Shown here: piece after piece, positions 1 through 64,000 of the stretch
How positions within the stretch are numbered: position 1 is the stretch's first letter
Layout of the letters: every line of letters begins with the position of its first letter
Assembly: GCF_963676685.1 (NCBI RefSeq)
Contig: NC_092346.1
Coordinates: forward strand, 20,584,001 to 20,648,000
Length of the DNA: 64,000 nucleotides
Direction of reading: 5' to 3'
Source: Mytilus edulis
Taxonomy: Eukaryota
Made by a program: the position numbers and the translations under genes
The notes under the pieces: generated by a model
The model's database searches: none
Told to the model about the DNA's origin: nothing
What the model saw: the letters and a program-made list of their open reading frames with translations, nothing else

Positions 1-777
1 TCTAAATAAATAATACATTTTCAATCAATGTGGTGTTTGAACAGTGACAAATACCGATTTCTAAGCAAATTTTTCAGAAGGTTTAATCAATTTCATATAA
101 CTTTGCTTAAACAGAAATTGTATGAAGGAGGAGCATATAGGAACTTAAAACAAGTAAAGTTGTAAGCTACTGCTCACATATGCTACACTGCTCTAAGAAA
201 AATATTTGACAGGAAGTTTTTAATAACGCTTGATTTGTAGTTACTGAGAAAATGTGAGGTAATTTCATGCAAGGGACGGACTGACAAAGGTACAATGGTA
301 TACGTACCCCCATCCTAAAGAGCAGGGGTATAATAATTTGTAGGTGATAGTATCTTGCATAAAATATCTTGGAATTTTGTGGTAGTTGTGTTTTAGAAAC
401 CTCCAATCCCCCTAATTTCATTTCAGTCATGCATTAAGTTAAGAAATGGTGCAACATATTCTTAGTGTTTGAAACTACTTAATTCTGTGGTTTATTTATA
501 TCTTAATTCTGTGGTTTATTTATATCCTTGTGATAAAGTAAACAAATAACAAATAGATTTTTTAGTTAACCATGTTATTTGTGGTTTATTGCCACAAAAA
601 TGTAAAACAAATAATAACTAGTGCAATACCAGTGCACACGAACCCAGAGTAATCCTTCAAAACCAACAGGTATGCTGTTATCTTCTAAAATCATCATGTA
701 CTGTGTAACATCAAATCATTTATGATGAAACTCTATTTATAATAATGAATGACAGCTCAATTGAAAAGAAATATTAC

Positions 778-3700
778 CTTAATAACTTCTGTTTTTAGTT
801 CTAATATCTTTGCATCTTTTTCATTCAGTAGTCTTTGTAAAGAAGATAGATTTGTGGTATCTAAAATTTCGTCTGACTTCTTTTCTATTGTTTTTGGATC
901 TTTACCCTGCAACAAAAGGAAACAATACATCAAAAACCCAACTTATAAAGGCTCATCATTCAGCGTTATTTTACATCACTGCACCCTGACCATATTCAAA
1001 CAGGGTTATAAAGGAACAATGTTACCAACTATGCACTTAAGAATCCTTTCAATGTACATGTATATCACATGATTTCTACATTTTACAACACAATGTAGTT
1101 CATATGTAACTTGAATATAGGGTTAATCAGAAAATGACAGAATGACTTTTCAAAATTTTCAACAATGACAATGTCTTTAAATACAGTTCTTTTGTTGATA
1201 AAACACTCTTCAAGTCTGAACTTATGACATACTGAAATATTACATTATCACGGTCGTGGACTCTCTTTTTCAAATAAAGTTTGTTTGTATATGTCTTCCC
1301 TTACCTTTATTTGTTGTTTAAGTGTTTCATTTTCTTTTTCTAATCTTGTTCTAAGTTGTTTTTCCATTTGTTCTCTTTTGGAACAAGCTGCTTGTAATGA
1401 GGAGAATGCCTTTTGTAAGTTTTCTAATCTCTCCATCTGTACTTGTTTTTTACAGCACTACAATAGACAGAAGCTATTACTTATGTTTCAAATACAAGAA
1501 CTAGATAAAACACAAAATCAAATGTTTTAACAAGTTTTTGGATAATCCTTCAGTTTTAGGATAATCCTTCAGTTTTAGGATAATCCTTCAGTTTTAGGAT
1601 AATTTTCTTCAGTTTTTGGATAATCCTTCAGTTTTAGTTTGTTAAAACAATGGTACTGTATAAGCATAAGGGATTCTATAATTGCTACAAATGTATGTGA
1701 TAAATATAAAAAAACTATATTTGCAATAACTGCAGAGAACATGTCTACTTATAAACTAGAGTATAACAAAGGTTTTTTCTCTGTTTATTATAAATATTTT
1801 ATTTTTGAACCCTTACTCAACCTTTCTTCATTTCTATGTAATCTAATCATACATAAGAAAGCATACATTTGATAAAGGATGTTATCATATAAAAAAAAAG
1901 TTGGCTATTAACATAGATATAGGAAGATGTGGTATGAGTGCCAATAAGACAACTCTCCATCCAAGTCACAATTTATAAAAGTAAACCATTATAGGTCAAG
2001 GTATGGTCTTCAACACGGAGCCTAGGTTATTTTTTGTCCTTTACCTCTTTTTCCAAATGAACAACATTTGCTTGTGCATTAGTTAAAGCATCATCTAAAA
2101 TGCCATTTTTGTCTTTCCATTCTGTAACTTCTCCTTTCAGAGATACTATTTCCATTTCATAGTTCTTTTGTGTTGTCTGTACTTCCTTTTCTATTAAAAG
2201 AAAGAGATAAAACACATGTCAAAGATTTATACACTTATGTGTTAACACTGTTCACAATGTAAGTTTTCGTGTATTAGCACAATAGTAATTGATGTAATGT
2301 GTGTAAAACACCATGAAATAAAACAAAAAAATTGTAGCACAGTGGCATTGTGAGAGGAAACTTGTTTTTCAAACCAAATAAAAATTAAAAAAATAAGATT
2401 ACTATTAATTCTACCTTTGTTAATGAGGAAGAATATAGAACTTGCAAATAAATACATACATGTGTTTAGAAAAAAGCAAGCTGCAGAAAAACCTTTCATT
2501 ACATATAAAGTATAATTTGTAACCTAGAGACCCTCACTGCATCGTGCACAAAAACTGTACAGTTGAAAAAAAGATAAACTGCAATATCATCAACCAAACT
2601 TTCAGTATAGATCATTAAATTTTGGCATGCTGCCATCACAATAATGAGCATGTGAAACTTAATCACTTTTATGAATGATCATGAATGCAGGCACTTGAAA
2701 AATATTTCTGCTGAGGGCACGTAACATCCTGTCTGGCAGAGATAAATTTCTACCTGTAGGAAAAATATGTCAACATTTAAATCAGATATGGCTGGATAAT
2801 ATCTACCAAATACACGTGCAACTTCTCTTCCGAAATCTACTCTTCTCTTTTAACTCAGACTTTTTGTAACCTTCTAATGATATTTATTTTAAAAACATCT
2901 ATCATGTTGATTATTCAACTACTTTACGTACCTGATTTCCCATCTAAAGACGTGTCTGATGCAACTTTTTCTGAAAAAAAAAAAAAAAAAAAATTTAGAT
3001 ATAAAGCTAATTCATTTCTCAAATTTACATCATAAAATACATAATTCAGTTTGATTTTCTTCAGATTTCTTTTGATTTATGACTATTGCAATCTGACATT
3101 TCTTTTTAGTATTAATTTTTTACTCTACCCTTTCTCTACAGCTACATTTTGCCTAAAGAATTAACAATATACATGTAGCATATTTTACTTTTCATGATAA
3201 GTTGATTTTTTTATGACATATTTTGAAATGTAAGCATTTAATAATTTGCACATACATTAAAGTAAATGTATATGTCTTATACATGTATATATATATATAC
3301 CTTGTAACTGTTTATTGGACAAGTACAATTTCTTAATTTCTTCTTCATATCGTTTCTTCCTCATATTTTCTAATTTCTCTCTTTTTCTTGAAGACTGGAC
3401 TAAGGATTCATAATCTTCATGAACTTTCTTAATTTCTAATTCAAACTGCAAGTATAAGGAAAGAAATAATCAAAATCAAAATGGTCTAGCAGATTTGTAT
3501 TTTGTTGAAAATTCAAGTTTGTGGTTCAGTTAACCTTTATAACCTTCCCATGAAATAAATGAAAATTAATTTCCAACAAATAATAATGAATACCCGATTC
3601 TTTTTATAAATCATATACATGTATGAATAAAAGGAGATGTTGTTTACATGAATATGTCAAGCAAAGGGCAACCAAATGTGAAGCACCAAAAACTTAAAGA

Positions 3701-6700
3701 AGCTATGTTCACTAAGAGTTATCTCCCTTCCAGTCAAATATTTGTGTATTTACTTTGTTCACCATAAGAAATATTTATAAATTCTAACTAGTTTATCATA
3801 GCTTTGAAATATATATATATTTAAACGTCAATATCTAATTTTAAATATACATACCTTTTGTAATATGGCAACTTTTCTATGGTAATTGTTCAAGTCCTCT
3901 CGAAGTTTCTTATTTTCATCAGTTAAAATATTTAACATTTTTCCTGTACTTGCTGTTAAAACACTGCAATCATCCATTTCTGGTAGTAGCACATTTTGAA
4001 CTGGTAATCTGAAATTACATCAAAATGATAATAATATTTATTTTTTGTAAGATTTTAATATTTTATATAAACTAGATTCCTTGCTGTTCTGTCATTCTGT
4101 GTGACCCAAGGCTCTGTGTTTATTAGGCCATACTTTCCCCTACAATGTATACTTGTTTTCTTTTTACACATGTGACTGGGATGGAAAGTTGTCTCATTGG
4201 CACTCATTTCACATCTTTTTATTTCTATCTATATGACTACATGTACTTGGTTTGATATACATGATATATAATTTTTATCCTTTACAGTTGCAAATTTTCT
4301 TTGTAAAGCCTTGAATTGAACTACAAAGCAATAAAATAAAAACACAATCTAGGTTTATTGTAACTTTAAGCAGCATGTATTTCATGTATCCTTGACTCCA
4401 TTTTTTTTAAAACTTTTTAAAGTCATTAGTGTCTAAATGTGCTTCCACATTCTGCTTTTAAATAATTGTCTGAGCTTCATATTTTGTTTCATTCACAGGA
4501 AATAATATTTTTAATGTAAATAATCATATTTTTGACTCAGCATGGTTACCAAATTTTAAGTTTCCTCTCTCACTTTAAAATTCCTTATTGATTAATGTAC
4601 ATGTAGTTTAAAATGCTACAGTCATATTTTACATGTACATGTATTCTCTATGATTTTTTTTTTAACTTTTTTTAAAATATGTTTTCTGTTTCTTTAATGA
4701 AAAACAATTTAAGACTTATCTCATTTAAAATAATTAAACAAAATCCGAAAGTTAACTGGATGAACAATATTGTACCTTGTTCCAAAGTTTGTGTGATCGC
4801 GTTCAACACTTAATAAATGTCCACTTCCATGGTGACTTTGTTTATTATGTGCTTCCATGTATCGAGACAGATCTGGCTGCGATCGACATGTTGTCATGTC
4901 TGTTCTTTCGACAGTTTCATAAGACCTTCGGAGTTCATTAGCTTTAGTACCAGGGTACTCCGGTGGAGGAGGTAAAGTTGTAAAATAACTCGACTGAAGC
5001 TGATTAGGAGAATGTTCAATATTCCAGCTAGGACTAGAATAAATAGGAGCGTTCGAAAAAGTCGTCACATTTTCACTACTAACTGATGAATTTTTAATTC
5101 CCGTACAAATTCCACTAAATGTACTTGGATTTGTTTGCCATTGTGAAACTGAACACGACGGACAGTTCAGATATCCGTTAGGATCTGTGGGGTAAGGAAT
5201 ACAGTGTTGTGGATGTCCTGACATATTATAATATGGCTGATTTGTAGAAGGAATAAAGTCCATTGCAGTTTTTGGCATTCCAAGTCTTTCTAATATACTA
5301 TAACCCATCTCACTAAACTCCGGCTGATGGTAATTTTGTTGGGTCGGTGTGTGAGTTTCCTCCCCTTGCGGTTCCTGTCTTTGTGTTGTTGATAAGTTTT
5401 CCATAGAAGACACAGATACATCTGTACTAGTTTCACTTCCTGAAAAACTTTGTCTCAAACCTGAAACACACAATATATGCACTGCTGTTATAATATTCCC
5501 TAAATAAAACACTAAGTTATAATAAGACCACCTCTATGAATTACATAATTAAATCAAGAATGCTTAAAACACGTAGTTATATACTCTTCTAAAGATAGAC
5601 AACAAAAAACAAAGAGATTGATAATAATCTTAAAAAGCTTCGCTCATCTTACGAAATTTGAGAAATTTCATACATCAGTAATTCAAGCAACATTCATAAT
5701 GATCTATTTAAAGATTACATATATACACCGAATATACTGATTAATATTTGTGTCAAGGTGAATTACACATGCTTGTTACATGTCTGCAGATCTCAAATTT
5801 AAGATGAAAAAACATGATTACCAACTTCCAGCTTTTAACACATAATTAATTTGTATCTTATTAAAATAACGCACCTGATTGTTGGGTATACATTTGTTTC
5901 GAATGTCCCGGGTAAGGAGGAGGGTCCCTGTATTGTGTCTGTTGCTGCATGGTTCTAGGTTCTTGTTCTGTGTATATATAATCTCCTCTCAACATATCTC
6001 CTTTGGCTAATTCTACAAACAAACAAACAGTTTAAACATGTGTGTATTTAAAAACCATGTCATGTGATTGACAAAACATAACAATTTAAATCTTTTAGTG
6101 ATTATATTTTGTCAATTGAAGTGTGAAATTCTATCATAATTAGTAACATAGTAATTGGCTAGGTCATAAATCTGTAATGAATTTCATAAGTGATTGAATT
6201 TTTTGGCTGTGTTTCAATCTCTAATAAATATGTATGAATCATACAAGAAAATATTTATTGCTTGGAATGTTTAGATTATATAAGCCTGTTGTGTCTGTTA
6301 TCCTAATGAACATCAACCCATCTTGGCATATTTCTGTTTCATGAAGAGAAATGATGCCTTCATGAAAACCATTTATTAATTTAATGAGTTTCAAATGCAT
6401 TTTTCTTGTCATTAAAAATATAACTTTATTTCATTTCAGGAAGAACATGAAATATTACAAAAATATTTTAAAAGTTACAAGCAAAAACAGGAAAACACTT
6501 ATCTCTTATGTTATCTGCTCATGTTAGTTGTTAATTTCTTATTCTTATCAAAATACATTTTATATGCTGACAGTTCTAAAATATTTGTAATATTTTTTTC
6601 CCACACTGCCTTCAACAAATTGAAAAAGGGAGAGACAGTGACCCCTAAGCAGGATAAGTACAAAGTTTTCCCTCCGCCATTATTGAAACCAGGTCAATCA

Positions 6701-9700
6701 CTATCAGCCATTTAACATAATTATATCTCTTCGAAAATTTTCTTTCAAATTCTAAGGATTAGTATGTATATAATGAACTTTATTTTTTTTAGCTGTTTGA
6801 TAGAATAACCCATACTACTCCTACAACATTATGAAATTATGAATGTACATATCATACATTTACAGTATAAATAAATTAACAGTCAAAAATATGGCCTGTA
6901 TAACCATTAATTGGTTCGAATTCTGTCAAATAATTTTGATTTTGAAAATTGGTTTGATTCTACATAAAGGAGTAGGTTCAGTAAGACCCCTTTTTGGCCC
7001 CAAAATATAGCAGTTTTAGAAAATTGTGAAAATGTAATCTTTAAGCTATATTTTGGAAAGTAAAATGCTTCTGCTACATAGATATGAGCTGTTTTTGAAA
7101 CTACAATGCACACATATCGCGTTCTAGCATCATTAAGTCATGCTAAATTACTGAAATCTTCAAAATTTTAGCATTTTGGTTAATTTTTAGACGGTTTCCG
7201 TCTAAAATGAAAGTGGCCGCATTCGTGTTCATTCATGATATTGAAATGTAAGTTGTATTTGATGATAATACAAAACATATATAAAGGTTGAGGATGAACA
7301 CGGATGTGGCCACTTTCATTTTTGACAAAAACCATCTGAAAAGTGACGTTTTTTGGCATATTTGATAGATTTTTCATATTTAAGCTTGAATCAGAGCATT
7401 TTTAATGACTAGATCAGTTAAAATTTTTCACATAAACTAATCGAATCAATTGAAATAGACACTTAAGTGTTTAAAAAGTGTCCAAAAACTTGCGTTAGAT
7501 GAACCTGAAATTTGAGGCCAAAATCGGCCCTTACCGGACCTCCTCCTTTCTAAATTATAATATTACAAGTTTAAAGGGAAATTCCGCGATTTTTTACTTA
7601 TCATCTAATTATGTTCATCTTAACATAAAAAACACATTTGCAAAGTTTTAAATTCATATTCCTTCTAATAACGGAGAAAATCAAATATTTGTAACTTTTT
7701 TGGTTGAATTCTCGAGTGGGTCGTGACGTATTAGCCCGATTTATTGAATTCTGGGAAAAAATAAAATCTGTTTAACTCTTATAGCTTATCGACAATATAC
7801 GTAATTAAAAGCGCACAGCTGACGAATGGTCGAAGTTATAAACCACAATATAAGAATGAACGAAAGTGAATATGCATATATATACCGTTTTGTATTGATT
7901 GAATTAAACTCCTATAAATTATCTCTAGTAAATGTTTTTGAATAAATTTAATTAATTATTGTTGAGATTTTTTTCATAAAATATTTATTGAACATTTTTA
8001 CTGATATTGAACTGAAAATATTTCAGTTCTATTTACCGTTATTGTTTTGATAATCATTTCAATGCAACTAATGTGTGAGCAGAGTGTGTATATTATTTTG
8101 TAAAGGTCACTGTATATTTCTCGGCTTGAGGTCAATTCGTTTACCTTGTAGCTATTTAGCCGCAGGTGTGAGTTCAAGCGTACACAGGTATAAATGTTGT
8201 TATTTGGAAAGGATAAATAGAAAGGATTAGAGTATATGCTGTCATGATGTTAATACACTAAGATTAAATACACGATGAGAATAAAGATACAATAATTAAA
8301 TTGTGTAAATTAATTGAAAATAAAATTCAGATTCGTAATTCCGAAAGTGTATAAAAATAAAAGGAAACAATTTTTGATTACTTTCTTAGCGGCAATTGGC
8401 GTAAAGATTCAAATATGAAGCAAAAAATAGTAGTTTTAATCTTTAATAAAAACTAAATGCAATATTACCCAATTTGATATACCATTGTACATCTGTTTGA
8501 TATCATTGACTTTACCGGAATTTCGTAACTTGTATTCAAATCTGGCTGTGTTTAAATGCTAATAAAACTATTGCAATTTTAAAGTTTTTAATTGACAAAA
8601 AAATACAACATACAACATGCATATTTTTTTTTTAGTTTCTTTTTAACATTTTATTCTTACATGATTAAATTCATTTGACAATCATTTACACGAACTTTTT
8701 GTGAAAAGAATACTAATTATCTAAGCTAAGGCATTATATCTTTTGAGGATTTTTGAGGATTTTTTTTAAAATTCTATGATAATAGTTGTGCAATGTTGAA
8801 CATGATAGCCGTCATTAATCCAAATAAGTAATACAGTAGTTGTAATAAAAGTTATACTTTAGTCATGCATTACAGATATTGACGAATTTATAATAGTTAG
8901 TTCATACATCGTTGTTCATGAAACAATCATTATTAGTATACATGTAAGTTTCCTGACGTATAAGAGCCATTGAGGATGAGCTCCAGAGAAATCAGACTAG
9001 TTGCGTTTCGTTCGTTTGTTTGTTTGTTGGGAAAGGAGAGGAAATGCAACCGCTTGTACAGATAAACGACAGAATTACCATACAAGCATTTATAGTCAAC
9101 ACAATCAGAAAGAGTTCCCATCGTTAGACGGGGAATATGAAGGCTTCCAAGAATGAACAAGTGACATGTCTAAGTCTGAACAGTTAGAGAACAGACTATC
9201 GACATCGAACGCTTGTTCTTGATATTTGAAACTGTATGCATATATATACGTATACGTTTATGATATAGTGATGAGTTCTGACAAAAACTAAATTCCTTCA
9301 TGGTTATATCTTGCCATACGTTTATATTGGTTTGTAAGGTGATTACTCAAAATCGTTATTTGAAAATCCTGTTTGTGAGATGTTACACAGTAGATTCATT
9401 TCAATACAGAAATTTCGTCTATATATTTCACAAGTGTATAACACGGAGAAGCTCTGAAGGTTCATTACTCCCATTTTGTTTGGGTGTGAACCATCGATGT
9501 TTACAGCAATATCAAGGAATAAGGTGATGATGGTAGAAAGAACTATGGGCGTCATGTGGCAAATATTACATGCATATCGGACAATGAGTTGTCAATCTGT
9601 ATGAAAAGTTTTCCAATACAACCATATTATTGAGAAGGAATGTTTACATGCTATACTCTCGTACTAGTATTACAGGGTTCTTGTGGCGTTCACCTTAGAC

Positions 9701-12700
9701 ACACATCGTTTTAACGATGTTTAAAAAAAGACAGAACCAATTTAATGTCATATTTCCCTATTTTTTAAATATAACTAAAATTCTTTTATCTGACAAGAAT
9801 ATCCCTATTTAGCGAACAAGTAATTTATTCTTTTTTCGGTTATTGAATACCAAGAAAGAAAATAAATCCCGAAATTAATTTGAAACTTTGATACTCAAAA
9901 GTTTCCCAGCAAAATATTCACATCCCCTGGGGATAATTAGTGTTCGTCCAGTGGCATATATAACAATTGTGATGACGAATTCCTTCCTTTGTTTGAGAAC
10001 AATCTTATTGAAATATAAATCTGTGATTTTCCTAGGTCCACAGCTTCAATGAACCAAAGCAAAAGTTATACATCGACCTGTATTTAAATCAAATTGGTTC
10101 TCTTCTTCTTTTGGTATACAACTGTAGTCTATCGACATTCGATGATTACATACTGTTGGCATACGTTGGCTAGTCTATTTACAACACTTTTACCCCTATT
10201 TATTCAAAATATATGTTTTTTTCTTATGTTCAATGTATACACGTATATATTTTAAATTGCGCTATAGTTCCGTAACTTTATATCCAGTCGTATAAACGAA
10301 TCGTCGGCAAGTGCGTACATTTTTTTAAATCAATATTTCTGGTCTGTTCCAATCTGTCCTTCACTATTGACAATGACTATATATTACATTTTCCCAAATT
10401 CACCCTTGGAAAAAATATTTAAATAGATTTTAATTTCATCAACTCTTATTTTTTGGGTATTATTTATATATTATGAATTATATTCTTTACACCAGAAATG
10501 TTATTTATAAACAAGCGTATGAGTTTAGTAATGACAAGTAAGACAGAGTTGTATATTATACATCTGATAGTTCAAAATGGAAAGTTATAAGTTATAAGTT
10601 ATCAGCCGTGTACACTGATCAATACCTGCAGAAGTGAAACGATGCATGAACTTGCAAGCCCGACAGGAAATCGCTTGAATACCTGGACGTGTCACCTCAC
10701 ACCCCTCACAATACCTTTGGAAGTAATACCTTTAGCCATGCTGGTGATCAGATAAGGGAAGATCAAAATATATTTGAAAAAAGTTTATTACTTTAAAGAA
10801 TTATGAACAAATTAGATTTTCGAAAACAATTTTCACGGAACACTTATTTATGATTTCAACTTTGACTTTTCACCTAATTCCAATATCAATAGTTTAAAAA
10901 CAACAGACCATGGTTATTTAAAAAAAGTAAGAATATTTTCCGTATCAAGTTAGTTAGTCGTATTAAACAACCGTACGATTGACAAGATATCGACACGCAA
11001 TTACGACTACATCGGTTACTGTAGTTTTGTTTCTTTGTGGTTTATAGACATATCGTTTTTATTCATCGGGAAAGAAGACAAGATGGCGGATCTCGGAGAA
11101 TTGATACTCTAAATTTAAAATCGATGGTGATCGCTTATCTAGCGGAATAAAACTTTAATATCTATGAATTTGAACATTTTTATACAGAATGAACATAATA
11201 TCAATTTTTGATTTTTTTGCGAAGTTTCCCTTTAAGGAATGTACACTGTAGAAAATGCAGTTTTATACATTAATAACATTTAGATATTTTGTTTATACCA
11301 CCATGACTGCATATGTACATGACCCACCATTACAAATTACCATGGTATGCCAACATTTTAAAAGGTGGAAAGGTTTCAATTGCAAAATAATACATTGTAG
11401 TCAACAATACTAAATCCGAGCGTATATTTTAACTAGAAGCAAAAATGGTGAACCAAAATTTTTTAAAACATATAAATCTTAATAAAAAAATGCATAAAAT
11501 TTTCAAATAGGTCAATTTTTAAGGGCATTTGAATTTTCATTTCTTTTTTCAATTATTACATTGGGGAAATAAAAATGACACCAGCCACAATCAATTAATC
11601 TGTAACTACTGTATTTCCTTCTTTTTGTTCAGGGTTACTAGCAATAGAACAAACAAAAAGTTTACAAGACTTAATATTTTGAAACAATCCCCCAAATGAA
11701 TATGTTGGAAGTAAAGGGCCTACCCCCCTTTTTGATTGAAATAAATATCAATTATTAGCATAAAAATGTTCAATTTATTTCTCACCTAACTGGTATTTCT
11801 TCACTTTTATGGCATTACACCATTTAATGTTAAGATATATATATATATATATACAATATTGTATAATATAAGCCATCATCCTTTAGAGATCTATGTATAT
11901 GTGTGGAGAAAAAAATGTGGACAAGCAACCCAATGAAAAAAATATTCAAGACATCATTATCTCTTTCTTGATAATTGTATTTAAAAAAAAGTCATCATAA
12001 CATCACCCTGGTACATATTCATTTACATAGCATTTTGCTTAAATTTCAACATTCTTCATTTTATAAGCCACTCATCTCAACTTAAACTGGATAATTATTC
12101 ATTTACAGTTTTCATTTATCAAAGAAATGCATATTTATATATACCCCAAGGTTTTTTTTTTTACAAATATATCTTCATTACACAAAACAATAATTTATAA
12201 AATAGGTATCAACATGAATTTAATGGTTTTATACATTTATGGCACAACAACATGATTCAGATACCAAATTAAAAAGAATGGAGATACAGAACACTTTCTA
12301 TTGTTTTACTTAAAGATTGCCACTAACAGGATTGGGTCAACACACCAAATGGGGAACTTTTCACCGACTCATACTTTTCAGTAAATCAGGTTAGGGCTTA
12401 GTATTCATTATCTCCAGTCATTCATCTTTTTAAAAATTTGCTGCATTTTTATTATTAAATATGTCAAAAAGTTTATATAAAAAAAATCAGTTAAAAAAAA
12501 TGATTTTAGCAGTATCAAATGATTACTCATTTGAGGGATTGTGACTTCTTTGGGGAATAGTTCCCGAGTTGATTGGTTGTACCCTCCGTTGTACCCAACC
12601 TGACTAATTTGGGGAAATACGCATTTTCGTGTATGTACACATTTTTATAATATAAAATGAACCAGTCCTGTTAATTGGGAACACTTTCAAAGAAAGCAAG

Positions 12701-15477
12701 ACAAGTGAAGTTGAAGAGTTGGAACAATCATTGTCTGTTCCCAGATGTCCCATCCGACATCCAAAATCACGTTAACCGTTACATTCCTTAAATTATCTAG
12801 CAGGTGCCCGCGAGTCTATCGGGACATCCCAGGAATTTACGATCATTTTAAGGTTTAAGAAAGAAATGCACCGACAAGGGTCAATATCTAATTCAATACA
12901 TATAGTTGTTATATAAGTTCATAATTAAACAGATAATTTAAACGCAAATCGTACAAAATTGTAATTAACGTAAAAGTACTAGAACGTAAACATACCTTCG
13001 GACATCTTTTTGTCAGACGTAACACGGAATCATGGGAAATATGTGTAAGTCACTGAAGCATTTAATTTATTCCAATATGGGATACCTTGCATTCCACTGA
13101 TAACGTGCCTTAGAGATAAATTTACTGAAGTAGGACAAACTATTTCTACTATTTTGTTTAATTCCATATTAGGTTACGGCCTGTGATTGTAAATTTAGGA
13201 GGGAAACGACAAATGTCAATCATTGTAATGGCAAACATGATATGTGATTTAGAACCGCAAATGAATTCATGCAGTATGAAAATTATAAAATAATCACTTT
13301 ATCCACAGGGCACATGAAAGAAAGAACTTTACAGTAAAAAAAAAAAAAAAAAAAAAAATTATGAATATGTAATACTTATTTATTAACGTTAGAAAATTTT
13401 GAAAAGAACCGATAATCTAGATGTAAAATTTCTGTAAAGTGTTTAGTTTAAAATCTATCAAGTTGTTCACTTTGCTTATCTGAGATGATCTATTAAATAA
13501 ATATAGATATATTTATATACATGAAACTATAATGATTGATACATTATTTTGAATCACATGCAATAATTTGATGTACTGTGTAAGAAAGGGGGGGGGGGGG
13601 GGGGGTGTTACTTACAAAAACGAATCATACAGTCATATAATTCAAAGATATATGCAAGAAAACTGTAACTTTGGTAAGAAATAAAAGGTCTCGGTCAGCT
13701 ATGACCTGTATACAATGTCCTTGGTCACAGCTTAAAATTGGACACATATGATATATGTTCAATCTATATACATTTCCCATTTCCATTCTAAATTTAAAGT
13801 TGACTGACAAATATGATTTAATATATATAAATATAGCATGCCCAGAAGATATTCCTTCAATAACGAAGATATTCCTTCAATAACGAACTTTTTGTTGTAT
13901 GATTATGCATAAATATTTTCGAAATTCTTAAGATAAGGGGTTTTAATTTTTCAACATCCCGAAACCAAAAACTAATACCTATATAACTTCTATGTTTTCT
14001 ATTTTAACCAGCTTGATGATCATAGTTTTAAAAGACATAAACATCCTGTAACCGATAGTTTTGAATTCGTATGAATATTTTTTTTTCACATTCATGTCCA
14101 TTTGTATATCATTTACTTATTTTATTCATACCGAAAAGAAGACACCCCTTTGTGTTTGGAACCCGTCAATCTTGAACTTTAAAACGAGATATATATTTTT
14201 TAGTATATATATACTACCAAAAAAGTCTCTTGTTTTAAAATATACTTAAATACATTTATACAGTGAGATAAAGAAATTATTTCGGAATGAAAATGCATTC
14301 TTTGATTGAATTTGTAGGAAGACTACACACAAGTTGTTACTCAAACTAACTTCAATGTAACATAAGCAACATCAATTTCGATTTTTCATTTAGTAAACAT
14401 TTTATAACAACTCATAAGGTTTTCCAATTTTATAATTTCCCTTTCCTGGTCACGTCATTTCCTTTTGTTTAATTTAACAACCTTTTTGTTTTAAAACAAC
14501 TACGGAGCCCGTACCATTTCAACCCCTTAGCCTTGGCATCGAATGCAGCAATCCATGGAATCATACAGATAAAAAAAATGTTTTACTCCAATCTTTTTCT
14601 TTCAGCTTTGCAATTAAAATTGAATTCCATATTCAAGGTCATTCAATTCTCATCACTCAATAATAATGCAACTGTATCCCTAATTTCGGTATAAACATCA
14701 TTTTTGATCTATGAATTAAATGATTAAAACAATTTGTAGCGGTTTGGTCCGTTTGTTTTAACAGACTAAAGAAATATATTAAATCACATATTCGAACACA
14801 TTTTTCGAATTTCACACAAAACGAGAATTATTGCGATATGTCTGTCTGCAAGCGTATAAGAAAAATTTCGTTTCAAATTCAGACTTTTTGGGTTAAACTC
14901 AGCAAAATTTTCCGCTTCAAATTATAAATCAAAGGAATATTTTTTTTAACTTTTTTTTCAAAAAAAAGGAATAATGGGAGTTTCATTCTCTGTATCTGAT
15001 CCATGTGCAAACCTTTTTGAATTGTATCAATGTCAATGTAGTATACTTGCAGTCTAATTTTGATATGGTCTTTTCACATTTAGCGTAGCTAAAGAAAGGG
15101 TTCATATGAATATTAAAATATACAAATATTTCGAGTATTTCAATGTTCTTGGTAATATTTTTAGATATTGCGGAATGAAATAATTTTATCAATACAATAT
15201 AATGAAATTAATAAGAAACTATGATACTTGTTGATTTTATTTGTGTTTGGTTTATGAGAATAAATATCAATCATTAATTAAAACGAAACACAAAACGTAA
15301 TTGGTATTCATAGAAAAGTAGTAACAAAAATAAACAAATGTAACTAATTACAACACAAGTAACATAATTATTAAAAATAAAAACAAAATGTAATTAGTTA
15401 AATTAGAAATCCCTACCTTTACGGATTTGAAAGTTAACATACGTCGGAGTATTATCTTGTCTCTCGAATGCCATCAT
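778..15477 (-). CDS. AMOT: Angiomotin-family protein, spliced, 3' end outside the window
   Basis: Frame-consistent GT-AG exons on the minus strand: 15477-15417 (candidate first exon), 6012-5875, 5460-4776, 4008-3855, 3445-3301, 2970-2932, 2190-2045, 1457-1305, 906-778. Translation shows PPPY and PPPPEYP WW-binding motifs, the RQEPQG tankyrase-type motif, and a coiled coil (ILTDENKKLREDL..KVAILQKFELEI..YESLVQSSRKREKLE; LQAACSKREQMEKQLRTRLEKE; EKDAKILEL) matching the angiomotin pattern. Confidence 0.92.
1540..1637. repeat. Minisatellite, 19-bp unit, about 5 copies
   Basis: GGATAATCCTTCAGTTTTA repeated in tandem within an angiomotin intron. Confidence 0.9.
6968..7547. mobile_element. Non-autonomous TIR element of about 580 bp, Kolobok-like ends
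   Basis: Left end AGGAGTAGGTTCAGTAAGACCCCTTTTTGGCCCCAAAAT; right end reverse complement AGGAGGAGGTCCGGTAAGGGCCGATTTTGGCCTCAAATT. AG...CT termini with degenerate TTAA-like flanks (ataa/ttct). Confidence 0.7.
7575..11231. mobile_element. Decayed Kolobok-superfamily DNA transposon, 3.66 kb
   Basis: Exact TTAA on both sides (7571-7574 and 11232-11235). Imperfect TIR AGGGAAATTCCGCG / AGGGAAACTTCGCA. Contains an internal KolX-like pseudo-ORF. Confidence 0.75.
8866..9156 (+). pseudogene. Frameshifted KolX / nanor / P2X7-ballast-like domain remnant inside the Kolobok element
   Basis: Across frameshifts it reads CITDIDEFIIV...VHET, RLVAFRSFVC, FIVNTIR-(K)EFPSLDGEYEGFQE*. This is collinear with the P2X7 C-terminus as I recall it: CITTSELF...RHCAYRCY...IRKEFPKSEGQYSGF. 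Confidence 0.7.
12996..13005 (-). CDS. Candidate alternative first coding exon of the angiomotin gene (MSE-)
   Basis: Minus strand reads aagATGTCCGAAG|gtatgt: a strong donor in phase 1, compatible with the phase-1 exon 6012-5875. No transcript evidence. Confidence 0.4.
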
Positions 15478-16879
15478 ACTTAAATCAATCCCCTTTTCCT
15501 TTTCTATTTCCCGACACACTTCTATACTCAAGAATTTTAAGTAGTATATCCTTTAAAAGTTAATTATGAAATGGACATCTTCCTGTATATGATATACTTG
15601 TAACCTCCTCAAAGATATTATTGAAATTCAGTATTAAAATTCCTTAGTTACGTTCAGCACTTACGCAAACAGCAGTTTTCATTAAATATGAGAAATATTT
15701 TTTTTCTGTACTAGTCTGAATGATTGTTATAAATAACTCCTAGCATACTTTGCATTCCAATGACTTGCGCTATGATAACGAACACACAACTACATCAACA
15801 CTGATAATCAGTATTTTATTTGTTTATTCTTCATATAAATTTCTTCTAAAGAAAATGGTATCAAATTTTATTTATTCATACCATAGAAGACATTGAAATA
15901 AAATATTTTAAACACGCAAAAGCATTATAAGATATTACACAATTTTTCTTCTATATCAAACAAAGCTATGAAGCTATACCTTACCCCCTATCAATAATAA
16001 TAAGTTTTTATTACCTGGTCAAAACCCTTATTTGTCGTAATACTAAATAAAATGTCTGTGGAATTTGGTTGTTTTCACATACAATAAAAGGATAGTATGG
16101 ATGAATACACATACTATTTTGAAGGTTAAAATCATAAATCAAATCAGGTCCTTTGGCAATTTTACAACAATACAACCACTACTTGAATAAGCTTAGGAAT
16201 GTGGCTAGATGCCTTTCCAGTTCAATATTTAATATTTCTTTTCATATGTATGTATTTATTGTGCATTATGTACCGACATGTCCTTTTAATGTTCAATTAA
16301 AGGTTTGGCACCTGCTCAAAAACTCGAATTTTTTTATTATTACATTTAATAAGTTTTATGGAATGTAAATACGAAACCTTTCAAGAATTTAAATTATCTG
16401 AAAAGCTTTGATTTAATATCAGAGATAATATATTTCGGTAATGTTTGATAGTACATTGACATTCATGCATTGAGTATTTAGTGGCCATAAATTAAAACTG
16501 TTTTTACGGTTAAAGAGAGAATAGTTAGGAGAGTTTTTATGAGATAGGGAATAAACCCTAAACATCAACAAATGAATTAAATAATAATAAAAAAACAACA
16601 ACACATATGTAGCTTATTATATAATAAGAGGGAAACATTAACAAAACGCATATAATCAGTTATAAAAAGAGACGAAAGATATAATAATTACCTGTTACCA
16701 AATTCTTTAATTGATACAAATATTTGGTAAGAATGTTTTGGCTGTTTCTATATTTTTTAAAATTAAAAACGGGATATCACATCATAATTTAAACAGTGAT
16801 GTTGTTTAAAAAGCCCTTAAATTTATAAATGATCCGCGTTAGCATTTTGATCCTTTGAAAATAAATATTGCTGTCCTAG

Positions 16880-17820
16880 CTCTAACATCGATTACTGCCA
16901 ACAATGCCATCTGGCACTTTGATTTCTGTAAACCATGTCGTCCTAGCTCCAATATGGATTACTGTAAACCATGCCGTAACTACACTCTAAAATCGATTTC
17001 TGTAGATCATATCGTCCTAGTTTCTTATATCGATTACTATATCGATTGCTGTAAATCCTGCCGCTTCTATCATCGATTACTGTAAATCATGCCGCTCTAC
17101 TCTCTATAATATCGATAATTATAAATTATGCCACTCTATTCTCTAATATCGATAACTAGAAATCATGCCGCTCTACTCTCTAATATCGATAAATATAAAT
17201 CATACGGTACCACACTCTTAAGTCGATTACTGTAAATCATGCCGCCCTACACTCTAATATCGACTGCAGTAAATCATGCCGCCCTACATTCATATATCTA
17301 AGTTTATGTACATCATGCCGCCCTAGACTCTAAAATCGATATCTGCAAATCATGCCGCCCTACACTCTAATATTGATTGCAGTAAATCATTCCGCTCTAC
17401 ATTATATATCTATTTATGTAGATCATGCCGCCCTAGGCTACAATATCGATAACTGCAAATCATGCCCCCAAAAACTCTTATATAGTTTACGGTAAATTAT
17501 GCCGCTCTACTCTCTAATATCGACTACTGTAAACCATGCTGCTCTACATTCTAATTTCGATGACCGAAACTATGCCGCCCTTCACTCTATTACTGATGGC
17601 TGTACACCATTACACCCTACCCTCTAATATCGATAACTGTAAACTATGCCACCCTTTACTCTATAGTCGATTTCTGTAAACCATGACGCCCTAACATCTT
17701 ATATCGATTACTGTAAACCATACCGTACTACATCCTTATATCGATCACTGTAAACCATGCCACCCTACACTCTAGTATCGATTACTGTAAATCATGTCGT
17801 CTCATATTCTTATATCGATA
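16880..17820. repeat. Minisatellite, about 37-bp unit, about 25 diverged copies
   Basis: Approximate consensus ATCGATTACTGTAAATCATGCCGCCCTACACTCTAAT, head-to-tail with no unique spacers. Confidence 0.92.
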
Positions 17821-17939
17821 TTAATGCTAAAAATTAGCAAAATATAGTCCTTAAAAAAAATAACCGACGCAATACCTGATAGAAAAACAATATAAGTTTA
17901 TCACTGATCAATGGGTCTATTTCTTAAAATTGTTGCTTT

Positions 17940-18883
17940 CTTTTGAATATAAACGTAAAATGATGGTAGCAGAACACTTTTTGTCGGATTTTCGCAGTGG
18001 AATCATACAATGAAAACTTAAACTTTCCTAATGGTTTTTGTAGTAAATTAAAAGTGTTATTATGTAAACTTGGTTTTCAAAATGTCTGTGAAAATCAAAA
18101 TACTATGTCAAAGAAAAAATTACTTTTTTCACTTTAAAAGAAATTAGAACAGGAATTCATAAAATACTGGAAACAAGCTCTTTTTTTGTGACTCTAATAA
18201 TGGTTAAAGTCATGGTAATAAACTAAGAACGTATCGCAAAGTTAAAAATAATTTTGAATTAGAAAAATATCTTCTACTAGACCTTAACAAAAGTGTTATT
18301 TCTAAAATGGTAAAAATCAGAATTAGTAATATTAAATTACTAATAGAAGTTAGTAGATATACTAGAACATCTTTAGAACAGAGAATTTGTCCGATTTGTA
18401 AGGATGGAATTGAAGATGAGTTCCATTTTCTCATTCAATGTAAAGCGTTAGAACTTTTAGAAATGTACTCTTTTGTAATTTAAGTGATATAGTTCAATCT
18501 TTTGTTAATATGTGTGAACAAGATGAGTTTAGTTTCATTTTGAAAAGTAATGATACGGACATTAGTACTGTAAGTGTAGCTGGAATAAGCGATATATATG
18601 ATTTGAACATTCATTTAAAGCAAACATAATGTTGTTAAGAGCTTTTATGGCATTACAGCTGATTGTAATAGCTTGAATTCATAATATTGTATGAATAACA
18701 CCTCCACGCAATGTAAATATAAAATATGTATCTCTTATCATGATCATTGAGAAAATATGTTTGGTTGTTTTTTGTTTGTTTGTTTGTTTGTTTATTTTTG
18801 TATTTGTATTTTGTAAATGTCAGCTGGTATCATTTCTGTATAGAAATTTATACCGATAAAATTATTTGATTTGATTTGATTTT
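17940..18883 (+). mobile_element. 5'-truncated non-LTR retrotransposon (CR1/L2-group) 3' end
   Basis: Plus frame reads NKLRTYRKVKNNFELEKYL...IRISNIKLLIEVSRY...RICPICKDGIEDEFHFLIQC, a C-terminal cysteine motif of LINE ORF2. It is followed by a UTR and an (ATTTG)n tail at about 18860-18883. Left boundary is approximate. Confidence 0.75.
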
Positions 18884-20717
18884 TACAGCCATTCATCTTT
18901 TGTTAAAAGTAGTTAACTTAGAATCTTTACGAATGAAATATATCACAAAGAAGTTTTGAAAAATTAAGAAATGCAAACATAGATAAATCAAATCATTTTT
19001 AGTACTTTTAACAAGTATCAAATTAAATAGAAACGCGCCAAATCTAACAGAATGTGCGAAGGTTAATGATCTTGAGAATTTTATCCCACTTATGATCAGT
19101 TATTGAAAGTAAACAAATTAAAACACGTCATGAAGCGTGGTTCGTCTGCAAAACAACAGATATTGTTTTTAAGTAATGTATTTCATAAGTATGTATGTGT
19201 CAGACTTTAAACACTTGTTACTCGTATTCTTAATTAATGGATAATTTGTGTATGCATTAAAATGAAATTATTTGTATAAGGGCCACAACCAAAGATGAAC
19301 GAACGAAATATCCTTGATACAGTTTCTAGGATTTTTTTGCCTACATACTAATAAATAAATTAAACAGACAACTTACTGAGTTACTAAAAGGGTTCTTTAA
19401 TGTACAAGAAGCGTGACACTCATCTTAGATGAGGAATCGGATTTTAAAGTCCCCATTCCGATTTGACGTGGATTTGCATACATTTCGCAGAGCCAAACGA
19501 CCGCTCACTTTAGCGATGGAATGCAGTATCCCAATTTTTGACATTTATACCTATGATGTCAGTTTGTTTTGCTCAGACATTGGTTCCAATATGATGGACT
19601 GTCTTGCAAGCAAGAGGTTCAGCTAGCTGTTAAACCAGGTTTAATGAACGATTTTCTACATAAGGAAATGTATGTATCAAGTCAGGAATATGACAGTTAT
19701 TTTCTATTCGTTTGATGTGTCTAGGGTTTTTGATTTTGCCATCTGATAAAGGACTTTTCGTTTTGAATTTTCCATGGAGTTCGGTATTTTTGTTGTTTTA
19801 ATTTTTATTCCCAGACGTGAGTATGTCAGAGATGGCCAAGTCAATCTTTATGGGTTCTTAGCTTAGACGGTATTGCATGCACAGACAGTAAGGTTTCACT
19901 ATGGGAAGGAATGAATAATGGTTAACTTAACTCATTGCGAACTTTTAATTCGACCTGTTGATACTGTTTATAATGCTTTTTTTGTTATTTTTTATTTATA
20001 TGGATCTTGTCTGTACACCAGCTTTGATTATTTGTAATATCCTCAATTTTTCACTTATTCTTACAACATTTGTATAAACTTCAAGATTATAAAAAACCGT
20101 TTTTTTTTCTATAGTGAACATTGATTGGTTAAATATTTCTCAGTGTGTTTGAATTTGTTTGTCAGCTTTTTGGTCATGAATGTTTGTCTCTAATATTTAT
20201 CTAACTGTGCATTTGTATTCAGATATCGCAGATCAAATTTATTTCATTGTTTAATCATACGTTTTTTGATTGAGTTAAGTCTGCCAATTGATATTTTATC
20301 GTATGTTTTTCTATGTTGTGATGTTATGCTATTGTTTCGGAAAAAGGGAGAAGGTTTGGATCCATTAAAACGTTTAATCCCGCTGCAAATGTTTGCACCT
20401 GTCCTAAGTCAGGAATCTGATGTACAGTAGTTGTCGTTTGTTTATGTAATATATACGTGTTTCTCGTTTCTCGTTTTGTTTATATAGATTAGACCGTTGG
20501 TTTTCCCGTTTGAATGGTTTTATACTAGTAATTTTGGGGCCCTTTATAGCTTGTTGTTCGGTGTGAGCCAAGGCTCCGTGTTGAAGGCCGTACTTTAACC
20601 TATAATGGTTTACTTTTTTAAATTGTTATTTGGATGGAGAGTTGTCTCATTGGCACTCACACCACATCTGCCTTTATCTATATAATAGTTATCAAAGGTA
20701 CCAGGATTATAATTTAG

Positions 20718-20764
20718 TACGCCAGACGCGCGTTTCGTCTACATAAGACTCTTCAGTGACGCTC
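20718..20764 (-). ncRNA. Type I hammerhead ribozyme, intact core
   Basis: Minus strand reads GAGCGUCA-CUGAAGA-GUC uuaugua GAC-GAAA-CGCGCG-UC/UGGCGUA: CUGANGA and GAAA core, stems I and II, palindromic stem III. Confidence 0.85.
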
Positions 20765-21072
20765 ATATCAAAATATTTATAAAGCCAAACAAGTACAAAG
20801 GTTGAAGAGCACTGAGGATCCAAAATTTCAAAAAGTTGTGCCAAATACGGCTAAGGTAATCGATGCCTGGGATAAGAAAATCCTTAGTTTTTCGAAAAAT
20901 TCAAAGTTTTGTAAACTAAAAATTAATAAAAATAACCATATAAATGATATTCATGTCAACACCGATATGCTGACTACTGGGCTGGTGATACCCTCGGTAT
21001 CGAAACGTCCACCAGCAGTGGCATCGCCCAGTGGTGTACATAGTTATCAAAGATACCAGGATTTTAATTTAA

Positions 21073-21119
21073 TACGTCAGACGCGCGTTTCGTCTACATA
21101 AGACTCATCAGTGACGCTC
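21073..21119 (-). ncRNA. Type I hammerhead ribozyme, intact core
   Basis: Minus strand reads GAGCGUCA-CUGAUGA-GUC uuaugua GAC-GAAA-CGCGCG-UC/UGACGUA. Confidence 0.9.
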
Positions 21120-24100
21120 AGATCAACATAGTTATCAAGCCAAAATAGTACAAAGTCGAAGAGCATTGAGTAACCCAAATTCCCCAAAATTGTACCAAAT
21201 ACGACTAAGGTAGTCTATGCCTTAGTTTGTTTTTCATAAAATTCAAAGTTTTGTAAACCAAAAAATTATAAAAAATGACTATATAGTTGATATTCATGTC
21301 AAAACTGAAGTGCTGACTATACCTCGAGGACGAAACATCCACCAGCAGTGGCATCGCCCAGTGGTGTACCTATTTTTTTTTTAAGGATTTTAATTAAAGC
21401 CGCCAGACGCGCGTTTCGTCTACATAAGACACATGAGTGACGCTCAGATCAAAATACATATGATGTTAAAAAAGTACATAGTTGAAGAGCATTGAGGACT
21501 GAAATTTCCCCAACATTGTGCCAAATACGGTTAGTCTAGGCCTTGGATAAGAAAATCCTTAGTTTGTCGTAAAATTCAAAGTTTTGTAAAAAGGAAATTT
21601 ATAAAAATAACCATATAATTGAAATTCATGTCAACACTGAAGTGCTGAGTGACTACTGGGCTGGTGATACCCTGGGAGACAAAACGTCTACCAGCAGTGG
21701 CATCGAACCAGTGGAGTAAATAGTTATAAAAAAAGTAGTAAATAAACTCATCATAGATACCAGGATTGAAATTTCCAATTTACGCCAGACGCGCGTTTCA
21801 TCGACAAAATACTCACCAGTCACGCTCGAATAAAAAAATAAAAGATAAAACAAAAATATCACATCACAGGAGAAGTAGTCCTCATTCCTAAATAGACATT
21901 GTCGCTGTCTTTTAATATATAGATATTTGCTTTATGGAAATATCAAAATGACAATACGAAGATATGGTATGATTGTGATTTGTCAATAAATCAATTATCC
22001 ACCAGAGACCAAATGACGTAGACATAAGCACTTTTGACAACATAATATATCTTTACACATTTAAATACTAATACACATATCATTATTATGGTTTTATAAT
22101 AGAGTTTATAATCTTAACTAACTTCGTACTGTATGACCTTTATCTATATCTTGAATTGTGATTTTATAGTACACCTACAATTTTACTAGGTATAAATAAA
22201 ACGTGACATAAGTTTTACATGCATGAATTTTTCCAATGTGTAGAGTTATGTTATGTTGATAAATAAAATATATCAAAACTAGCAGGTTACCCAGTTTTGT
22301 AGTTGTGAAAATGAAACAATTTGTAGGAAATATACAAAGTTCACGTGAAAAGAACGAACCATAAATTATTGAACTTTAAAATTAGATGTAAGAAGATAGA
22401 TCTTACATTTATATAAAATGTTTTAAGAAACTGAAAAGAAACAATAACAAAAAAAGTACCTTTTTCTTTGCTATATAACAAAATAAAATAAAATACTGCG
22501 CATTTCTTTACCAAATATAATTACCGAATTTTCTCCACATATAAAGCAAACTTTAAACAAATGATTAAATAAACACAATTCTGGTAAATGGTACATGCAG
22601 TTGTTATTATGAGATTAAATCAAATAATATTCTGAGTTTACATAAAACATCTGACACAAATGAATTGCATCCTTAAAAATATGCTTACTTGAATAAAAAA
22701 AAAGTGGACCGATCATTTGCTGCTATATCCAAGATGGCGAATGCTTCCCCTTAACTAATCGTTTTGGTATGAGAAGTTGTCATCCTAGACCAAAGCATGC
22801 TAATGAGAGTGTCTATAATTAAATTGATATGAAATAAAAACAAATAAAACTGGAATATAATCGGGTACCATCAGTCGAAAAAAAGACACATCCAAATTAT
22901 TTTTGCAAAAAAATCCGCTCAAGCCGTTGCTAGGGGTCGTCTTAAACTTGCAGTGAGGTGAGAAAATGTGTTCCCCGTGTTGAAGGCCTTACTGTGACTT
23001 TGAAATGAAGTACAGCAATTACAGTCCTGTTCTTTACTTTTTGTGTGTTTTTGTTTGCTGAGCATATACAGATTTTTTATGTCATGGATTGATACCCAAT
23101 ACCCTTTGATTTTCTATTTAATAACGCCAAAGATGAAAGTCAAATGTGTTGCATTTTCTAAGATCAGAAATGAATATGTCTGTACTGAATGTACAAAATC
23201 TTTTTATGGAATTTTAATATTCAATAAACTGAATGGGCAACATATATACATGTATGTGTATTTAAATTTCACAAAAAATGCCAAAAGCACAAGAAAAAGA
23301 TTGTTTCACAAAACCTCTCTAGGGTAAAAGAAACCTCAGGTTAACAAGTGCATAGGTATAATGCGGTGAATAAAAATGACAATAACAAGATCACGTAATC
23401 GGGTATATATGAGTACGTGTACTAATATCTACTAAGAGGATTAACAGTCTGGTATTTATGTTAAATATGTCCTTTAGACCAACGTTATATTTCTAAGTAG
23501 GGTTTAATACCGGTGATTTGGATAACAGATGAGGTAATGACTATGTCTATATACAACAATAATACAAGTGTTCTGCGATTCTCTTGCAATTTCTGTTGTC
23601 AAAATATATATACTTACGACAAGCATGAATAGCAGAAGTCCAACTCAGTTCAATACTGGTGAAACTGATAAGCCATGCACGATTACTACCATTAAAGTCC
23701 ATTGAGATAAATAAAAACTTCTGATACATTCAGACTAATACTTGTATTTTTTCTTTCATCATAGTCTGAAAGCTTCATTCTTTTATTTACCATGTTTTTT
23801 TGGTTGCCCGATGGGCGTGATTACTCGTGAAGTGTACACTGAAATTGGTATCGTACATTACAATACTAAAACCGAGTCGGTAACACTGCTGATTGAATGT
23901 TAGTACACGAGGGAACATTGCAAGCAGTAACCAATAATTGGCATTGCCATAAACTTATAAACACGGAGGTTATACCACTTTGTAGAACCAAGTTACGTTC
24001 GAAGTGAAATTGGAAGTATTAGTCAACATTGTTTAAGTACCCAAAAAAAGGAAAACATGATGATGGATCAACAATTATATGGAAATACAGAAAAAAGACG

Positions 24101-26923
24101 CAATTAATTTCATGTCAAAATCCACAATTTCAAAACATCTCCTGAAAGTGTTTCGAACAGCGATATACTACTGTTGCTTTTATCCTGCATCTGGACAATT
24201 TGACATAATGGCACTTTCAAACCACCATTTTCTACATTAGGAAAGCCTCTACGAATTCAGGAATATGAAAGTAGTTTTCGATTCGTTTGATGTATTTGAG
24301 ATTTTGTTTTTGCCATCTGATAAGGGACTTTTCGATATGAATTTGAGTTTGTTTTTGTTATTTTACTTTTTCCTGTTTAATTCAAAACAGTTTATTTTTT
24401 TAGAACATATAAGAATAATTTAAAGGAGCAAGATAGTGTGAAGACTATATTTTCTTATATGATATGTGTCTTCATTCGGATTTCTGTTATAGAATTGTTT
24501 GTTACAAAGTTAAGTTATGCTTACAAACGCGCGACGTATGCAGCACATTGTTGTATTAGTTTTTGCAATTCCATATGGACCTTATCTCTAGGTGACCCAT
24601 CTATCCAACCGTTCTTTTCACTCATGTTGTTTGAAAGTTCAGTGTTGATTAGTACAACTTTTTAGATGAATGTATTCAATGTATTCTTACATACTTTTGA
24701 TTTTTTAACCCTGTATGCTAACATTCCCATGAAAATTTTAAAATTGTTTGTACGCACATTGAACGACAAATTTATGTGACGTATAAAATTTTCTGACGTC
24801 AGACACTCAATAAATGTGTTCGTAGATAGTAGATGTTTTTGTGTTCTGTTAAATTGTTCCTTTTAAAATTGTTAAACGATGATGTCTGATGTACCCATAT
24901 TTTGACTATTATATTTATTGTGTCTGTTTATTTAACGCATCAATGTAAAAATATCGGAAATTGACGAGACTGTCATTACAAAAGTGAGAGGGTTAGCGCT
25001 ATAGAACCAGGTTTAATCCACCATTTTCTACATTTGAAAATGCCTGTACCAAGTCATGAATATGACAGTTCTTGTCCATTCGTTTTTTATGCGTTTTGTT
25101 ATTTGATTTTGCCATGTGATTATGGACTTTCCCAATTGATCTTCCTCTAAGTTCAGTATTTTTGTGATTTTACTTTTTTCAAGACACTGAATATTGTTCA
25201 TCCGTACACAATATAGGATATCGTTTTCCCTGATTCTTTCGTAACGTCTAGCATGACAACAAAAGTGCGAAAAAACTTTCGAAAATGAGACAAACTCCTG
25301 ATACTATTACGGTGTCAGACCACCAATTCAAAATCCCTATCTATTGAACCAAATTTTGCATTTTCACAGCTTTCTTAAAATTGTACCGTTATTTTAAGTT
25401 ATTAGAATCCAGGTATGTCTTGTATTGTACATGTATCACCTTTCTACCTTTTTCTTTCACCTAAAGTTTCATTTCCGGAAATTTGTTGGTTAGTTTAAGT
25501 AATTAAACAATGACATCAAAAGCACTATTTTTTGTCTGTGTAGGGCTTCTTTTACATACGTTCTAAATTGAATGGGGCGAATTGGTGATCTGACTCCTGT
25601 TTAAAATATTTTACAACAAGGATACACTGCATATTGCAAAGTTTGGTGATAGATGTTAAGAAGTCACAAAAAGAGGTAAAACTATCAACGAACAAAAATA
25701 AACTCATGGTAATAAATTGATTGATTTCAAAATTTATGAATTAGCAAGACTTACATGGATGTAATCAATTTTCTTATAATCTTAGTTGTACTTTGGTTAA
25801 GAATGAACAGGCATTTACAGTATAGAAAACATCTCTATAATGTCCAAGCGACTTTAAGTCAAACATAAGCGTACAAAATGTTAGCAAGACAAGTCCCTGC
25901 ATGCAATACGACCAGTTGTAGAAGCTTATGTATAGATTATTATATGGTTAACAATTTAACATAAAGTGATGCGTACCATATACTATCAACTGGATGAAAA
26001 CTTTTCACTGGATTTTTATTGATTTTAAACTTCAGTCTTGTTTAAATTTGTCATATAAAAGTAGACAGTTGTCAGACAGAGACAAAAATTACAATATATT
26101 TTTATAAGGGGAATAAATAAAGGTACCAGTAGTATACTACTGTTCAAAAGTCATAAATTGATTAAGAAAAAAAATCCGGGTTACACACTTAGTAGTTGTC
26201 AAAGATACCCGGTTTATATTTGATACGCCAGAAGCGGGTTTCGTCTTAATTAAACTCATCGGTGACGCTCAGATCAAAATAGTTAGAAAAAGGAGGGATA
26301 CACACGAACAAGTAAACAAGTGTAAAACATAAAAAACATTGAACTTTCCTGTCTCAGATTAATCATAGAAATTGTTTTAAGATGCATGATTTACAGTGTA
26401 CTCAATTTATTCACCTCAGACAATCTGTTAAATCACATGAAAACACTTACAATAATAATCTGAAATGGCAGAGTAAAAGATTCAAACAACACGTTTTTGA
26501 TTTTATGATGATTAAACAACACTATGGAAACAGTTAAAACTGGTGATACAAACTAAAACAACATCGTATATAAATCGGGCATATACGACGAAACAAATAC
26601 AACAATTATGTGCATATCTTTTTTTCTGTTGAGCCAAAAACAAAGATCTGTTTAAAAACAACTGACGAGATATCCGGAACTGAAACTATAGAATCTAATG
26701 AAACACACATTATAATGAAACTTTTTTTTGAAAATCGGTTGAAAATAAAGACACATATTCAGCTATTAATTCAAGATGATGGGACAATCTCATTAAAGAC
26801 CACTAAAGTTCGCACACAACTGTTTTAGCCGACGAAAACTTCTCAAATAAAGTGCGACATATGTGTACATCTGTTTTAACTAAAGATATCTCTTTATTTG
26901 GCCTTTTAAACTTTTTTGAATTC

Positions 26924-26970
26924 GAGCGCCACTGATGAGTCGTTTATAGACGAAACGCGCGTCTGGCGTA
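26924..26970 (+). ncRNA. Type I hammerhead ribozyme in a dispersed retrozyme fragment
   Basis: GAGCGCCA-CTGATGA-GTC gtttata GAC-GAAA-CGCGCG-TC/TGGCGTA; stem I GCGCCA pairs with TGGCGT. Confidence 0.88.
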
Positions 26971-29507
26971 AAAAATAATTTAACCCTGGTATCTATGATG
27001 AGTTTATATGCATGGTTATTTTTTTTTTAAAACGCCTTGCTATGTAAATATGTTCATATAACCAAGTTCACTTAAACAATTCTTTAACCTATTTACCTTG
27101 TAACACTCTCAAACAATAACATAACATCAATTTCAGTTCCGACGACACTGGTTTATGGATTAATATGTGTTAGGTCGTATATAGTAAGACACAATCAAAA
27201 AGTGTATTTATGTTTAAACTTATGAGATAATAAAATCGTGTAATACTATGTAAATCCGTTCAATCTTATACAAAAATTCGAAAAATGTCATTTAAATCTT
27301 TTTACCAAAAACAATTCTTTTTAAATCTGGTTGAACTGATACTGTAAGGCGAAAGTAGTAAAACCATACAGAATTTCAATGCTTTTTAACTTCGTACTTT
27401 ATTTGGCCTTTTTGATAATTCAATTCTAGTTTTACTTTTGTAGAAGAAACGCCTACGCGCATATGGAGAGCAAACTTTCAACCCTGAGAACAATGATGAG
27501 TTAATGTTACAATGCTCAAATCAAGTAATTCGGTCAGAAAGACAAATCAAGGTAACAGAAAAAACCCGAAGTAAGGGATAAACTAAGATAATACTTTTAA
27601 AATGTTTCATATTTGGAGATTTAACCTAAACAATGCAGTGTAAACCTTTTTAATCTGATGAAACATTCTGTAGCAGTTTATACATGTATATGTGTTTAAA
27701 CTGATGCGACTAACTTGATTTATATTCTGACAATCTGCTAAAACTGATTTGACAAATCCATACAATTATAAATCGGTTTCAGTGGATGAAATTTACATAA
27801 GACTGTGTAAAATATTTTTGAAATTTGGATATGATCTAAAATAATGATTTAAAATTCAGTTTGGTCAAATATTCTTGCATTTTTTTTTATCGAAGAGATG
27901 AATGATACCAATGTGACATTTAAACTTCTGTGATAAGTCAAAGGTACTACGAAAAGACAAATAAGTCTACAAAACACTAGAGAAGTAAAGAGGAACACGA
28001 ACTCCACCAAAAAGGGATGTGATAATCCTGCTCCAGAAGGATAAACAGATCTTGAATTCCGGTTTGTTATTGGTGTCCAAACAATCAATTCAACACAATG
28101 GAGCAAAGACAAAAAAGAGAGATGCTATTGTTGTTAATTTGCAGTTTTTATGCGTTCTCATTGTGTTATTTTAATTTTGTCCCTACAGTTGTAAAGTGAT
28201 CTGGTGTATTATTGTTTTCTTTTATGATCGATTAATACTATCTACGTTCATTATTTCCACGCATGAATTTAGTGTAAATACGTTATAAACAGTCAGAGAA
28301 AAACATGTCCTTGTGCAATGCCAAAAAAATATTGATGCATATGCATATGTATAAAACAATAATATTGTGTTTGCTTTTCATTTATTGATAACAAAATCAA
28401 TAATAATACCAAATAAACAATATTCAAAGATTTGATTAAATTATTGAATTGGTAACCTTTTAGACTACGTTTATCTGAAGAGTGATTAGGATTGCCAGGA
28501 TCGTTTCTACATTTCCGGGCACGGAAAACAACATCTCCGTAAAATGAGGATGTGCTATCCCGTTTGAAATAAGTTTTCTATAGAAAGTACAACCAAACTT
28601 CAAAATCAGATCTTTATATGTATAGACGAATTTAGTAAAGGTTTCAGTAATTTGTGGTAACGGAATCCCTGACTTAATAGTTTACCAGCAATACGTATGG
28701 TATGCAATGAAATAGTGATGCCAAAGAGTTCACGTGCAATCCTGTTTATTTTCAGCTACGTCTTATTTTGTAAATTTACTTAATATCTAGTTATTTGGAA
28801 AATATTTGGAATTTAGCTTCATCTTTTTTGTTCCCTTTGATGATGTTGTATTATTAGACTTTGAATATAACACAAAAAAAAAGAGCGCACCTTTGGTCCA
28901 CATATGAATGTCAACAAATAAAGATATGCACCACTACAATTAGCCAAACCCTGATGTTTACCCTAATATGAAGGTTTCATTTCTAATAAATGAACCCAAG
29001 GTAACCATATTAGAAAATATTAGGAATATAACAGGAATACAAGACAGACTTTATTATACTTGTTAGTAATGATATAATATATGCGGAATTTCGAAATAGA
29101 AGTGTCAAGTCAAAAGTATTTTATCAAGCAGTCAATTTAAATGGACTATAAATATAGATACACTATTGACTGTGATACATTTGTGTTTGTTCAATGAAAC
29201 ATTTAAATAAACACCAGTGTTTAATCGAAAGGTAATATGACACATAAAGAAGTAATAAAAGGTGATAAATGTTTGAAAACTTTTAACCGGATAAAGTTAC
29301 ATAATGTTATAATCTAATTTTGTGGTTTAATTGTACATGTATGACATTTGATTCAATGTCAAGATGTGATTAATAAACTTACCATTTTGTCATCACAAGA
29401 CACATCAAATGCATTGTAGGTTAGATTTTTGTAATAGTATGTAGAGTACTTTTATCAGTCAACATACTTAATTGTATATGGATTTTATCTGGTTATGACA
29501 TTTTTAG

Positions 29508-29653
29508 NNNNNNNNNNNNNNNNNNNNNNNNNNNNNNNNNNNNNNNNNNNNNNNNNNNNNNNNNNNNNNNNNNNNNNNNNNNNNNNNNNNNNNNNNNNNN
29601 NNNNNNNNNNNNNNNNNNNNNNNNNNNNNNNNNNNNNNNNNNNNNNNNNNNNN
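29508..29653. other. Assembly gap (146 N)
   Basis: Run of N. Confidence 1.
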
Positions 29654-30371
29654 AGACGTACAGGATAAACTATTAAATTCTTTTTCTTCAATATAAGTTT
29701 TTTTTTCTATTCTTTATACTTGGACAGTTGCCAAAAGGTCTTCAACAATGCTGTGAATTGATCTTAAATTTCTTTCATCATGCCAAAATCAAGATCTTAG
29801 CATCGACTTAAGCCAGGATTAGGTTTAAGGTTAGGGTTAAATTAGAATTAGGGTTATATTTATTCAATAAGCAATTCTGTTATCGACACGACAGCATGCA
29901 AACATGAAACTAATGAATTTGATAAAATATTTTTTTTGTTAAACAAACGATTGTCTTGGATACTAAAATTGACAGTGTTAAACTAGGGGTGGGTACAAGT
30001 AGTAAAGTTCCTCAGTACTGTACATTTCCATTTTTAGGAAACGAGAATATGTGTATGTGATAACAATACTACATCAATGTTCAATATCGTCAATACGCAT
30101 CACAGACGCTGAACGTCTTTTACATTCCATAGTTTAAACGTTAAATTTGATTTTGTAGTAGTCTTTACCTTTCCTGGTGCAAAGCTTCGGATAAGTCATC
30201 GGTTGTGCATATCTGGGACATAGTTGTCAAGTGAGAGAGTATTGAAACTTCAGAATTTCGGTGATTTGTCTTAAGCTTTGCAGAATGAATCGATTTCAAT
30301 ACCAACACAACAAATTCTGCATTTGATCAATGTAATGAGGAGACGGTTTGCATCGATGATTCGTGTTAACC

Positions 30372-31000
30372 GAAAGATACCAATACCTTGTTGATAAATA
30401 TTCCGTATCAACTTCACAAATAATACAATATGGTCCTGAAGTATAGATTCTAGGTACTGACGTTGTTTGTCATCATAAGTATGTGTTTAAGGTGTCTTTT
30501 AGTTGTCTTTGTAAATCATTACTTATACTGTTTAGTCGATTTGACATGGCTGGGTGCTTCTACATCTCGTCATTGTGTTATTGTGCTATGGTAAATTTTT
30601 GCATTATTGTCTTTCGTTTTTTCTAGTGTGCTTTGTCTCTATGCATTTTTATTTTTCTTTGATGACAGACATATTAGTTTGTTCCTATATTGATTAAGAT
30701 TAAACACACAATGTTGACTGCTCTACTTATATTTTTGTCTATTATGTCGGTTTGTTTTGTTCACACTTTGTTGCCAATGTAAAAGAATTTTATGCGACTG
30801 TCATACAAGTTATAGAGGTTTAGCCAGTAATAAAACCAGGTTTAATATACCATTTAAATAAAATATCTGTACCAAGTCAGGATTATGACAATTGTTATCC
30901 ATTCGTTTGAAGTTTTGGGGCTTTTGATTTTGCCATTTGATTAGGAACTTTCCGTTTTGATATTTACTCGGAAATCGGTATTTTTTCACTATACTTTTCA
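30372..31000 (+). mobile_element. 3' fragment of a Penelope-like-derived dispersed repeat
   Basis: Encodes RYQYLVDKYSVSTSQII, similar to RYKDIIRKYSSTCRLLI in the PLE at 56 kb, followed by a UTR with the TGTACCAAGTCAGG box. An inverted sister copy lies at about 31935-32580. Confidence 0.65.
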
Positions 31001-31934
31001 CAGAAACAGGGGCTCGAATTCCATAGAGGGAAGAACAATAACGTGCTACTACAAATTGCACTGGCGTTAAGTTTAGATTGTTAAAAGAAAGAAGAATGAA
31101 ATAGCTGCTATTGTCAACTTAAATTTGAAGCAATGCTTGATTCAGTGATGGATGTTTGCTTAATGTCCAGTGACAAATATTTCAAGACGAGATCAAATTT
31201 ATAATAAAATTGATAGCGTTCCTGTGATAGAGGCCGTCCATGTTGAAGGTCACAGAAATATGGACTACCACTAGAAAATGAGGATATATTAGATAGGTAC
31301 AGAAAGTTTGCTCTGCAACAGGACACCTACTTATCCTTAAAGTTGTTAAAAATGATAACGATGTTCTCTCTACACGAGGCATCTGGTTCAACTTTCCATT
31401 TCTGACCTGACTTAGTGGCATTGTTAAACATCCTATACAACCAGCTGGACATCCAACGTTGGTACTGGTTTAAACGCTAGTGGGGAGAAAAAAATGATCA
31501 TATTTCTATTTCGCAATCACCTTTTGGAAACAACAGTTTCGATAAAATGTACATGGGCATAATGAAGTAATGATGAATTTGGCCAGAACCAACTTCATCA
31601 CACATAATTTCGTTGATGGAGTCAAAAGAAGAGCGATGCATGAATACATTGAAAATTCTGAGACGTATTTGGAAGACCAATAGACATGGCAAGTTACAAG
31701 ATATGCTTTTACTAGCATTCAAGATTACCACAATCTCAAATCATTATCTTATTCTAGTATCATAACTTAACAACAAACAACATTTTTATAATACATTGTA
31801 ATAAGACATAATTTAAACATGAATTATAACGTAATAAATGAAGTTTAAAATTCAAAAGCTGATTCTGCATTCAAATATTCTTACAAGACAATTTATTTTA
31901 ACGGGGTTATATTGTTTTCTTTTACGAATATATA

Positions 31935-32580
31935 TAAAGTAAAATAACAAAAACACCGAACTCCGAGGAACATTAAAAACGGAAAGTCCCTATTCAAATG
32001 GCAAAATAAAAAGCCAAAACACATCAAACGAAAGAACTGTCGTATACCTGACTTGGTTCAGACAATTTATGTTAAGAAAATGGTAAAAAAAATCTGGTTC
32101 TATAGCTAGCTAAACCTCTCCCTTGTATAACAGTCGCAAAAAATTTCAATAAATTGACAACGATGTGTGAACAAAACAAACACAAATAATTGGTAAATAA
32201 AACATAAAACAAGGGGTACAGCAGTCAACATTGTGTTATAATCTTCAAACAAACAAATATGTTAACAAAGAAAAACAAAAAGGCATACAAATAAAGAATA
32301 TTAGCAAAAACGAAAGACAGGAATACAAAAATTTACTATAGCACAATAACACATTCACGGGATGTATAAGTACCCAGCCACGTCAAATGAATATGACAAA
32401 AATTTTACTTACCAGTAAAAATATAGACAAATACAAAGACAAATAAAGTAATAATATAACACTTTATTAAGATGATAAATAACTTCAGATCCTAGAATCT
32501 ATACCTCAAGACAGTCGTTTATTATTTGTGAAGTTGATACGAAATATTTATCAACAAGGTATTGGTATCTTCCGATGAAC
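31935..32580 (-). mobile_element. Second, inverted copy of the same PLE-derived repeat
   Basis: Reverse complement aligns with 30372-31000, e.g. GAAGATACCAATACCTTGTTGATAAATATTTCGTATCAACTTCACAAATAAT. Confidence 0.7.
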
Positions 32581-33936
32581 TTTCATTTTTAGAAAATGAC
32601 GAGACGTTCTTTGACATACCTCTGGTTGATCAACTTGCTGCTAAGACACGAGTGACGTTTTACAAAGTCTGAGTAGCAATTGTTTTTTCTTTGTGTCATA
32701 AAAACTAGTATGTACATTTGTTGACCATTGCGTGCAATCTAATTAAAATGAAACCTCCGCACTCATTCATTTTATTATGCTTGGTCGTTTTGGAGCTCAG
32801 ATGCATGTCTCGTGTGGTTTTCGTGCTCAAGTTTCTAATGCTTAGCTTATCAATCATTTAGCATTGGTAAAATGGAGGCGTTTCCATGCAAAGCATTTTT
32901 GTGGTGCACATTGACATGAATATCAGACATTTATATTAGCAGTTGACAATAAGTCGGAACCGATGTTGGTGTTTTACAGTTCCGAAGATCTTCATCTGTC
33001 CAGTACCAAGTGTTACAGTAATGGCTTTATCGAAATAATATCTTCTATTGTAATTCGTTAGTTATGAACTATGGAATTGCACCAAATCTAAAAATCATGA
33101 CAGAGTTAATCTTCAACAATTTTGGCTTAAATGCTCTCAAACTTTTAATGTCATCATTGTGTCTCGAGCGTACCCGATATTTGTTCCAAATTCACGAGTA
33201 GAGCCAACTGAAGTCGATATAATATGTTATATATATATATATAAAGGTAATTAGGTTTTGCTCTTCTGAATAAATTTGTCATTAACTTTAACTATACATA
33301 TTGGGTTTCGCTTATTGTTGAAGGTCTTAAGGTGACATATAGTTGCGACAAACCACGTGATTTTGACTATAGTGAATAGTTGTATCATTGGTAATCTTTC
33401 CATATCTATTTATTTACATACTAGTAAATGAATTGTCATCTGGGTTGAACTATAAACATTTTTTGTTACTGATATATATATCTAATACACCCTCATTAAT
33501 TACGCGCTGATGATCATAACTGCATATTGTTCTTGTTTTCAGTATTTTAGTCATCTGTTAAATCGAAATTGAAGTAATTTGAAAAAATTTCCGCATGTTT
33601 TAGAAATGACAACGTGTTTGTCTAATGAGGAATCTATAGCCAAAGGGAAACCACTGCGAATTGACAGATTGACTTGAGCTGTTAAAATTTCTAAAATGAA
33701 ATTCAGAGTCAGACCTTGTCGGTTAAAAAAAGTTTTGTGACACAATTGAATATCATAAATGCATCTTTATTGTATTCAACGTTTAAGTTTTCATTGAATA
33801 TGAAAAGTATAATACATCAAAAACCACTAGTACTTATCTCTGAGAGCAGTTACCTATATTATACCTTGCTATCAATTGTTATGTTGATGTGTATACAGGT
33901 AATTTTTCAGAAACAAGTGACTGTGATAAAAATCAG

Positions 33937-34731
33937 GGGCCGGTTTCACGAAGCTATCCTAAGACATGTCATAAGACATATCTTAGGACATGTCTTATGA
34001 TCCTCTTATGACTATCCTAGGACATATCTCAGACCTCGTCTCGAAGCTGTCTTAGGATCATCTTAGCTAAGACATCCTAAACCTGTCGCAAGTTCTTTAA
34101 ATTTTCAAATATAAATATGATCTACGGAAAAAAATCAGGTAAATGTAGTATGTCTTACCATAAATTATTCTAAACGTATTGATTAATATAATGACATAAT
34201 TTGCAAAATAAATATAAAAAAAAAAAGTAATTTATATATAAATTATCTTTAAACAATACATCAATATAAATATGAAAATTTCAATGCAAAATTAAAAAAA
34301 AAGAATATAAAATTATGACATTGTTTTGGTACAAGTGAGTTGAATTCAATTTCGACTTTATTGGTTATAAAAGGTTAAGAGATAAAATCGTGCAATTTTT
34401 ATATCAATACATCGAATTTTCATTGTTGACAAATCCTGATAATCCGTCAATGTATATATGTTTTAAGCAGGAACAGGAGAATAGATAATTAGATAATAAT
34501 AAGATATTTTTTTTCAAAATTAAGTTAAAAATGAGTGTAATTTATATAAATAAACGTATAACTATCCTAAGACCATCATAAGACACCTCTCGCGTTGTCC
34601 TAACTTTATGACCAACTTTAAGAGATGTCCTAATTTAGGACCGCTTTGTGAAACCCACTTAGGACTAAGATATGTCGTAAGACCATCCTAAGACATGTCT
34701 TAGTCCTAAGACAGCTTCGTGAAACTGGGCC
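33937..34731. mobile_element. PIF/Harbinger-like MITE, 795 bp
   Basis: TIR GGGCCGGTTTCACGAAGCT / AGCTTCGTGAAACTGGGCC, 3-bp TSD CAG on both sides, subterminal TAAGAC/GTCTTA repeats and an AT-rich core. Confidence 0.85.
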
Positions 34732-34961
34732 CAGTATTCTTTTTGCCAAAATCTCAAAAATATCTTTTAAAGACAAACAATTAGAAAATAGAACACACGT
34801 GTTCATAACGTGCACTCCTTAGAGGTATACAATAGTATCATCGAATAATCGCTATTTTCTCATAGAAATGAAATGTAACTTTGACGGTTGTCCGAATCTG
34901 CATGCTCGGTTTATCAGAGTTTACAATGTTTTACGTAGATTTATTACTCTTCATATGTTCA

Positions 34962-37900
34962 TTAACTTTTGCCGCCTATACATTTTTCGCCTTCTGTCAA
35001 AACAAAGTCATAAAGTAAACGAAAGTTTTCTTCGGTAGTTTCTGTATAACGATCTCCCAAAATCTCTGATAATAATGCCATAAAGGTCGGATCCATTGCC
35101 TGAAAAAGAACAAAGGGAGAATGAACGACCATTATTGAAGTGGTAGAACATAGTTTGGAGGGACACGAAAATGTGTAAGACAAGAAGCATTTTGGCAATT
35201 TGTTTTCAAAACTTTTCAAGTGACATGAAATACCATTTTTTTTTACAGATAACATTTCCTGTCAATGTTCCCCTCTCAGGTCTTTGTAAATAGAAATTAG
35301 ATCTCAAACTTTGGGATCTTTCATAGTCTCTGTTCGATTTATTCTCAATTTGTCCAGTGATTTATGACTGTTTGGTCGTGAACAAAGAACTATAGAGTTA
35401 CTTTACTATTTTAATCTTTACAACAAAAAATAAATTCTGCAGAAACCATACATCTATCAAAATTTTAATTAAGGCGTTTGTTTGCTACCAATTTAACAAC
35501 AAATGAACGTTCGGAAGGGGATATAGTTTAATACTGGACTATATGAGAAAATAACATCAAAACTATATATATATAAACTATGCATGTTTAGTATAATCGG
35601 GATTAAGATTAACGCTACACGCTCACATAAGCACCTACTTTTGCTTTCATAATTAAATAACAATTAATTATGTAATAATTATGTCATAATGAAATTATCA
35701 CAATTTGAAAGATTAATCTTTCTTCTTTCTTTTGGTGCCTCATTTATAAAATTTAAATAAAGATGAGTGGAATTACATCAGTTTAAAGATGTCTGATTGG
35801 GGATGAAAAACTTTGTATTATGCTACCTTAAAACTGTCAATTTTAATTAAAATGCAAGGTCACTTTTTATAAATTTGCTAAGCTGAAGTAAGAAAGATAT
35901 AGGACAACATTCATGTTAAGTACTATTTCAATGCAGGAAGGTTTTATTTCATTTAAGTGTAGTCTTGATTCGATCTGATAATTAAGATTTCAATTACGAT
36001 GAAACATGTATTTTTGAATTGCGTAATTTAGAATAATAAATTTCGATTTTAGACGGTCGTATTACTTTCATTGCTCGATATCGGTCTCTTTTATCTCACA
36101 CAATTGGAATCAATTACTGTTTCTGATTTCAAGCTTCAAAGATTTTTTTGATTTTTTTTTCAATTCCGTTTCTCAGTCCATATATACATGAGCTGATAAA
36201 ATATATATTTTATCCTCAGGCAATCTAATTAAAAACCGATCTCTCATCGCTCCTGTTTCTGATATGTCGCTCCCACGCGACATATCAGAAACAGGAGCGA
36301 TGAGAGATATGTTTTTAATTAGATTGATCCTCAGGTACCAAAATACACAGTGGCGGATCCAGAACTTTTCATAAGGGGAAATCCACTCACTGACTTAAGG
36401 GGACCCGCTCCAGTCATGCTTCAGTGATTCCCTATATAATCAACCAAGAAAAGAGGGGGGCTGGGATCCCCCCCTTGGATCCGCCTATGACACAGATAGT
36501 ATGGCACCGAGACGTGAACATGGTGTTGGTCTAATATCTCCTATTTTAACTTCCTTACCTTCAGTATTTCTGATATTTTCTCATTTGTCGAGAAGACATG
36601 ACTGATTTCTACCAATGCTTTATCAACTTCCTCTAAATTATTTACAACATCGTCAAATAGTCCAAATATTTCTAATGCATCGTTTTCAAATTCGAAACTG
36701 TCCTTAATGTCTTCTTCACTTTTATTAGTATCGTAAGATGGGAAATATACTGCATATTGCTCATGTTTCTTCAAAAATCTGGAAAAAAAGAAAATATGCT
36801 ACACTCAAACTATTCTATTGTAATAATATTTTGGTTACCCGTCGACTCGTTCGATAAAGTGGTATTTTGAACCAGTATTGTGTTCAAAGGGAAGTAATTT
36901 AATGTTGAAACTGAAAGTTTCGCCGTCAGTTACAGATCCAAGGCTTTACTTTTTCACCCGAGGTTGAGCTCCAAGGATTATTTTCACCTGTACACTTGCC
37001 TTAACATCGTAATATTTAAATTGCAAACCAAATCCCAAAACTTTTAATTAAAAGTAAACTTTTTTAATAAGATCAGCTTATATGTGTATGCATTCAGGCA
37101 TAATGTTTGAAGAGGATTAACAAAAGTCTGTGTATGCGATACAAACATTAATTTTGCTATCAAATCAAAATCTTTCGAAGATGATTTGATTTACTTTCGA
37201 TTCATCTAAAGAAGTGTTTAGACTTGTGTATATGACCGTTCCAACAAACACATTAGATTAAAACAATTTAAACAGATTTTTATATAATAAAAAAAAAATG
37301 GATGAAATAAATCACAAATAAATATCCTAAGGGTAAAAAAAAAAACGGTAAAGAAATACACGAAAGCTATTATGTATAGCTACAAAAATGACTACGACTT
37401 TGTAACATACTATGATCTTGTTATTTGTTCAATTCACGTTTTTTTTTCAACTAACGCTGTATCAAAATTACTGTACACTGTCAAATCAACAGTTTGAAAA
37501 TAGAAAAATTACTTCGAGTATCCAGTGTTTGCGAATAAAAATTGCTTGTTTCTACTAAGTTGCATACCGTATCATGTAATGATAATCACATCCAATAAAA
37601 TTTGATGAATACAAGTCATTATGCTAGATTGTATATCTATCATTCGTGTAAGGCGTAACTAAACAAAGCCTCTACTTGTATTTGTTGTTGGATCAACATT
37701 AGTTCATAAAAATACAATTTTATTATATCATAAAACAATAAAAAATCTTTGAGTGCTCAGACGTGAAATATCAAATTGTCAAGTGGTCAATCGTAACGTT
37801 ATAAAAATATTCATATCATATCAAAATAATAACCGAAATATTGGATCTGCCTCTTCCTTGCAACTAAGAATCTGACCTTTCATAGATAGTTACATTCATT

Positions 37901-38256
37901 GTTTTTTTTTATCAGTATATTAGAAAATCAAGTTCTTGTCAATATCCTCGAGTACTAGTATGTAATTTGAAGTTGCATTAAAGAAGTTAATAAAGTAACT
38001 CCTATCATCAGTTATAATGAATTTTATTGTAGTCACAACGTTACCTCATTAGGTTTTCCTTTGCAGTTTCCTCCATGGAACGGGTCACCGCTTTCCATGC
38101 ATTTCTCAAACTGAATATCTGCCTGTATGTCTGGAATGGCAGCCTTGGATCAACAGTTTTCTTAGCTGAGCTCGATTCGGGTAAATGAATCTTCGTTTTC
38201 GCCTTTTGGCTAGATTTAGATTTAGATCCTTTGAATTTCGATTTTAATGCACCCAT
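34962..38256 (-). CDS. N-acylated (membrane-anchored) globin, 189 aa, 3 exons, atypical heme pocket
   Basis: Exons 38256-38045, 36778-36559, 35099-34962, with introns in phase 2 then 0 at the ancestral globin positions B12.2 and G7.0. A-helix LRNAWKAV, CD1 Phe in YAVYFP, GH/H motif ILGDRYTETTEENF. N-terminus is MGALKS followed by a Lys-rich stretch. Confidence 0.88.
36221..36326. mobile_element. 106-bp foldback MITE with 9-bp TSD (Mutator-like)
   Basis: Near-perfect 50-bp inverted arms around a 6-nt loop, flanked by ATCCTCAGG at 36212-36220 and 36327-36335. Confidence 0.9.
36348..36489. mobile_element. Small MITE
   Basis: Termini CAGTGGCGGATCCA ... TGGATCCGCCTATG with G/C-run subterminal sequence. 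Confidence 0.65.
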
Positions 38257-39790
38257 TTTGTAGTTTTAAACACACACATAAACAAATAAACACATGAATA
38301 AATAAATAAACAAATCAAAACATTTCAAAATAAATATCACAATATTCGGATATACATATCCGACCTTATAAATAGAGATATGATATAGATATGTAATTAA
38401 ATGTCAGGTACTATATACAAGTCTACACTCGATCTACTACCGTGCCAAGTTTTTTTCTTTATGGATTAAGATTTGCATTCATCTGACGTACTTCTGCAAA
38501 CAAAACCCCTTGTATGTACTCTTGTGTGAATGAACTACTTCAATATTTAGATTATTTCACTTGGACAAACATATATAATATTGGTAGGCGATAAAATTCG
38601 GCAGTGTTTTTATTCACCCCGAATTCAATCACTTTTTCAAAGTTTTGTATTAAGTTTTACAATATCGAAAAGTAGTTATAGTGGATTAACTTTTTGAGCA
38701 AACAGTCTTGTATATTACATATAATTTGATATTAATGAAAACGGATTTCTCTCTATATGCTAATGAGTCACAATGATTTTAATACTGTTATTTTTTGGCT
38801 TGTATGAGAAATATATAGCAATGCTGATGACTTTGACCTGATGGAACCCGGTTGAAGCAGCTAAGTATAATTAAAGGGTCAATGGATCTAAAAAAAAAAT
38901 GTGAAGCTTTGGAAATTTGCAGTATTGATTTGAAATCAAAACTTATAATCCTAACAATTAAGACATGCCGAATCCTTGTTTTCCGTAGTATAAACAAATA
39001 TGACAGTTTTGAAAGTAAAGTAATTCGGAATTTTGACTGCTTTATAGCTTCTCGAAGAAATCCTTGTATGTGAACTCAAATTAGTTGCTGGTAAAATTAT
39101 GCTCCGTTACTTATAGTTGTTCAAATTATTTGAAACATTATTCTGCTTTTTCAATTGCTCGTTCTATCATTTTATTTTCATTTTATTTATCATCTCAGTA
39201 ATTTGAACACCTGCAGGAATTTGTTTGTTTATTATCTTAATTTTAAAATTAACTACAGGTATATCTGCATACGGTTTCTGTATTTTTTAGAAATGTGCTA
39301 TGAATATGAAATAACCTTATTTGTGTGCGAGCAGACATTAGTAATTTGCTATGCATAAAAAGTATTTACGCATTCAGATTAGCTTCTCCACACTGAATTA
39401 CAAAGAGAATAATAATAATAAAACAAAAAACAGAATCGCGTTTAAATACACAAAGCCTAAATCCATTCCATTCAAAGTAGCTAAATAAGATTAGGACTTA
39501 TGGTCAGCTTTATCTGCAGGAGTTCGAACTTAAATGATTGAGATGTCTTATACTTATTCTTTATTATATAGATCTATGATTAAATAAGTTTTCATATGTA
39601 ATACGTATGCTTTTGTTTAGTTCTAGATAACATAACACAGCAAAAAAATAAAATCCGATCCTCGGTATGTGTACAAATACAATAAAATAGCAAACAGTTA
39701 GAGGAAAGACTAGAACGTAGTTTACCAGGTATTTTGGATTTAACGAAGAACTAGTCAAATTTATTTGAGGTCGAACGTTCCTTTTTTCTC

Positions 39791-39842
39791 CTACATATTG
39801 AGAATTATTGATTTCTCCTAATCAATAATTCTCAATATGTAG
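39791..39842. repeat. Perfect 23-bp inverted repeat with 6-nt loop
   Basis: CTACATATTGAGAATTATTGATT-tctcct-AATCAATAATTCTCAATATGTAG. Confidence 0.95.
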
Positions 39843-40272
39843 AGTTTAAAACACAGGTAGGACAAAATAAGTGAAACGTAAAGACAACGTCTAGCTGCAA
39901 AATCGTAGTGTTTCATGTTAATTTTGGTATACACTTTGATACTCGATATTTTCGCAGAAAACAATAATGTACCATTTTTGGATATTTTTTTACTGATCTT
40001 TACTGAACTTATAGAAATAGCCAGATATTAAAAGAGAAAATAAAATAAAGTAGTTAAATGAGGTATAATTTTCAAAAAAGTAATAAAAAGAAATTACCGC
40101 CTTATTGCGTAAGATTGGGTTTCACCAAAACAAAATTTCCAAACCTAATTTCTGTTAACCTGTATCTAAACATACAAGTGGAAAACCAACATATGGTCAA
40201 ATTTTGTCAGCTCTGTACATTTGATTCGATAAGACATCACAAACGGTATCTGTGTTAGGCAGTCAAGACACA

Positions 40273-43200
40273 ATGAAAATCCATGCGTTGGCATTATGTG
40301 CTATTTTGCAACTTCCTTTCTGTTCGAGCCTGTCTGTTGAAATTTTGAAGCCAAACAATACCGGACCAGAAGCTGCACTAATTATCGTTCCTGGAGCGTA
40401 TATTTCAGGATCAGCATATAAACCTTTAGGTAAGTTAACGTATAAGTTTGAATTAGGGGTGATTACTTGAACAAAACAAACCTGTAGTTCAGACTGCAAC
40501 GAGTTGTAATAGAACACAATACTGAGATTTAAAAGCCACAAAAGCATTTTTTGACTTTTGATCTTGGAAATATAGTTCTGATATTGAACTAGATTAATTA
40601 AGGTAACGTGATTTGATAAAGGAAACGTTGATATGATAAAAGTAAAAACGGTACCAAACAATTCTTACATTCCTTTTGGTATTAACCCCCCTCTTTCCCC
40701 CCAACCTTTTTCCTTTTTCAGACTAGGTAACACATAACAGTAACTTACAAACTAGAACTGAGTCAAAACACAACAGAAAACTTTCTTTATAATTCAAGTA
40801 AAATAAGTTATGACCTTTGACATGAGCAAATAAAAAAATCAGTGCCTCTATGCAAATAGAGATCTGGGGTCTAGTGCTACGCATGGTTTTGGATGATCAT
40901 GGATCATAAAGAGGTTTAAAATGAGGAATCGCTGTCCCCCTTTAAACAGTTTGAAAACACAGGCTTTACTGAGTTATCTAATTCGCAAAATTATAATGGC
41001 AAGGTTTGAAATATTTGCCATAAATTGAGAAATGCATTTTCTTTACTGATATATATTCAAGTAGTATATTCTGGTGAGGGATTGAAAATACCTCTTCGGT
41101 ACTATATTATCGAAGCACGTCAAGTTGTTGTTTTGATAAAGTGCTTCATTGATATATTTATATGAATAAGAACTTTTATACATTTGTTCAGGCGGAAGAA
41201 TCATGGAGGATGCCGTTTTAAGCATTTAAGCAAGTTTCCACCAAATAATTTATTGGGCAACGGGCGACAAATGATATAACTTGATTCACTGTTAACATAA
41301 ATACGTTTTCTCAATACTTTAAAACTATCGATTTTATGATTGTCTTTTTTTTTATTTCTTCAGTAAAATCAGATTTTTGAATAACAGTGATTTTCCCCGC
41401 AATTTTAACTTTAATTCTAAGTGAAAACGAGAACTAAAGTTTCAAACCACTTGTACTTATAATAACTCTATGTTATAATTTACTTTCTCCTTTGCGTGCG
41501 ATACATTTATAACTTACTGCTTAGCTATAACTTACATTTTTTTCCACAGCCGAAGTTATTCAGAAGAATAGTAATCTGAAATTATGGGTTGCCTTACTAG
41601 ACGGATTTTTTAATAAACTTGCTAACCCACTCCAACTTCCTATAGTATTTAAAAAAGCTGTTAATGAGTTACAAAAGGCAGGTTATAAAGGGAAGAAAGT
41701 GTTCTTGGCTGGACATAGTCTTGGAGGTATGTACATTATAATATAACACTGTATTTAAAATTATTGATAGCTAAATAAATATTTGATTGGTTTAGAGTAG
41801 TACCCAACGTGACATTGAACATCAGATCCTGACTCTAAACATCTATCTTGCACGACGTAAAGCGAGGTGAATTAAGATATTTTTAGCGTTTAAACGCCTT
41901 CACACAGCGAACTCATTGTCAATAGTATGAGTTTTAAAAGCTTATTCATGATATAAATATTTAGATATTGATAATACCTACTGTATATGTGAAATGAAGA
42001 GTTCGAACCAGGTACGAGGCAGATTTGTGCGTTTTACGTCTTACTTGACTAGGATATTACTTGACTAGGATAGCGACTTTTTCTGCTGAAGGGTGTTTGT
42101 TCTCTACGGGTACAACGGGTTCCTCCACAAGTAAAATCTGACATATTTTGCATAACGTGGCGCTAAAACATCAACAGATAAATCAAACATGTATATTATA
42201 AAATTAAGGCATAGGAAAAAATTGCATGTTCTGAGAAGATTAGTTAAACGTTGAATTGTAGTGCTAAAAAAATCTATCAGACCGAACTTAAAATAGCCAT
42301 ATCCTCTTTTTTATGTTGAATTATCACCAACTATATGTGAAGTTTAATTATAGGTGAAGTTGTAGCCCTTTATGGACAAAAAGCGAACCATATTTTAGAT
42401 GGAGTGTTGTTATTCGCATCTTACATTACCAAGAACAACAAACTAAAAGAGTATCCATTCCCAGTTCTGACCATAAGCGGAGACCTAGATGGATTAACTA
42501 GAATAACAAGGATCGTAGATACATTCGAGTGAGATTAATAGACGCTGTTTGTTTTTTTACTTTCATATACTGTTTAATTAATGTGTAAGTTTTAAATGTC
42601 CCTCTGGTATCTTTCGCCCCTGTTTATAACAGCAAATATAAGCCATGCAATAATAGCCATATAAATGGAAAAAAAGTTAAAATAAAAAAAATAGAAATAA
42701 CATTGTTAATACATTTTAAAAAAAAATTGCTATACATTTTTATGAAAACGACTTACTAGTGATAAGAATCCTGTATGGAACCATGTATAACGTTAACAAG
42801 AAAGAACGTACTTGTTCAGTAAGATCCATTAAACACATTTTATAGCAAAGCGTATCAGTTGTGAAATAAACACGGCAAAAAAATGCGCCATACGGCTGAC
42901 ATTTCAGTAAAAAAAACTATAAAAATAATTGTCATTGAAAATCTGAGATTGTCCATTTAGCGTATTTTTCATGTCATCTTGACTATATTTTCCAATAATG
43001 CAAGGTTTGAAAAGGGCAATATTTTATTTTTTATTTTCAGGGAACTCCAAGAAGACGTAAAAAGCGATCCAGAGCAAATATACAGGACACCTGTAGTGGT
43101 AATGGAGAGCATAAATCATGGACAATTCGCTTCGGGTCCGTTACCCAAACCTGTAACTGACCACGATCTAAATCCAGAGGTATCTCAATCTGTAGCATAT

Positions 43201-45897
43201 AATACCATAGCTAATTACTCGAACGCTTTCATGGTAGTCATCAGAAATGAAACAGATACCAATGTAACGAAAGCCAAAAACAACTTAGAAGACGGTCATA
43301 CTAAAACTGCTACAATGATGCAGGTGAATATAATTTTATTTTTTTGTTTAACTGTTGTTGATCTTGGTTTCCTTTTTCCTAAGCGAATGTTTTTATGTTT
43401 TTTTCGACTAAAGATGGTTATACTTTGTACTTGTGTCTGATAAGGATCTTGCTTTCACATTTTTTGTTGGAATTAAAATTATAGGTTTAGTTCGAATCAA
43501 ATTATTCTTTTTAATATTCACGTTTATACTTCAATCAAATTATTCTGTAAAAATTAATGTTTTAATCTGTTAATACATTTAATTGTATTTTGAACATGCC
43601 ACCGCTTTAGAAGCGCATTAATTATGTTGGTATCATTTTAGCCTCTCTCGAAAGTGAAAGCTCTTGATCAAAATCCGGATTTTACCTCACACTGGACTAA
43701 CACTGCTCAAGAACTCGTTGTCAGTCTGAAAAATATAACAGATGTTGAGGTAATAATTTTTTTTCAGTAGAACTGTTAAAGTAGAAATCAATCACTTTAT
43801 TGTTAGCAGAAGATAAGCCATTTGTCATGATCTAAGTGGATTGTATCCTACAAAAGTATTTGATGTGTACGTAAAATGCATGAACAAAAATACCGACCTC
43901 CAATAATTCAACGAAGGGGGAGTCCATATAAGCTGACGAAATCTCCACTGTATCAATTAAGGGCACGAATGAAAATCGATTGTCTTATTCCTCGCCTGGT
44001 ACAGACAGTAGTTTATAGTTATATTGACAAAATTGGGTGAGCTATCAGAACCTACAGATTTGTCAAACGTGGCAGTTAGTGGGATCTGGGAGCACAAACT
44101 GTGTAAGCATATCACAGAGACTTAAAACATACAAAGACAATCTGACATAACCGTCATAAATGAATAAATGAATAAATGAATGGTTGAGCAAGTAGGTTTC
44201 CATAATAAATTCTGAATAGGACAACGTCAGACGAATAATAATTATGCATACACGCAGAACGTTATAAATAGTTATCAAAGGTACCAGGCTTAAAATTTAA
44301 TACACCAGACGCGCGTTTCGTCTACATAAGACTCACCAATGTCACTATCAAAATAGTTATACATCCAAACAAGTACAAAGTTGAACAGCATTGAGGACCC
44401 ACAATTCCAAAAAGTTGTGCCAAATACAGCTTAGGTAATATATGCCTGGGATAAGAAAACCTTATTTATTTTGAAAAATTCATACCTTTGTAAACAGGAA
44501 ATTTATAAAAATGACCATATAATTGATATTCATGTCAACACCATCTTGGCTTTCAAATATTCGGCTTTGAGCAATCCTGGTAAAGATCAACCCAAAAAAG
44601 TGCTTCAGAAGCATAAAATTTATAACGTGTTGTGTTTTTTTTTTCTTCATTAAAAGACTTTTTTCACTATGATTTATATGTTATACACTTATACACTTTT
44701 ATCAAAACTACAAACGTGAAAAGCGTTTTTGTTCAAATTGAATTAACCTCTAATTTATTAGTTTATCAACTACGAAGACGAATCACTGGACATTTTACCA
44801 AAGGAATTACCTGTCTTACTTCCGTCAGATAATGTAAAAATTGAAAGTTTAACAACTTTATGGATGCAACCAAATCCTCTAGATTCAACTACATCTCCTC
44901 TGAGTCCATTACAACTCAAAGCAACAATGAAAAGTCAAGAGGCTGTCAAAACGATTTTACCCTCCAGCCAATTCGGAATATCGGCATCCTGTAAAGAAGT
45001 CAACCAGGTATTGTCAGACCTATTTTTTCCCAACGAAATTATGTTATTATCAAATATGAACGGTATCTTTATTAACTATGCAAATGATTCTTAGAATAAA
45101 TGTTTGGTAATTAAAAGGAAAGGACAAATTGAAAACAACGGATTTGGTAAAATATCTGTTTGGAAACTGCAATTTGTAATTAAACTATCGCCGAACACAA
45201 AGTTCAGACAACAGAAATAATAGAAATAATTTATGACTGACAGCTAAATCGTCGGCAATACACAGGAAAAGGTACATCATGAACTTGAAAGAGTATTCTG
45301 CTCCGCGTTAGTCACCCGTCTTATTGTTCCGTGATCAAATTCAGGAACCTTTATTAAAGCGGGAATGTTTAAATCGACAGGTAAGGCAATTCTGTTTGTT
45401 TTTGGTATGGCCTCTTTTAATTGAGTTCTCTGCTTTAAATATTTTTCAAGCAAGGTTGTTATTTTTAATGATCCATCTGTAAAAAAACAGATTCAAGGAT
45501 AGTATTTAAAACATTGTATATATGAATGTAACATAGATTGTGACGTATACTTTATTAAAGACCCAATATGTTTTAGAATGCTTATGAACTAGCCTTTGCC
45601 AAATCGTCACCGATCGCAAAGGAAAGGTACACATCAAGAGGAAGACAAATAGTATTCAATGAGGACGTCAGTGTTTCATCACAATTTCAATGGATTAAGT
45701 CACAATTAGATCTCAACTATAATCAAACAGGTCTCTTTGTAACAGCTACCAGATTCCATACTGATATGAGTCAGCCAACGAAAAGCTATTCTGGACAAAG
45801 TGATTGTACTTTGATATCGCCATTCAGAGCAATGGAATGGATTTATATCGATTCTCTAAAATATACCAAGTCACAAATAGAATCTAATACTACATAA
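40273..45897 (+). CDS. Secreted alpha/beta-hydrolase-fold protein (Abhydrolase_5-like), 488 aa, 7 exons, intact catalytic triad
   Basis: Exons 40273-40429, 41550-41726, 42354-42528, 43041-43323, 43642-43749, 44762-45007, 45577-45897; all GT-AG, 1467 nt open. Signal peptide MKIHALALCAILQLPFCSS, oxyanion loop IVPGAYI, nucleophile GHSLGG, acid GDLDG, histidine NHGQF. AATAAA at 45961. Confidence 0.9.
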
Positions 45898-47154
45898 TTT
45901 GAGATTTAAGTCCATGTGTATATCAACTAAAAGTTTTAAAATGCAGGAAATGATTATAAAAATAAAGAGGTTTTATATAATAAAAATCACTGTATTATTT
46001 ATGTGGATATTGAAAACTCAACGATTCTACCAGAAACTTCAAATAGAGACGAAATTTTAAAACTCTCTTGAAAGTGATTAAAGAAAGCACAACATTCCAT
46101 AAACAGATATTTAAAAAAAATGGGACACAAGATGAAACATTTTAAATTAGATTTTATCATTTGTAATGGAAGGTCATCATCGAAATTCATCATGAGAAGG
46201 AAACCCATTCAAACTGAACTCTGAATTGTACCGATCTTGTAATTTTACTAACAAGTGTATACCCAATTCAAAAACTATTACAGCTCCGCATTTTATAGGA
46301 TTGACAATTTAAACCATCACTATATAGTTGCAATTAAAAATTGACTAATACTTTCAATGTTTGAGTTCCCCAGCATAATTTTCGGTCGGTGGTATTTTTA
46401 AAATCCAACACAGCAACTCAATGTATTTGGTCGAACACAAACAACTTGCGTGTATTATTTTAACATTTTAATAGATCCCATTTAAATAATAATGTTCTTC
46501 TGACATTATTTCTAGGTTTGGACGTATTGGTCGCTTTGAATTGTGCTACCTATATAATTGAAATCGTATTGGGGTGGATGAATTTATAGCAGGAGATGCT
46601 GACCATGTCATTTTAGTATCGTTCCTTCGGTTCGAGTTTATGTTACTTGTCCGGACTTTTGTTTCAAGTAACGTTCATTACGCCACAAACTTAGTAATGA
46701 TCTACTGATGATCTCTGGTGCTATATTGCTTAAAACGATCCCCATTTTATTACCAACGCACAATCCATCAGAGATCAACATATCTAATAAAAAGCACTAC
46801 ACATTATCTTTTAAATTTCTTGAACCTTGGACAACCAGTTGGAAAATTCACTGCAATAAGACTTAATAAATACTATTCGGTGGTTCTCTCCTGCCAATAT
46901 GGCTTCCTAGAATATAGTTGCTATAAATATATTAAATGGTGAAATTGAGACAGGATACAAACCATTATTGCAACTAAAATGAACAGGTGATGTAGTTATT
47001 TTGCTCTTGTTATTCTTATTCTGTTCTAAAAACCATGATTACAATGCCTTGGTTTTAAATTCTGAGCTTGATCATCACTGAAGAAGCAGCATTACTTATT
47101 TAGATACAGACCTGGTGCTGTACATTTGTTTTATCTTTTTAGTTTAAACATATT

Positions 47155-47435
47155 TATTTAAAGTGAATTGGGAAAGTTATCGTCACTCATATTAATCCCT
47201 TTCCACTTTCCGGGTGCGAGTACTACCTTGTAGCGACATTAGCCTCCTCTTTTTCGAAATCTACAAGAGTGTCTTTTACGTGCAAGACATATGACTCTCT
47301 CTTAACGGGTCAGCGATTTATTGTCGTCCTCTCCCGACGCACTAACATCAAGAACATACTCGCAAATGGTGTCAAGAAACCAGGAACCTTAGTGTTAGTA
47401 GTCCTATGCACTAACCACTACACTACGGCTCTCCT
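47155..47435 (-). mobile_element. tRNA-derived SINE, degenerate
   Basis: Minus-strand head AGCCGTAGTGTAGTGGTTAGTGCATAGGACTACTAACACTAAGGTTCCTGGTT has an A box and a decayed B box, followed by a non-tRNA body. Confidence 0.6.
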
Positions 47436-47835
47436 TACATTTCATGCAACGCTTAGGTGTATCCATTTGTACACATACAAACCAAATATTTAACAAGTCA
47501 CTTATTTTTTTTTCGAATATATAAGTCTAGTACACAAGACACGCGGTTCACTCACTAGGGGTGCTCGAATAGTGATATCGGATGTCGGTCGTATTGTTTT
47601 TTTTCAGATACTTCATCAAAACAAAAAATAAAAAAAACAGTAAGAGATAGAAATTCCCAAGGTCAAGTCTATAGTCCAATCTGCTGATAATATCAATGAC
47701 GCTCCTCGGTATGGTGTACAAGTCATCACATGAGGACGATATGCTATGATATACATAGATATGATATATCCTATTATAAAGATAATCACCTGATAAACAA
47801 AGATATACGTATTTGTATATACATCTTTGGACAAA

Positions 47836-50800
47836 ATGGATACAATATTTAAAATAGTTTTGTTTTCTTTGTGCATTCAATCATGTTTGAGTATAAAAGT
47901 GACTGTTATGGCTCCAAACAAAACTGGATTGGAAGCTGCAATAGTGATAGTTCCGGATTCGTCTATATCAGGAGCTGCGTATAAGCCTCTAGGTAAGAGG
48001 ACTACACAATCTAAGAATGTAATGGTTTTTCAATAATTTAAATTAACTTATGGGAATAGGGTTATATACCTTTTAACTGAATTTTGGAAAAAACATATTG
48101 AATAATATTAGAAAGATTTACTAAATACTGCATTATTTTACGTATAAAGTCGAATTACCCGTATTATACTGGTATCAAAAATGGAATTGCAAATCGAAAA
48201 GAAAGGCAACTGAAAAATTGAAATGAATTTTATCGAAAGATAAATTTAATTAAAATCGCACATCTTCGTGAATACGTTTGACCGAGGCAAAAAAATAATT
48301 AATGTATAAGAAATACAGGTCACTAAACAATGAATTCGTAAACACATTGTGCACGTATATTAACTGAGTAGCAAAATCTTGGAGTTATGGCCAGTTGCTT
48401 CAGTATGTGTGTTCAATCATAGGTTAAATATGAAAGAGTTATCAAAAGTCAACAAGAATGTTAATATAAAATTCTACAAAAAATACTTAAATATTTTTTT
48501 TTAATTACCACGTTAACTTTGAATGACTTTTTACACAAAATTTAATTTTTATCTGTTTTTGTAAAATTTTACATCGTGGGTGACATCTTTATTAAATGAA
48601 CTACCTTGTGTCTGACAACTCGTATTTCTGTACTCCCGAAAGAGTACAATGACAATAGGCGAGGAGCGGCTTACAAAAATCTGGTTTATCCCAACTCATA
48701 ACATGAATGTACAAGTCATGATATCTATACCGTGTTGTACAATTCATGATATCTATACCGTGTTTTACACGTCATGGTATCTATACCGTGTTGTACACGT
48801 CATGATATCTACACCGTGTTGTACACGACATGATATCTATACCGTGTTGTACATGTCATGATATCTATACCGTGTTGTACAAGTCATGATACCAATACCA
48901 GGCCTGGGGCCATTACATTGCAATGTAATGCATTACATTACAATTACTTTGTGATTCTTCCATTACAATTACTTTGTGATTCTTCCATTACAATTACAAT
49001 TACATTTTTTCTCACATGTAATGCATTACATTACAATTACTTTGCCTGTGTAATGCATTACATTACACATTACTTTTTCAATATAAAAACTAAAAACATT
49101 TCAAAAAACAGATTTTTATAAGAATTGATAAATTTGATGTAATTTGGTCGAATGATTTTAAATAAGTCAGAATATTGTCAGTATTTCAAAATAATGAGTA
49201 AAATTTGAAAATGTGCAAATTCAGTGGAAATTTTTCTAAACGGTCTATTGAATTTGATTGATTGATAGATGTTTAATGCCACTTTTAACACATTGTGCTA
49301 TTTCGTGGCGGTCAGTTTCAATTGGTTGAAGGAAGTCGGACTTCTCTTCGTGTGGAAAACTAAAAATCCTAGTCAATTAAGAACTAATTTGAATATTATT
49401 ACATTATCTCACTGGTTAAACTGTAAGGCACAACAAAATGTATACAAATCAATAAACAATGCATGGATGAGAGAATCATATATATTTATATATTATATAA
49501 TTCAATGTTGTGATGTCATTTTATAAAGTGTATAGCATAAATAGAATACAAACAAAGCTGGATGGAATATACAAGCATAGTTATTAAGAAACAGTATAGA
49601 TAAATGCATTCATGTTGGTTTATCTTTTTTAAATATAATATATAATATCTTATTAGTATAAAATCTAAACAATAAATTGGATTGTTAATGAATAACACAA
49701 ATACAATAAACACTACAAACATGTCACATGGATAACACAATCCATGTTTTCTTCTCCTATTTATCATCAGATTTTCATTTAAATAATTATATTTAGACAC
49801 CGACAAAAAAAACCTGTTTTTTTATATTTATTCATACTAGAAAAAGGAAGGCGAAAAGCCGGTTGCAAATTGACAACGCCATTGCAAAAAAAAAAGAAGA
49901 AAAAAATACGATCTAGAGGCAAATAACAGTATACAAAATATAGCATAGAAAATTTAGCACCGAAAAAAAATCACACCGGAAGGTTAAGGTGGTACCTAAC
50001 ACTACATGGAGATAACTCTGTAAAGTCAGCTAAACGTTTTAATTACGTTGTGTTGTAAAAGGAATATTAATTGTTATCAAAGGTACCAGGATTATAATTT
50101 AGTACGCCAGACGCGCGTTTCGTCTACATAAGACTCATCAGTGACGCTCATATCAAAATATTTATAAAGCCAAACAAGTACAAAGTTGAAGAGCATTGAG
50201 GATCCAAAATTCCAAAAAGTTGTGCCAAATACGGCTAAGGTAATCAACTTCTCAATGATCAAAATTGGTGTTTGTCAAATTGCTATATGACCAGTGTAAT
50301 GTTTCTGGCAAAACGGTTGGTTAAAATTTTTTAAAATTTTTATATTTTTGTTAACGTGTCAAAGTAAATACTTTGACAAACTTTTGTGAAAAATAAACGA
50401 GCCAAATTAATTTTAGTGAAAGTGTTGGGTACCACCTGAAGCAAATTATGTTTCACATGAGGTACCGGTCGTGTTGCTCATGCAGGTACACACTCGGTGA
50501 TAAATGTTATTCGATGACGTCTCTTTCGAGGAAAAAGGACGGAATTGCACTTCAAAAAAATTAACTTATCCGTCGTCATTTTCGAAACAGATATTACATA
50601 ACAGTTGATCAAAGTATGGCGTCCGTAAAATTTACGATGACATGACTTCAACCTCACCTCCTTTAGTAAATAGCTTCATTGTAAGCAGCAATTGTTTATA
50701 ATGGAAATCATGATAGGAATGCAAGCTGTGGAATATAGTATCAACTCGGATATATATTATCTAAATGCAGACGCTGCTTAAATGTTATTAAATAGAAATG

Positions 50801-53800
50801 GTAAGTTCACAATTGGGAAGCTAAAACTCATTTTTTGGCGTAATGACTATTCTCGATCGATCTTCATCGTCAATTTTAAGATGTTCGTCAAGATACGTAG
50901 CAGACATAACTGTAACTGGTGTATCATTGCATTTCAAGTTCGGTAATACATAAGCGTTAAACATTGTCACCAAACTTATTTCGGAATGGGACACATCTGA
51001 AAAGCGGAACGTAAGGTTTAAGCAGAAGGAAATAGCTTCTTTTTGATTTTCCTCAACACTGCATGTGTGAAATGTTACTTTTTTTAGTAAGGAACTAGTC
51101 GGTAAGAAGATGACCACAGCGGGTTCCGATGGAAATGCTGATTATTTGTTGAAAAACACGTCATAAAACGTCACTTAAGTGTTTTGTATCTATATTTGTA
51201 TCTACGATGACCAATGTTTGAATGAAATAATGCAAGATTAATTATTTTATCTATCTGTTAGTGTGTAAACTGAAATATATTGTGTAAAGGGTATAAAAGT
51301 CAAATATAGTTTATATTATAGCTATTGCTATAACTAAATGTTATTTAAAAAAAATCCTATTATTATTCATTGCGCTCAGTATTGTTTGGTGGAGGAAGCC
51401 AGAGAGAACCACCGACATTCGGTTGGAAAACTGACAATCATAGTTAATTCTCTAACATATCATATATTTGAAATACGTGCAAATATGTAAGCTCTGTCAA
51501 CAATTCCATGCTAAATTCATTTGGGTAGGTAAGTTTACTACTATTATCAAATTGTAGTAACAAGTAACACATATACAGTTCTGAAATAACTTGTAGATGC
51601 ATAGTGTTAATTAACAAAATAAAAAAGGAAAGTCATAGTAAAAAGTAAAATCACAAAAAAACTGAATTCCGAGGAAAATTTCAAACGGAAAGTCCCTAAA
51701 AAATGACAATATTAAATACTCACACACATCAAACGAAAGGATAGCAACTATTATATTCCTGACTTGGTACAGTAATTTAGTAATATCGCGCCCTATACAA
51801 GACTTATTATTGATACGTTCTTGTTTAGTCTTAGTAATTTAACTTAGCTTTTAATACATATCATATGGATGATGTTTCAGCTAACGCAATACAGATCCGC
51901 AGCGCTCTCAGCTTATGGGTTGCGATTTTAGAGACGAAACCAGGTTCATTAGCATTCCCTTTTGAATTCAACTATGCATGTAACGAGTTAGTGGATAAAG
52001 GTTTCCGTGGAGATAAAGTATTTCTAGCAGGCCATGGTGATGGAGGTAGAACACATTTTTATGCTCTTTCACTTTTAATCTATCTGATGTTCTCTTTCAG
52101 CAAAAGTATTACAGAGCAGAAGTACTATGAGATTATGGGTTGCGGTTTTAGAGAGCACACCAACTTCACTTTTATTCCCTATTAAATTCAACGGTGCTTG
52201 TAAGCAGTTGCTGGATGCTGGCTTTGAAGGCGATAAAGTCTTTCTAGCTGGTCACGGCTTAGGAGGTAGACTCAAATTATGGCATGATGTTTTCATATCC
52301 TTTTGATATATATTTAATCTTTAGTTTTACTTTTGTGATAAAGATTCTAGATAAGATTATCTGATATTTCTTCAAAACCAATTTTACTTAAATCTTATCA
52401 TGCATGTTCAGAATTCAAAATGATGAACCTTTGTGATATACATTCGGATTTAAACATTGTGCCTTCCTTTTCTGCTTCTCATTTCATTCACAATGACTAG
52501 ATTGCACAAGAAATCCATTTCCATAGTTAGTTTATGTACAATAAATTGCTCTATATTTTCATATTTCTAGAAGTCCATTACTAAGAAAAGTTTGCAAACG
52601 AAAAAGAACGTTTCCGGAGAACTCAATTGCAACTGTGAATACACTCTGATCTTTGTTGCTTTGTATAAGTCTCCGTTCTTTTCCTAGTAGTGGACTTCAC
52701 ATTTTCTTTTAACAAGAACTAGATTTGCATTTAAGTTTAATAGTAATGTAATTATATCTTTTGTAACTTCAAAGAAACGAAAACAAAAACCTCAAAGGGT
52801 ACAATTCAAGCTATCTGAACGCTTTGTAATGAAATATTATTATTGTTTATGCATATTTTGTTTGAAATCATTTTATCCTGCAATTACCCAATAAATTAAG
52901 ACCTACACACTATTATTGCTTTGTTTGAACAGTGAACACCTATTTCATTTCCCAATATCCTGCTTCTGTTAGAGACGAACGGTAATATTATAATACTGTA
53001 AATGTTATAGATCAGGGGTCATTAAGGGCTGTATTAAAAAAAATCCCAGTTCATGACAAAATAAAAGACAATATTTGCAATGCTTTAATGTTAAATTGTA
53101 GGATAAAAATAAAAGAGCTTGGTTACATGGTAACAGTATATGTAATCGCTACGATAAAACAGATGAAAGGTTCAATAAAAAAGAGGAGGATACACCAAAT
53201 GTCAATGACAATTCATATGTCAAAAATACCATGACAAAAAAAAAAAAACAACAAAAAAACGACGAAAAGACAAACAAATATCTAAGGAACACGAACTCCA
53301 TATAAAACAGAGGTGATTTTAGGCGTTCTGTAAGACAAAGTAGCTGTGTTATACATGTAACACCCGTCGTGCTGCTCGTGTAATGTGTAAATCGTTTTAT
53401 AAATCTCATTCGGTGTTGTCCCAATTGTGGAAAGAAGGCATCTGCGACAATTGGAACATACTCATGGTAATCTGTGAAACATATCAAAGTGAATTAACGG
53501 TCAACCCAATCATGATATGGTTTGTAAAACTTGATATTTTATATCTTTATCGACAATGTGCGTATGTTTAGTGTGTAAATTGTTTTGTGAATACATTAAT
53601 AAAATTGCAGCTTAGAACACATAAGCTATTTGAAGTAACGTCAATACAATAAACGGTTTTTGGGTTTTGCAAATAGGTTTCGTTTTAAATGTTTAGCATA
53701 CATTTGATACCTTTTCATGATAAACGAAGGTTAAAAGAGAAAATTTATTTCATAGGTCATAGGGCATCTAGTTACGGCCATTCAATATTCCATAAGAATA

Positions 53801-56800
53801 GACTTGATGGAGTGTTGTTGTTTTCATCGTTCCTCAGCGGAAGTTATCGGCTGAACAATTATCCATACCCAGTTCTTACAATTAGTGGGGACTTAGACGG
53901 AATAACGAGAGTAACCAGAATGGTCGATGCATTCGAGTGAGTGATTTTTTGTTATTATAATGATAGTAGTTAGGTAAAATGAAGTTCCTTACATATTCGA
54001 TTAACACGATCAATACATTGTTGTTCTGTGAAATAACAGCATCTAACGTGCGATACTATAAAAATTTGACCTCAGATGAATTTGGCTATGCCTTTAATGT
54101 ATCTTGATCTTTTAACGCCTTACGTTTCTACGCATTTATACATCACTGACTTTCAATTGTTTAAGCTTGAGAATACGGAAGAAGGTAAATATATATAAAC
54201 TACGAAATTTGTTTTACATGCACACGTATAAAAATTGCGGTTTTCATCCAACACAATCATAGGTTTGAACGTAGTTTTCAATTTAGACTCGTTTATATTT
54301 TTTCGTTTGGACTTGTATCATATTTTCCATCCGGTTTATATGATCCGTTCATCCTACATTGACTCTTAAAATTCAAGAGTCTATCTAAAAATGAGGGTAC
54401 TTTTTATATGGCCTTCCAAATACCGTTTCGATCTCTAACATCACTGAAGAGACATTTATTGTCGAAATCCGGATCTGGTGTACTAAAAAGATATTGACAT
54501 CGTGGCCACAAGTTGATTTTTTTTCTGTTTAGTATTAAATTTATATTAAGATCCATTTTGTTACATCTTGTGATCAATTTTATTTGGCAATCGCCAATGG
54601 CAGTCAGCAGGGTTAAAGAACATCAGTTGTTCGACCTGTTAGTCAAATGCGTTTTGTTTAAATAGACGCTCATATCAAAATAGTTATAAAGCCAAACAAT
54701 ACAAAGTTGAAGAGCATAGATTATCCAAAATTCCAAAAAGTTGTGCCAAATACGGCTAAGGTAATCTATAAACACTACCATTTTTTTAATTTATAGGCAG
54801 TGAAAACCGAAATATTTTGACAATGATATATCAAATTTACGTTGGAGTATATGAATCATGTGTTAACAAAATAGTAATTCATTTATTTTCATATGAATAT
54901 AAAACTTTTGAGCATTTTATTGTAATAACCAAAAGAATTTTTTTCATGTTTTTGTGTGTTTTGGGAAGTAAAAAATAATAACTGATATTTATACGAAAAT
55001 TACAGTTTTATAAACTCGGCTTAATTTATAGTTTGTTAGTGCATTGACCGAAAATTAGTAAAATAGTACAGTAAAAAAAAGTAAAAATAATGTAGAAATT
55101 TGAAGAATCGTGATATTTGTATCTAATCTCGAACGATACAATTTAGATTTTCTTTTTCACTTCTTGCCTTTTCATTGATTTTATTACATTGCCTACTCAC
55201 TAACTTACTAATTTTGCACGATTTCATCAAACATTAAAATTGAGAATGGAAATGGGGAATGTGTCAAAGAGACAACAACCCGACCAAATAAAAAACAACA
55301 GCAGAGGGTCACCAACAGGTCTTCAATGTAGCGAGAAATTCCCGCACCCGGAGGCGTCCTTCAGCTGGCCCCTAAACAAATATATACTAGTCCAGTGATA
55401 ATGAACGCCATACTAATTTCCAAATTGTACACAAGAAACTAAAATTAAAATAATACAAACTAACAAAGGCCAGAGGCTCCTGACTTGGGACAGGCGCAAA
55501 AATGCGGCGGGGTTAAACATGTTTGTGAGATCTCAACCCTCCCCCTATACCTCTAACCAATGTAGTAAAGTAAACGCATAACAATACGCACATTAAAATT
55601 CAGTTCAAGAGAAATCCGAGTCTGATGTCAGAAGATGTAACCAAAGAAAATAAACAAAATGACAATAATACATAAATAACAACAGACTACTAGCAGTTAA
55701 CTGACATGCCAGCTCCAGACTTCAATTAAACTGACTGAAAGATTATGATTTCATCATATGAACATCAGGCACAATCCTTCCCGTTAGGGGTTTAGTATCA
55801 TACCATCATAACATATATGAGAAGAACATAACCCGTGTCATGCCAACAACTGTTTTTAGAATAAATGTGTTTAGTTCCGATGCAAAGACCTTATCAGTGA
55901 CTCAATATTAACGCCAAAATATGCAATCTTTAATGACTTGACAACAGTATCGTAATTATATCCCTTCTTAATAAGTCTATTCAAAGGTTTTGTAAGTTTC
56001 TGAGGTGAATACTAACACCTTTGTGCTTTATAAAGAATATTACCATAAAAAATTGGATGTGAAATACCTGAACGTATTAGAAGTCTGCATGTTGAGCTAT
56101 ATTTACGAATGATGTCTTTATACCGATGATAAAATTTAGTAAATGTTTTGACTAGTTTGTGATATCGAAAACCCTGGTGTAATAATTTTTCAGTAATACA
56201 TAAATTTCTCTCGTTAAAATCGAAAACATTGTTACATTAACGAGCGAATCGTACAAGTTGAGATATATAAACACCGTAAGATGGTGACAAGGGAACGTCA
56301 CCATCTAAAAACGGATAATTAACGATAGGAAATGAAAAATCATCCCTTTTATCATAAATTTTAGTATTCAGCTTTCCATTAGTGATATAGATATCAAGAT
56401 CGAGAAAAGGGCAGTGGTCATTGTTAGTATTAGCTTTATTTAAAGTAAGTTCAACAGGATAAATTTCATTAATATACATACTGAAGTCGTCATTATTGAG
56501 AGCCAAAATATCATCCAAATATCTAAAAGTATTATTAAATTTGTTATTCAGATGTTGTTTCGATGGGTCTTTGCTTATTTTTGTCATTGTCTCCATTTAA
56601 ATTAAATTTCAGAGAGCTGGAAGCAGATTTGATACTAGCTCCAACACAAAAATTCACCACACCTGTAATTGTAATGGAAGGTATGAACTATGGACAGTTT
56701 GCATCTGGTACACTTCCACCAGCTGTAGCGGGTTATGACTTGAAACCAGAAATTTCCCAAAAAGATGCATATGATGCTATAGCTAACTACACGAATGCAT

Positions 56801-58895
56801 TTATGCTGTATGTACGGGACACCAATGTATCAGAAGCAACATCTATGCTCGAAGAGGGATATTCTAAAACGCAGTCGATACTTCAAGTGAGTTTGAATCA
56901 TCACCTCATTTCCAGAATTTTTAAATCATTATGATTGTTAACTTGAGTGTTTGTAACTTCGTCCAAAATTGTTTGTTAGCTCTAAGGGGAATATTAACTT
57001 TATTCCACAGAAATGAAATCGGCTAATTTTCCTTTTTTTATATTTGAAAAAATACATAAACTATACAGTTTTGACACACACCAATAATTAAAATTTACAT
57101 TTTAACTCCTGAGTAGCATTGTATTTTCTAAAAATCAAAATTTGCTTTTTAAGCCAATTACCAGTTGCATCGATATAGGCTTTCTCTGACCGCTAATTTG
57201 TTTTGTATAAATGAAGGTACAGATATGACAAACACGAAATGCATATTTAGTATAAAAATACACTTATTTTACAGGAATGAAATACAAAAGGCAATGTCAA
57301 GATTTGAATACCTAAAACTTATGATAAAAATGTATTATCAAAATCAGTCTAGAACCAAAAACTTATGAATATAAGCGACTAAATGATTGTTTTCAATAAA
57401 AAAATCTCATGGAGATGTATTTTTGTATAATTTCAGCCCCTTTCACAAGTGAAAGCTCTTGATGATAATGAAGAATATGTCTCCCATTGGACAAACACTG
57501 CTCAGCAACTTATAGTCAATCTTCTGGATACCTCACTAGTTGAGGTAAAAGATAACACATTGTTATTATCATATAGATATTGTATTAATATTAACATCAA
57601 AAAGCATTTAACACTTATACCGGAGTACCTGAGATCACCCCAGTTTTTGTTGCCATAAGCGAACTTGAAAGGGTTCAATTTTATCTCGATTGACTATATG
57701 ATTATCACAAAAGAGATCATCGAACTCTATATAGGTCTTTAATAAATAACGGCAAATAGAGAATAAATTATAGTATTACTAATCGCCGTATTTGAATATC
57801 AAAAATAAGACAACTTGTGACCGAACGCCGCTATGGATTAAACTTGTGCATCAAAAATAAGACAACGCGTGACCGAACGACGCATGGATTAAACGAGTGC
57901 GCAGCACAAGTTTAATCCATAGCGGCGTTCGGTCACAAGTTGTCTTATTTTTGATATTCAAATACGGCGATTAGTTATACTTTTTATTACATTGGCTAAT
58001 GGCTTTTTTTTATGAAATTAATGTAGAAAATGTAAGGAACTATATATTTTTCCTGCGCATTCACAATTTGTTTTGATCCGACGTTATCGACGTCTTGACA
58101 ACGTCTATTGTTGTATATGACGTCAGAGAGTGAAATAACCACGTTTATTTCACATGTGAAATTATCGGTTTTTATCTAACTTGGAAATCAATGTAATTTA
58201 TTGCAACCAATGTAATAAATGTTTATTGGCCCACCAGATGTAAACTTGAAGGATTATCATAATTGGGAGATTTGAATCATAATACATGTTTTTTAAAAGA
58301 TCTAGTAGAAATGACTTTACCAATGGGAAAGATATATTGAATTAAATCAACTACACAGAATCCCAATATATACACTTGATAAAAACAAAAACAAAACCCC
58401 CAACCAATTTATTGATGTTCTTCCACAAAATTCAAAGCGACCTCCTTAGAAGTGTTACTACCCGCATTTTCGTTAATCTATTGGAAGGATTTCGCGTTTG
58501 GATAGAATATTTAAACTGTGAGATTTTGCAATATAAGTTTTTTTTCCCTAATTTTGCTCACTTATTTAATTTATTTGAACATATCTCAATTGTTTATTTC
58601 AGTTTGATAATACCGAAGAAACACCATCACAGCCTAAATCATTTCGATTTCGCAAACCGCATCAGTCAGATATGTTAAAAATTAACAGCTCTACTGAAGT
58701 ATATTTTCCAAACACAGATGGTACTAAGATTCCTCAAAGTCCCCTACAACTTAAAGCAACTATGACAAATCAAAGAGCTATTAAAACACTCTTGCCATCT
58801 GCACCTTTTGGCGCACCTGCTACCTGTCAAGATATCAATCAGGTACTTGATTTATACGCTGATTATTTACCTCATAATTATTAACTGACATCAAC

Positions 58896-58938
<43 letters not shown>

Positions 58939-60129
58939 AAATAGTTATGTTTAGATTGTTTAATATCTGCAAGCAATCGAGATAATATGAATGCATGCCT
59001 AAAAACTTAAGTTGACTGAAATGGAACATTTTCACACCTAAAAACAGAAGTATTATTAAGTTTAAATTGTCAATGACTTGCAGCGCTTTGAAAATTCTCA
59101 GTGGCACTCATACCACATCTTCCTATATCTATTTTAGCATGCGTATATCACTAGCACTAGGGGTAGTTTCTTTTTTTTTTGGTCATAATTTATCTTTTTC
59201 ACTACCACTTGCGGTGTTGGCGGACTGGTTCTCTGTTTACACTCGCACAAGAGCCAATCAACGATGTGGACTTTTTAACTATATGAATTTCATTTAGATA
59301 TTATTGTATTCTGAAGTTTCTTTCACACATTTGGTCTCGAGTTTGTATAATGTAGGAAAATCAAGAGTCAGGTGTTGTGCGCCATGAAATCAGTACCATC
59401 CATTTTTCTTAGTCGTATGAGACGCATCTGTTTTCCTTGAATATTATAAACTTACCATTAATACCAGGCTAACAATTGTGTACGCCAAACACATGTTTCG
59501 TCTACACAGGACTAATCAGTGACACCAGAATCAAAACTTTTATAAAGCTAAATCAAGTACGAAGTTGAAGAGTATCAAAACCCCAAAAATTCCATACTGT
59601 TGTATGGATTCGAATTTTATAAAGAGAACATAAACTTAACATTAGCAACAGATTTGGAAATCTTTATTTTGGAAAACAATTATAACAAATTATGGAACAT
59701 AAGTGTTAACCTGATGGCGTATTCACTGATTTTATTTTGTTGTTAGGTTGCGGTCAAATGACCGACACTTAACATCTTCATTTATTCGTGATACTAATTT
59801 GTTTTTCTTAAATATTGTAGGATGCCTTTACACTAGCCTTTTCAAAATCTTCAGCCACAGCAAAGGCTAGATACCAGTCTAAAGGAAGGCCGATAAAATT
59901 TCTTCAAGACGTCAATGTTACATCGAAGAACAATTGGAACCAATATGGAGATCTAAAACTTAACTACAACATAACTGGTCTGTTTGTTCAAGCATCACGT
60001 TATATATCTACAAAACCATCAGGGAGAGATGATGACTGTACCTTGTTATCGCCCTTTAGAGCAATGGAATGGATATACGTAGATTCTTTGAAAAATACAA
60101 AAGAACAAACTTATACAAATAATACATGA
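47836..60129 (+). CDS. Secreted alpha/beta-hydrolase-fold paralog, predicted catalytically inactive, 477 aa per isoform, duplicated exon 2
   Basis: Exons 47836-47992, [51881-52045 or 52101-52265], 53756-53936, 56613-56886, 57437-57544, 58603-58842, 59821-60129. Same intron positions and phases as the upstream paralog, ORF fully open. GHSLGG is replaced by GHGDGG or GHGLGG, and NHGQF by NYGQF. Confidence 0.88.
48708..48890. repeat. Minisatellite, 28-bp unit, about 6.5 copies
   Basis: CATGATATCTATACCGTGTTGTACAAGT in tandem, followed by an (ATTAC)-rich element end starting at about 48900. Confidence 0.92.
49988..50436. mobile_element. Kolobok-type MITE carrying a nested retrozyme fragment (about 50073-50246)
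   Basis: TIR GGTGGTACCTAACACT / AGTGTTGGGTACCACC with flanks TTAA and TGAA. Confidence 0.75.
50103..50149 (-). ncRNA. Type I hammerhead ribozyme, intact core
   Basis: Minus strand reads GAGCGUCA-CUGAUGA-GUC uuaugua GAC-GAAA-CGCGCG-UC/UGGCGUA. Confidence 0.88.
50600..50990 (-). pseudogene. Decayed Penelope-like reverse transcriptase fragment
   Basis: Reads SATYLDEHLKIDDEDR...F*FPIVNLPFLFNNI*AASAF..YISELILYSTACISYHDF, homologous to the RT at 56237-56590. Confidence 0.75.
54438..54481 (+). ncRNA. Type I hammerhead ribozyme of a second sequence family
   Basis: ACATCA-CTGAAGA-GACA tttat TGTC-GAAA-TCCGGA-TC/TGGTGT: stem I ACAUCA/UGGUGU, stem II GACA/UGUC, palindromic stem III AUCCGGAU. Confidence 0.85.
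55232..56590 (-). mobile_element. 5'-truncated Penelope-like retroelement (Naiad-type): RT C-terminal half plus 3' UTR
   Basis: Reads FRYLDD...PFLDL...YDKRDDFSFPIVNYPFLDGDVPLSPSYGVYISQLVRFAR and continues in frame through two premature stops to ..SLHRN* at 55871. No GIY-YIG domain follows the RT. About 640-nt UTR whose terminal motif recurs at about 60371 and 63760-63812. Confidence 0.88.
55754..55820 (-). promoter_or_regulatory. Form-2 SECIS element (selenocysteine insertion sequence) in the retroelement 3' UTR
   Basis: Minus strand reads UCAUAU auguu AUGAU GGUAUGAUACU AAA CCC cuaac GGG a AGGAUUGUGCC UGAU guuc AUAUGA: helix I, AUGA/GA quartet, 11-bp helix II with 10 of 11 pairs, unpaired AAA and an apical mini-stem. 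Confidence 0.82.
57772..58218. mobile_element. Palindromic non-autonomous element (78-bp inverted arms plus an adjacent 12-bp IR module)
   Basis: Arms 57772-57849 and 57904-57981 are near-perfect reverse complements, and the spacer is a diverged copy of part of the arm. TTATTACATTGG (57984) and CCAATGTAATAA (58207-58218) form a second inverted pair. Confidence 0.7.
58897..58935. repeat. (AAT)n microsatellite, about 13 units
   Basis: Direct reading. Confidence 0.95.
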
Positions 60130-60548
60130 CAGTGATAAACTTTAAAAAAAAATACATCATCTGTTGAAATTAACAACTTTCAATACATGGATACATGTAT
60201 TATATTTTTAGTTTTCACACATTCTTATATTTTCTGTCATTTCTAGTGATTGTTGAATGTTTACAGTTTTTCACATAATGTTGTTAAAAAGTGTTGTTTT
60301 TTTAAATGTTTAACGCATATCTTAGTCAAGGAATCCTGTAATTCAGTGCCTGGTTTGTTGATGTCTATCATAAAATTGAGAAAGGAAATGGTGAATATGT
60401 CAAAGCGACAACCACCCGACCATAGAGCAAACAACATGTATGATTTTGGTTTTCAAATTTGTTTTGAATTATTGTAAATTCGCGTTTGAATTGTTTTACA
60501 TTTTCCATAACATCTTAATAGTTGACAATACGGAGTTTGTTCTTCTTG

Positions 60549-60770
60549 TTTAAGGTCATACGGTGATTGTAATATCTTATATTTACAATACTTGAACTCT
60601 AGTGGAAAGTTGAAATTTAGCATTTAAGGTCATATGGTGATTGTAACAGCTTATATTTACATTACTTGAACTCTAATGGAAAGTTGTACTTTAGCATTTA
60701 AGGTCATACGGTGATTGTAATAGCTTATATTTACAATACTTGAACTCTAGTGGAAAGTTGTATTTTAGCA
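60549..60770. repeat. 74-bp tandem triplication of a segment of a dispersed repeat
   Basis: Units starting TTTAAGGTCATACGGTGATTGTAAT... begin at 60549, 60623 and 60697. Confidence 0.9.
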
Positions 60771-60949
60771 ACCATGTTAAATCTCCTTATTTGCTTATTC
60801 GTAACACGGTTCTTCCTTGCTTTTGAATATACCCGAATAGTAAAGTCTTTCAAATTTGGAGGTTTAATTGTTTCCTATGAATGTAATCCGAGATTGCGCT
60901 TACGAGTGACGGCACATGCATGATTTGTCTTTGAAAAAATCCTATATAC

Positions 60950-62714
60950 ATAGACGTTACGCACGGTGTTCGGTTTAATAGTGGTAACCGCAATTGTCAC
61001 AATTTCTATCGAGACACTCAATTTTGTGATTTTTTTCATGAGATTCTTTCTTTCACAAAGTTGTGTTAATCAAATCTGAAAGCGTCTCGAATACCTTAAT
61101 CTGGATTGTATCGGCAACATCATGATTTGTCAAAACATTTTTTCTGAACTCCATGCATTTTTTGAAAATACTCCGGGCTTCTATATGGTATCAACAACAG
61201 CAAGTAGACCTGTCTTGTTGTCTAGCTGCTCTATCAAAGTATGATTTCAAGTTTTCAAACTTTCGCTGTTTAATTTTAATATCAGGATGTGTTGTTTAGA
61301 GTTCTAAAAAAGCTTCTGTTTGTGTTTCATTTAATACATGTATCATGTGGCTTGACTAAATGTGTGGTCCTAATCTTACGCGTTTTATGACTTTCTTGTG
61401 TCCGGTAGGTCGAGATATTGATGGAGAAAGCCAAAAGTCATAAACCGTTTTCTTTTCATCTTTAGACATTGCGTCAGATCTAGTTTTTCTTAAAGTATAC
61501 GTCCAACTTGATTTTTCAGTTTGTAGAACACGCGTTCTCGACTTTTGACCTTTTGCCAAAGTTTTTGCGGGTAGTCCTAAATTTCTGGCTACTTTTAGTT
61601 TCATTCTATTTTTTTGTACTTCGTTTCCATTTACAACTGAGGTTATAATAGATATCGTTTTTCGCGCATTGTCGCTTCTTTGTCCTTTTGAATGGTCTAG
61701 TGCAATTTTCATATCTTTAATGATTGATGAACCCCTATCGGACATTTCTCTCTGTTCTTTAGATGTTTATATTTGATGTTTCTGTAAAGTAACGACAGTT
61801 AGTGATATACTTGCACGTTTTATATGGATATAGGAAAATATCAAAGCTGCACGTTTTGTTGGGGTTCTTGGCAAAGTGTCCTTAATTTTTTTTCCAATGA
61901 CCTGCATTTTGACATTTTAGTATTAAAATAATTGTCAAGTTCCTCCTTTGAATAAGTCCTGACTAGCTCCTCCCAGCGTTTTTCCCTATGCTTTCTTACA
62001 TACTGTTTGTTTTTTTTTGCTATATTTTACTCTGTTTATGCCTTTGTTTTCATATGATAAGCGCCTTAGGGTTGAGACTAACATTTTTTTTCTTTTTTTT
62101 CGCCGACTAACATTATACTCATTTTTATGTTTTAGTTTTGAATTATATTTCTGTTGTTTACGCTTCTCGATTTTATTTTGTCTTACATCATAATATTCTT
62201 TCACTTTTAGTTTGAAAACTTGGTATTCGTTGACCCTGTACACTCATATCTTCCTAAAACAAAAAAGACAAGGTTTCTATTACTTCGGTTCTAAAAGCAA
62301 CTATCTAATGATATTTTTTTCATTACTTGCTCTTTACATGTTTTAGAATAAAAGTTGAATTTTCCGTGGCAGATGTATTAGACGGACTTGTATTCCATAC
62401 GATAAGATTGTTACGATATTTGCAAATATTATCTAAGTGTACATGCATGTAATAGTTGCCACTGAACTTACCACAAACAACAATTAAATGAGTAAATATG
62501 TAACGATAGTATTCCGATAGTAAAACTTTAATTAGTGAAAATACTTATCGTTTTTATGACGCACGCGAATTTTGATTTCAAAATGAACTCTGCATGGTAT
62601 TGTAATATTTTTTTTTGGAAAATATCAGATCGGAAATGTTCCTGTTTAATCATTAAAAGTGTTACGGGTCCATGAAGAACGGATATTTTTTCCAAGCGTC
62701 TTTTGTTCAAGCTC
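60950..62714 (-). mobile_element. Truncated, decayed DNA transposon (N-terminal transposase region; superfamily uncertain, possibly Sola2-like)
   Basis: Reads RKTRSDA..VYDFW...SRPTGHKK...HVLNETQTEAF...HPDIKIKQRKFENLKSYF..DRSTCCC*YHIE with stops and frameshifts. Possible GAG terminus at 62714; no matching second TIR found. Confidence 0.6.
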
Positions 62715-64000
62715 ATGTAACGTCGCGAACTTTCGTTATATCTCGGTTAGAAACTGCGGTTGTCTTTTTCACTGATACTTTATATATCGTTAATCTAATG
62801 CGATGTCAGAAGAAGAACTTTAAGCAGGTTAACAACGGAACAACAGAAACACCGAACGGCAACAAAAATAAACGTTAGCATACATAGAAACGAACTATTT
62901 GATAACAACTGCCATATTCCAAAATTGGTAGAGGAAATTTTAAGCAAATATAATGGGTTGAACCAGGTTTTATGGTTAGCCCAACCTCTCGCTTAAATGG
63001 CAATGTTAAAAATATATCGCTAAAATGGCAATATTACGTGACAGGAATACAGTAAAACCAAACGCAAAACACTCAGCACTGAAAAATGCATAACTACATA
63101 ATATAATTGTACATAAACACATGTATTACCAATAGAATGACATCAGCCACCTTCCTTTAACGATAGTATACATTTGTAGGACACCACAAATAGTGACGGA
63201 TTTTGTGACGTTTGTATAATCTTGAAATTCATAAAGTTATATGGAACAAGATGAAAAGAGTCATAATTATTTTCACAATTCGAGTCCAAATAATTATCAT
63301 GATTATGACGGTATGGAAAGACTATTTCAAATGCTGTGACGATGTGATCATTATTTAGACTAACACAATACTTTATCCACTGAAAATGGAAACCACTTTA
63401 ACATATACTGGAAAATAAGTCATATGTGAATACAAAATACAGAATTCAAACCACAAACGAAAAGACACAACACAACACACCATCCAATCGAATCCACAAA
63501 CAAAAACACAACAACCAAACACATGATTGCTGGATGTATAAACACTGAGACGTATCGAATAGCAATGCAAATTTACACTCTGCAAATCAGTCTCACGTGG
63601 GAATATGTCTCGTTCGGCACTCAGCTGACACAGGACATAAAGTCAAACCACAATCTCATTCAACAAAGATAAGTCATGTCTCAGTTATTAATACAACAGA
63701 ACGGACGTGCTCGGTCAGCTCCTATTTACCCGCTATCTACGATGTTGGTTTACTCTATGGTCGGGTTGTTGTCTCTTTGGCACATTCCCCATTTCCATTC
63801 TCAATTTTATTACTGATGGATGGCTCAACGACTTGCAGCTTTCGATGACAAATACCAATCTGCACATACAGTTTACATTCTTGCTTGTTTAAACACCCAC
63901 GCTAGCATTATGGATTGGCGATTGCTATGCCGACTTCTGTATCCTAGATGATAGATAATAAACCGCCATTTTACTGTCTAACGACTTTGGTCCTGATTAA

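Follow-up and report, generated by a model that had tools for sequence, protein, structure and literature searches.

We interpret the hammerhead array in the window (the whole 64-kb stretch of Mytilus DNA analysed here) as a composite, partly decayed Mytilus retrozyme that is likely silent or a minor source of RNA although one 355-nt unit is predicted to be excisable, and whose family is likely copied by the RT of Naiad elements; we regard this combined reading as probable. For the family, we also lean towards the view that mussel retrozymes parasitise hammerhead-free Naiads, with a captured 5' hairpin placing the start of the Naiad RT about 8 nt upstream on circular RNA.

Composition and decay of the array

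An earlier note had described four tandem minus-strand hammerheads with spacings of 355, 326 and 382. We found the same arrangement, all four being of type I, with the C of the cleavage sites at 20725, 21080, 21406 and 21788, and the segment 21079-20725, flanked by two motif-intact ribozymes, is exactly 355 nt as had been claimed (Table 1). Motif inspection agreed that the two further cores (CUCAUGU and CUGGUGA) are mutated, and a covariance scan with the Rfam model Hammerhead_1 (RF00163) matched both intact copies and neither of the mutated ones. The sequence GAAACGCGCGUC, containing the palindrome ACGCGCGU, is retained in all four copies, and the core CUGAAGA is the standard one in the young C retrozyme family.

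Table 1. Features of the array and its surroundings in the window
Feature	Positions	Strand	Evidence
First coding exon of the longest angiomotin isoforms	15418..15477	-	exon mapping
Flanking repeat, abundant, 3' sequence Naiad-like, in tail-to-tail orientation to the array	20345..20683	+	sequence comparison; at least this extent
Entire composite retrozyme insertion: B-family end fragment, three A-family units and 40-nt tail	20684..21843	-	BLAST boundaries against real family units; alignment
40-nt tail, terminating at the family's fixed 3' end	20685..20724	-	family boundary comparison
Type I hammerhead, core CUGAAGA intact, predicted cleavage after 20725	20719..20762	-	Rfam Hammerhead_1, 34.1 bits, E 3.3e-6; 11/11 helix pairs possible
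355-nt chimeric A-family unit	20725..21079	-	alignment to A1 majority
Conserved hairpin, homologous to Naiad-2 5' hairpin; 1-nt deletion, apical helix disrupted, predicted to refold	20971..21038	-	alignment; fold
Type I hammerhead, core CUGAUGA intact, predicted cleavage after 21080	21074..21117	-	Rfam Hammerhead_1, 33.8 bits, E 4.1e-6, marginally below 34-bit cut-off; 11/11 helix pairs
326-nt A-family unit, decayed, internal deletions, ~85% to majority	21080..21405	-	alignment
Hairpin copy 2, broken by 13-nt deletion	21299..21368	-	alignment
Hammerhead, dead core CUCAUGU, GUC site and palindrome intact	21400..21443	-	motif; double-hammerhead fold
382-nt span: ~50-nt B-family tail fused to 5'-clipped decayed A unit	21406..21787	-	alignment
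Hairpin copy 3, largely intact	21650..21718	-	alignment; fold
B-family hammerhead, core CUGGUGA, stem II broken	21782..21825	-	motif; 9/11 helix pairs formed
5'-truncated young Naiad-1 Penelope-like element, SECIS-like element in 3' UTR	55228..56587	-	sequence comparison

Motifs, unit size, copy number and family structure confirmed the assignment to a hammerhead retrozyme family of mussels, and the locus is one ordinary copy of the described Mytilus non-LTR retrozyme family (PMC7229834); this match is by mussel host, unit size, copy number and the structure of the family (the published cloned mussel circles are MN642551-MN642576). A genome search gave 5243 first-look candidates, and scoring of 40 of them yielded 143 matches, including many full 355-nt units (88-93%) in tandem on contigs C1-C14. 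Many arrays cleaner than the present one exist elsewhere in the genome as dispersed dimers to multimers, and at least eight other family fragments lie in the window itself, in both orientations. The units of 354-356, 364 and 350 nt represent three related families (A, B and C), and the presence of two related families of ~350-390 bp agrees with the description in PMC7229834. The 355-nt unit (GC content 37%) has no sense-strand frame of 90 aa, no LTR layout was seen, and scanning 10 window frames against Pfam produced nothing over the cut-off.

When the 355-nt unit was compared with the A1 majority, the 5' part (164 columns) was 88.4% identical and the 3' part (190 columns) 97.9%, with a break near 20915 (Fisher p 3.4e-4; 2 of 200 permutations equally extreme); judged by this alignment, the last unit is an old 5' half joined to a young 3' half. 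The units of the array are 93.5, 84.6 and 84.3% identical to their own majority vs a median of 96.9% for 61 other monomers, and by this measure the locus is among the more decayed copies of its family. The 382-nt span was considered as a true B monomer and rejected, since B units are 364 nt long and its body is of the A type (76.9% to B, ~84-85% to A); on these comparisons, the 382 spacing is the junction of a B-family end with an A-family array and no true unit. The locus would then likely have grown stepwise: an old A array stood beside a B end, and a young copy later replaced or lengthened the 3' end of the array in register. The intact cores are located within or beside the young part of the array. 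Convincing target-site duplications were absent among 53 segments, which gave only short, low-complexity or overlapping matches. Of 52 other segments, one (L009) directly adjoins the flanking repeat at a fixed end, in addition to one interrupting insertion, and the tail-to-tail pairing was dropped as a recurrent arrangement.

The array had also been placed about 5 kb upstream of angiomotin on the same strand, which is true of its first coding exon (15477-15418), at a distance of 5.2 kb. With two ribozymes still intact at this position, the array might have acquired a regulatory role for angiomotin, in which it would cut a long first intron or read-through transcripts from upstream. We consider this highly improbable: the abundance of family fragments of both orientations in the window makes proximity to angiomotin expected, the intact cores sit within or beside the young part, and the two mapped alternative first coding exons (15477 and 13005) are both downstream of the array.

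Predicted cleavage and RNA evidence

According to the family literature, self-cleavage of read-through transcripts occurs after GUC, and the released monomer is closed into a circle by a ligase, probably RtcB. The palindromic stem III had been considered suited to cleavage between neighbouring copies. In silico, the dimer fold via the palindrome was indeed favoured (5.3 vs 18.2 kcal/mol above the free ensemble), although this is a family-wide property and a mussel clone with a single ribozyme is reported to cleave unaided at ~0.1/min (PMC7229834). The double hammerhead formed by both intact copies has 26 of 26 pairs and is no costlier than those of three family copies tested (5.3 vs 3.3-13.4 kcal/mol). 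The dead-core copy forms 25 of 26 pairs with the copy cleaved at 21080, and could still serve as a substrate within such a fold. Neighbouring copies likely cleave as a double hammerhead via the palindromic stem III, dimers probably not being obligatory, and the 355-nt unit is predicted to be still excisable. The monomer itself folds only modestly better than shuffled sequences (z -1.9; 3 of 100). The folding probability of the single ribozyme was dropped as a ranking of activity, being near zero in the locus and family copies alike.

A rival reading is that the locus actively yields a 355-nt circular RNA through read-through transcription and double-hammerhead cleavage. Its two consecutive complete hammerheads (sites 21080 and 20725; by motif only) are what Li et al. 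2026 take as the mark of an 'active' locus, and the family makes abundant circles (PMC7229834). However, in three RNA runs, at most 5 of 421 reads show the base of the locus at the diagnostic site 20752, the reads being of the family type, and read depth is zero in all three over 20917-20964, the most locus-specific stretch. Family reads span the unit junction in all three runs, where a circle and an uncut multimer look alike; the junction-crossing reads are of the family type, and no locus-specific junction was found in these runs. Note that the runs come from other individuals, possibly without the allele, that 6-18% of each run was read, and that library preparation may lose small circles. 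Near-identical progeny of the locus were also not found among the scored candidates (best other copy 93%), and in vitro only one of nine predicted Xenopus dimers was cleaved (10.64898/2026.07.22.740005). An active source therefore appears rather unlikely to us. The suggestion that the locus is a notable source of circular RNA was not supported for this decayed copy, for which the three runs showed no locus-specific RNA, and the locus is likely silent or a very minor source.

The fixed 3' end and the Naiad hairpin

Retrozymes of the A type end at a fixed 3' position, 20 of 25 segments terminating 40-46 nt past the last cleavage site; their 5' end varies. B retrozymes end near +45 and C retrozymes near +34 relative to the cleavage site, and these differing offsets indicate that the end tracks a conserved hairpin rather than the cleavage site; family-wide, the insertions terminate ~6-9 nt ahead of this hairpin. 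A homologous hairpin follows the fixed end of the intact Penelope-like element Naiad-2, which has an ORF of 1053 aa (contig C5, 1351366-1354527, minus strand). It was present at the 5' end of Naiad-2 in 20 of 20 loci, which count as one observation because they were retrieved by similarity and are near-identical, and Naiad-2 3'-end fragments halt 0-9 nt short of the stem in 16 of 19 cases.

Among 12 stem pairs compared between the retrozyme and Naiad-2, three are changed on both sides and three on one, with pairing kept throughout. The score of the local alignment was equalled by none of 2000 shuffles for each of four retrozyme segments (shuffling was by two-letter blocks, and the segment was chosen after the fact). 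When the retrozyme unit was searched against the Naiad-2 5' locus, only the hairpin was found. A hairpin model built from retrozymes only matched seven of seven Naiad-2 loci vs none of nine loci of Penelope-like elements with a C-terminal endonuclease; the Naiad-2 matches are weak (E 0.013-0.28), and their outer stem is mis-registered because Naiad-2 bears an extra 24-nt hairpin.

Of the Penelope-like RT remnants reported earlier in the window, one is present at 55228-56587, 34 kb from the array, and is a Naiad. This Naiad-1 copy holds the RT end alone; longer copies, 98.8-99.1% identical to it, encode an N-terminal GIY-YIG, CxC and DKA motifs and a C-terminal RT. The very abundant Naiad-1 family and the retrozyme hairpin have no detectable shared sequence, and Naiad-2 matches instead. 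Naiad-1 was thus rejected as a sequence-identified helper (831-1882 of 2000 shuffles score equally, with one 5' junction examined), although it may contain a structural analogue of the hairpin. The array gave no match to Naiad-1 3' ends, unlike non-autonomous Chlamys, which shares the 3' end of the autonomous element.

In the mechanism we propose, the Naiad enzyme would bind the hairpin of circular or multimeric retrozyme RNA and begin target-primed reverse transcription ~6-9 nt 5' of it. Reverse transcription would then continue through the cleavage junction, for which a cleaved linear monomer would offer no template, until the RT dropped off at a variable point. A start set by the hairpin and a variable drop-off would give arrays with one fixed and one ragged end. 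The homology could instead record ancestry or capture and not present-day use.

Alternatively, a hammerhead-bearing Neptune-type Penelope-like element may mobilise the family, or the family may descend from its terminal repeat, a view put forward for Xenopus, and unequal crossing-over would have expanded the arrays. Families with a C-terminal endonuclease do exist here with intact ORFs (784-959 aa) and minimal hammerheads, in two of them 45-60 nt ahead of the 3' end, and homology between terminal repeats and retrozymes has been reported in frogs (10.64898/2026.07.22.740005). This reading is nevertheless improbable, as no unit sequence was held in common across 30 GIY-YIG loci (examined from 150 scored matches out of 858 candidates) and five longer stretches, where the matches were stray retrozyme insertions or had E >0.1. 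Neptune-type elements also mostly end in (TA)n, vs one of 77 retrozyme ends, and the nine loci that the hairpin model failed to match are of this type.

By itself the locus matters little: the element is already described and present in thousands of copies, of which this is a worn one. A 2020 review noted that metazoan retrozymes have no conserved motif indicating a helper retrotransposon (PMC7761336, in its available text), and if the link of the hairpin to Naiads holds, the helper enzyme would be named along with the cis signal by which animal retrozymes transpose. By implication, circular or head-to-tail RNA would also be the template of the Naiads themselves, and there would be a way to approach the choice of start point in Penelope-like elements. 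The 70-nt hairpin and a specific intact ORF make the question of the helper enzyme a direct binding or priming experiment.

Comparison with known systems

The array resembles the retrozymes of Mytilus galloprovincialis (Cervera and de la Pena 2020, PMC7229834) in its type I hammerheads, tandem units of ~350-390 bp, low GC content, thousands of copies, related families and mussel host. It differs in that the present copy is composite and decayed, and that three unit families (355, 364 and 350 nt) were distinguished vs two ribozyme families there; neither the Naiad-type hairpin nor the fixed 3' end seen here was found in the available text of that paper. The satellite 2 retrozymes of axolotl and newt (as cited in PMC7229834) are likewise tandem units of ~330-350 nt with a short palindromic helix III and dimer cleavage, but the amphibian ribozymes require dimers, unlike the mussel clone mentioned above.

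Naiads (Craig et al. 2021, PMC8557442) share the fixed 3' end, 5' truncation and head-to-tail tandems, whereas they encode an N-terminal GIY-YIG endonuclease and an RT and have no canonical hammerheads, and the retrozyme encodes nothing. The terms 'hairpin' and 'stem-loop' are absent from the main text of PMC8557442, and we found no printed account in the literature of a Naiad-type hairpin on retrozymes. The vertebrate retrozymes in the preprint of Li, Clavereau and Pollet (10.64898/2026.07.22.740005) are also non-autonomous tandems tied to Penelope-like elements and are called 'active' by the same two-ribozyme criterion; in its available text, the sampling includes no mollusc, and Xenopus alone was examined for terminal-repeat homology. 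The part in common with the Penelope-like element is the ribozyme-bearing terminal repeat in that study, whereas here it is the 5' hairpin of a hammerhead-free Naiad.

Composition and age of the hammerhead array

The earlier note had described four hammerhead motifs on the minus strand, two of them intact and bounding a 355-nt segment (21079-20725). All four were re-found with the same cores and cleavage sites, and the segment is indeed 355 nt long. The hammerhead model scan that the note had proposed, run with Rfam Hammerhead_1, matched both intact copies, in each of which 11 of 11 helix pairs can form. The A at core position 7 in the copy with its cleavage site at 20725 is a natural variant and is the standard in the young, related C family of retrozymes (core CUGAAGA).

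Hammerhead motifs, retrozyme and Naiad copies and other features in the window
Feature	Position	Strand	Remarks
Hammerhead core CUGGUGA	cleavage-site C 21788	-	motif; no Rfam Hammerhead_1 match
Hammerhead core CUCAUGU	cleavage-site C 21406	-	motif; no Rfam Hammerhead_1 match
Hammerhead core CUGAUGA	cleavage-site C 21080	-	Rfam Hammerhead_1, 33.8 bits, E about 4e-6
Hammerhead core CUGAAGA	cleavage-site C 20725	-	Rfam Hammerhead_1, 34.1 bits, E about 4e-6
C-family retrozyme	54439-54475; 23842-23913
Other 5'-truncated retrozyme copies	26926-26969 (+); 50110-50245 (-)		intact core but single
Other 5'-truncated retrozyme copies	44265-44542; 26193-26289; 54665-54769; 59462-59572	-
3'-end fragments of Naiad-2 (an intact Naiad)	19648-19807, 24222-24374, 25018-25178, 30860-31001 (+); 31933-32084, 51636-51778 (-)		approximately common fixed stop
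37-nt tandem array	17039-17820		diverged, about 20 copies, higher-order periods 74 and 111 nt; between retrozyme and angiomotin
Exon-like frames of a plus-strand gene	42961-45897; 56539-60129	+	internally duplicated region; no match over the cut-off in a Pfam scan; a fragment of Naiad-1 (Penelope-like family) adjoins one frame

A genome search with the 355-nt unit (A family) gave 5243 candidates, and among the 40 of these that were scored 143 matches were found, many of which were full units (88-93%) in head-to-tail arrays. Further genome searches gave a B family with 364-nt units. The C family (genomic stretches L072-L091) has 350-nt units with copies 98-99% identical, about 70% identity to the A unit and the stem III palindrome AUGCGCAU.

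The three spans of the locus were 93.5, 84.6 and 84.3% identical to the majority and differed among themselves by 17-21%; in 61 distinct other monomers, which as top hits lean young, the median identity to their own majority was 96.9%. In the 382-nt span, a ribozyme and tail of the B family are fused to a clipped A unit. Within the 355-nt unit, the first 164 columns contained 19 differences and the last 190 contained 4 (P = 3.4e-4; 2 of 200 permutations). The 5' part of the older spans was also somewhat more diverged (80-82% versus 87-88% identity), and young copies had no such contrast (97.9 versus 98.4%). We infer from these sequence comparisons that a young copy later replaced or extended the 3' end of the array in register. 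The array is a real feature, and is an ordinary ageing copy of an already known element.

Angiomotin is a minus-strand gene with the sole PF12240 match in the genome (about 1299-1436). Its exons match, one after another, a protein of Mytilus edulis (96-100%), which makes the host a mussel of the genus Mytilus. Among 15 of the 27 cluster members, the longest isoforms begin at 15477, and a shorter isoform fits a candidate alternative first coding exon at 13005-12996 (Met-Ser-Glu and a GT donor), with which isoforms from three Mytilus species agree. Both first coding exons lie downstream of the array, as the earlier note had stated for the first exon, on the same strand. This proximity, and nothing beyond it, speaks for control of angiomotin by the array, which we regard as highly improbable.

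Cleavage and transcription

In the double-hammerhead model of newt and viroid ribozymes, the core of one copy cuts the site of its partner. The 2-bp stem III had a near-zero probability with ViennaRNA in the locus and family copies alike, and a forced nested double hammerhead cost 5.3 kcal/mol versus 18.2 for two single ribozymes, as predicted without tertiary contacts. The pair at 21406 and 21080 behaved likewise (6.7 versus 19.3 kcal/mol), and so did the three family copies tested. Since one core cuts the partner's site in this model, the partner copy could still cut at 21406, where the core itself is dead. The suggestion that the palindromic stem III suits dimeric cleavage thus agrees with the cheaper double hammerhead in silico, but dimers are probably not obligatory, because a single-ribozyme clone cleaves at about 0.1/min according to the available portion of PMC7229834.

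The retrozyme family is transcribed. In an alignment of one contig set and three RNA runs, of which 6, 6 and 18% were read, to the 355-nt unit at 97% likeness, position 20752 had a base other than that of the locus in 416 of 421 reads, and coverage was zero across 20917-20964 in all three runs. Reads crossing the unit junction were present (21, 20 plus 13, and 4), none of them of the locus type: they skipped the first 53 nt of the locus or had the family base at 21053. A circle from the locus would have been recognisable, because 0 of its 23 junction 40-mers occur in the other genomic loci compared. No RNA from the locus copy was seen in these three partly read runs, whose source animals may lack the copy.

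Segment ends and the hairpin in common with Naiad

Among A-type segments, 20 of 25 end 40-46 nt past the last cleavage site with variable 5' ends, and no target duplication around the segments examined was convincing. B-family ends, biased because the B query included the tail, fall near +45 and C-family ends near +34. Counted on the printed sequences, a conserved hairpin begins about 6-9 nt beyond the segment end in all three families. Because the end reaches beyond the cleavage site, a circular or uncut multimeric template would be needed, and copying would start from such an RNA. Mobilisation by, or kinship with, Neptune-type Penelope-like elements is an unlikely origin of the family: the genome does contain Neptune-type families whose ORFs are intact and which carry minimal ribozymes, but none of the 35 stretches examined shared unit sequence with the retrozymes, and (TA)n, in which these elements mostly end, was found after 1 of 77 retrozyme ends. 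Several Penelope-like families (L122-L126, L092-L121) that encode a C-terminal endonuclease in intact ORFs of 784-959 aa have minimal or atypical hammerheads (e.g. core UUGAAAA) near their 3' ends and mostly lie within (TA)n.

We consider it rather probable that the retrozyme family is linked to Naiad through a common hairpin. In each of the 20 loci retrieved, Naiad-2 (1053 aa, with N-terminal GIY-YIG, CxC, DKA and RT motifs) bears at its 5' start a hairpin alignable to that of the retrozyme except for a 24-nt insert, and 16 of 19 of its 3'-end fragments stop 0-9 nt short of the stem. Between retrozyme and Naiad-2, six of the 12 stem pairs are unchanged, three are changed on both sides and three on one side, and all 12 pair. 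A retrozyme-only model matched Naiad-2 in 7 of 7 loci, weakly (E = 0.013-0.28); of the loci that encode a C-terminal endonuclease it matched 0 of 9, and none of five Naiad-1 elements was matched, one hit there being a retrozyme remnant in a flank. The match of the two hairpins also surfaced unprompted in a separate search (E = 7.5e-4). The hairpin copy within the 355-nt unit, which carries a deletion and has lost an intact apical helix, is predicted to refold, in keeping with the unit's lack of close progeny. No published statement of a Naiad-retrozyme hairpin was found in the accessible literature, on which subscription journals and supplements may bear, and the available text of PMC7761336 states that no conserved motif tying metazoan retrozymes to a helper retrotransposon was known.

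The Penelope-like reverse transcriptase remnant that the earlier note had reported is present, at 55228-56587 on the minus strand, and belongs to Naiad-1; its one examined 5' junction has no sequence match to the retrozyme hairpin. In stretch L078, a 3'-truncated Naiad-1 ORF runs directly into a C-family retrozyme of the same orientation, a single case of insertion or template switch. Naiad-1 has an in-frame TGA eight residues past the DKA motif in 17 of 17 copies reaching the site (L127-L142, L146; in 3 of 20 stretches the site is absent), where Naiad-2 has Cys, and SECIS_1 matches the copy in the window at 55755-55819 (32.3 bits, E = 2e-4, below the 35-bit cut-off). These features suggest that the young Naiad-1 family encodes a selenoprotein. 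Selenoprotein Naiads are listed for two clams and two spiders, Mytilus not being among them, in the available part of PMC8557442.

Relation to known mussel retrozymes

The portion of PMC7229834 available describes mussel non-LTR retrozymes with about 5000 ribozymes and repeats of 350-390 bp, of which circles are abundant by northern blot and are ligated by RtcB in vitro. The A, B and C families fit these elements, by description rather than by clone sequence. Two ribozyme families are reported in that portion, whereas the C family makes a third here.

Follow-up and report, generated by a model that had tools for sequence, protein, structure and literature searches.

Closest described systems

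Several alpha/beta-hydrolase-fold proteins are non-catalytic, namely neuroligins, glutactin, neurotactin, the thyroglobulin domain and NDRG, and the accessible portions of two reports (PMC3531081, PMC7022630) describe them as keeping the fold with unreactive residues in place of the catalytic triad. The window analysed here, a stretch of 64 000 nucleotides from Mytilus edulis, holds a putative esterase gene (gene 1) and a disarmed copy (gene 2). Gene 2 resembles these non-catalytic proteins in its replaced triad and, by prediction, in its kept fold, but differs from them in belonging to another hydrolase family, in being of a soluble type (highest 19-residue hydropathy past residue 45 of 1.1, with no hydrophobic stretch there) and in its recent origin beside a parent predicted to be active. 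Further differences are that a Ser/Gly change has occurred at least 10 times in this single family and that two alternative exons cover the pseudo-active site. A sequence-only reading of this DNA had drawn the analogy with neuroligins and GID1; the likeness is one of function only, and nothing points to gene 2 belonging to either family. With E values up to 0.01 allowed, gene 2 matched Abhydrolase_5 alone, and no membrane-anchor stretch was found. Literature searches on the gene identifiers, on Abhydrolase_5 in Mytilus or molluscs and on mussel hydrolase-fold pseudoenzymes returned no match.

The Pfam profile Abhydrolase_5 (PF12695; gathering cut-off 27 bits) scores 55 bits against the gene 1 orthologue P0001, 29 bits against the 2b form of gene 2 and 25.1 bits, just below the cut-off, against the 2a form. 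The AlphaFold model of gene 1 (pLDDT 92) shows the fold of an alpha/beta-hydrolase, and we infer the same fold for gene 2 from its 52% identity to gene 1. The best match of the N-terminal domain in both sequence (profile E 5e-13) and structure (Z 22.3, rmsd 2.7, 196 residues aligned) is AroC (PDB 9EH6), a bacterial esterase that was tested and is active on a PET trimer mimic according to the accessible text of its report (PMC12177695). A layout of PG..., GHSLGG, xLDG and NHxQF is common to AroC and the mussel family. AroC is, however, a single domain of ~230 aa, whereas in the mussel proteins there are also a predicted signal peptide and an unassigned C-terminal domain, and gene 2 lacks the triad. 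The next structural neighbours are plant chlorophyllase (PDB 8FJD; the wheat enzyme is second best, at Z 19.9, rmsd 3.2, 225 residues aligned) and the cutinases, PETases and Lp-PLA2 (Z 17.5–18.6), but at 12–20% identity, and the fold does not give the substrate. Chlorophyllases, cutinases/PETases and Lp-PLA2 all act on hydrophobic esters. NCBIfam gave no match near cut-off for seven proteins.

A putative esterase gene and its disarmed neighbour

Gene 1 (40273–45897, forward strand) comprises seven exons encoding 488 aa, with GT-AG boundaries at every intron and no internal stops, and its product is letter for letter RefSeq XP_071161905.1 (Mytilus edulis; P0088). Exon 1 (40273–40429), whose junction with exon 2 was present in 4/4 contig runs, encodes a predicted signal peptide, called in both genes solely from a hydrophobic N-terminus, and the PGA oxyanion loop (Gly41, codon 40393–40395). 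The nucleophile elbow GHSLGG lies in exon 2 (41550–41726; Ser109, codon AGT at 41717–41719), GDLDG in exon 3 (42354–42528; Asp157, codon 42488–42490) and NHGQF in exon 4 (43041–43323; His196, codon 43117–43119). The C-terminal domain begins in exon 5 (43642–43749) and runs through exon 6 (44762–45007), with Cys377, and exon 7 (45577–45897), with Cys459, SPFRAMEWIY and the stop. The triad Ser109-Asp157-His196 and the oxyanion Gly41 are all present, as expected of an active serine hydrolase, and His196 pairs with GNHAQF of AroC in an alignment made via one family member. The predicted product is a secreted, likely digestive Ser-Asp-His esterase.

Gene 2 (47836–60129, forward strand; 477 aa) has eight coding exons in the genome and seven per transcript, so that the seven-exon architecture previously proposed for both genes applies to each transcript but not to the gene, where exon 2 is duplicated. 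Exon 1 (47836–47992) encodes the predicted signal peptide and PDS, in which Asp41 (47956–47958) replaces the oxyanion Gly. Exon 2a (51881–52045) reads GHGDGG and exon 2b (52101–52265) GHGLGG, and both forms have Gly105 (codon GGT or GGC, at 52036–52038 and 52256–52258, respectively) for the nucleophile Ser. GDLDG, with Asp155, is kept in exon 3 (53756–53936), while NYGQF in exon 4 (56613–56886) has Tyr194 (TAT, 56689–56691) for the catalytic His; loose ends at 53936 run into exon 4 in run X4. Exons 5 (57437–57544), 6 (58603–58842; C-terminal domain, Cys370) and 7 (59821–60129; C-terminal domain, Cys448, SPFRAMEWIY, stop) complete the gene, with Cys370 and Cys448 matching Cys377 and Cys459 of gene 1. 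Gene 2, with either form of exon 2, lacks the nucleophile and catalytic His of an active serine hydrolase. The motifs, intact reading frames, paired C-terminal Cys and shared SPFRAMEWIY of the earlier reading were all recovered, and its contrast of enzyme with pseudoenzyme is supported by the residue state and by the alignment of His196 with AroC.

Exons 2a and 2b behave as mutually exclusive. Each is 165 nt long and in the same frame, 117/165 nt are identical, and a GT-AG intron of 55 nt (52046–52100) separates them. Junctions bridging exon 1 to 2a and 2a to exon 3 occur in one of the four contig runs (X5), and the corresponding 2b junctions in all four (X1, X3, X4 and X5); no 2a–2b joint was among the junctions listed for these runs, in which contigs lose rare forms. 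Each form is one RefSeq isoform (P0100, P0102), and none of 14 cluster members read contains both exons in one protein. Candidate branch points of this intron lie at distances of 33 and 42 nt from its donor, likely too tight a spacing for 2a to be spliced to 2b; the <50 bp limit comes from published criteria for mutually exclusive exons (PMC5740500) and concerns human introns. Both exons are equally well kept (each 49/55 identical to its own orthologue). The pair resembles known tandem-duplicated exclusive exons in equal length, frame, similar sequence, bridging junctions and short intron, and differs from them in that the swapped exon bears the nucleophile elbow of a pseudoenzyme.

Constraint on gene 2 and recurrent loss across the family

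The tandem pair proposed earlier is confirmed as two genes, but it is part of a cluster of four, with two further disarmed copies beyond the window, and a fifth family member lies on another contig (C7); the full triad is present in one of the five members found. In the tree the disarmed copies from Mytilus group in a single clade (SH-aLRT 99), which is sister to gene 1 (100). In the three clustered copies the catalytic His has become Tyr, Phe and Tyr.

Gene 2 is not a pseudogene and has been under purifying selection since the residues were lost. Its frames and splice sites are intact in records from five Mytilus species, and between M. edulis and M. californianus the two genes have diverged equally (438/488 identical, 90%, for gene 1; 425/477, 89%, for gene 2). 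Among the disarmed copies dN/dS is 0.223 (genes 2 and 4) and 0.245 (genes 3 and 4), values that are rough because dS is near saturation (pS 0.64–0.78; three of six pairs not computable). The three gene 2 variants among those listed are all silent, but too few to carry weight. Spliced gene 2 was found in 4/4 contig runs from four studies, all of which also splice gene 1; the runs had been picked by a gene 2 stretch, and the link to gut is the label of one run, an invertebrate gut metatranscriptome. In 4/4 raw-read runs (~6–18% of each read) the exons of both genes had no cover and intron repeats were covered. The earlier reading had named an unexpressed gene 2 with dN/dS near 1 as one opposing outcome; neither holds, and retention by selection is supported by the equal orthologue divergence, the splicing and a dN/dS of about 0.2. 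Some relaxation is visible in exons 2–3, where gene 2 differs from its M. californianus counterpart at 14/116 positions and gene 1 at 4/118 (p 0.014; against M. coruscus, p 0.064); between exons 2a and 2b dN/dS is 0.49. This would suit a decaying, functionless duplicate, an explanation that the intact records, the spliced transcripts, the low dN/dS, the matched divergence and two more intact disarmed copies largely refute, leaving it highly improbable. With its triad lost and the gene intact, expressed and constrained, gene 2 has the features of a pseudoenzyme.

Loss of the nucleophile has recurred in the family. Ser/Asp/His is present in 193/244 aligned family proteins, against Gly/Asp/Tyr in gene 2, and Ser has become Gly in 30/214 rows through at least 10 changes, in at least three separate molluscan lineages, one of these origins being common to cephalopods, bivalves and gastropods. 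The idea that every molluscan Gly-type row goes back to one origin was rejected (AU p 0.0002), in a test whose group was defined by residue after a first tree, with that column left in the alignment. In the Gly-type rows the acid Asp and the His that precedes the nucleophile are each retained in 30/30, and the catalytic His in 25/30. Such conservation would agree with gene 2 being an enzyme by other chemistry, acting through His104/Asp155 or the elbow-adjacent Asp of exon 2a, and tomato MKS1 is described as active with Ala at the nucleophile (PMC3531081). The same source, however, gives the catalytic His as the one residue conserved in all active sites analysed by ESTHER, and all three clustered Mytilus copies lack it. 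The exon 2a Asp sits a single position away from the elbow and corresponds to Leu in 2b and to Asn in gene 3, and the extra Cys86 is Arg in the M. californianus form; we consider this explanation very unlikely.

Members of the family occur in molluscs, echinoderms, crustaceans and algae, and also in a few bacteria. Among the GTDB genomes there are two loci, one of them Oligoflexales; around the other, whose neighbours were listed, no operon was evident. An Octopus member is disarmed, as are all cephalopod members seen among the named matches. Four relatives carry a common extra domain, whose likeness to lipocalins is below significance (Pfam E 0.15; 7/9 PDB rows are lipocalins, at E 1–2.6). 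One protein, P0237, had been considered as a fusion of a dead with an active domain, an argument dropped because Ser and His are missing from its second domain as well.

The C-terminal domain and the role of the disarmed copies

The C-terminal domain (~210 aa) is predicted to fold by itself (model pLDDT 92). Pfam gave no clear match for exons 6 and 7 or for the whole proteins, Foldseek none at E up to 0.001 and the Atlas no usable one; the best VIA-align hit among 48 161 chains had Z 3.4 (rmsd 6.7, 134 residues aligned), and the resemblance to biotin/lipoate ligases and class II synthetases, at Z about 3, is at noise level. These blank searches do not show that the fold is new. In the Gly-type rows Cys377 and Glu469 are conserved in 30/30, and Asp412 and Asn381 in 29/30. 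Among the disarmed copies exons 1–2 are 37–43% identical and the C-terminal domain 55–60% (p 0.0004–0.011), whereas in the active orthologues the order is reversed (50–62% versus 36–40%; p 0.13 for oyster and 0.00004 for scallop). Relaxed constraint would explain the quicker divergence of exons 1–2 no less well than new specificity would.

A more tightly held, independently folding domain with conserved polar residues could mean that the kept function sits there, as a scaffold or as a second site for binding or catalysis, with the disarmed N-terminal domain a mere folding partner. Against this, the domain never stands alone in this genome (5/5 matches are the five family genes), the exon retained in two forms belongs to the N-terminal domain, and two lysines common in active members, Lys355 (165/177) and Lys460 (152/173), are replaced by Thr in the Mytilus cluster, even in gene 1. 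We regard this placement of the function as unlikely.

The sequence-only reading had proposed that gene 2 serves as a binder, as a decoy or as a partner that regulates gene 1, roles that here too we would only infer. An inactive partner that binds or regulates gene 1, as heterodimer, chaperone or competitor, would agree with the adjacency of the two genes and with their splicing in the same four runs and absence from the same four, and AroC was crystallised as a homodimer according to the accessible text (PMC12177695). The presence of three disarmed copies and two isoforms beside a single enzyme suggests, however, a diversity of ligands over one partner, and the cephalopod members, in a partial look at the named matches, are disarmed only. 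Partnership with gene 1 seems to us rather improbable.

With moderate confidence we instead favour gene 1 as a predicted secreted, likely digestive esterase and gene 2 as an intact, spliced duplicate that likely binds or carries hydrophobic ligands without catalysis. Within the mussel lineage a single duplicate would have lost catalysis once and then tripled. The loss would have comprised replacement of Ser (AGT) by Gly (GGN), of His by Tyr or Phe and of the oxyanion Gly by Asp or Ala, together with removal of four residues from the loop that follows strand 4. The copies would have kept their fold and disulfide-bearing C-terminal domain while the pocket-forming half (exons 1–2) diverged, and the exon 2 swap would give gene 2 two pocket variants. 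The disarmed copies may then hold the esterase's substrate or product, such as lipid or pigment esters from the diet, uncut in the gut fluid. Octopuses are carnivores, and a ligand from an algal diet therefore fits the older clade, with its disarmed Octopus member, poorly.

A bolder version would make the family an unrecognised chlorophyll- or phytyl-ester-processing system of algae-eaters. Gene 1 would be an animal gut dephytylase, the disarmed copies would bind and sequester phototoxic chlorophyll breakdown products, the exon swap would tune their pocket, and the C-terminal domain would have a new fold and a role in binding that permits repeated catalytic loss. Atlas neighbours at 0.81–0.84 include Chlorophyllase and PETase clusters, as leads only. 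Chlorophyllase (PF07224) is absent from the 11 Pfam families listed for P0001 and P0002 at E up to 1, and what the accessible literature says of chlorophyllase or dephytylation in the guts of molluscs or invertebrates gave no support to the pigment idea, which we find distinctly doubtful.

RefSeq already lists the products of both genes, including the two gene 2 isoforms, as uncharacterised proteins, and paralogues that are pseudoenzymes are generally common, which tempers the surprise. Hydrolase-fold pseudoenzymes are known mainly from old families with distant active parents, whereas the mussel locus pairs a predicted active parent with young disarmed copies. Its family offers at least three molluscan Ser-to-Gly origins, a natural exon swap over a pseudo-active site and a C-terminal domain for which our searches gave no structural match. 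The role of a dead hydrolase thereby becomes testable using four or five recombinant proteins of one animal, and discovery of the substrate would put a name to a conserved secreted enzyme that molluscs share with echinoderms, crustaceans, algae and a few bacteria.

Structures of the two genes and their products

Exons of two same-strand genes spanning 40273–60129, gene 1 (40273–45897) and gene 2 (47836–60129), were assigned from GT-AG sites and translated. Gene 1 encodes 488 residues, identical to M. edulis RefSeq XP_071161905.1, and gene 2 encodes two 477-residue forms, with exon 2a (51881–52045; identical to XP_071161907.1) or exon 2b (52101–52265; identical to XP_071161906.1); all three records are labelled 'uncharacterised'. 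The exon 2b form and gene 1 are identical at 254/493 positions, with the same intron positions. Because the proteins of both genes have a hydrophobic N-terminus, no hydrophobic stretch beyond it and seven N-glycosylation sequons each, their sequences predict secretion. An M. trossulus record of the gene 1 orthologue (P0090) is annotated at 323 aa, stopping after exon 5; either the allele is truncated or the assembly or annotation is at fault. By eye, intron 1 of gene 2 contains two short repeat arrays (48716–48890 and 48905–49075), and highly transcribed repeats dominate read depth in gene 2 introns at 55200–56600 and 49980–50440.

Upstream of gene 1 and divergent from it lies a minus-strand globin gene (36544–36798, 38044–38265 and 34965–35261). 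One of its exons scores 27 bits against Pfam Globin, and the remaining two frames, which returned no match, are likely to be further exons. Minus-strand exons of another gene occupy 749–5533, including a 270-aa low-complexity frame (4724–5533) and a likely coiled-coil exon near 3260–3469, and a Pfam scan of these exons gave no significant match.

Our 77-sequence alignment reveals His108, Asp157, Gly158, Asp212, Cys377 and Cys459 (gene 1 numbering) as invariant, and Ser109 and His196 as nearly so. The nearest solved relative by both sequence and structure is bacterial AroC (PDB 9EH6), which belongs to the hydrolase fold-5 family and has been tested as an esterase (PMC12177695). Assignment of His196 as the catalytic histidine is supported by alignment of SHMQF from a family member with NHAQF of AroC. 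Structural neighbours of the N-terminal alpha/beta-hydrolase domain comprise AroC, wheat chlorophyllase (Z 19.9), cutinases and Lp-PLA2, which suggests that gene 1 would likely cut hydrophobic esters outside the cell. The residue losses that the sequence-only reading had described in gene 2 were borne out: Gly41 is replaced by Asp, Ser109 by Gly whichever exon 2 is used, and His196 by Tyr; the acid Asp is retained. That gene 2 performs other chemistry seems to us very unlikely.

The C-terminal domain (residues 274–480) folds alone as a mixed alpha/beta domain in the predicted structure (pLDDT 92), and its two invariant cysteines are likely to pair. Foldseek gave no match at E ≤ 0.001, the Atlas search no hit, and the best VIA match reached Z 3.4; the domain may or may not be a new fold. 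Active family members commonly carry Lys at residues 355 (165/177) and 460 (152/173), encoded by exons 6 and 7; the aligned Mytilus cluster proteins, gene 1 included, have Thr at both, possibly marking a changed C-domain site.

Extent of the cluster and repeated catalytic loss

The two genes are adjacent, as the same reading had it, but as a pair they do not form the whole set: genome searches, for which exon 4, exon 7 and a relative from scallop served as queries, recovered at least five members, such counts being lower bounds. On the same contig, gene 3 (20649209–20664047; PAK, GHGNGG, NFGQF) and gene 4 (20732411–20747588; PAK, AHGDGG, NYGQF) each comprise seven GT-AG exons in an uninterrupted reading frame. 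The fifth, a distant relative, is a partial gene model on the minus strand of contig C7 (about 51773832–51782123, loci L025–L026; GHGQSG, NLDG, NHGIF), with Gly at the nucleophile and the catalytic His retained; by matches rather than by tree, it is closest to an older disarmed clade of cephalopods, scallop and gastropods. Only gene 1 carries the full triad among the at least five members found, and all three disarmed cluster genes share the deletion of four residues from the loop that follows strand 4. Sulfotransferase genes sit between genes 3 and 4 (L008:598–1155, plus strand, and L011:3852–4958, minus strand; Pfam Sulfotransfer_2, 80 and 121 bits), and a further long frame, where L010 meets L011, resembles them by appearance. 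An intron of gene 3 holds a reverse-transcriptase fragment (L005:9084–9941, minus strand).

A profile search returned 738 representatives at E ≤ 1e-30, the best 150 of which were inspected. Named members include bivalves, gastropods, cephalopods, echinoderms, a hemichordate, a shrimp and an annelid, along with Volvox, Paulinella, a foraminiferan and two bacterial loci. From 244 proteins of at least 280 aa, removal of 30 near-duplicates and gappy rows left 214, with Ser at the nucleophile in 177 and Gly in 30; seven were set aside (three gaps, one misaligned, and Ala, Tyr and Leu). The tree requires 10 Ser/Gly changes, whereas shuffling gives 28.5 on average. The oxyanion Gly is retained in 163/170 Ser rows vs 6/27 Gly rows, these being related rather than independent rows, and the catalytic His in 25/25 Gly rows outside Mytilus. 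A tree of 51 animal rows splits those with Gly into three groups. One is the Mytilus cluster, the second is a clade (support 100) that unites Octopus, cuttlefish, scallop, Lymnaea and Elysia, and in the third, a clade supported at 97, an Elysia member sits within Aplysia-like active genes. Holding all Gly groups together in this tree was rejected (AU p 0.0002). A single transition turns an AGY Ser codon into one for Gly, a residue that suits the strained elbow, so the recurrence of Gly may itself be structural; the informative part is the repeated survival of the gene after the loss.

Among other relatives, a Gly-type member (P0237) has as its fusion partner a second Abhydrolase_5 domain, itself without Ser and His, and four (P0224, P0233, P0166, P0235) share an N- or C-terminal extra domain of about 180 aa, weakly lipocalin-like, which we treat as a lead toward small hydrophobic ligands rather than as support.

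Constraint, expression and the exon 2 swap

Genes 2–4 group together (SH-aLRT 99) as the sister clade of gene 1 (100), and the gene 2–gene 4 and gene 3–gene 4 paths therefore post-date catalytic loss. Nei-Gojobori dN/dS was 0.208 (genes 1–2), 0.223 (genes 2–4) and 0.245 (genes 3–4), three of the six pairs being saturated. Between M. edulis and M. californianus, gene 1 is identical at 438/488 residues and gene 2 at 425/477; gene 4 matches M. coruscus at 414/479. Splicing was checked over 40200–54100 in contigs of four runs from four studies (4 of the 14 RNA contig runs listed), one labelled invertebrate gut metatranscriptome and two guessed as RNA, yet with spliced joints. Gene 1 junctions occur in all four, each of the six in three or four runs, and gene 2 junctions likewise in all four. 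Gene 2 is thus not decayed, in line with the sequence-only reading, since it is spliced and its dN/dS is not near 1; decay is hardly credible. Four raw-read runs gave no coverage of the exons of either gene, which fits shared tissue-restricted expression, with the tissue weakly known and depths unable to rank the genes. That gene 2 regulates gene 1 we consider quite unlikely.

Exon 2 covers strand 4 in the structural model, together with the loop and helix after it, strand 5 and the elbow; by analogy with cutinases, that loop presumably lines the pocket. Of the 55 residues that each encodes in 165 nt, exons 2a and 2b differ at 21, and each matches its counterpart in an M. coruscus or M. coruscus-like record at 49/55. 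Both exon 2b junctions, with exons 1 and 3, occur in 4/4 runs and both exon 2a junctions in 1/4; no 2a–2b joint is among those listed for these contigs. Because a transcript with both exons would stay in frame, exclusivity cannot be enforced by decay. In the 55-nt intron between them, candidate branch points lie 33 and 42 nt downstream of the donor, inside the steric limit of under 50 bp given for human exons (PMC5740500), which may transfer to mussel.

Possible roles of the disarmed copies

Exons 1–2 are less conserved than the C-domain in comparisons of disarmed copies (33/88 vs 125/207, 32/87 vs 113/207 and 37/87 vs 126/214), a pattern reversed for gene 1 (46/92 vs 86/213 with oyster, 56/90 vs 77/213 with scallop). 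On these numbers and the maintenance of two exon-2 forms, we give an even chance that the disarmed copies are a set of putative binders with different pockets. A now structural N-domain, relaxed around a working C-domain, accounts for the same numbers, and exons 2–3 do show more change in gene 2 (14/116) than in gene 1 (4/118); we rate this reading unlikely. Non-catalytic proteins of this fold are established (PMC3531081, PMC7022630); gene 2 would work alike in principle, although it belongs to another family. Our search, with most subscription papers outside it, found nothing on these genes or their family in molluscs. The locus is a real, conserved and expressed cluster of enzyme and pseudoenzymes in an unstudied two-domain family, with functions that we infer, and it combines repeated catalytic loss with an exon swap at the dead site.

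What the first reader, a model, noticed from the sequence alone, without database searches (positions are those of the whole stretch)
51881..52265. Duplicated active-site exon forming a likely mutually exclusive cassette in the pseudoenzyme
Seen: two homologous 165-nt exons (51881-52045 and 52101-52265), both open, both phase 1-1 with AG/GT sites, separated by only 55 nt. They encode ANAIQIRSALSLWVAILETKPGSLAFPFEFNYACNELVDKGFRGDKVFLAGHGDG and AKVLQSRSTMRLWVAVLESTPTSLLFPIKFNGACKQLLDAGFEGDKVFLAGHGLG. They are strongly diverged in DNA yet keep length, frame and a Cys, which suggests both are maintained by selection. The upstream paralog has a single exon 2. Inference: the very short intron enforces either/or splicing, swapping the strand-helix-elbow module around the former catalytic pocket and giving two binding variants of a secreted non-catalytic protein.
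Basis: partly seen in the sequence, partly recalled or inferred. Interest (0 to 1): 0.82.

Follow-up and report, generated by a model that had tools for sequence, protein, structure and literature searches.

The report
Swappable exon pair in mussel pseudo-hydrolase
A blue-mussel gene for a secreted, catalytically dead alpha/beta-hydrolase carries two tandem copies of its "active-site" exon that are used one at a time; this is real but is an ordinary kind of alternative splicing, and public gene annotation already lists both isoforms.

Summary
Exons 51881-52045 (2a) and 52101-52265 (2b) are both 165 nt, phase 1-1, AG/GT-flanked and 55 nt apart, with 61% protein and 71% DNA identity.

The window is Mytilus edulis. 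With 2a the gene gives XP_071161907.1 and with 2b XP_071161906.1, each 477 aa and each an exact match. Equal-length isoform pairs that differ only in this exon are also annotated in M. galloprovincialis (two pipelines) and M. trossulus. In M. coruscus a gene model uses 2a, and a 1527-nt spliced contig uses 2b. No record includes both exons or neither.

Between M. edulis and M. coruscus, both exons change at the protein-wide rate (6/54 each, against 42/399). Both keep every family-conserved residue. The protein lacks the nucleophile Ser (Gly105) and the triad His (Tyr194), so "pseudoenzyme" is supported.

That the 55-nt intron enforces exclusivity by steric interference is plausible: the likely branch points lie 33-42 nt from the 2a donor. 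Distinct binding properties of the two isoforms are inference only.

This is a new member of a known kind and is already in RefSeq as isoforms. The scan noted a similar duplicated-exon pair in another gene (ACE) of this genome.

The parts
47836..47992 (+). Exon 1 (coding part). It runs from the start codon and encodes the signal-peptide-like N-terminus and the first strand and loop of the hydrolase domain. It ends in phase 1 at a gtaag donor.
   Evidence: exact match to residues 1-52 of XP_071161906.1/07.1
51848..51855 (+). cttttaat motif 26-33 nt upstream of the exon 2a acceptor. It is a candidate branch site and is conserved in both duplication units.
   Evidence: sequence only; branch point not mapped
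51881..52045 (+). Exon 2a, 165 nt, phase 1-1. It encodes residues 53-107 of the isoform with the GHGDG elbow.
   Evidence: identical to XP_071161907.1 (P0057)
52046..52100 (+). The 55-nt intron between 2a and 2b, with a gtagaa donor and a ttcag acceptor. Candidate branch adenines are at 52078 (cttttaat, +33 from the donor), 52082 (+37) and 52087 (ctgat, +42).
   Evidence: length is 55 nt here and 58 nt in one Logan contig variant
52101..52265 (+). Exon 2b, 165 nt, phase 1-1. It encodes residues 53-107 of the isoform with the GHGLG elbow.
   Evidence: identical to XP_071161906.1 (P0059)
53756..53936 (+). Exon 3. It encodes the helix after the elbow, two strands and the GDLDG segment that holds the invariant Asp155.
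56613..56886 (+). Exon 4. It contains Tyr194 at the position of the family's catalytic His.
57437..57544 (+). Exon 5
58603..58842 (+). Exon 6
59821..60129 (+). Exon 7 (coding part), including the stop codon

Best explanation
A 220-bp tandem duplication inside a Mytilus gene for a secreted, catalytically dead alpha/beta-hydrolase homolog (Abhydrolase_5 domain plus a C-terminal domain of unknown function) produced two copies of exon 2. This exon encodes the end of helix A, strand beta4, the loop after it, helix B, strand beta5 and the former nucleophile elbow. SHOWN: both copies are intact. Each occurs alone in spliced products or annotated isoforms of several Mytilus species, and no product has both or neither. 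Both copies predate the split of M. coruscus and M. californianus from the M. edulis complex, and both evolve at the same protein rate as the rest of the gene. INFERRED: joint inclusion would stay in frame and so would not be removed by nonsense-mediated decay. It is therefore most likely prevented by steric interference. The intervening intron is a 55-nt relic of the duplication, and its likely branch points lie only 33-42 nt from the 2a donor, too close for U1 and U2 to assemble on the same intron. The 2a donor can then only join exon 3, and the 2b acceptor can only join exon 1. Both alternative exons have the same weak gtaga donor, which fits regulated choice. The swap changes 21 of 54 residues. 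These include the residue next to the dead nucleophile (Asp or Leu), the loop after beta4, and two surface helices, with a net charge change of about +3. This probably gives two surface or pocket variants of a binding protein.
For: The exon anatomy and exact translations are.

The window's gene model equals XP_071161907.1 with 2a and XP_071161906.1 with 2b.

Isoform pairs of 477 aa differing only in residues 54-106 exist in M. edulis, M. galloprovincialis (RefSeq, and the independent VDI66352/VDI66353 models) and M. trossulus. The M. galloprovincialis annotation used PASA transcript alignments and a refinement round for alternatively spliced exons (PMC7653742).

In M. coruscus, gene model P0187 uses 2a. 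A 1527-nt Logan contig encoding 453 aa (P0188), which must be spliced, uses 2b. M. californianus XP_052106401.1 uses 2b.

No 532-aa (both exons) or 422-aa (neither exon) form appears among the cluster members or the hits.

Protein divergence between M. edulis and M. coruscus is 6/54 in 2a, 6/54 in 2b and 42/399 in the rest. Both exons keep all family-conserved positions: Q57, S60, L64, W65, V66, P79, G93, F100, A102, G103, H104 and G107.

Exon 2a protein is invariant in six haplotype variants, whereas the read-through intron carries 4 changes and an indel.

AlphaFold2 models of both isoforms are equally confident (pLDDT 91.9 and 91.5) with the same topology. The domain is a canonical alpha/beta hydrolase (Z 22.8 to 9eh6).

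For the steric mechanism: Ser105 is Gly and His194 is Tyr, against Ser in 60/68 and His in 63/68 family members. The intron is 55 nt while the gene's other introns are 550-3888 nt. A steric threshold of about 50 nt between 5' splice site and branch point is reported in human (PMC5740500; PMC7969005), and a minimal intron of about 40 nt in C. elegans (PMC4165533).
Against: No RNA reads could be laid, so junction counts, tissue pattern and the true absence of 2a-2b joining are not measured.

RefSeq isoforms can partly rest on protein alignments from earlier annotations, so the records from different species are not fully independent. Direct transcript evidence seen here exists only for 2b, in M. 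coruscus.

Pairwise dN/dS between 2a and 2b is 0.49 (Fisher p = 0.06). On its own this is compatible with one constrained copy and one neutral copy.

The minimal spliceable intron in Mytilus is unknown. Introns of about 55 nt are spliced in flies and nematodes, so 55 nt may not be prohibitive.

Steric exclusion does not explain why double skipping is absent. Double skipping would also stay in frame.
Confidence: 0.7

Rival explanations
1. Only one exon matters. One copy (2b, the only one seen here in a spliced contig, or else 2a) is the working exon. The other is a slowly decaying or rarely and noisily spliced duplicate that annotation pipelines pick up and propagate between species.
For: The only transcript-derived sequence seen here uses 2b. 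M. californianus has only a 2b isoform annotated. A pairwise dN/dS of 0.49 fits one neutral and one constrained lineage. A follow-up on another duplicated-exon pair in this genome (ACE) saw only one copy in RNA (unchecked note).
Against: 2a is intact with canonical splice sites in every species where it was seen. It diverges between M. edulis and M. coruscus no faster than the rest of the protein (6/54 against 42/399). It keeps all 12 family-conserved residues. It is invariant in six haplotype variants while the adjacent intron varies. Isoforms with 2a are present in five independent annotation sets, including one based on PASA.
Confidence: 0.15
2. The exons are truly mutually exclusive, but the short intron does not enforce this. 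Exclusivity comes from competing RNA structures, from trans-acting repressors or activators, or from simple competition between the two weak donors and the two acceptors.
For: Both exons have identical weak gtaga donors. The 2b acceptor has the better pyrimidine tract. Introns of 50-60 nt are spliceable in several invertebrates (own knowledge; PMC4165533 gives about 40 nt as the minimum in C. elegans). Most human mutually exclusive clusters are not explained by steric interference (PMC5740500).
Against: No convincing docking/selector-type complementarity was found in 51000-53800; there were only AT-rich matches of the kind chance gives. The intron has stayed at 55-58 nt in a gene whose other introns are 0.5-3.9 kb. 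The conserved candidate branch motif is only 33 nt from the 2a donor.
Confidence: 0.25
3. Both exons are constitutively included, giving a protein with a tandemly repeated segment.
For: Joint inclusion would stay in frame, giving 532 aa with no internal stop.
Against: None of the 14 cluster members and none of the 123 homolog hits has a 532-aa form or two matches to the exon profile. All full-length hits show one matched stretch. A duplicated beta4-helix-beta5 unit would not fit the compact alpha/beta-hydrolase core seen in the models.
Confidence: 0.02

Closest known systems
Mutually exclusive exons born by tandem exon duplication and kept apart by steric interference. Examples are alpha-tropomyosin exons 2/3, human OGDH exons 4a/4b, and C. 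elegans egl-15, let-2 and gly-5 clusters.
   Same: There are two adjacent homologous exons of identical length and phase. Their length is divisible by three, so nonsense-mediated decay cannot police joint inclusion. The intervening intron is very short, or the branch point lies close to the upstream donor. The intron has remained short over evolutionary time (PMC5740500, PMC4165533, PMC7969005).
   Different: The branch point is not mapped here and the species-specific size threshold is unknown. At 55 nt, the intron is longer than the 14-30 nt introns of the C. elegans cases. The gene is an uncharacterised pseudoenzyme rather than a channel, motor or metabolic enzyme.
Uncharacterised eukaryotic/cyanobacterial Abhydrolase_5 (PF12695) family with a C-terminal domain of about 240 aa ('Alpha/beta hydrolase fold-5 domain-containing protein' in UniProt). 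Its nearest solved folds are AroC (9eh6), chlorophyllase (8fjd) and PETase/cutinases.
   Same: The domain order and length are the same (about 480 aa). The GH-x-x-GG elbow, the invariant Asp155, and the C-terminal Cys and SPFRAMEWIY-type motifs are shared.
   Different: Gly replaces the nucleophile Ser and Tyr replaces the catalytic His. Two other Mytilus paralogs share these changes, but the upstream neighbour does not. This is also the only family member seen here with a duplicated exon 2.
Non-catalytic alpha/beta-hydrolase-fold binding proteins such as neuroligins, gliotactin and the thyroglobulin ChEL domain (own knowledge).
   Same: They have an alpha/beta-hydrolase fold with a lost nucleophile. 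They are secreted or extracellular, and alternative splicing modulates their binding surfaces.
   Different: They belong to a different subfamily (cholinesterase-like against small Abhydrolase_5). In neuroligins, splicing inserts short segments rather than swapping the elbow-containing core module. No ligand is known here.

Membership tests
Mutually exclusive exon pair from tandem exon duplication | Adjacent exons of one gene that are homologous to each other | tested here: met
   61% protein and 71% DNA identity, E 1e-20. Homology extends into the flanking intron.
Mutually exclusive exon pair from tandem exon duplication | Same length, same splice phase, canonical splice sites on both | tested here: met
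   Both are 165 nt, phase 1-1, with AG acceptors and GT donors.
Mutually exclusive exon pair from tandem exon duplication | Each exon is found alone in spliced products | tested here: met
   2a-only and 2b-only 477-aa isoforms are recorded in three species. The spliced Logan contig P0188 has 2b only, and the M. coruscus model P0187 has 2a only. Apart from P0188, the evidence consists of annotation records.
Mutually exclusive exon pair from tandem exon duplication | Joint inclusion and joint skipping are absent or rare in RNA | not testable with these tools
The only indirect evidence is that no 532-aa or 422-aa record exists.
Steric-interference subclass of mutually exclusive exons | Distance from the upstream exon's 5' splice site to the branch point is below the minimum for spliceosome assembly | tested here: inconclusive
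   The intron is 55 nt, with candidate branch adenines at +33, +37 and +42. This is below the human threshold of about 50 nt. The branch point is unmapped and the Mytilus threshold is unknown.
Alpha/beta-hydrolase fold, Pfam Abhydrolase_5 (PF12695) | Profile match at or above the gathering score, and the canonical fold | tested here: met
   The 2b isoform scores 29.0 bits (cut-off 27). The 2a isoform scores 25.1 bits, just below it. Catalytic-type relatives score 40-58 bits. The model aligns to 9eh6 at Z 22.8, rmsd 2.5 A over 193 residues.
Active serine hydrolase | Ser-Asp-His catalytic triad | tested here: not met
   Gly105 stands in place of Ser (Ser in 60/68 relatives). Tyr194 stands in place of His (His in 63/68). 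Asp155 is kept (68/68). The protein is therefore a pseudoenzyme by sequence; no activity assay was done.

The most novel reading that the evidence does not exclude
The exon swap is a regulated switch between two ligand or partner specificities of a secreted dead hydrolase. It changes the residue beside the former nucleophile (Asp or Leu), the pocket-side loop after beta4 and two surface helices. Selection has held the 55-nt intron short for tens of millions of years precisely to keep the two versions exclusive. This would be a case of diversification through mutually exclusive exons acting on a pseudoenzyme's relic active site.
Probability: 0.3. Interest if true: 0.45.

Novelty: new member of a known kind. 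Interest (0 to 1): 0.27.

Why it matters
This is a clean invertebrate example of how a small tandem duplication creates a mutually exclusive exon pair. The 220-bp unit automatically leaves an intron too short, or nearly so, to be spliced. It also shows that a catalytically dead hydrolase is still being diversified at its former active site, which argues that the pocket has a maintained, non-catalytic role. In practical terms the finding adds little: RefSeq already lists both isoforms, the family has no known function, and this kind of splicing is well known.

Tried and rejected

**Partial transcripts containing 2a.** A word search with the 2a genomic ORF returned only the genomic ORF cluster.

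**Docking/selector RNA structure.** The inverted-repeat scan of 51000-53800 gave only AT-rich matches of chance quality.

**Dating the duplication with a tree of the 54-aa segment.** The tree was unresolved within the dead-paralog clade, and the long-branch paralogs landed inside 2a. I do not trust that placement.

**A second exon 2 in the paralogs.** None was found within 1.5 kb either side.

**Pfam on single exons.** Nothing useful came back.

**PDB sequence search with the paralog's exon 4.** No hit.

**ESM Atlas on the C-terminal domain.** No usable hit.

**Literature.** No paper mentions these accessions. None describes mutually exclusive exons in this Mytilus gene. No minimal-intron figure for molluscs was found.

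**Pairwise dN/dS (0.49, p = 0.06).** I rejected this as decisive evidence, because it cannot separate two constrained copies from one constrained and one neutral copy.

Full report
**What is in the sequence**

Each is 165 nt. Each is preceded by a ...ttcag acceptor and followed by a gtaga donor, and each begins and ends in phase 1. They are separated by 55 nt.

They share 33 of 54 residues and 115 of 162 bases. The DNA alignment shows that the similarity continues about 35 nt into the upstream intron, including a shared cttttaat motif, and through the first bases of the downstream intron. The repeat offset is 220 nt. The 55-nt intron is therefore simply what a 220-bp tandem duplication left between the copies.

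**The gene**

Mapping public proteins onto the window gives an eight-exon layout:

| Exon | Coordinates |
|---|---|
| e1 | 47836-47992 |
| 2a | 51881-52045 |
| 2b | 52101-52265 |
| e3 | 53756-53936 |
| e4 | 56613-56886 |
| e5 | 57437-57544 |
| e6 | 58603-58842 |
| e7 | 59821-60129 |

All exons have canonical splice sites. The other introns are 550-3888 nt.

Exons were searched by reference, and whole-protein work used public protein ids. The only joining was an in-script equality check. It showed that the model with 2a is letter-for-letter XP_071161907.1 and the model with 2b is XP_071161906.1, both from Mytilus edulis. The window is therefore M. edulis, on a 1.37-Gb assembly.

**Are the exons used one at a time?**

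A profile of the exon against 1.84 billion proteins and the cluster look-ups gave the key result. Equal-length 477-aa isoform pairs exist for:
- M. edulis
- M. galloprovincialis, in RefSeq XP_076100079/80 and in the independent models VDI66352/3
- M. trossulus, XP_063426639/40

Aligned, the members of each pair differ only in residues 54-106, carrying either 2a or 2b.

The M. galloprovincialis annotation was built from PASA transcript alignments, with a refinement round for alternatively spliced exons (PMC7653742).

Two deeper Mytilus branches add evidence. The M. coruscus gene model uses 2a, while a 1527-nt Logan contig encoding 453 aa uses 2b. That contig is necessarily spliced, and outside exon 2 it is identical to the model. 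M. californianus RefSeq uses 2b.

No record has both exons (532 aa) or neither (422 aa). Every full-length hit matched the exon profile once.

**Are both exons maintained?**

Pairwise dN/dS between 2a and 2b is 0.49 (dN 0.31, dS 0.62; Fisher p = 0.06). This alone cannot exclude one neutral copy. Cross-species data are more telling:
- Between M. edulis and M. coruscus, 2a differs at 6/54 positions and 2b at 6/54. The rest of the protein differs at 42/399, so the rate is the same.
- Both copies keep all twelve positions of the exon that are conserved in 60% or more of a 68-member family alignment, including W65, G93, F100, H104 and G107.
- Among six haplotype variants of the genomic ORF that runs through 2a into the intron, the 2a part never changes. 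The 18 intron codons carry four changes and a 3-nt indel, giving an intron of 55 or 58 nt.
- The divergence between the copies (39% of residues) is several times the divergence across the genus (11%). The duplication is therefore much older than the Mytilus radiation.

**What the protein is**

Pfam finds Abhydrolase_5. Relatives of about 480 aa occur in molluscs, brachiopods, echinoderms, hemichordates, protists and cyanobacteria, and all are uncharacterised.

AlphaFold2 models of both isoforms are confident (pLDDT 91.9 and 91.5) and have the same topology. Residues 19-236 align to small esterases: AroC 9eh6 at Z 22.8, chlorophyllase at Z 19.8, and PETases at about Z 18. The C-terminal half was not identified.

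In the family alignment, the nucleophile column is Ser in 60/68 members, the His column is His in 63/68, and Asp155 is invariant. This gene has Gly105 and Tyr194. The upstream neighbour (40273-45897, XP_071161905.1) keeps Ser and His. Two further paralogs just beyond the window are also dead. "Pseudoenzyme" is therefore supported by sequence. Secretion is inferred from the N-terminal hydrophobic helix.

**What the swap changes**

Exon 2 encodes residues 53-107. These cover the end of helix 46-59, strand 63-70, the loop at 71-79, helix 80-91, strand 99-104 and the elbow.

The 21 differences fall in four places:
- The first helix: 7 differences.
- The loop after the strand: 4 differences. Here the 2a model is less confident, with block pLDDT 74 against 93 in 2b.
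- The second helix and the turn after it: 8 differences.
- The residue after the former nucleophile. It is Asp in 2a, as in the other dead paralogs, and Leu in 2b, as in 88% of the family.

Net charge shifts from -1 to +2. That this alters binding is inference.

**How exclusivity is probably enforced**

Both joint inclusion and joint skipping stay in frame, so nonsense-mediated decay cannot be the filter.

The intervening intron is 55 nt. Its candidate branch adenines lie 33-42 nt from the 2a donor, the best being the conserved cttttaat motif at +33.

A 5' splice site to branch point distance under about 50 nt is the accepted steric limit in humans (PMC5740500; PMC7969005). Introns under about 40 nt are not removed in C. 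elegans (PMC4165533). The intron here has stayed at 55-58 nt while its neighbours are kilobases long.

I found no convincing competing RNA structure. I rate steric interference at about 0.6. It is untested, and the Mytilus size limit is unknown.

**Verdict**

The either/or reading is supported. The mechanism and the functional consequence are plausible inferences.

This is a standard kind of alternative splicing in a gene of unknown function. Both isoforms are already public as X1/X2 records, though no paper describes them. Interest is low to moderate.

Noticed in passing
window 40273-45897 (+): The upstream paralog (identical to M. edulis XP_071161905.1) keeps the GHSLG nucleophile and the NHGQF histidine and has a single exon 2. 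It is the only catalytic-type copy in a local cluster of four.
   Followed up: partly
L004 (G000:C3:20653817-20656966) and L005 (G000:C3:20732028-20735177): Two more paralogs lie 7 kb and 85 kb beyond the window end. Both are catalytically dead (GHGNG and AHGDG elbows). Each has one exon 2 only, within 1.5 kb either side.
   Followed up: partly
proteins P0106, P0109, P0112: The nucleophile Ser is replaced by Gly in unrelated members of the family as well: a chiton, the snail Gigantopelta, and one unnamed Logan protein. In these the His is kept, which suggests recurrent loss of catalysis in this family.
   Followed up: no
window 52046-52100; proteins P0001, P0070-P0073: Logan genomic contigs show intron-length polymorphism (55 or 58 nt) and several substitutions in the 2a-2b intron, while exon 2a is invariant at the protein level.
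   Followed up: partly
   Followed up: no
protein P0187 (M. coruscus CAC5381906.1): This 525-aa gene model replaces the conserved C-terminal end of the family with an unrelated charged, coiled-coil-like tail. It is probably a fused or mis-joined gene model.
   Followed up: no
window 52570-52590 / 52678-52698: A 21-nt inverted repeat, 90% complementary with an 87-nt loop, lies in the intron between exon 2b and exon 3. Its relevance to splicing is unknown.
   Followed up: no
window 29508-29653: A run of 146 N (assembly gap or masked stretch). It was left untouched.
   Followed up: no
protein P0005: A 92-aa Logan ORF from an unnamed source resembles exon 2 of the catalytic-type paralog, including its longer loop, but carries GHGLGG. 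This suggests another dead copy in some related genome.
   Followed up: no

What the first reader, a model, noticed from the sequence alone, without database searches (positions are those of the whole stretch)
55232..56590. A retrotransposon carrying its own SECIS: candidate selenoprotein-encoding Penelope-like (Naiad) family
Seen: about 50 nt after the ORF stop (55871), the minus strand at 55820-55754 folds into a canonical form-2 SECIS (helix I UCAUAU/AUAUGA, AUGAU/UGAU quartet, 11-bp helix II, AAA, CCC/GGG mini-stem). The RT ends without a C-terminal GIY-YIG domain. Established, from memory: Naiad/Chlamys PLEs carry the endonuclease N-terminal to the RT, and some Naiads of clams and spiders were reported to encode selenoproteins. 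Inference: full-length members of this family recode in-frame UGA as selenocysteine, which would tie retrotransposition to selenium supply. Truncated 3' copies would scatter ready-made SECIS elements around the genome. The Sec codons would lie in the missing 5' part; the two stops in this copy are TAA and TAG.
Basis: partly seen in the sequence, partly recalled or inferred. Interest (0 to 1): 0.9.

Follow-up and report, generated by a model that had tools for sequence, protein, structure and literature searches.

The report
Dead copy of selenocysteine-coding Naiad retrotransposon
The window holds a broken 3' fragment of a jumping gene whose full-length copies appear to make their endonuclease/reverse transcriptase by reading four UGA codons as selenocysteine with the help of their own SECIS hairpin; this kind of element was described in clams and spiders in 2021, so this is a new example, not a new principle.

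Summary
Window 55235-56587 (-) is a 1353-bp, 5'-truncated copy of a ~3.96-kb Penelope-like element of the Naiad type. It ends in the RT, has no C-terminal endonuclease, and carries a SECIS at 55754-55820 (-), 50 nt after the TAA stop. Rfam SECIS_1 scores it 32.3 bits, just under the cut-off of 35.

The inference also holds. Full-length copies elsewhere in the genome have a 1008-codon frame with no TAA or TAG and four in-frame TGA. Each TGA aligns to a cysteine that is invariant in 46 Cys-only homologues. The codons between and after the TGAs are under purifying selection (dN/dS 0.11). Divergent relatives carry 1-5 TGA at the same cysteine columns. Their SECIS sits after the stop and keeps AUGA/AA/GA while the helices covary. 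The host has tRNA-Sec and SepSecS genes.

The window copy is dead. It holds only the last ~236 codons, with two private stop mutations and no Sec codon. Its SECIS is intact.

Selenoprotein Naiads are published (Craig et al. 2021, clams and spiders), and this scan reached the same reading on other pieces of this genome. I therefore class it as a new member of a known kind. No expression or Sec-incorporation data could be obtained.

The parts
55235..56587 (-). 5'-truncated copy (1353 bp) of a ~3963-bp Naiad-type Penelope-like retrotransposon
   Evidence: 29 other copies are ~99% identical over exactly this span. All share the 3' end ...CTCAATTTTA, while their 5' ends differ in length.
55874..56587 (-). 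Remnant of the RT C-terminal coding region, roughly codons 766-1002 of the 1002-codon ORF, including the YLDD motif
   Evidence: Translation. tblastn against the full-length copy's protein gives 97% identity over residues 762-1002.
56237..56239 (-). Private nonsense mutation (TAA where 29 other copies have GTA)
56012..56014 (-). Private nonsense mutation (TAG where 29 other copies have CAG)
55871..55873 (-). The family's normal TAA stop codon
55754..55820 (-). SECIS element, form 2. Helix I 55820-55815/55759-55754, AUGA 55809-55806, AAA 55793-55791, mini-stem CCC/GGG, UGAU 55767-55764.
   Evidence: Rfam SECIS_1 32.3 bits. Model R1 64.3 bits, the only hit in the window. Covariation among relatives. 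One substitution in 1950 cells across 30 copies.
55235..55753 (-). Remainder of the 3' UTR/tail. In full-length arrangements this part also forms the pseudo-LTR.
   Evidence: In L031 the last ~1253 bp of the element recur directly upstream of a full-length copy.

Best explanation
Window 55235-56587 (-) is a dead, 5'-truncated insertion of a young, abundant Naiad-clade Penelope-like retrotransposon. Full-length copies of the family (~3.96 kb) encode one ~1002-residue protein with an N-terminal GIY-YIG endonuclease, a CxC linker and a C-terminal RT. Four conserved cysteines in that protein are written as UGA: the second Cys of the C-x4-C-xx-C finger, the Cys before the GIY motif, the first Cys of the CCHH finger, and the Cys 8 residues after the DKA motif. 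The SECIS hairpin in the 3' UTR, 50 nt after the TAA stop, most likely recruits the host SECIS-binding/eEFSec machinery so that the ribosome inserts selenocysteine at each UGA and goes on to make the full protein. Target-primed reverse transcription starts at the 3' end and often stops early. Truncated copies such as this one therefore keep the SECIS but lose the Sec codons. Shown here: the anatomy, TGA at Cys columns, coding constraint across the TGAs, conservation and covariation of the SECIS, and the presence of host tRNA-Sec and SepSecS. Inferred: that Sec is actually inserted, and that the protein is active.
For: Three of four full-length copies examined have a 1008-codon frame free of TAA/TAG with TGA at the same four places (L033 with one extra TGA); in the fourth, L037, the frame is broken. 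All four TGA align to Cys in every non-gapped long homologue: 35/35, 41/41, 42/42 and 46/46. Comparing a full-length copy with a sister subfamily (L065) gives dS 0.29, dN 0.031 and dN/dS 0.107. The ratio is much the same in each segment between and after the TGAs (0.087, 0, 0.110, 0.113), and the TGA codons themselves are kept. At least 99 genomic copies keep the 424-codon stretch between the third and fourth TGA open. All 40 scored copies of the 200 nt that carry the first three TGA are reported at 100% identity. In 30 related metagenome loci (38-52% identity in the EN piece), most in-frame TGA fall on Cys columns 55, 86, 97, 385/387 and 522, and families swap Cys and TGA at those columns. 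Four separate database proteins end exactly one residue before the DKA+8 Cys. For the SECIS: Rfam hits of 26.6-32.3 bits occur in 11 of 16 related loci, all on the sense strand within ~55 nt after the ORF stop and none elsewhere in 69.7 kb. L069 has one 136 nt after its stop. AUGA, AA and GA are invariant in 14 sequences. Twelve of 17 pairs show compensatory changes. 89% of cells are paired against 35-51% when the partners are slid, and 0 of 500 shuffles reach the observed values. The host has five tRNA-Sec genes at 77-80 bits, and ARAGORN calls the two it was run on tRNA-SeC with anticodon TCA. It also has a multi-exon SepSecS gene. The architecture and the Sec positions match Craig et al. 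2021 (PMC8557442).
Against: The Rfam score is below the curated cut-off (32.3 against 35), and the hairpin's energy is not unusual (z -1.06). Copies within the genome are ~99% identical, so conservation of the TGAs within the family mostly reflects recent common descent. I could not test whether Cys-only Naiads lack a SECIS, because no DNA of such a family could be fetched. A few relatives have extra TGA at non-Cys columns; these may simply be damage.
Confidence: 0.9

Rival explanations
1. The TGAs are real stop codons. On this view the family is non-autonomous or dead, is copied in trans by Cys-only Naiads of the same genome, and the SECIS-like hairpin is a chance or unrelated 3' structure.
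For: A Cys-only Naiad family with uninterrupted ~1000-aa frames lives in the same genome and could supply protein in trans. The Rfam score is below the gathering cut-off. The hairpin's energy is unremarkable.
Against: Four stops falling on four invariant Cys columns with no TAA/TAG in 1008 codons is very unlikely by chance. dN/dS of 0.11 downstream of every TGA shows that those codons are translated. Families at about 40-50% protein identity keep TGA at the same Cys columns. The SECIS keeps its position and covaries.
Confidence: 0.03
2. The UGAs are read through, but not (or not only) as selenocysteine: for example by near-cognate readthrough, or by SECIS-dependent insertion of cysteine when selenium is scarce.
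For: The sites are Cys in all other Naiads, so Cys would work there. From general knowledge, not tested here: Cys can be inserted at UGA of some selenoproteins under selenium deficiency.
Against: A conserved, covarying SECIS with an invariant AUGA/AA/GA core is the specific signal for Sec insertion. The host has tRNA-Sec and SepSecS. SECIS-independent readthrough at four sites in a row would be very inefficient.
Confidence: 0.05
3. The window's fragment has been taken over by a host gene as its SECIS.
For: The SECIS in this copy is identical to the family's commonest sequence. It lies 24 nt from a probable host exon.
Against: The element is antisense to that exon and lies upstream of its splice acceptor. 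No in-frame TGA gene was seen nearby on the minus strand. The copy differs from its relatives by under 1%, so it looks like a recent neutral insertion.
Confidence: 0.02

Closest known systems
Selenoprotein-encoding Naiads of clams (Naiad_Scon of Sinonovacula constricta, Naiad_Mmer of Mercenaria mercenaria); Craig, Yushenova, Rodriguez and Arkhipova 2021, PMC8557442
   Same: The architecture is the same: N-terminal GIY-YIG EN, CxC linker, C-terminal RT, pseudo-LTRs, 5' truncation and no hammerhead. UGA stands at the Cys before GIY-YIG, at the first Cys of CCHH and at the Cys 8 residues after DKA. A SECIS follows the UAA/UAG stop.
   Different: This family has a fourth UGA at the second Cys of the C-x4-C-xx-C finger, a position reported only for one spider family. 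Its SECIS lies 50 nt after the stop (1-21 nt in the paper). It has a conserved apical mini-stem (form 2), whereas the paper reports type I. The host appears to be a mussel, not a clam; that name comes from earlier scan notes and I did not test it. I could not align the published consensus sequences, so the phylogenetic relation to the clam families is unknown.
Selenoprotein-encoding Naiads of spiders (Naiad_Sdum, Naiad_Smim of Stegodyphus); same paper
   Same: Several UGA at conserved Cys, including the C-x(2-5)-C-xx-C finger, the pre-GIY Cys and DKA+8, with a SECIS after the stop.
   Different: Different phylum. The paper infers an independent origin. No UGA at CCHH is reported for the spiders.
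Cys-only Naiads of bivalves (e.g. Penelope-2_CGi of Crassostrea; Mytilus Naiads counted in the same paper)
   Same: Same domain order and motifs. A Cys-only family with ~1000-aa open frames is present in this genome.
   Different: Cys codons at all the sites. Whether they lack a SECIS could not be tested here.
Selenoprotein P (multi-Sec host selenoprotein)
   Same: One of the few proteins with several UGA-Sec codons decoded from one mRNA through 3'-UTR SECIS elements.
   Different: A host selenium-transport protein that typically has two SECIS elements (general knowledge). It is unrelated in sequence and is not a mobile element.

Membership tests
Naiad clade of Penelope-like elements (Craig et al. 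2021) | GIY-YIG endonuclease N-terminal to the RT, with none at the C-terminus | tested here: met
   The full-length copy has the IIYLLT-U...QYVGET motifs at residues ~90-115 and ends after the RT. It aligns to homologues whose N-terminus hits Pfam GIY-YIG PF01541 and whose C-terminal half hits RVT_1 weakly. Pfam finds nothing in the pieces of this family itself, because the domain is split by the TGAs.
Naiad clade of Penelope-like elements (Craig et al. 2021) | CX2-5CxxC finger upstream of GIY-YIG, and a CCHH finger inside it | tested here: met
   C-x4-U-xx-C and YLLT-U-NKPG-C align to the Cys columns of the homologues. The His columns are invariant in A3 but were not examined residue by residue in this family.
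Naiad clade of Penelope-like elements (Craig et al. 2021) | CxC linker motif, and DKA motif with a Cys 8 residues downstream | tested here: met
   S-C-N-C at residues 385-387. ADKAANNIIIV-U with U at DKA+8.
Naiad clade of Penelope-like elements (Craig et al. 2021) | Pseudo-LTRs from partial tandem or inverted insertions, and frequent 5' truncation | tested here: met
   Variable 5' ends with a fixed 3' end. A partial tandem copy of the last ~1253 bp lies directly upstream of full-length copies, and inverted copies occur in L033.
Naiad clade of Penelope-like elements (Craig et al. 2021) | No canonical hammerhead ribozyme | tested here: met
   The Rfam scan of the full-length copy and its upstream repeat at E<=1 finds no hammerhead.
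Naiad clade of Penelope-like elements (Craig et al. 2021) | Insertion-in-fingers domain in the RT; preference for (TA)n targets | not tested
   Neither feature was examined.
Eukaryotic selenoprotein gene (family level) | In-frame UGA at a position that is Cys in homologues | tested here: met
   Four of four TGA fall on invariant Cys columns. Cys and TGA interchange among related families.
Eukaryotic selenoprotein gene (family level) | SECIS in the 3' UTR with AUGA, apical AA(A) and GA, and conserved helices | tested here: met
   Rfam 32.3 bits, below the cut-off of 35. The core is invariant and 12 of 17 pairs covary in 14 sequences. SECISearch3 was not available.
Eukaryotic selenoprotein gene (family level) | Coding constraint continues downstream of the UGA | tested here: met
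   dN/dS is 0.09-0.11 in every segment.
Eukaryotic selenoprotein gene (family level) | Host Sec machinery present | tested here: met
   tRNA-Sec hits, with anticodon TCA confirmed in the two genes checked. SepSecS. SECISBP2 and eEFSec were not searched.
Eukaryotic selenoprotein gene (family level) | Selenocysteine actually incorporated | not testable with these tools
   This needs 75Se labelling, mass spectrometry or ribosome profiling.
Selenoprotein gene (the window's own copy) | An intact ORF containing a Sec codon | tested here: not met
   The copy starts near codon 766, downstream of all four TGA, and has two private stops.

The most novel reading that the evidence does not exclude
Sec-coding Naiads may be a large, old bivalve clade in which Cys and Sec have swapped repeatedly at six structural cysteines, giving 1-5 Sec per protein and including the CxC motif. 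Their many 5'-truncated copies scatter working SECIS hairpins through the genome. Some of these may have been captured by host genes to make new selenoproteins, or the element's activity may be limited by selenium supply.
Probability: 0.12. Interest if true: 0.8.

Novelty: new member of a known kind. Interest (0 to 1): 0.45.

Why it matters
Selenoprotein-coding transposons are so far known from four families in two clams and two spiders. This one adds a very abundant, apparently recently active family in another bivalve lineage, with a new combination of four Sec sites. The related loci suggest the clade is broader and more changeable than published: 1-5 Sec codons, and Sec also in the CxC motif. 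Such elements are missed or called broken by standard annotation because their UGAs look like stops. They also spread ready-made SECIS elements, which is a proposed route to new selenoproteins. The window's own copy is an ordinary dead fragment.

Tried and rejected
- The metagenome scan replaced them.
- **Genome-wide SECIS count:** the RF00031 scan scored only 130 of ~47,000 candidates and says nothing about copy number.
- **SECIS stretch as DNA query:** a 200-nt query over the SECIS returned nothing, and the tool gave no reason. Its standing note says it skips words that are very common in this genome, which is my guess at the cause. This is not evidence of rarity.
- **Negative control:** I wanted to test whether Cys-only Naiads lack a SECIS. 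No such DNA was in the window, in the held loci or in viral contigs.
- **Pfam:** nothing was found on the window's pieces or on the inter-TGA pieces.
- **Fold energy:** the single-sequence energy is not significant.
- **Host ORF across the insertion:** the + strand ORF next to the insert does not continue across the insertion site.
- **Method limits:** a first MAFFT run timed out.

Full report
**What is in the window**

- On the minus strand, 56587-55874 is one reading frame. It encodes the C-terminal part of a reverse transcriptase (…FRYLDDIL…) and ends at TAA 55873-55871. Two earlier in-frame stops interrupt it: TAA 56239-56237 and TAG 56014-56012.
- Fifty nucleotides after the final stop, 55820-55754 has every part of a SECIS:
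  - helix I, UCAUAU paired with AUAUGA;
  - AUGA at 55809-55806;
  - a helix II of 10 pairs with one A.G mismatch;
  - AAA at 55793-55791;
  - a CCC/GGG mini-stem;
  - UGAU at 55767-55764.
- Rfam's SECIS_1 model matches 55755-55819 end to end at 32.3 bits (E 5.5e-4 in the 2 kb searched). That is just under its gathering score of 35.
- The hairpin alone is no more stable than shuffled sequence (z -1.06). The case therefore rests on comparison with other copies and relatives.

**It is a truncated copy of an abundant repeat**

- The stretch has at least 984 candidate matches in the 1.37-Gb genome. The 40 that were scored are ~99% identical.
- All copies share the same 3' end (…CTCAATTTTA followed by unique DNA). 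Their 5' ends differ in length, which is the mark of target-primed reverse transcription that stops early.
- The window's copy spans 55235-56587.
- Its two internal stops are private: all 29 other copies read GTA and CAG there. Its SECIS is identical to the commonest sequence of the family.

**Full-length copies**

- Nine longer loci were fetched, and they define a unit of ~3963 bp. It is often preceded by a partial tandem copy of its own last ~1253 bp, and sometimes by inverted copies. This is the pseudo-LTR arrangement typical of Penelope-like elements.
- In three of the four full-length copies examined (L031, L033, L034), a 1008-codon frame contains no TAA or TAG and four TGA at the same places; L033 has one extra TGA. 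The fourth copy, L037, has a broken frame.
- Counted from the first Met, the protein has 1002 residues with TGA at 55, 86, 97 and 522. Their contexts are:

| Residue | Context |
|---|---|
| 55 | C-x4-U-xx-C |
| 86 | U just before the GIY motif |
| 97 | IIYLLT-U-NKPG-C…QYVGET |
| 522 | ADKAANNIIIV-U |

- No hammerhead ribozyme is found in the element.
- At least 99 genomic copies keep the 424 codons between the third and fourth TGA open.
- All 40 scored copies of the 200 nt bearing the first three TGA are reported at 100% identity.

**The TGAs stand where cysteines belong**

- An HMMER search of 1.84 billion proteins with the 424-residue piece found 2789 relatives.
- In the 46 relatives of 840 residues or more, the four TGA columns are Cys in every sequence that is not gapped there: 35/35, 41/41, 42/42 and 46/46.
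- Four such homologues were scanned against Pfam. All hit GIY-YIG at the N-terminus (three above the cut-off), and two hit RVT_1 weakly further on. This is the Naiad domain order.
- The closest database relatives (P0001, P0002, P0004, P0009; 40-46% identical) all end exactly one residue before the DKA+8 cysteine. Two others end just before the CxC motif. That is what a gene caller would produce on meeting a TGA there.

**Divergent relatives**

- A scan of metagenome contigs gave 30 related loci.
- Their ~1000-codon frames free of TAA/TAG carry one to five in-frame TGA that fall on Cys columns 55, 86, 97, 385 (and 387 in one locus) and 522. Different families show different combinations, so Cys and TGA interchange at these sites.
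- Eight further in-frame TGAs fall elsewhere. Three lie at aligned non-Cys columns (312, 567, 922), and five lie outside the region aligned to the query. These may simply be damage.
- On a tree, the 22 Sec-bearing rows form one clade (support 100) against ten Cys-only outgroups. The loci were retrieved with a pattern taken from Sec-type sequences, so this does not show a single origin.

**Selection across the TGAs**

- I compared a full-length copy with a sister subfamily (L065). The result was dS 0.29, dN 0.031 and dN/dS 0.107.
- The ratio is much the same in each of the four segments bounded by the TGAs (0.087, 0, 0.110, 0.113). The TGA codons themselves are retained.
- Codons downstream of each TGA are therefore under protein-level constraint, so translation must pass through all four.

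**The SECIS is conserved in place and in structure**

- In 69.7 kb of related loci, Rfam found SECIS_1 matches (26.6-32.3 bits) in 11 of 16 loci. Every match is on the sense strand within ~55 nt after the ORF's stop, and there are none anywhere else. The five-Sec family has one 136 nt after its stop.
- A sequence-only alignment of 14 elements shows AUGA, the apical AA and the 3' GA invariant.
- RNAalifold predicts helix I, helix II and the mini-stem, and 12 of 17 pairs show compensatory changes.
- On that structure 89% of cells are paired, against 35-51% when the partners are slid by 1-3 columns. No shuffle in 500 reaches the observed pairing or covariation score.
It also finds further SECIS elements in loci that were not used to build it (L078, L055 and, weakly, L058).

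**Host machinery**

- The genome has five tRNA-Sec hits at 77-80 bits. ARAGORN calls the two that were checked tRNA-SeC with anticodon TCA.
- It also has a multi-exon SepSecS gene.

**Comparison with what is known**

- Craig et al. 2021 (PMC8557442) defined the Naiad clade. They reported that four families, from two clams and two spiders, encode selenoproteins with three or four UGA at conserved cysteines:
  - in all four families, the pre-GIY Cys and DKA+8;
  - in the clams, also the first CCHH Cys;
  - in the spiders, also the C-x(2-5)-C-xx-C finger.
  Each has a SECIS just after the stop.
- The present family has the three clam positions plus the second Cys of the upstream finger. Its SECIS has a conserved mini-stem and lies 50 nt from the stop.
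- Relatives found here reach five Sec codons and also place Sec in the CxC motif.
- That paper treats Mytilus Naiads only as abundant elements, not as selenoprotein-coding.
- Earlier notes of this scan reached the same reading on other pieces of this genome and call the host a Mytilus mussel. I did not test the name; the 14 large contigs and 1.37 Gb are compatible with it.

**Verdict**

- The window's own copy is a dead fragment with an intact SECIS and no Sec codon.
- It lies antisense to a probable host exon on the + strand and 24 nt from it, so it cannot serve that gene.
- Still unshown: expression, Sec insertion, any dependence on selenium, and any host use of scattered SECIS copies.

Noticed in passing
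window 26926-26969 (+) and 20719-20762 (-): Two type I hammerhead ribozyme matches above Rfam's gathering score (36.5 and 34.1 bits). The first has the canonical CUGAUGA...GAAAC core. They probably belong to other, hammerhead-bearing Penelope-like elements or retrozymes, not to the Naiad. The flanks of the first show no other copy in the window.
   Followed up: partly
window 56613-56895 (+): An exon-like open frame of about 94 aa, with a tttcag acceptor and an AAG|GTGAGT donor. The Naiad's truncated 5' end lies only 24 nt upstream of the acceptor, in antisense. Pfam finds nothing. A protein-language-model search gives weak leads to alpha/beta-hydrolase families (chlorophyllase, PAF-AH, PETase).
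   Followed up: partly
G000:C10:14401393-14442259 (and contig C945): A tandem array of about 46 tRNA-like genes with an ~895-bp period. Each scores 45.9 bits on the tRNA-Sec model, just under its cut-off of 47. They are distinct from the five true tRNA-Sec genes, four of which lie on C7 at 74.8-75.4 Mb.
   Followed up: no
G000:C11:49934783-49944110: Three head-to-tail copies of a slightly different subfamily (425-codon inter-TGA frame) at a 4035-bp period. Several other places show pairs spaced ~4031 bp apart. These are tandem arrays of whole elements.
   Followed up: no
G000, e.g. C3:66073545-66076226: A second, Cys-only Naiad family in the same genome. It has many copies with uninterrupted ~1000-aa frames and is 40% identical to P0008. 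It would serve as a natural control for the absence of a SECIS.
   Followed up: partly
L082:283-981; L057 and L077; L064; L079: In L082 both cysteines of the CxC motif are TGA. L057 and L077 share an extra in-frame TGA at a non-Cys column (residue 922, ~160 nt before the SECIS). L064 and L079 each have one TGA at a non-Cys column. It is unclear whether these are Sec codons, stops or damage.
   Followed up: no
window 28541-28678 (-): A short, diverged Naiad RT fragment: 43% identity to residues 900-944 of the full-length protein.
   Followed up: no
L031:4799-4863 (-): Because of the partial tandem (pseudo-LTR) arrangement, a full-length copy has a second SECIS upstream of its 5' end as well as the one in its 3' UTR.
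   Followed up: no
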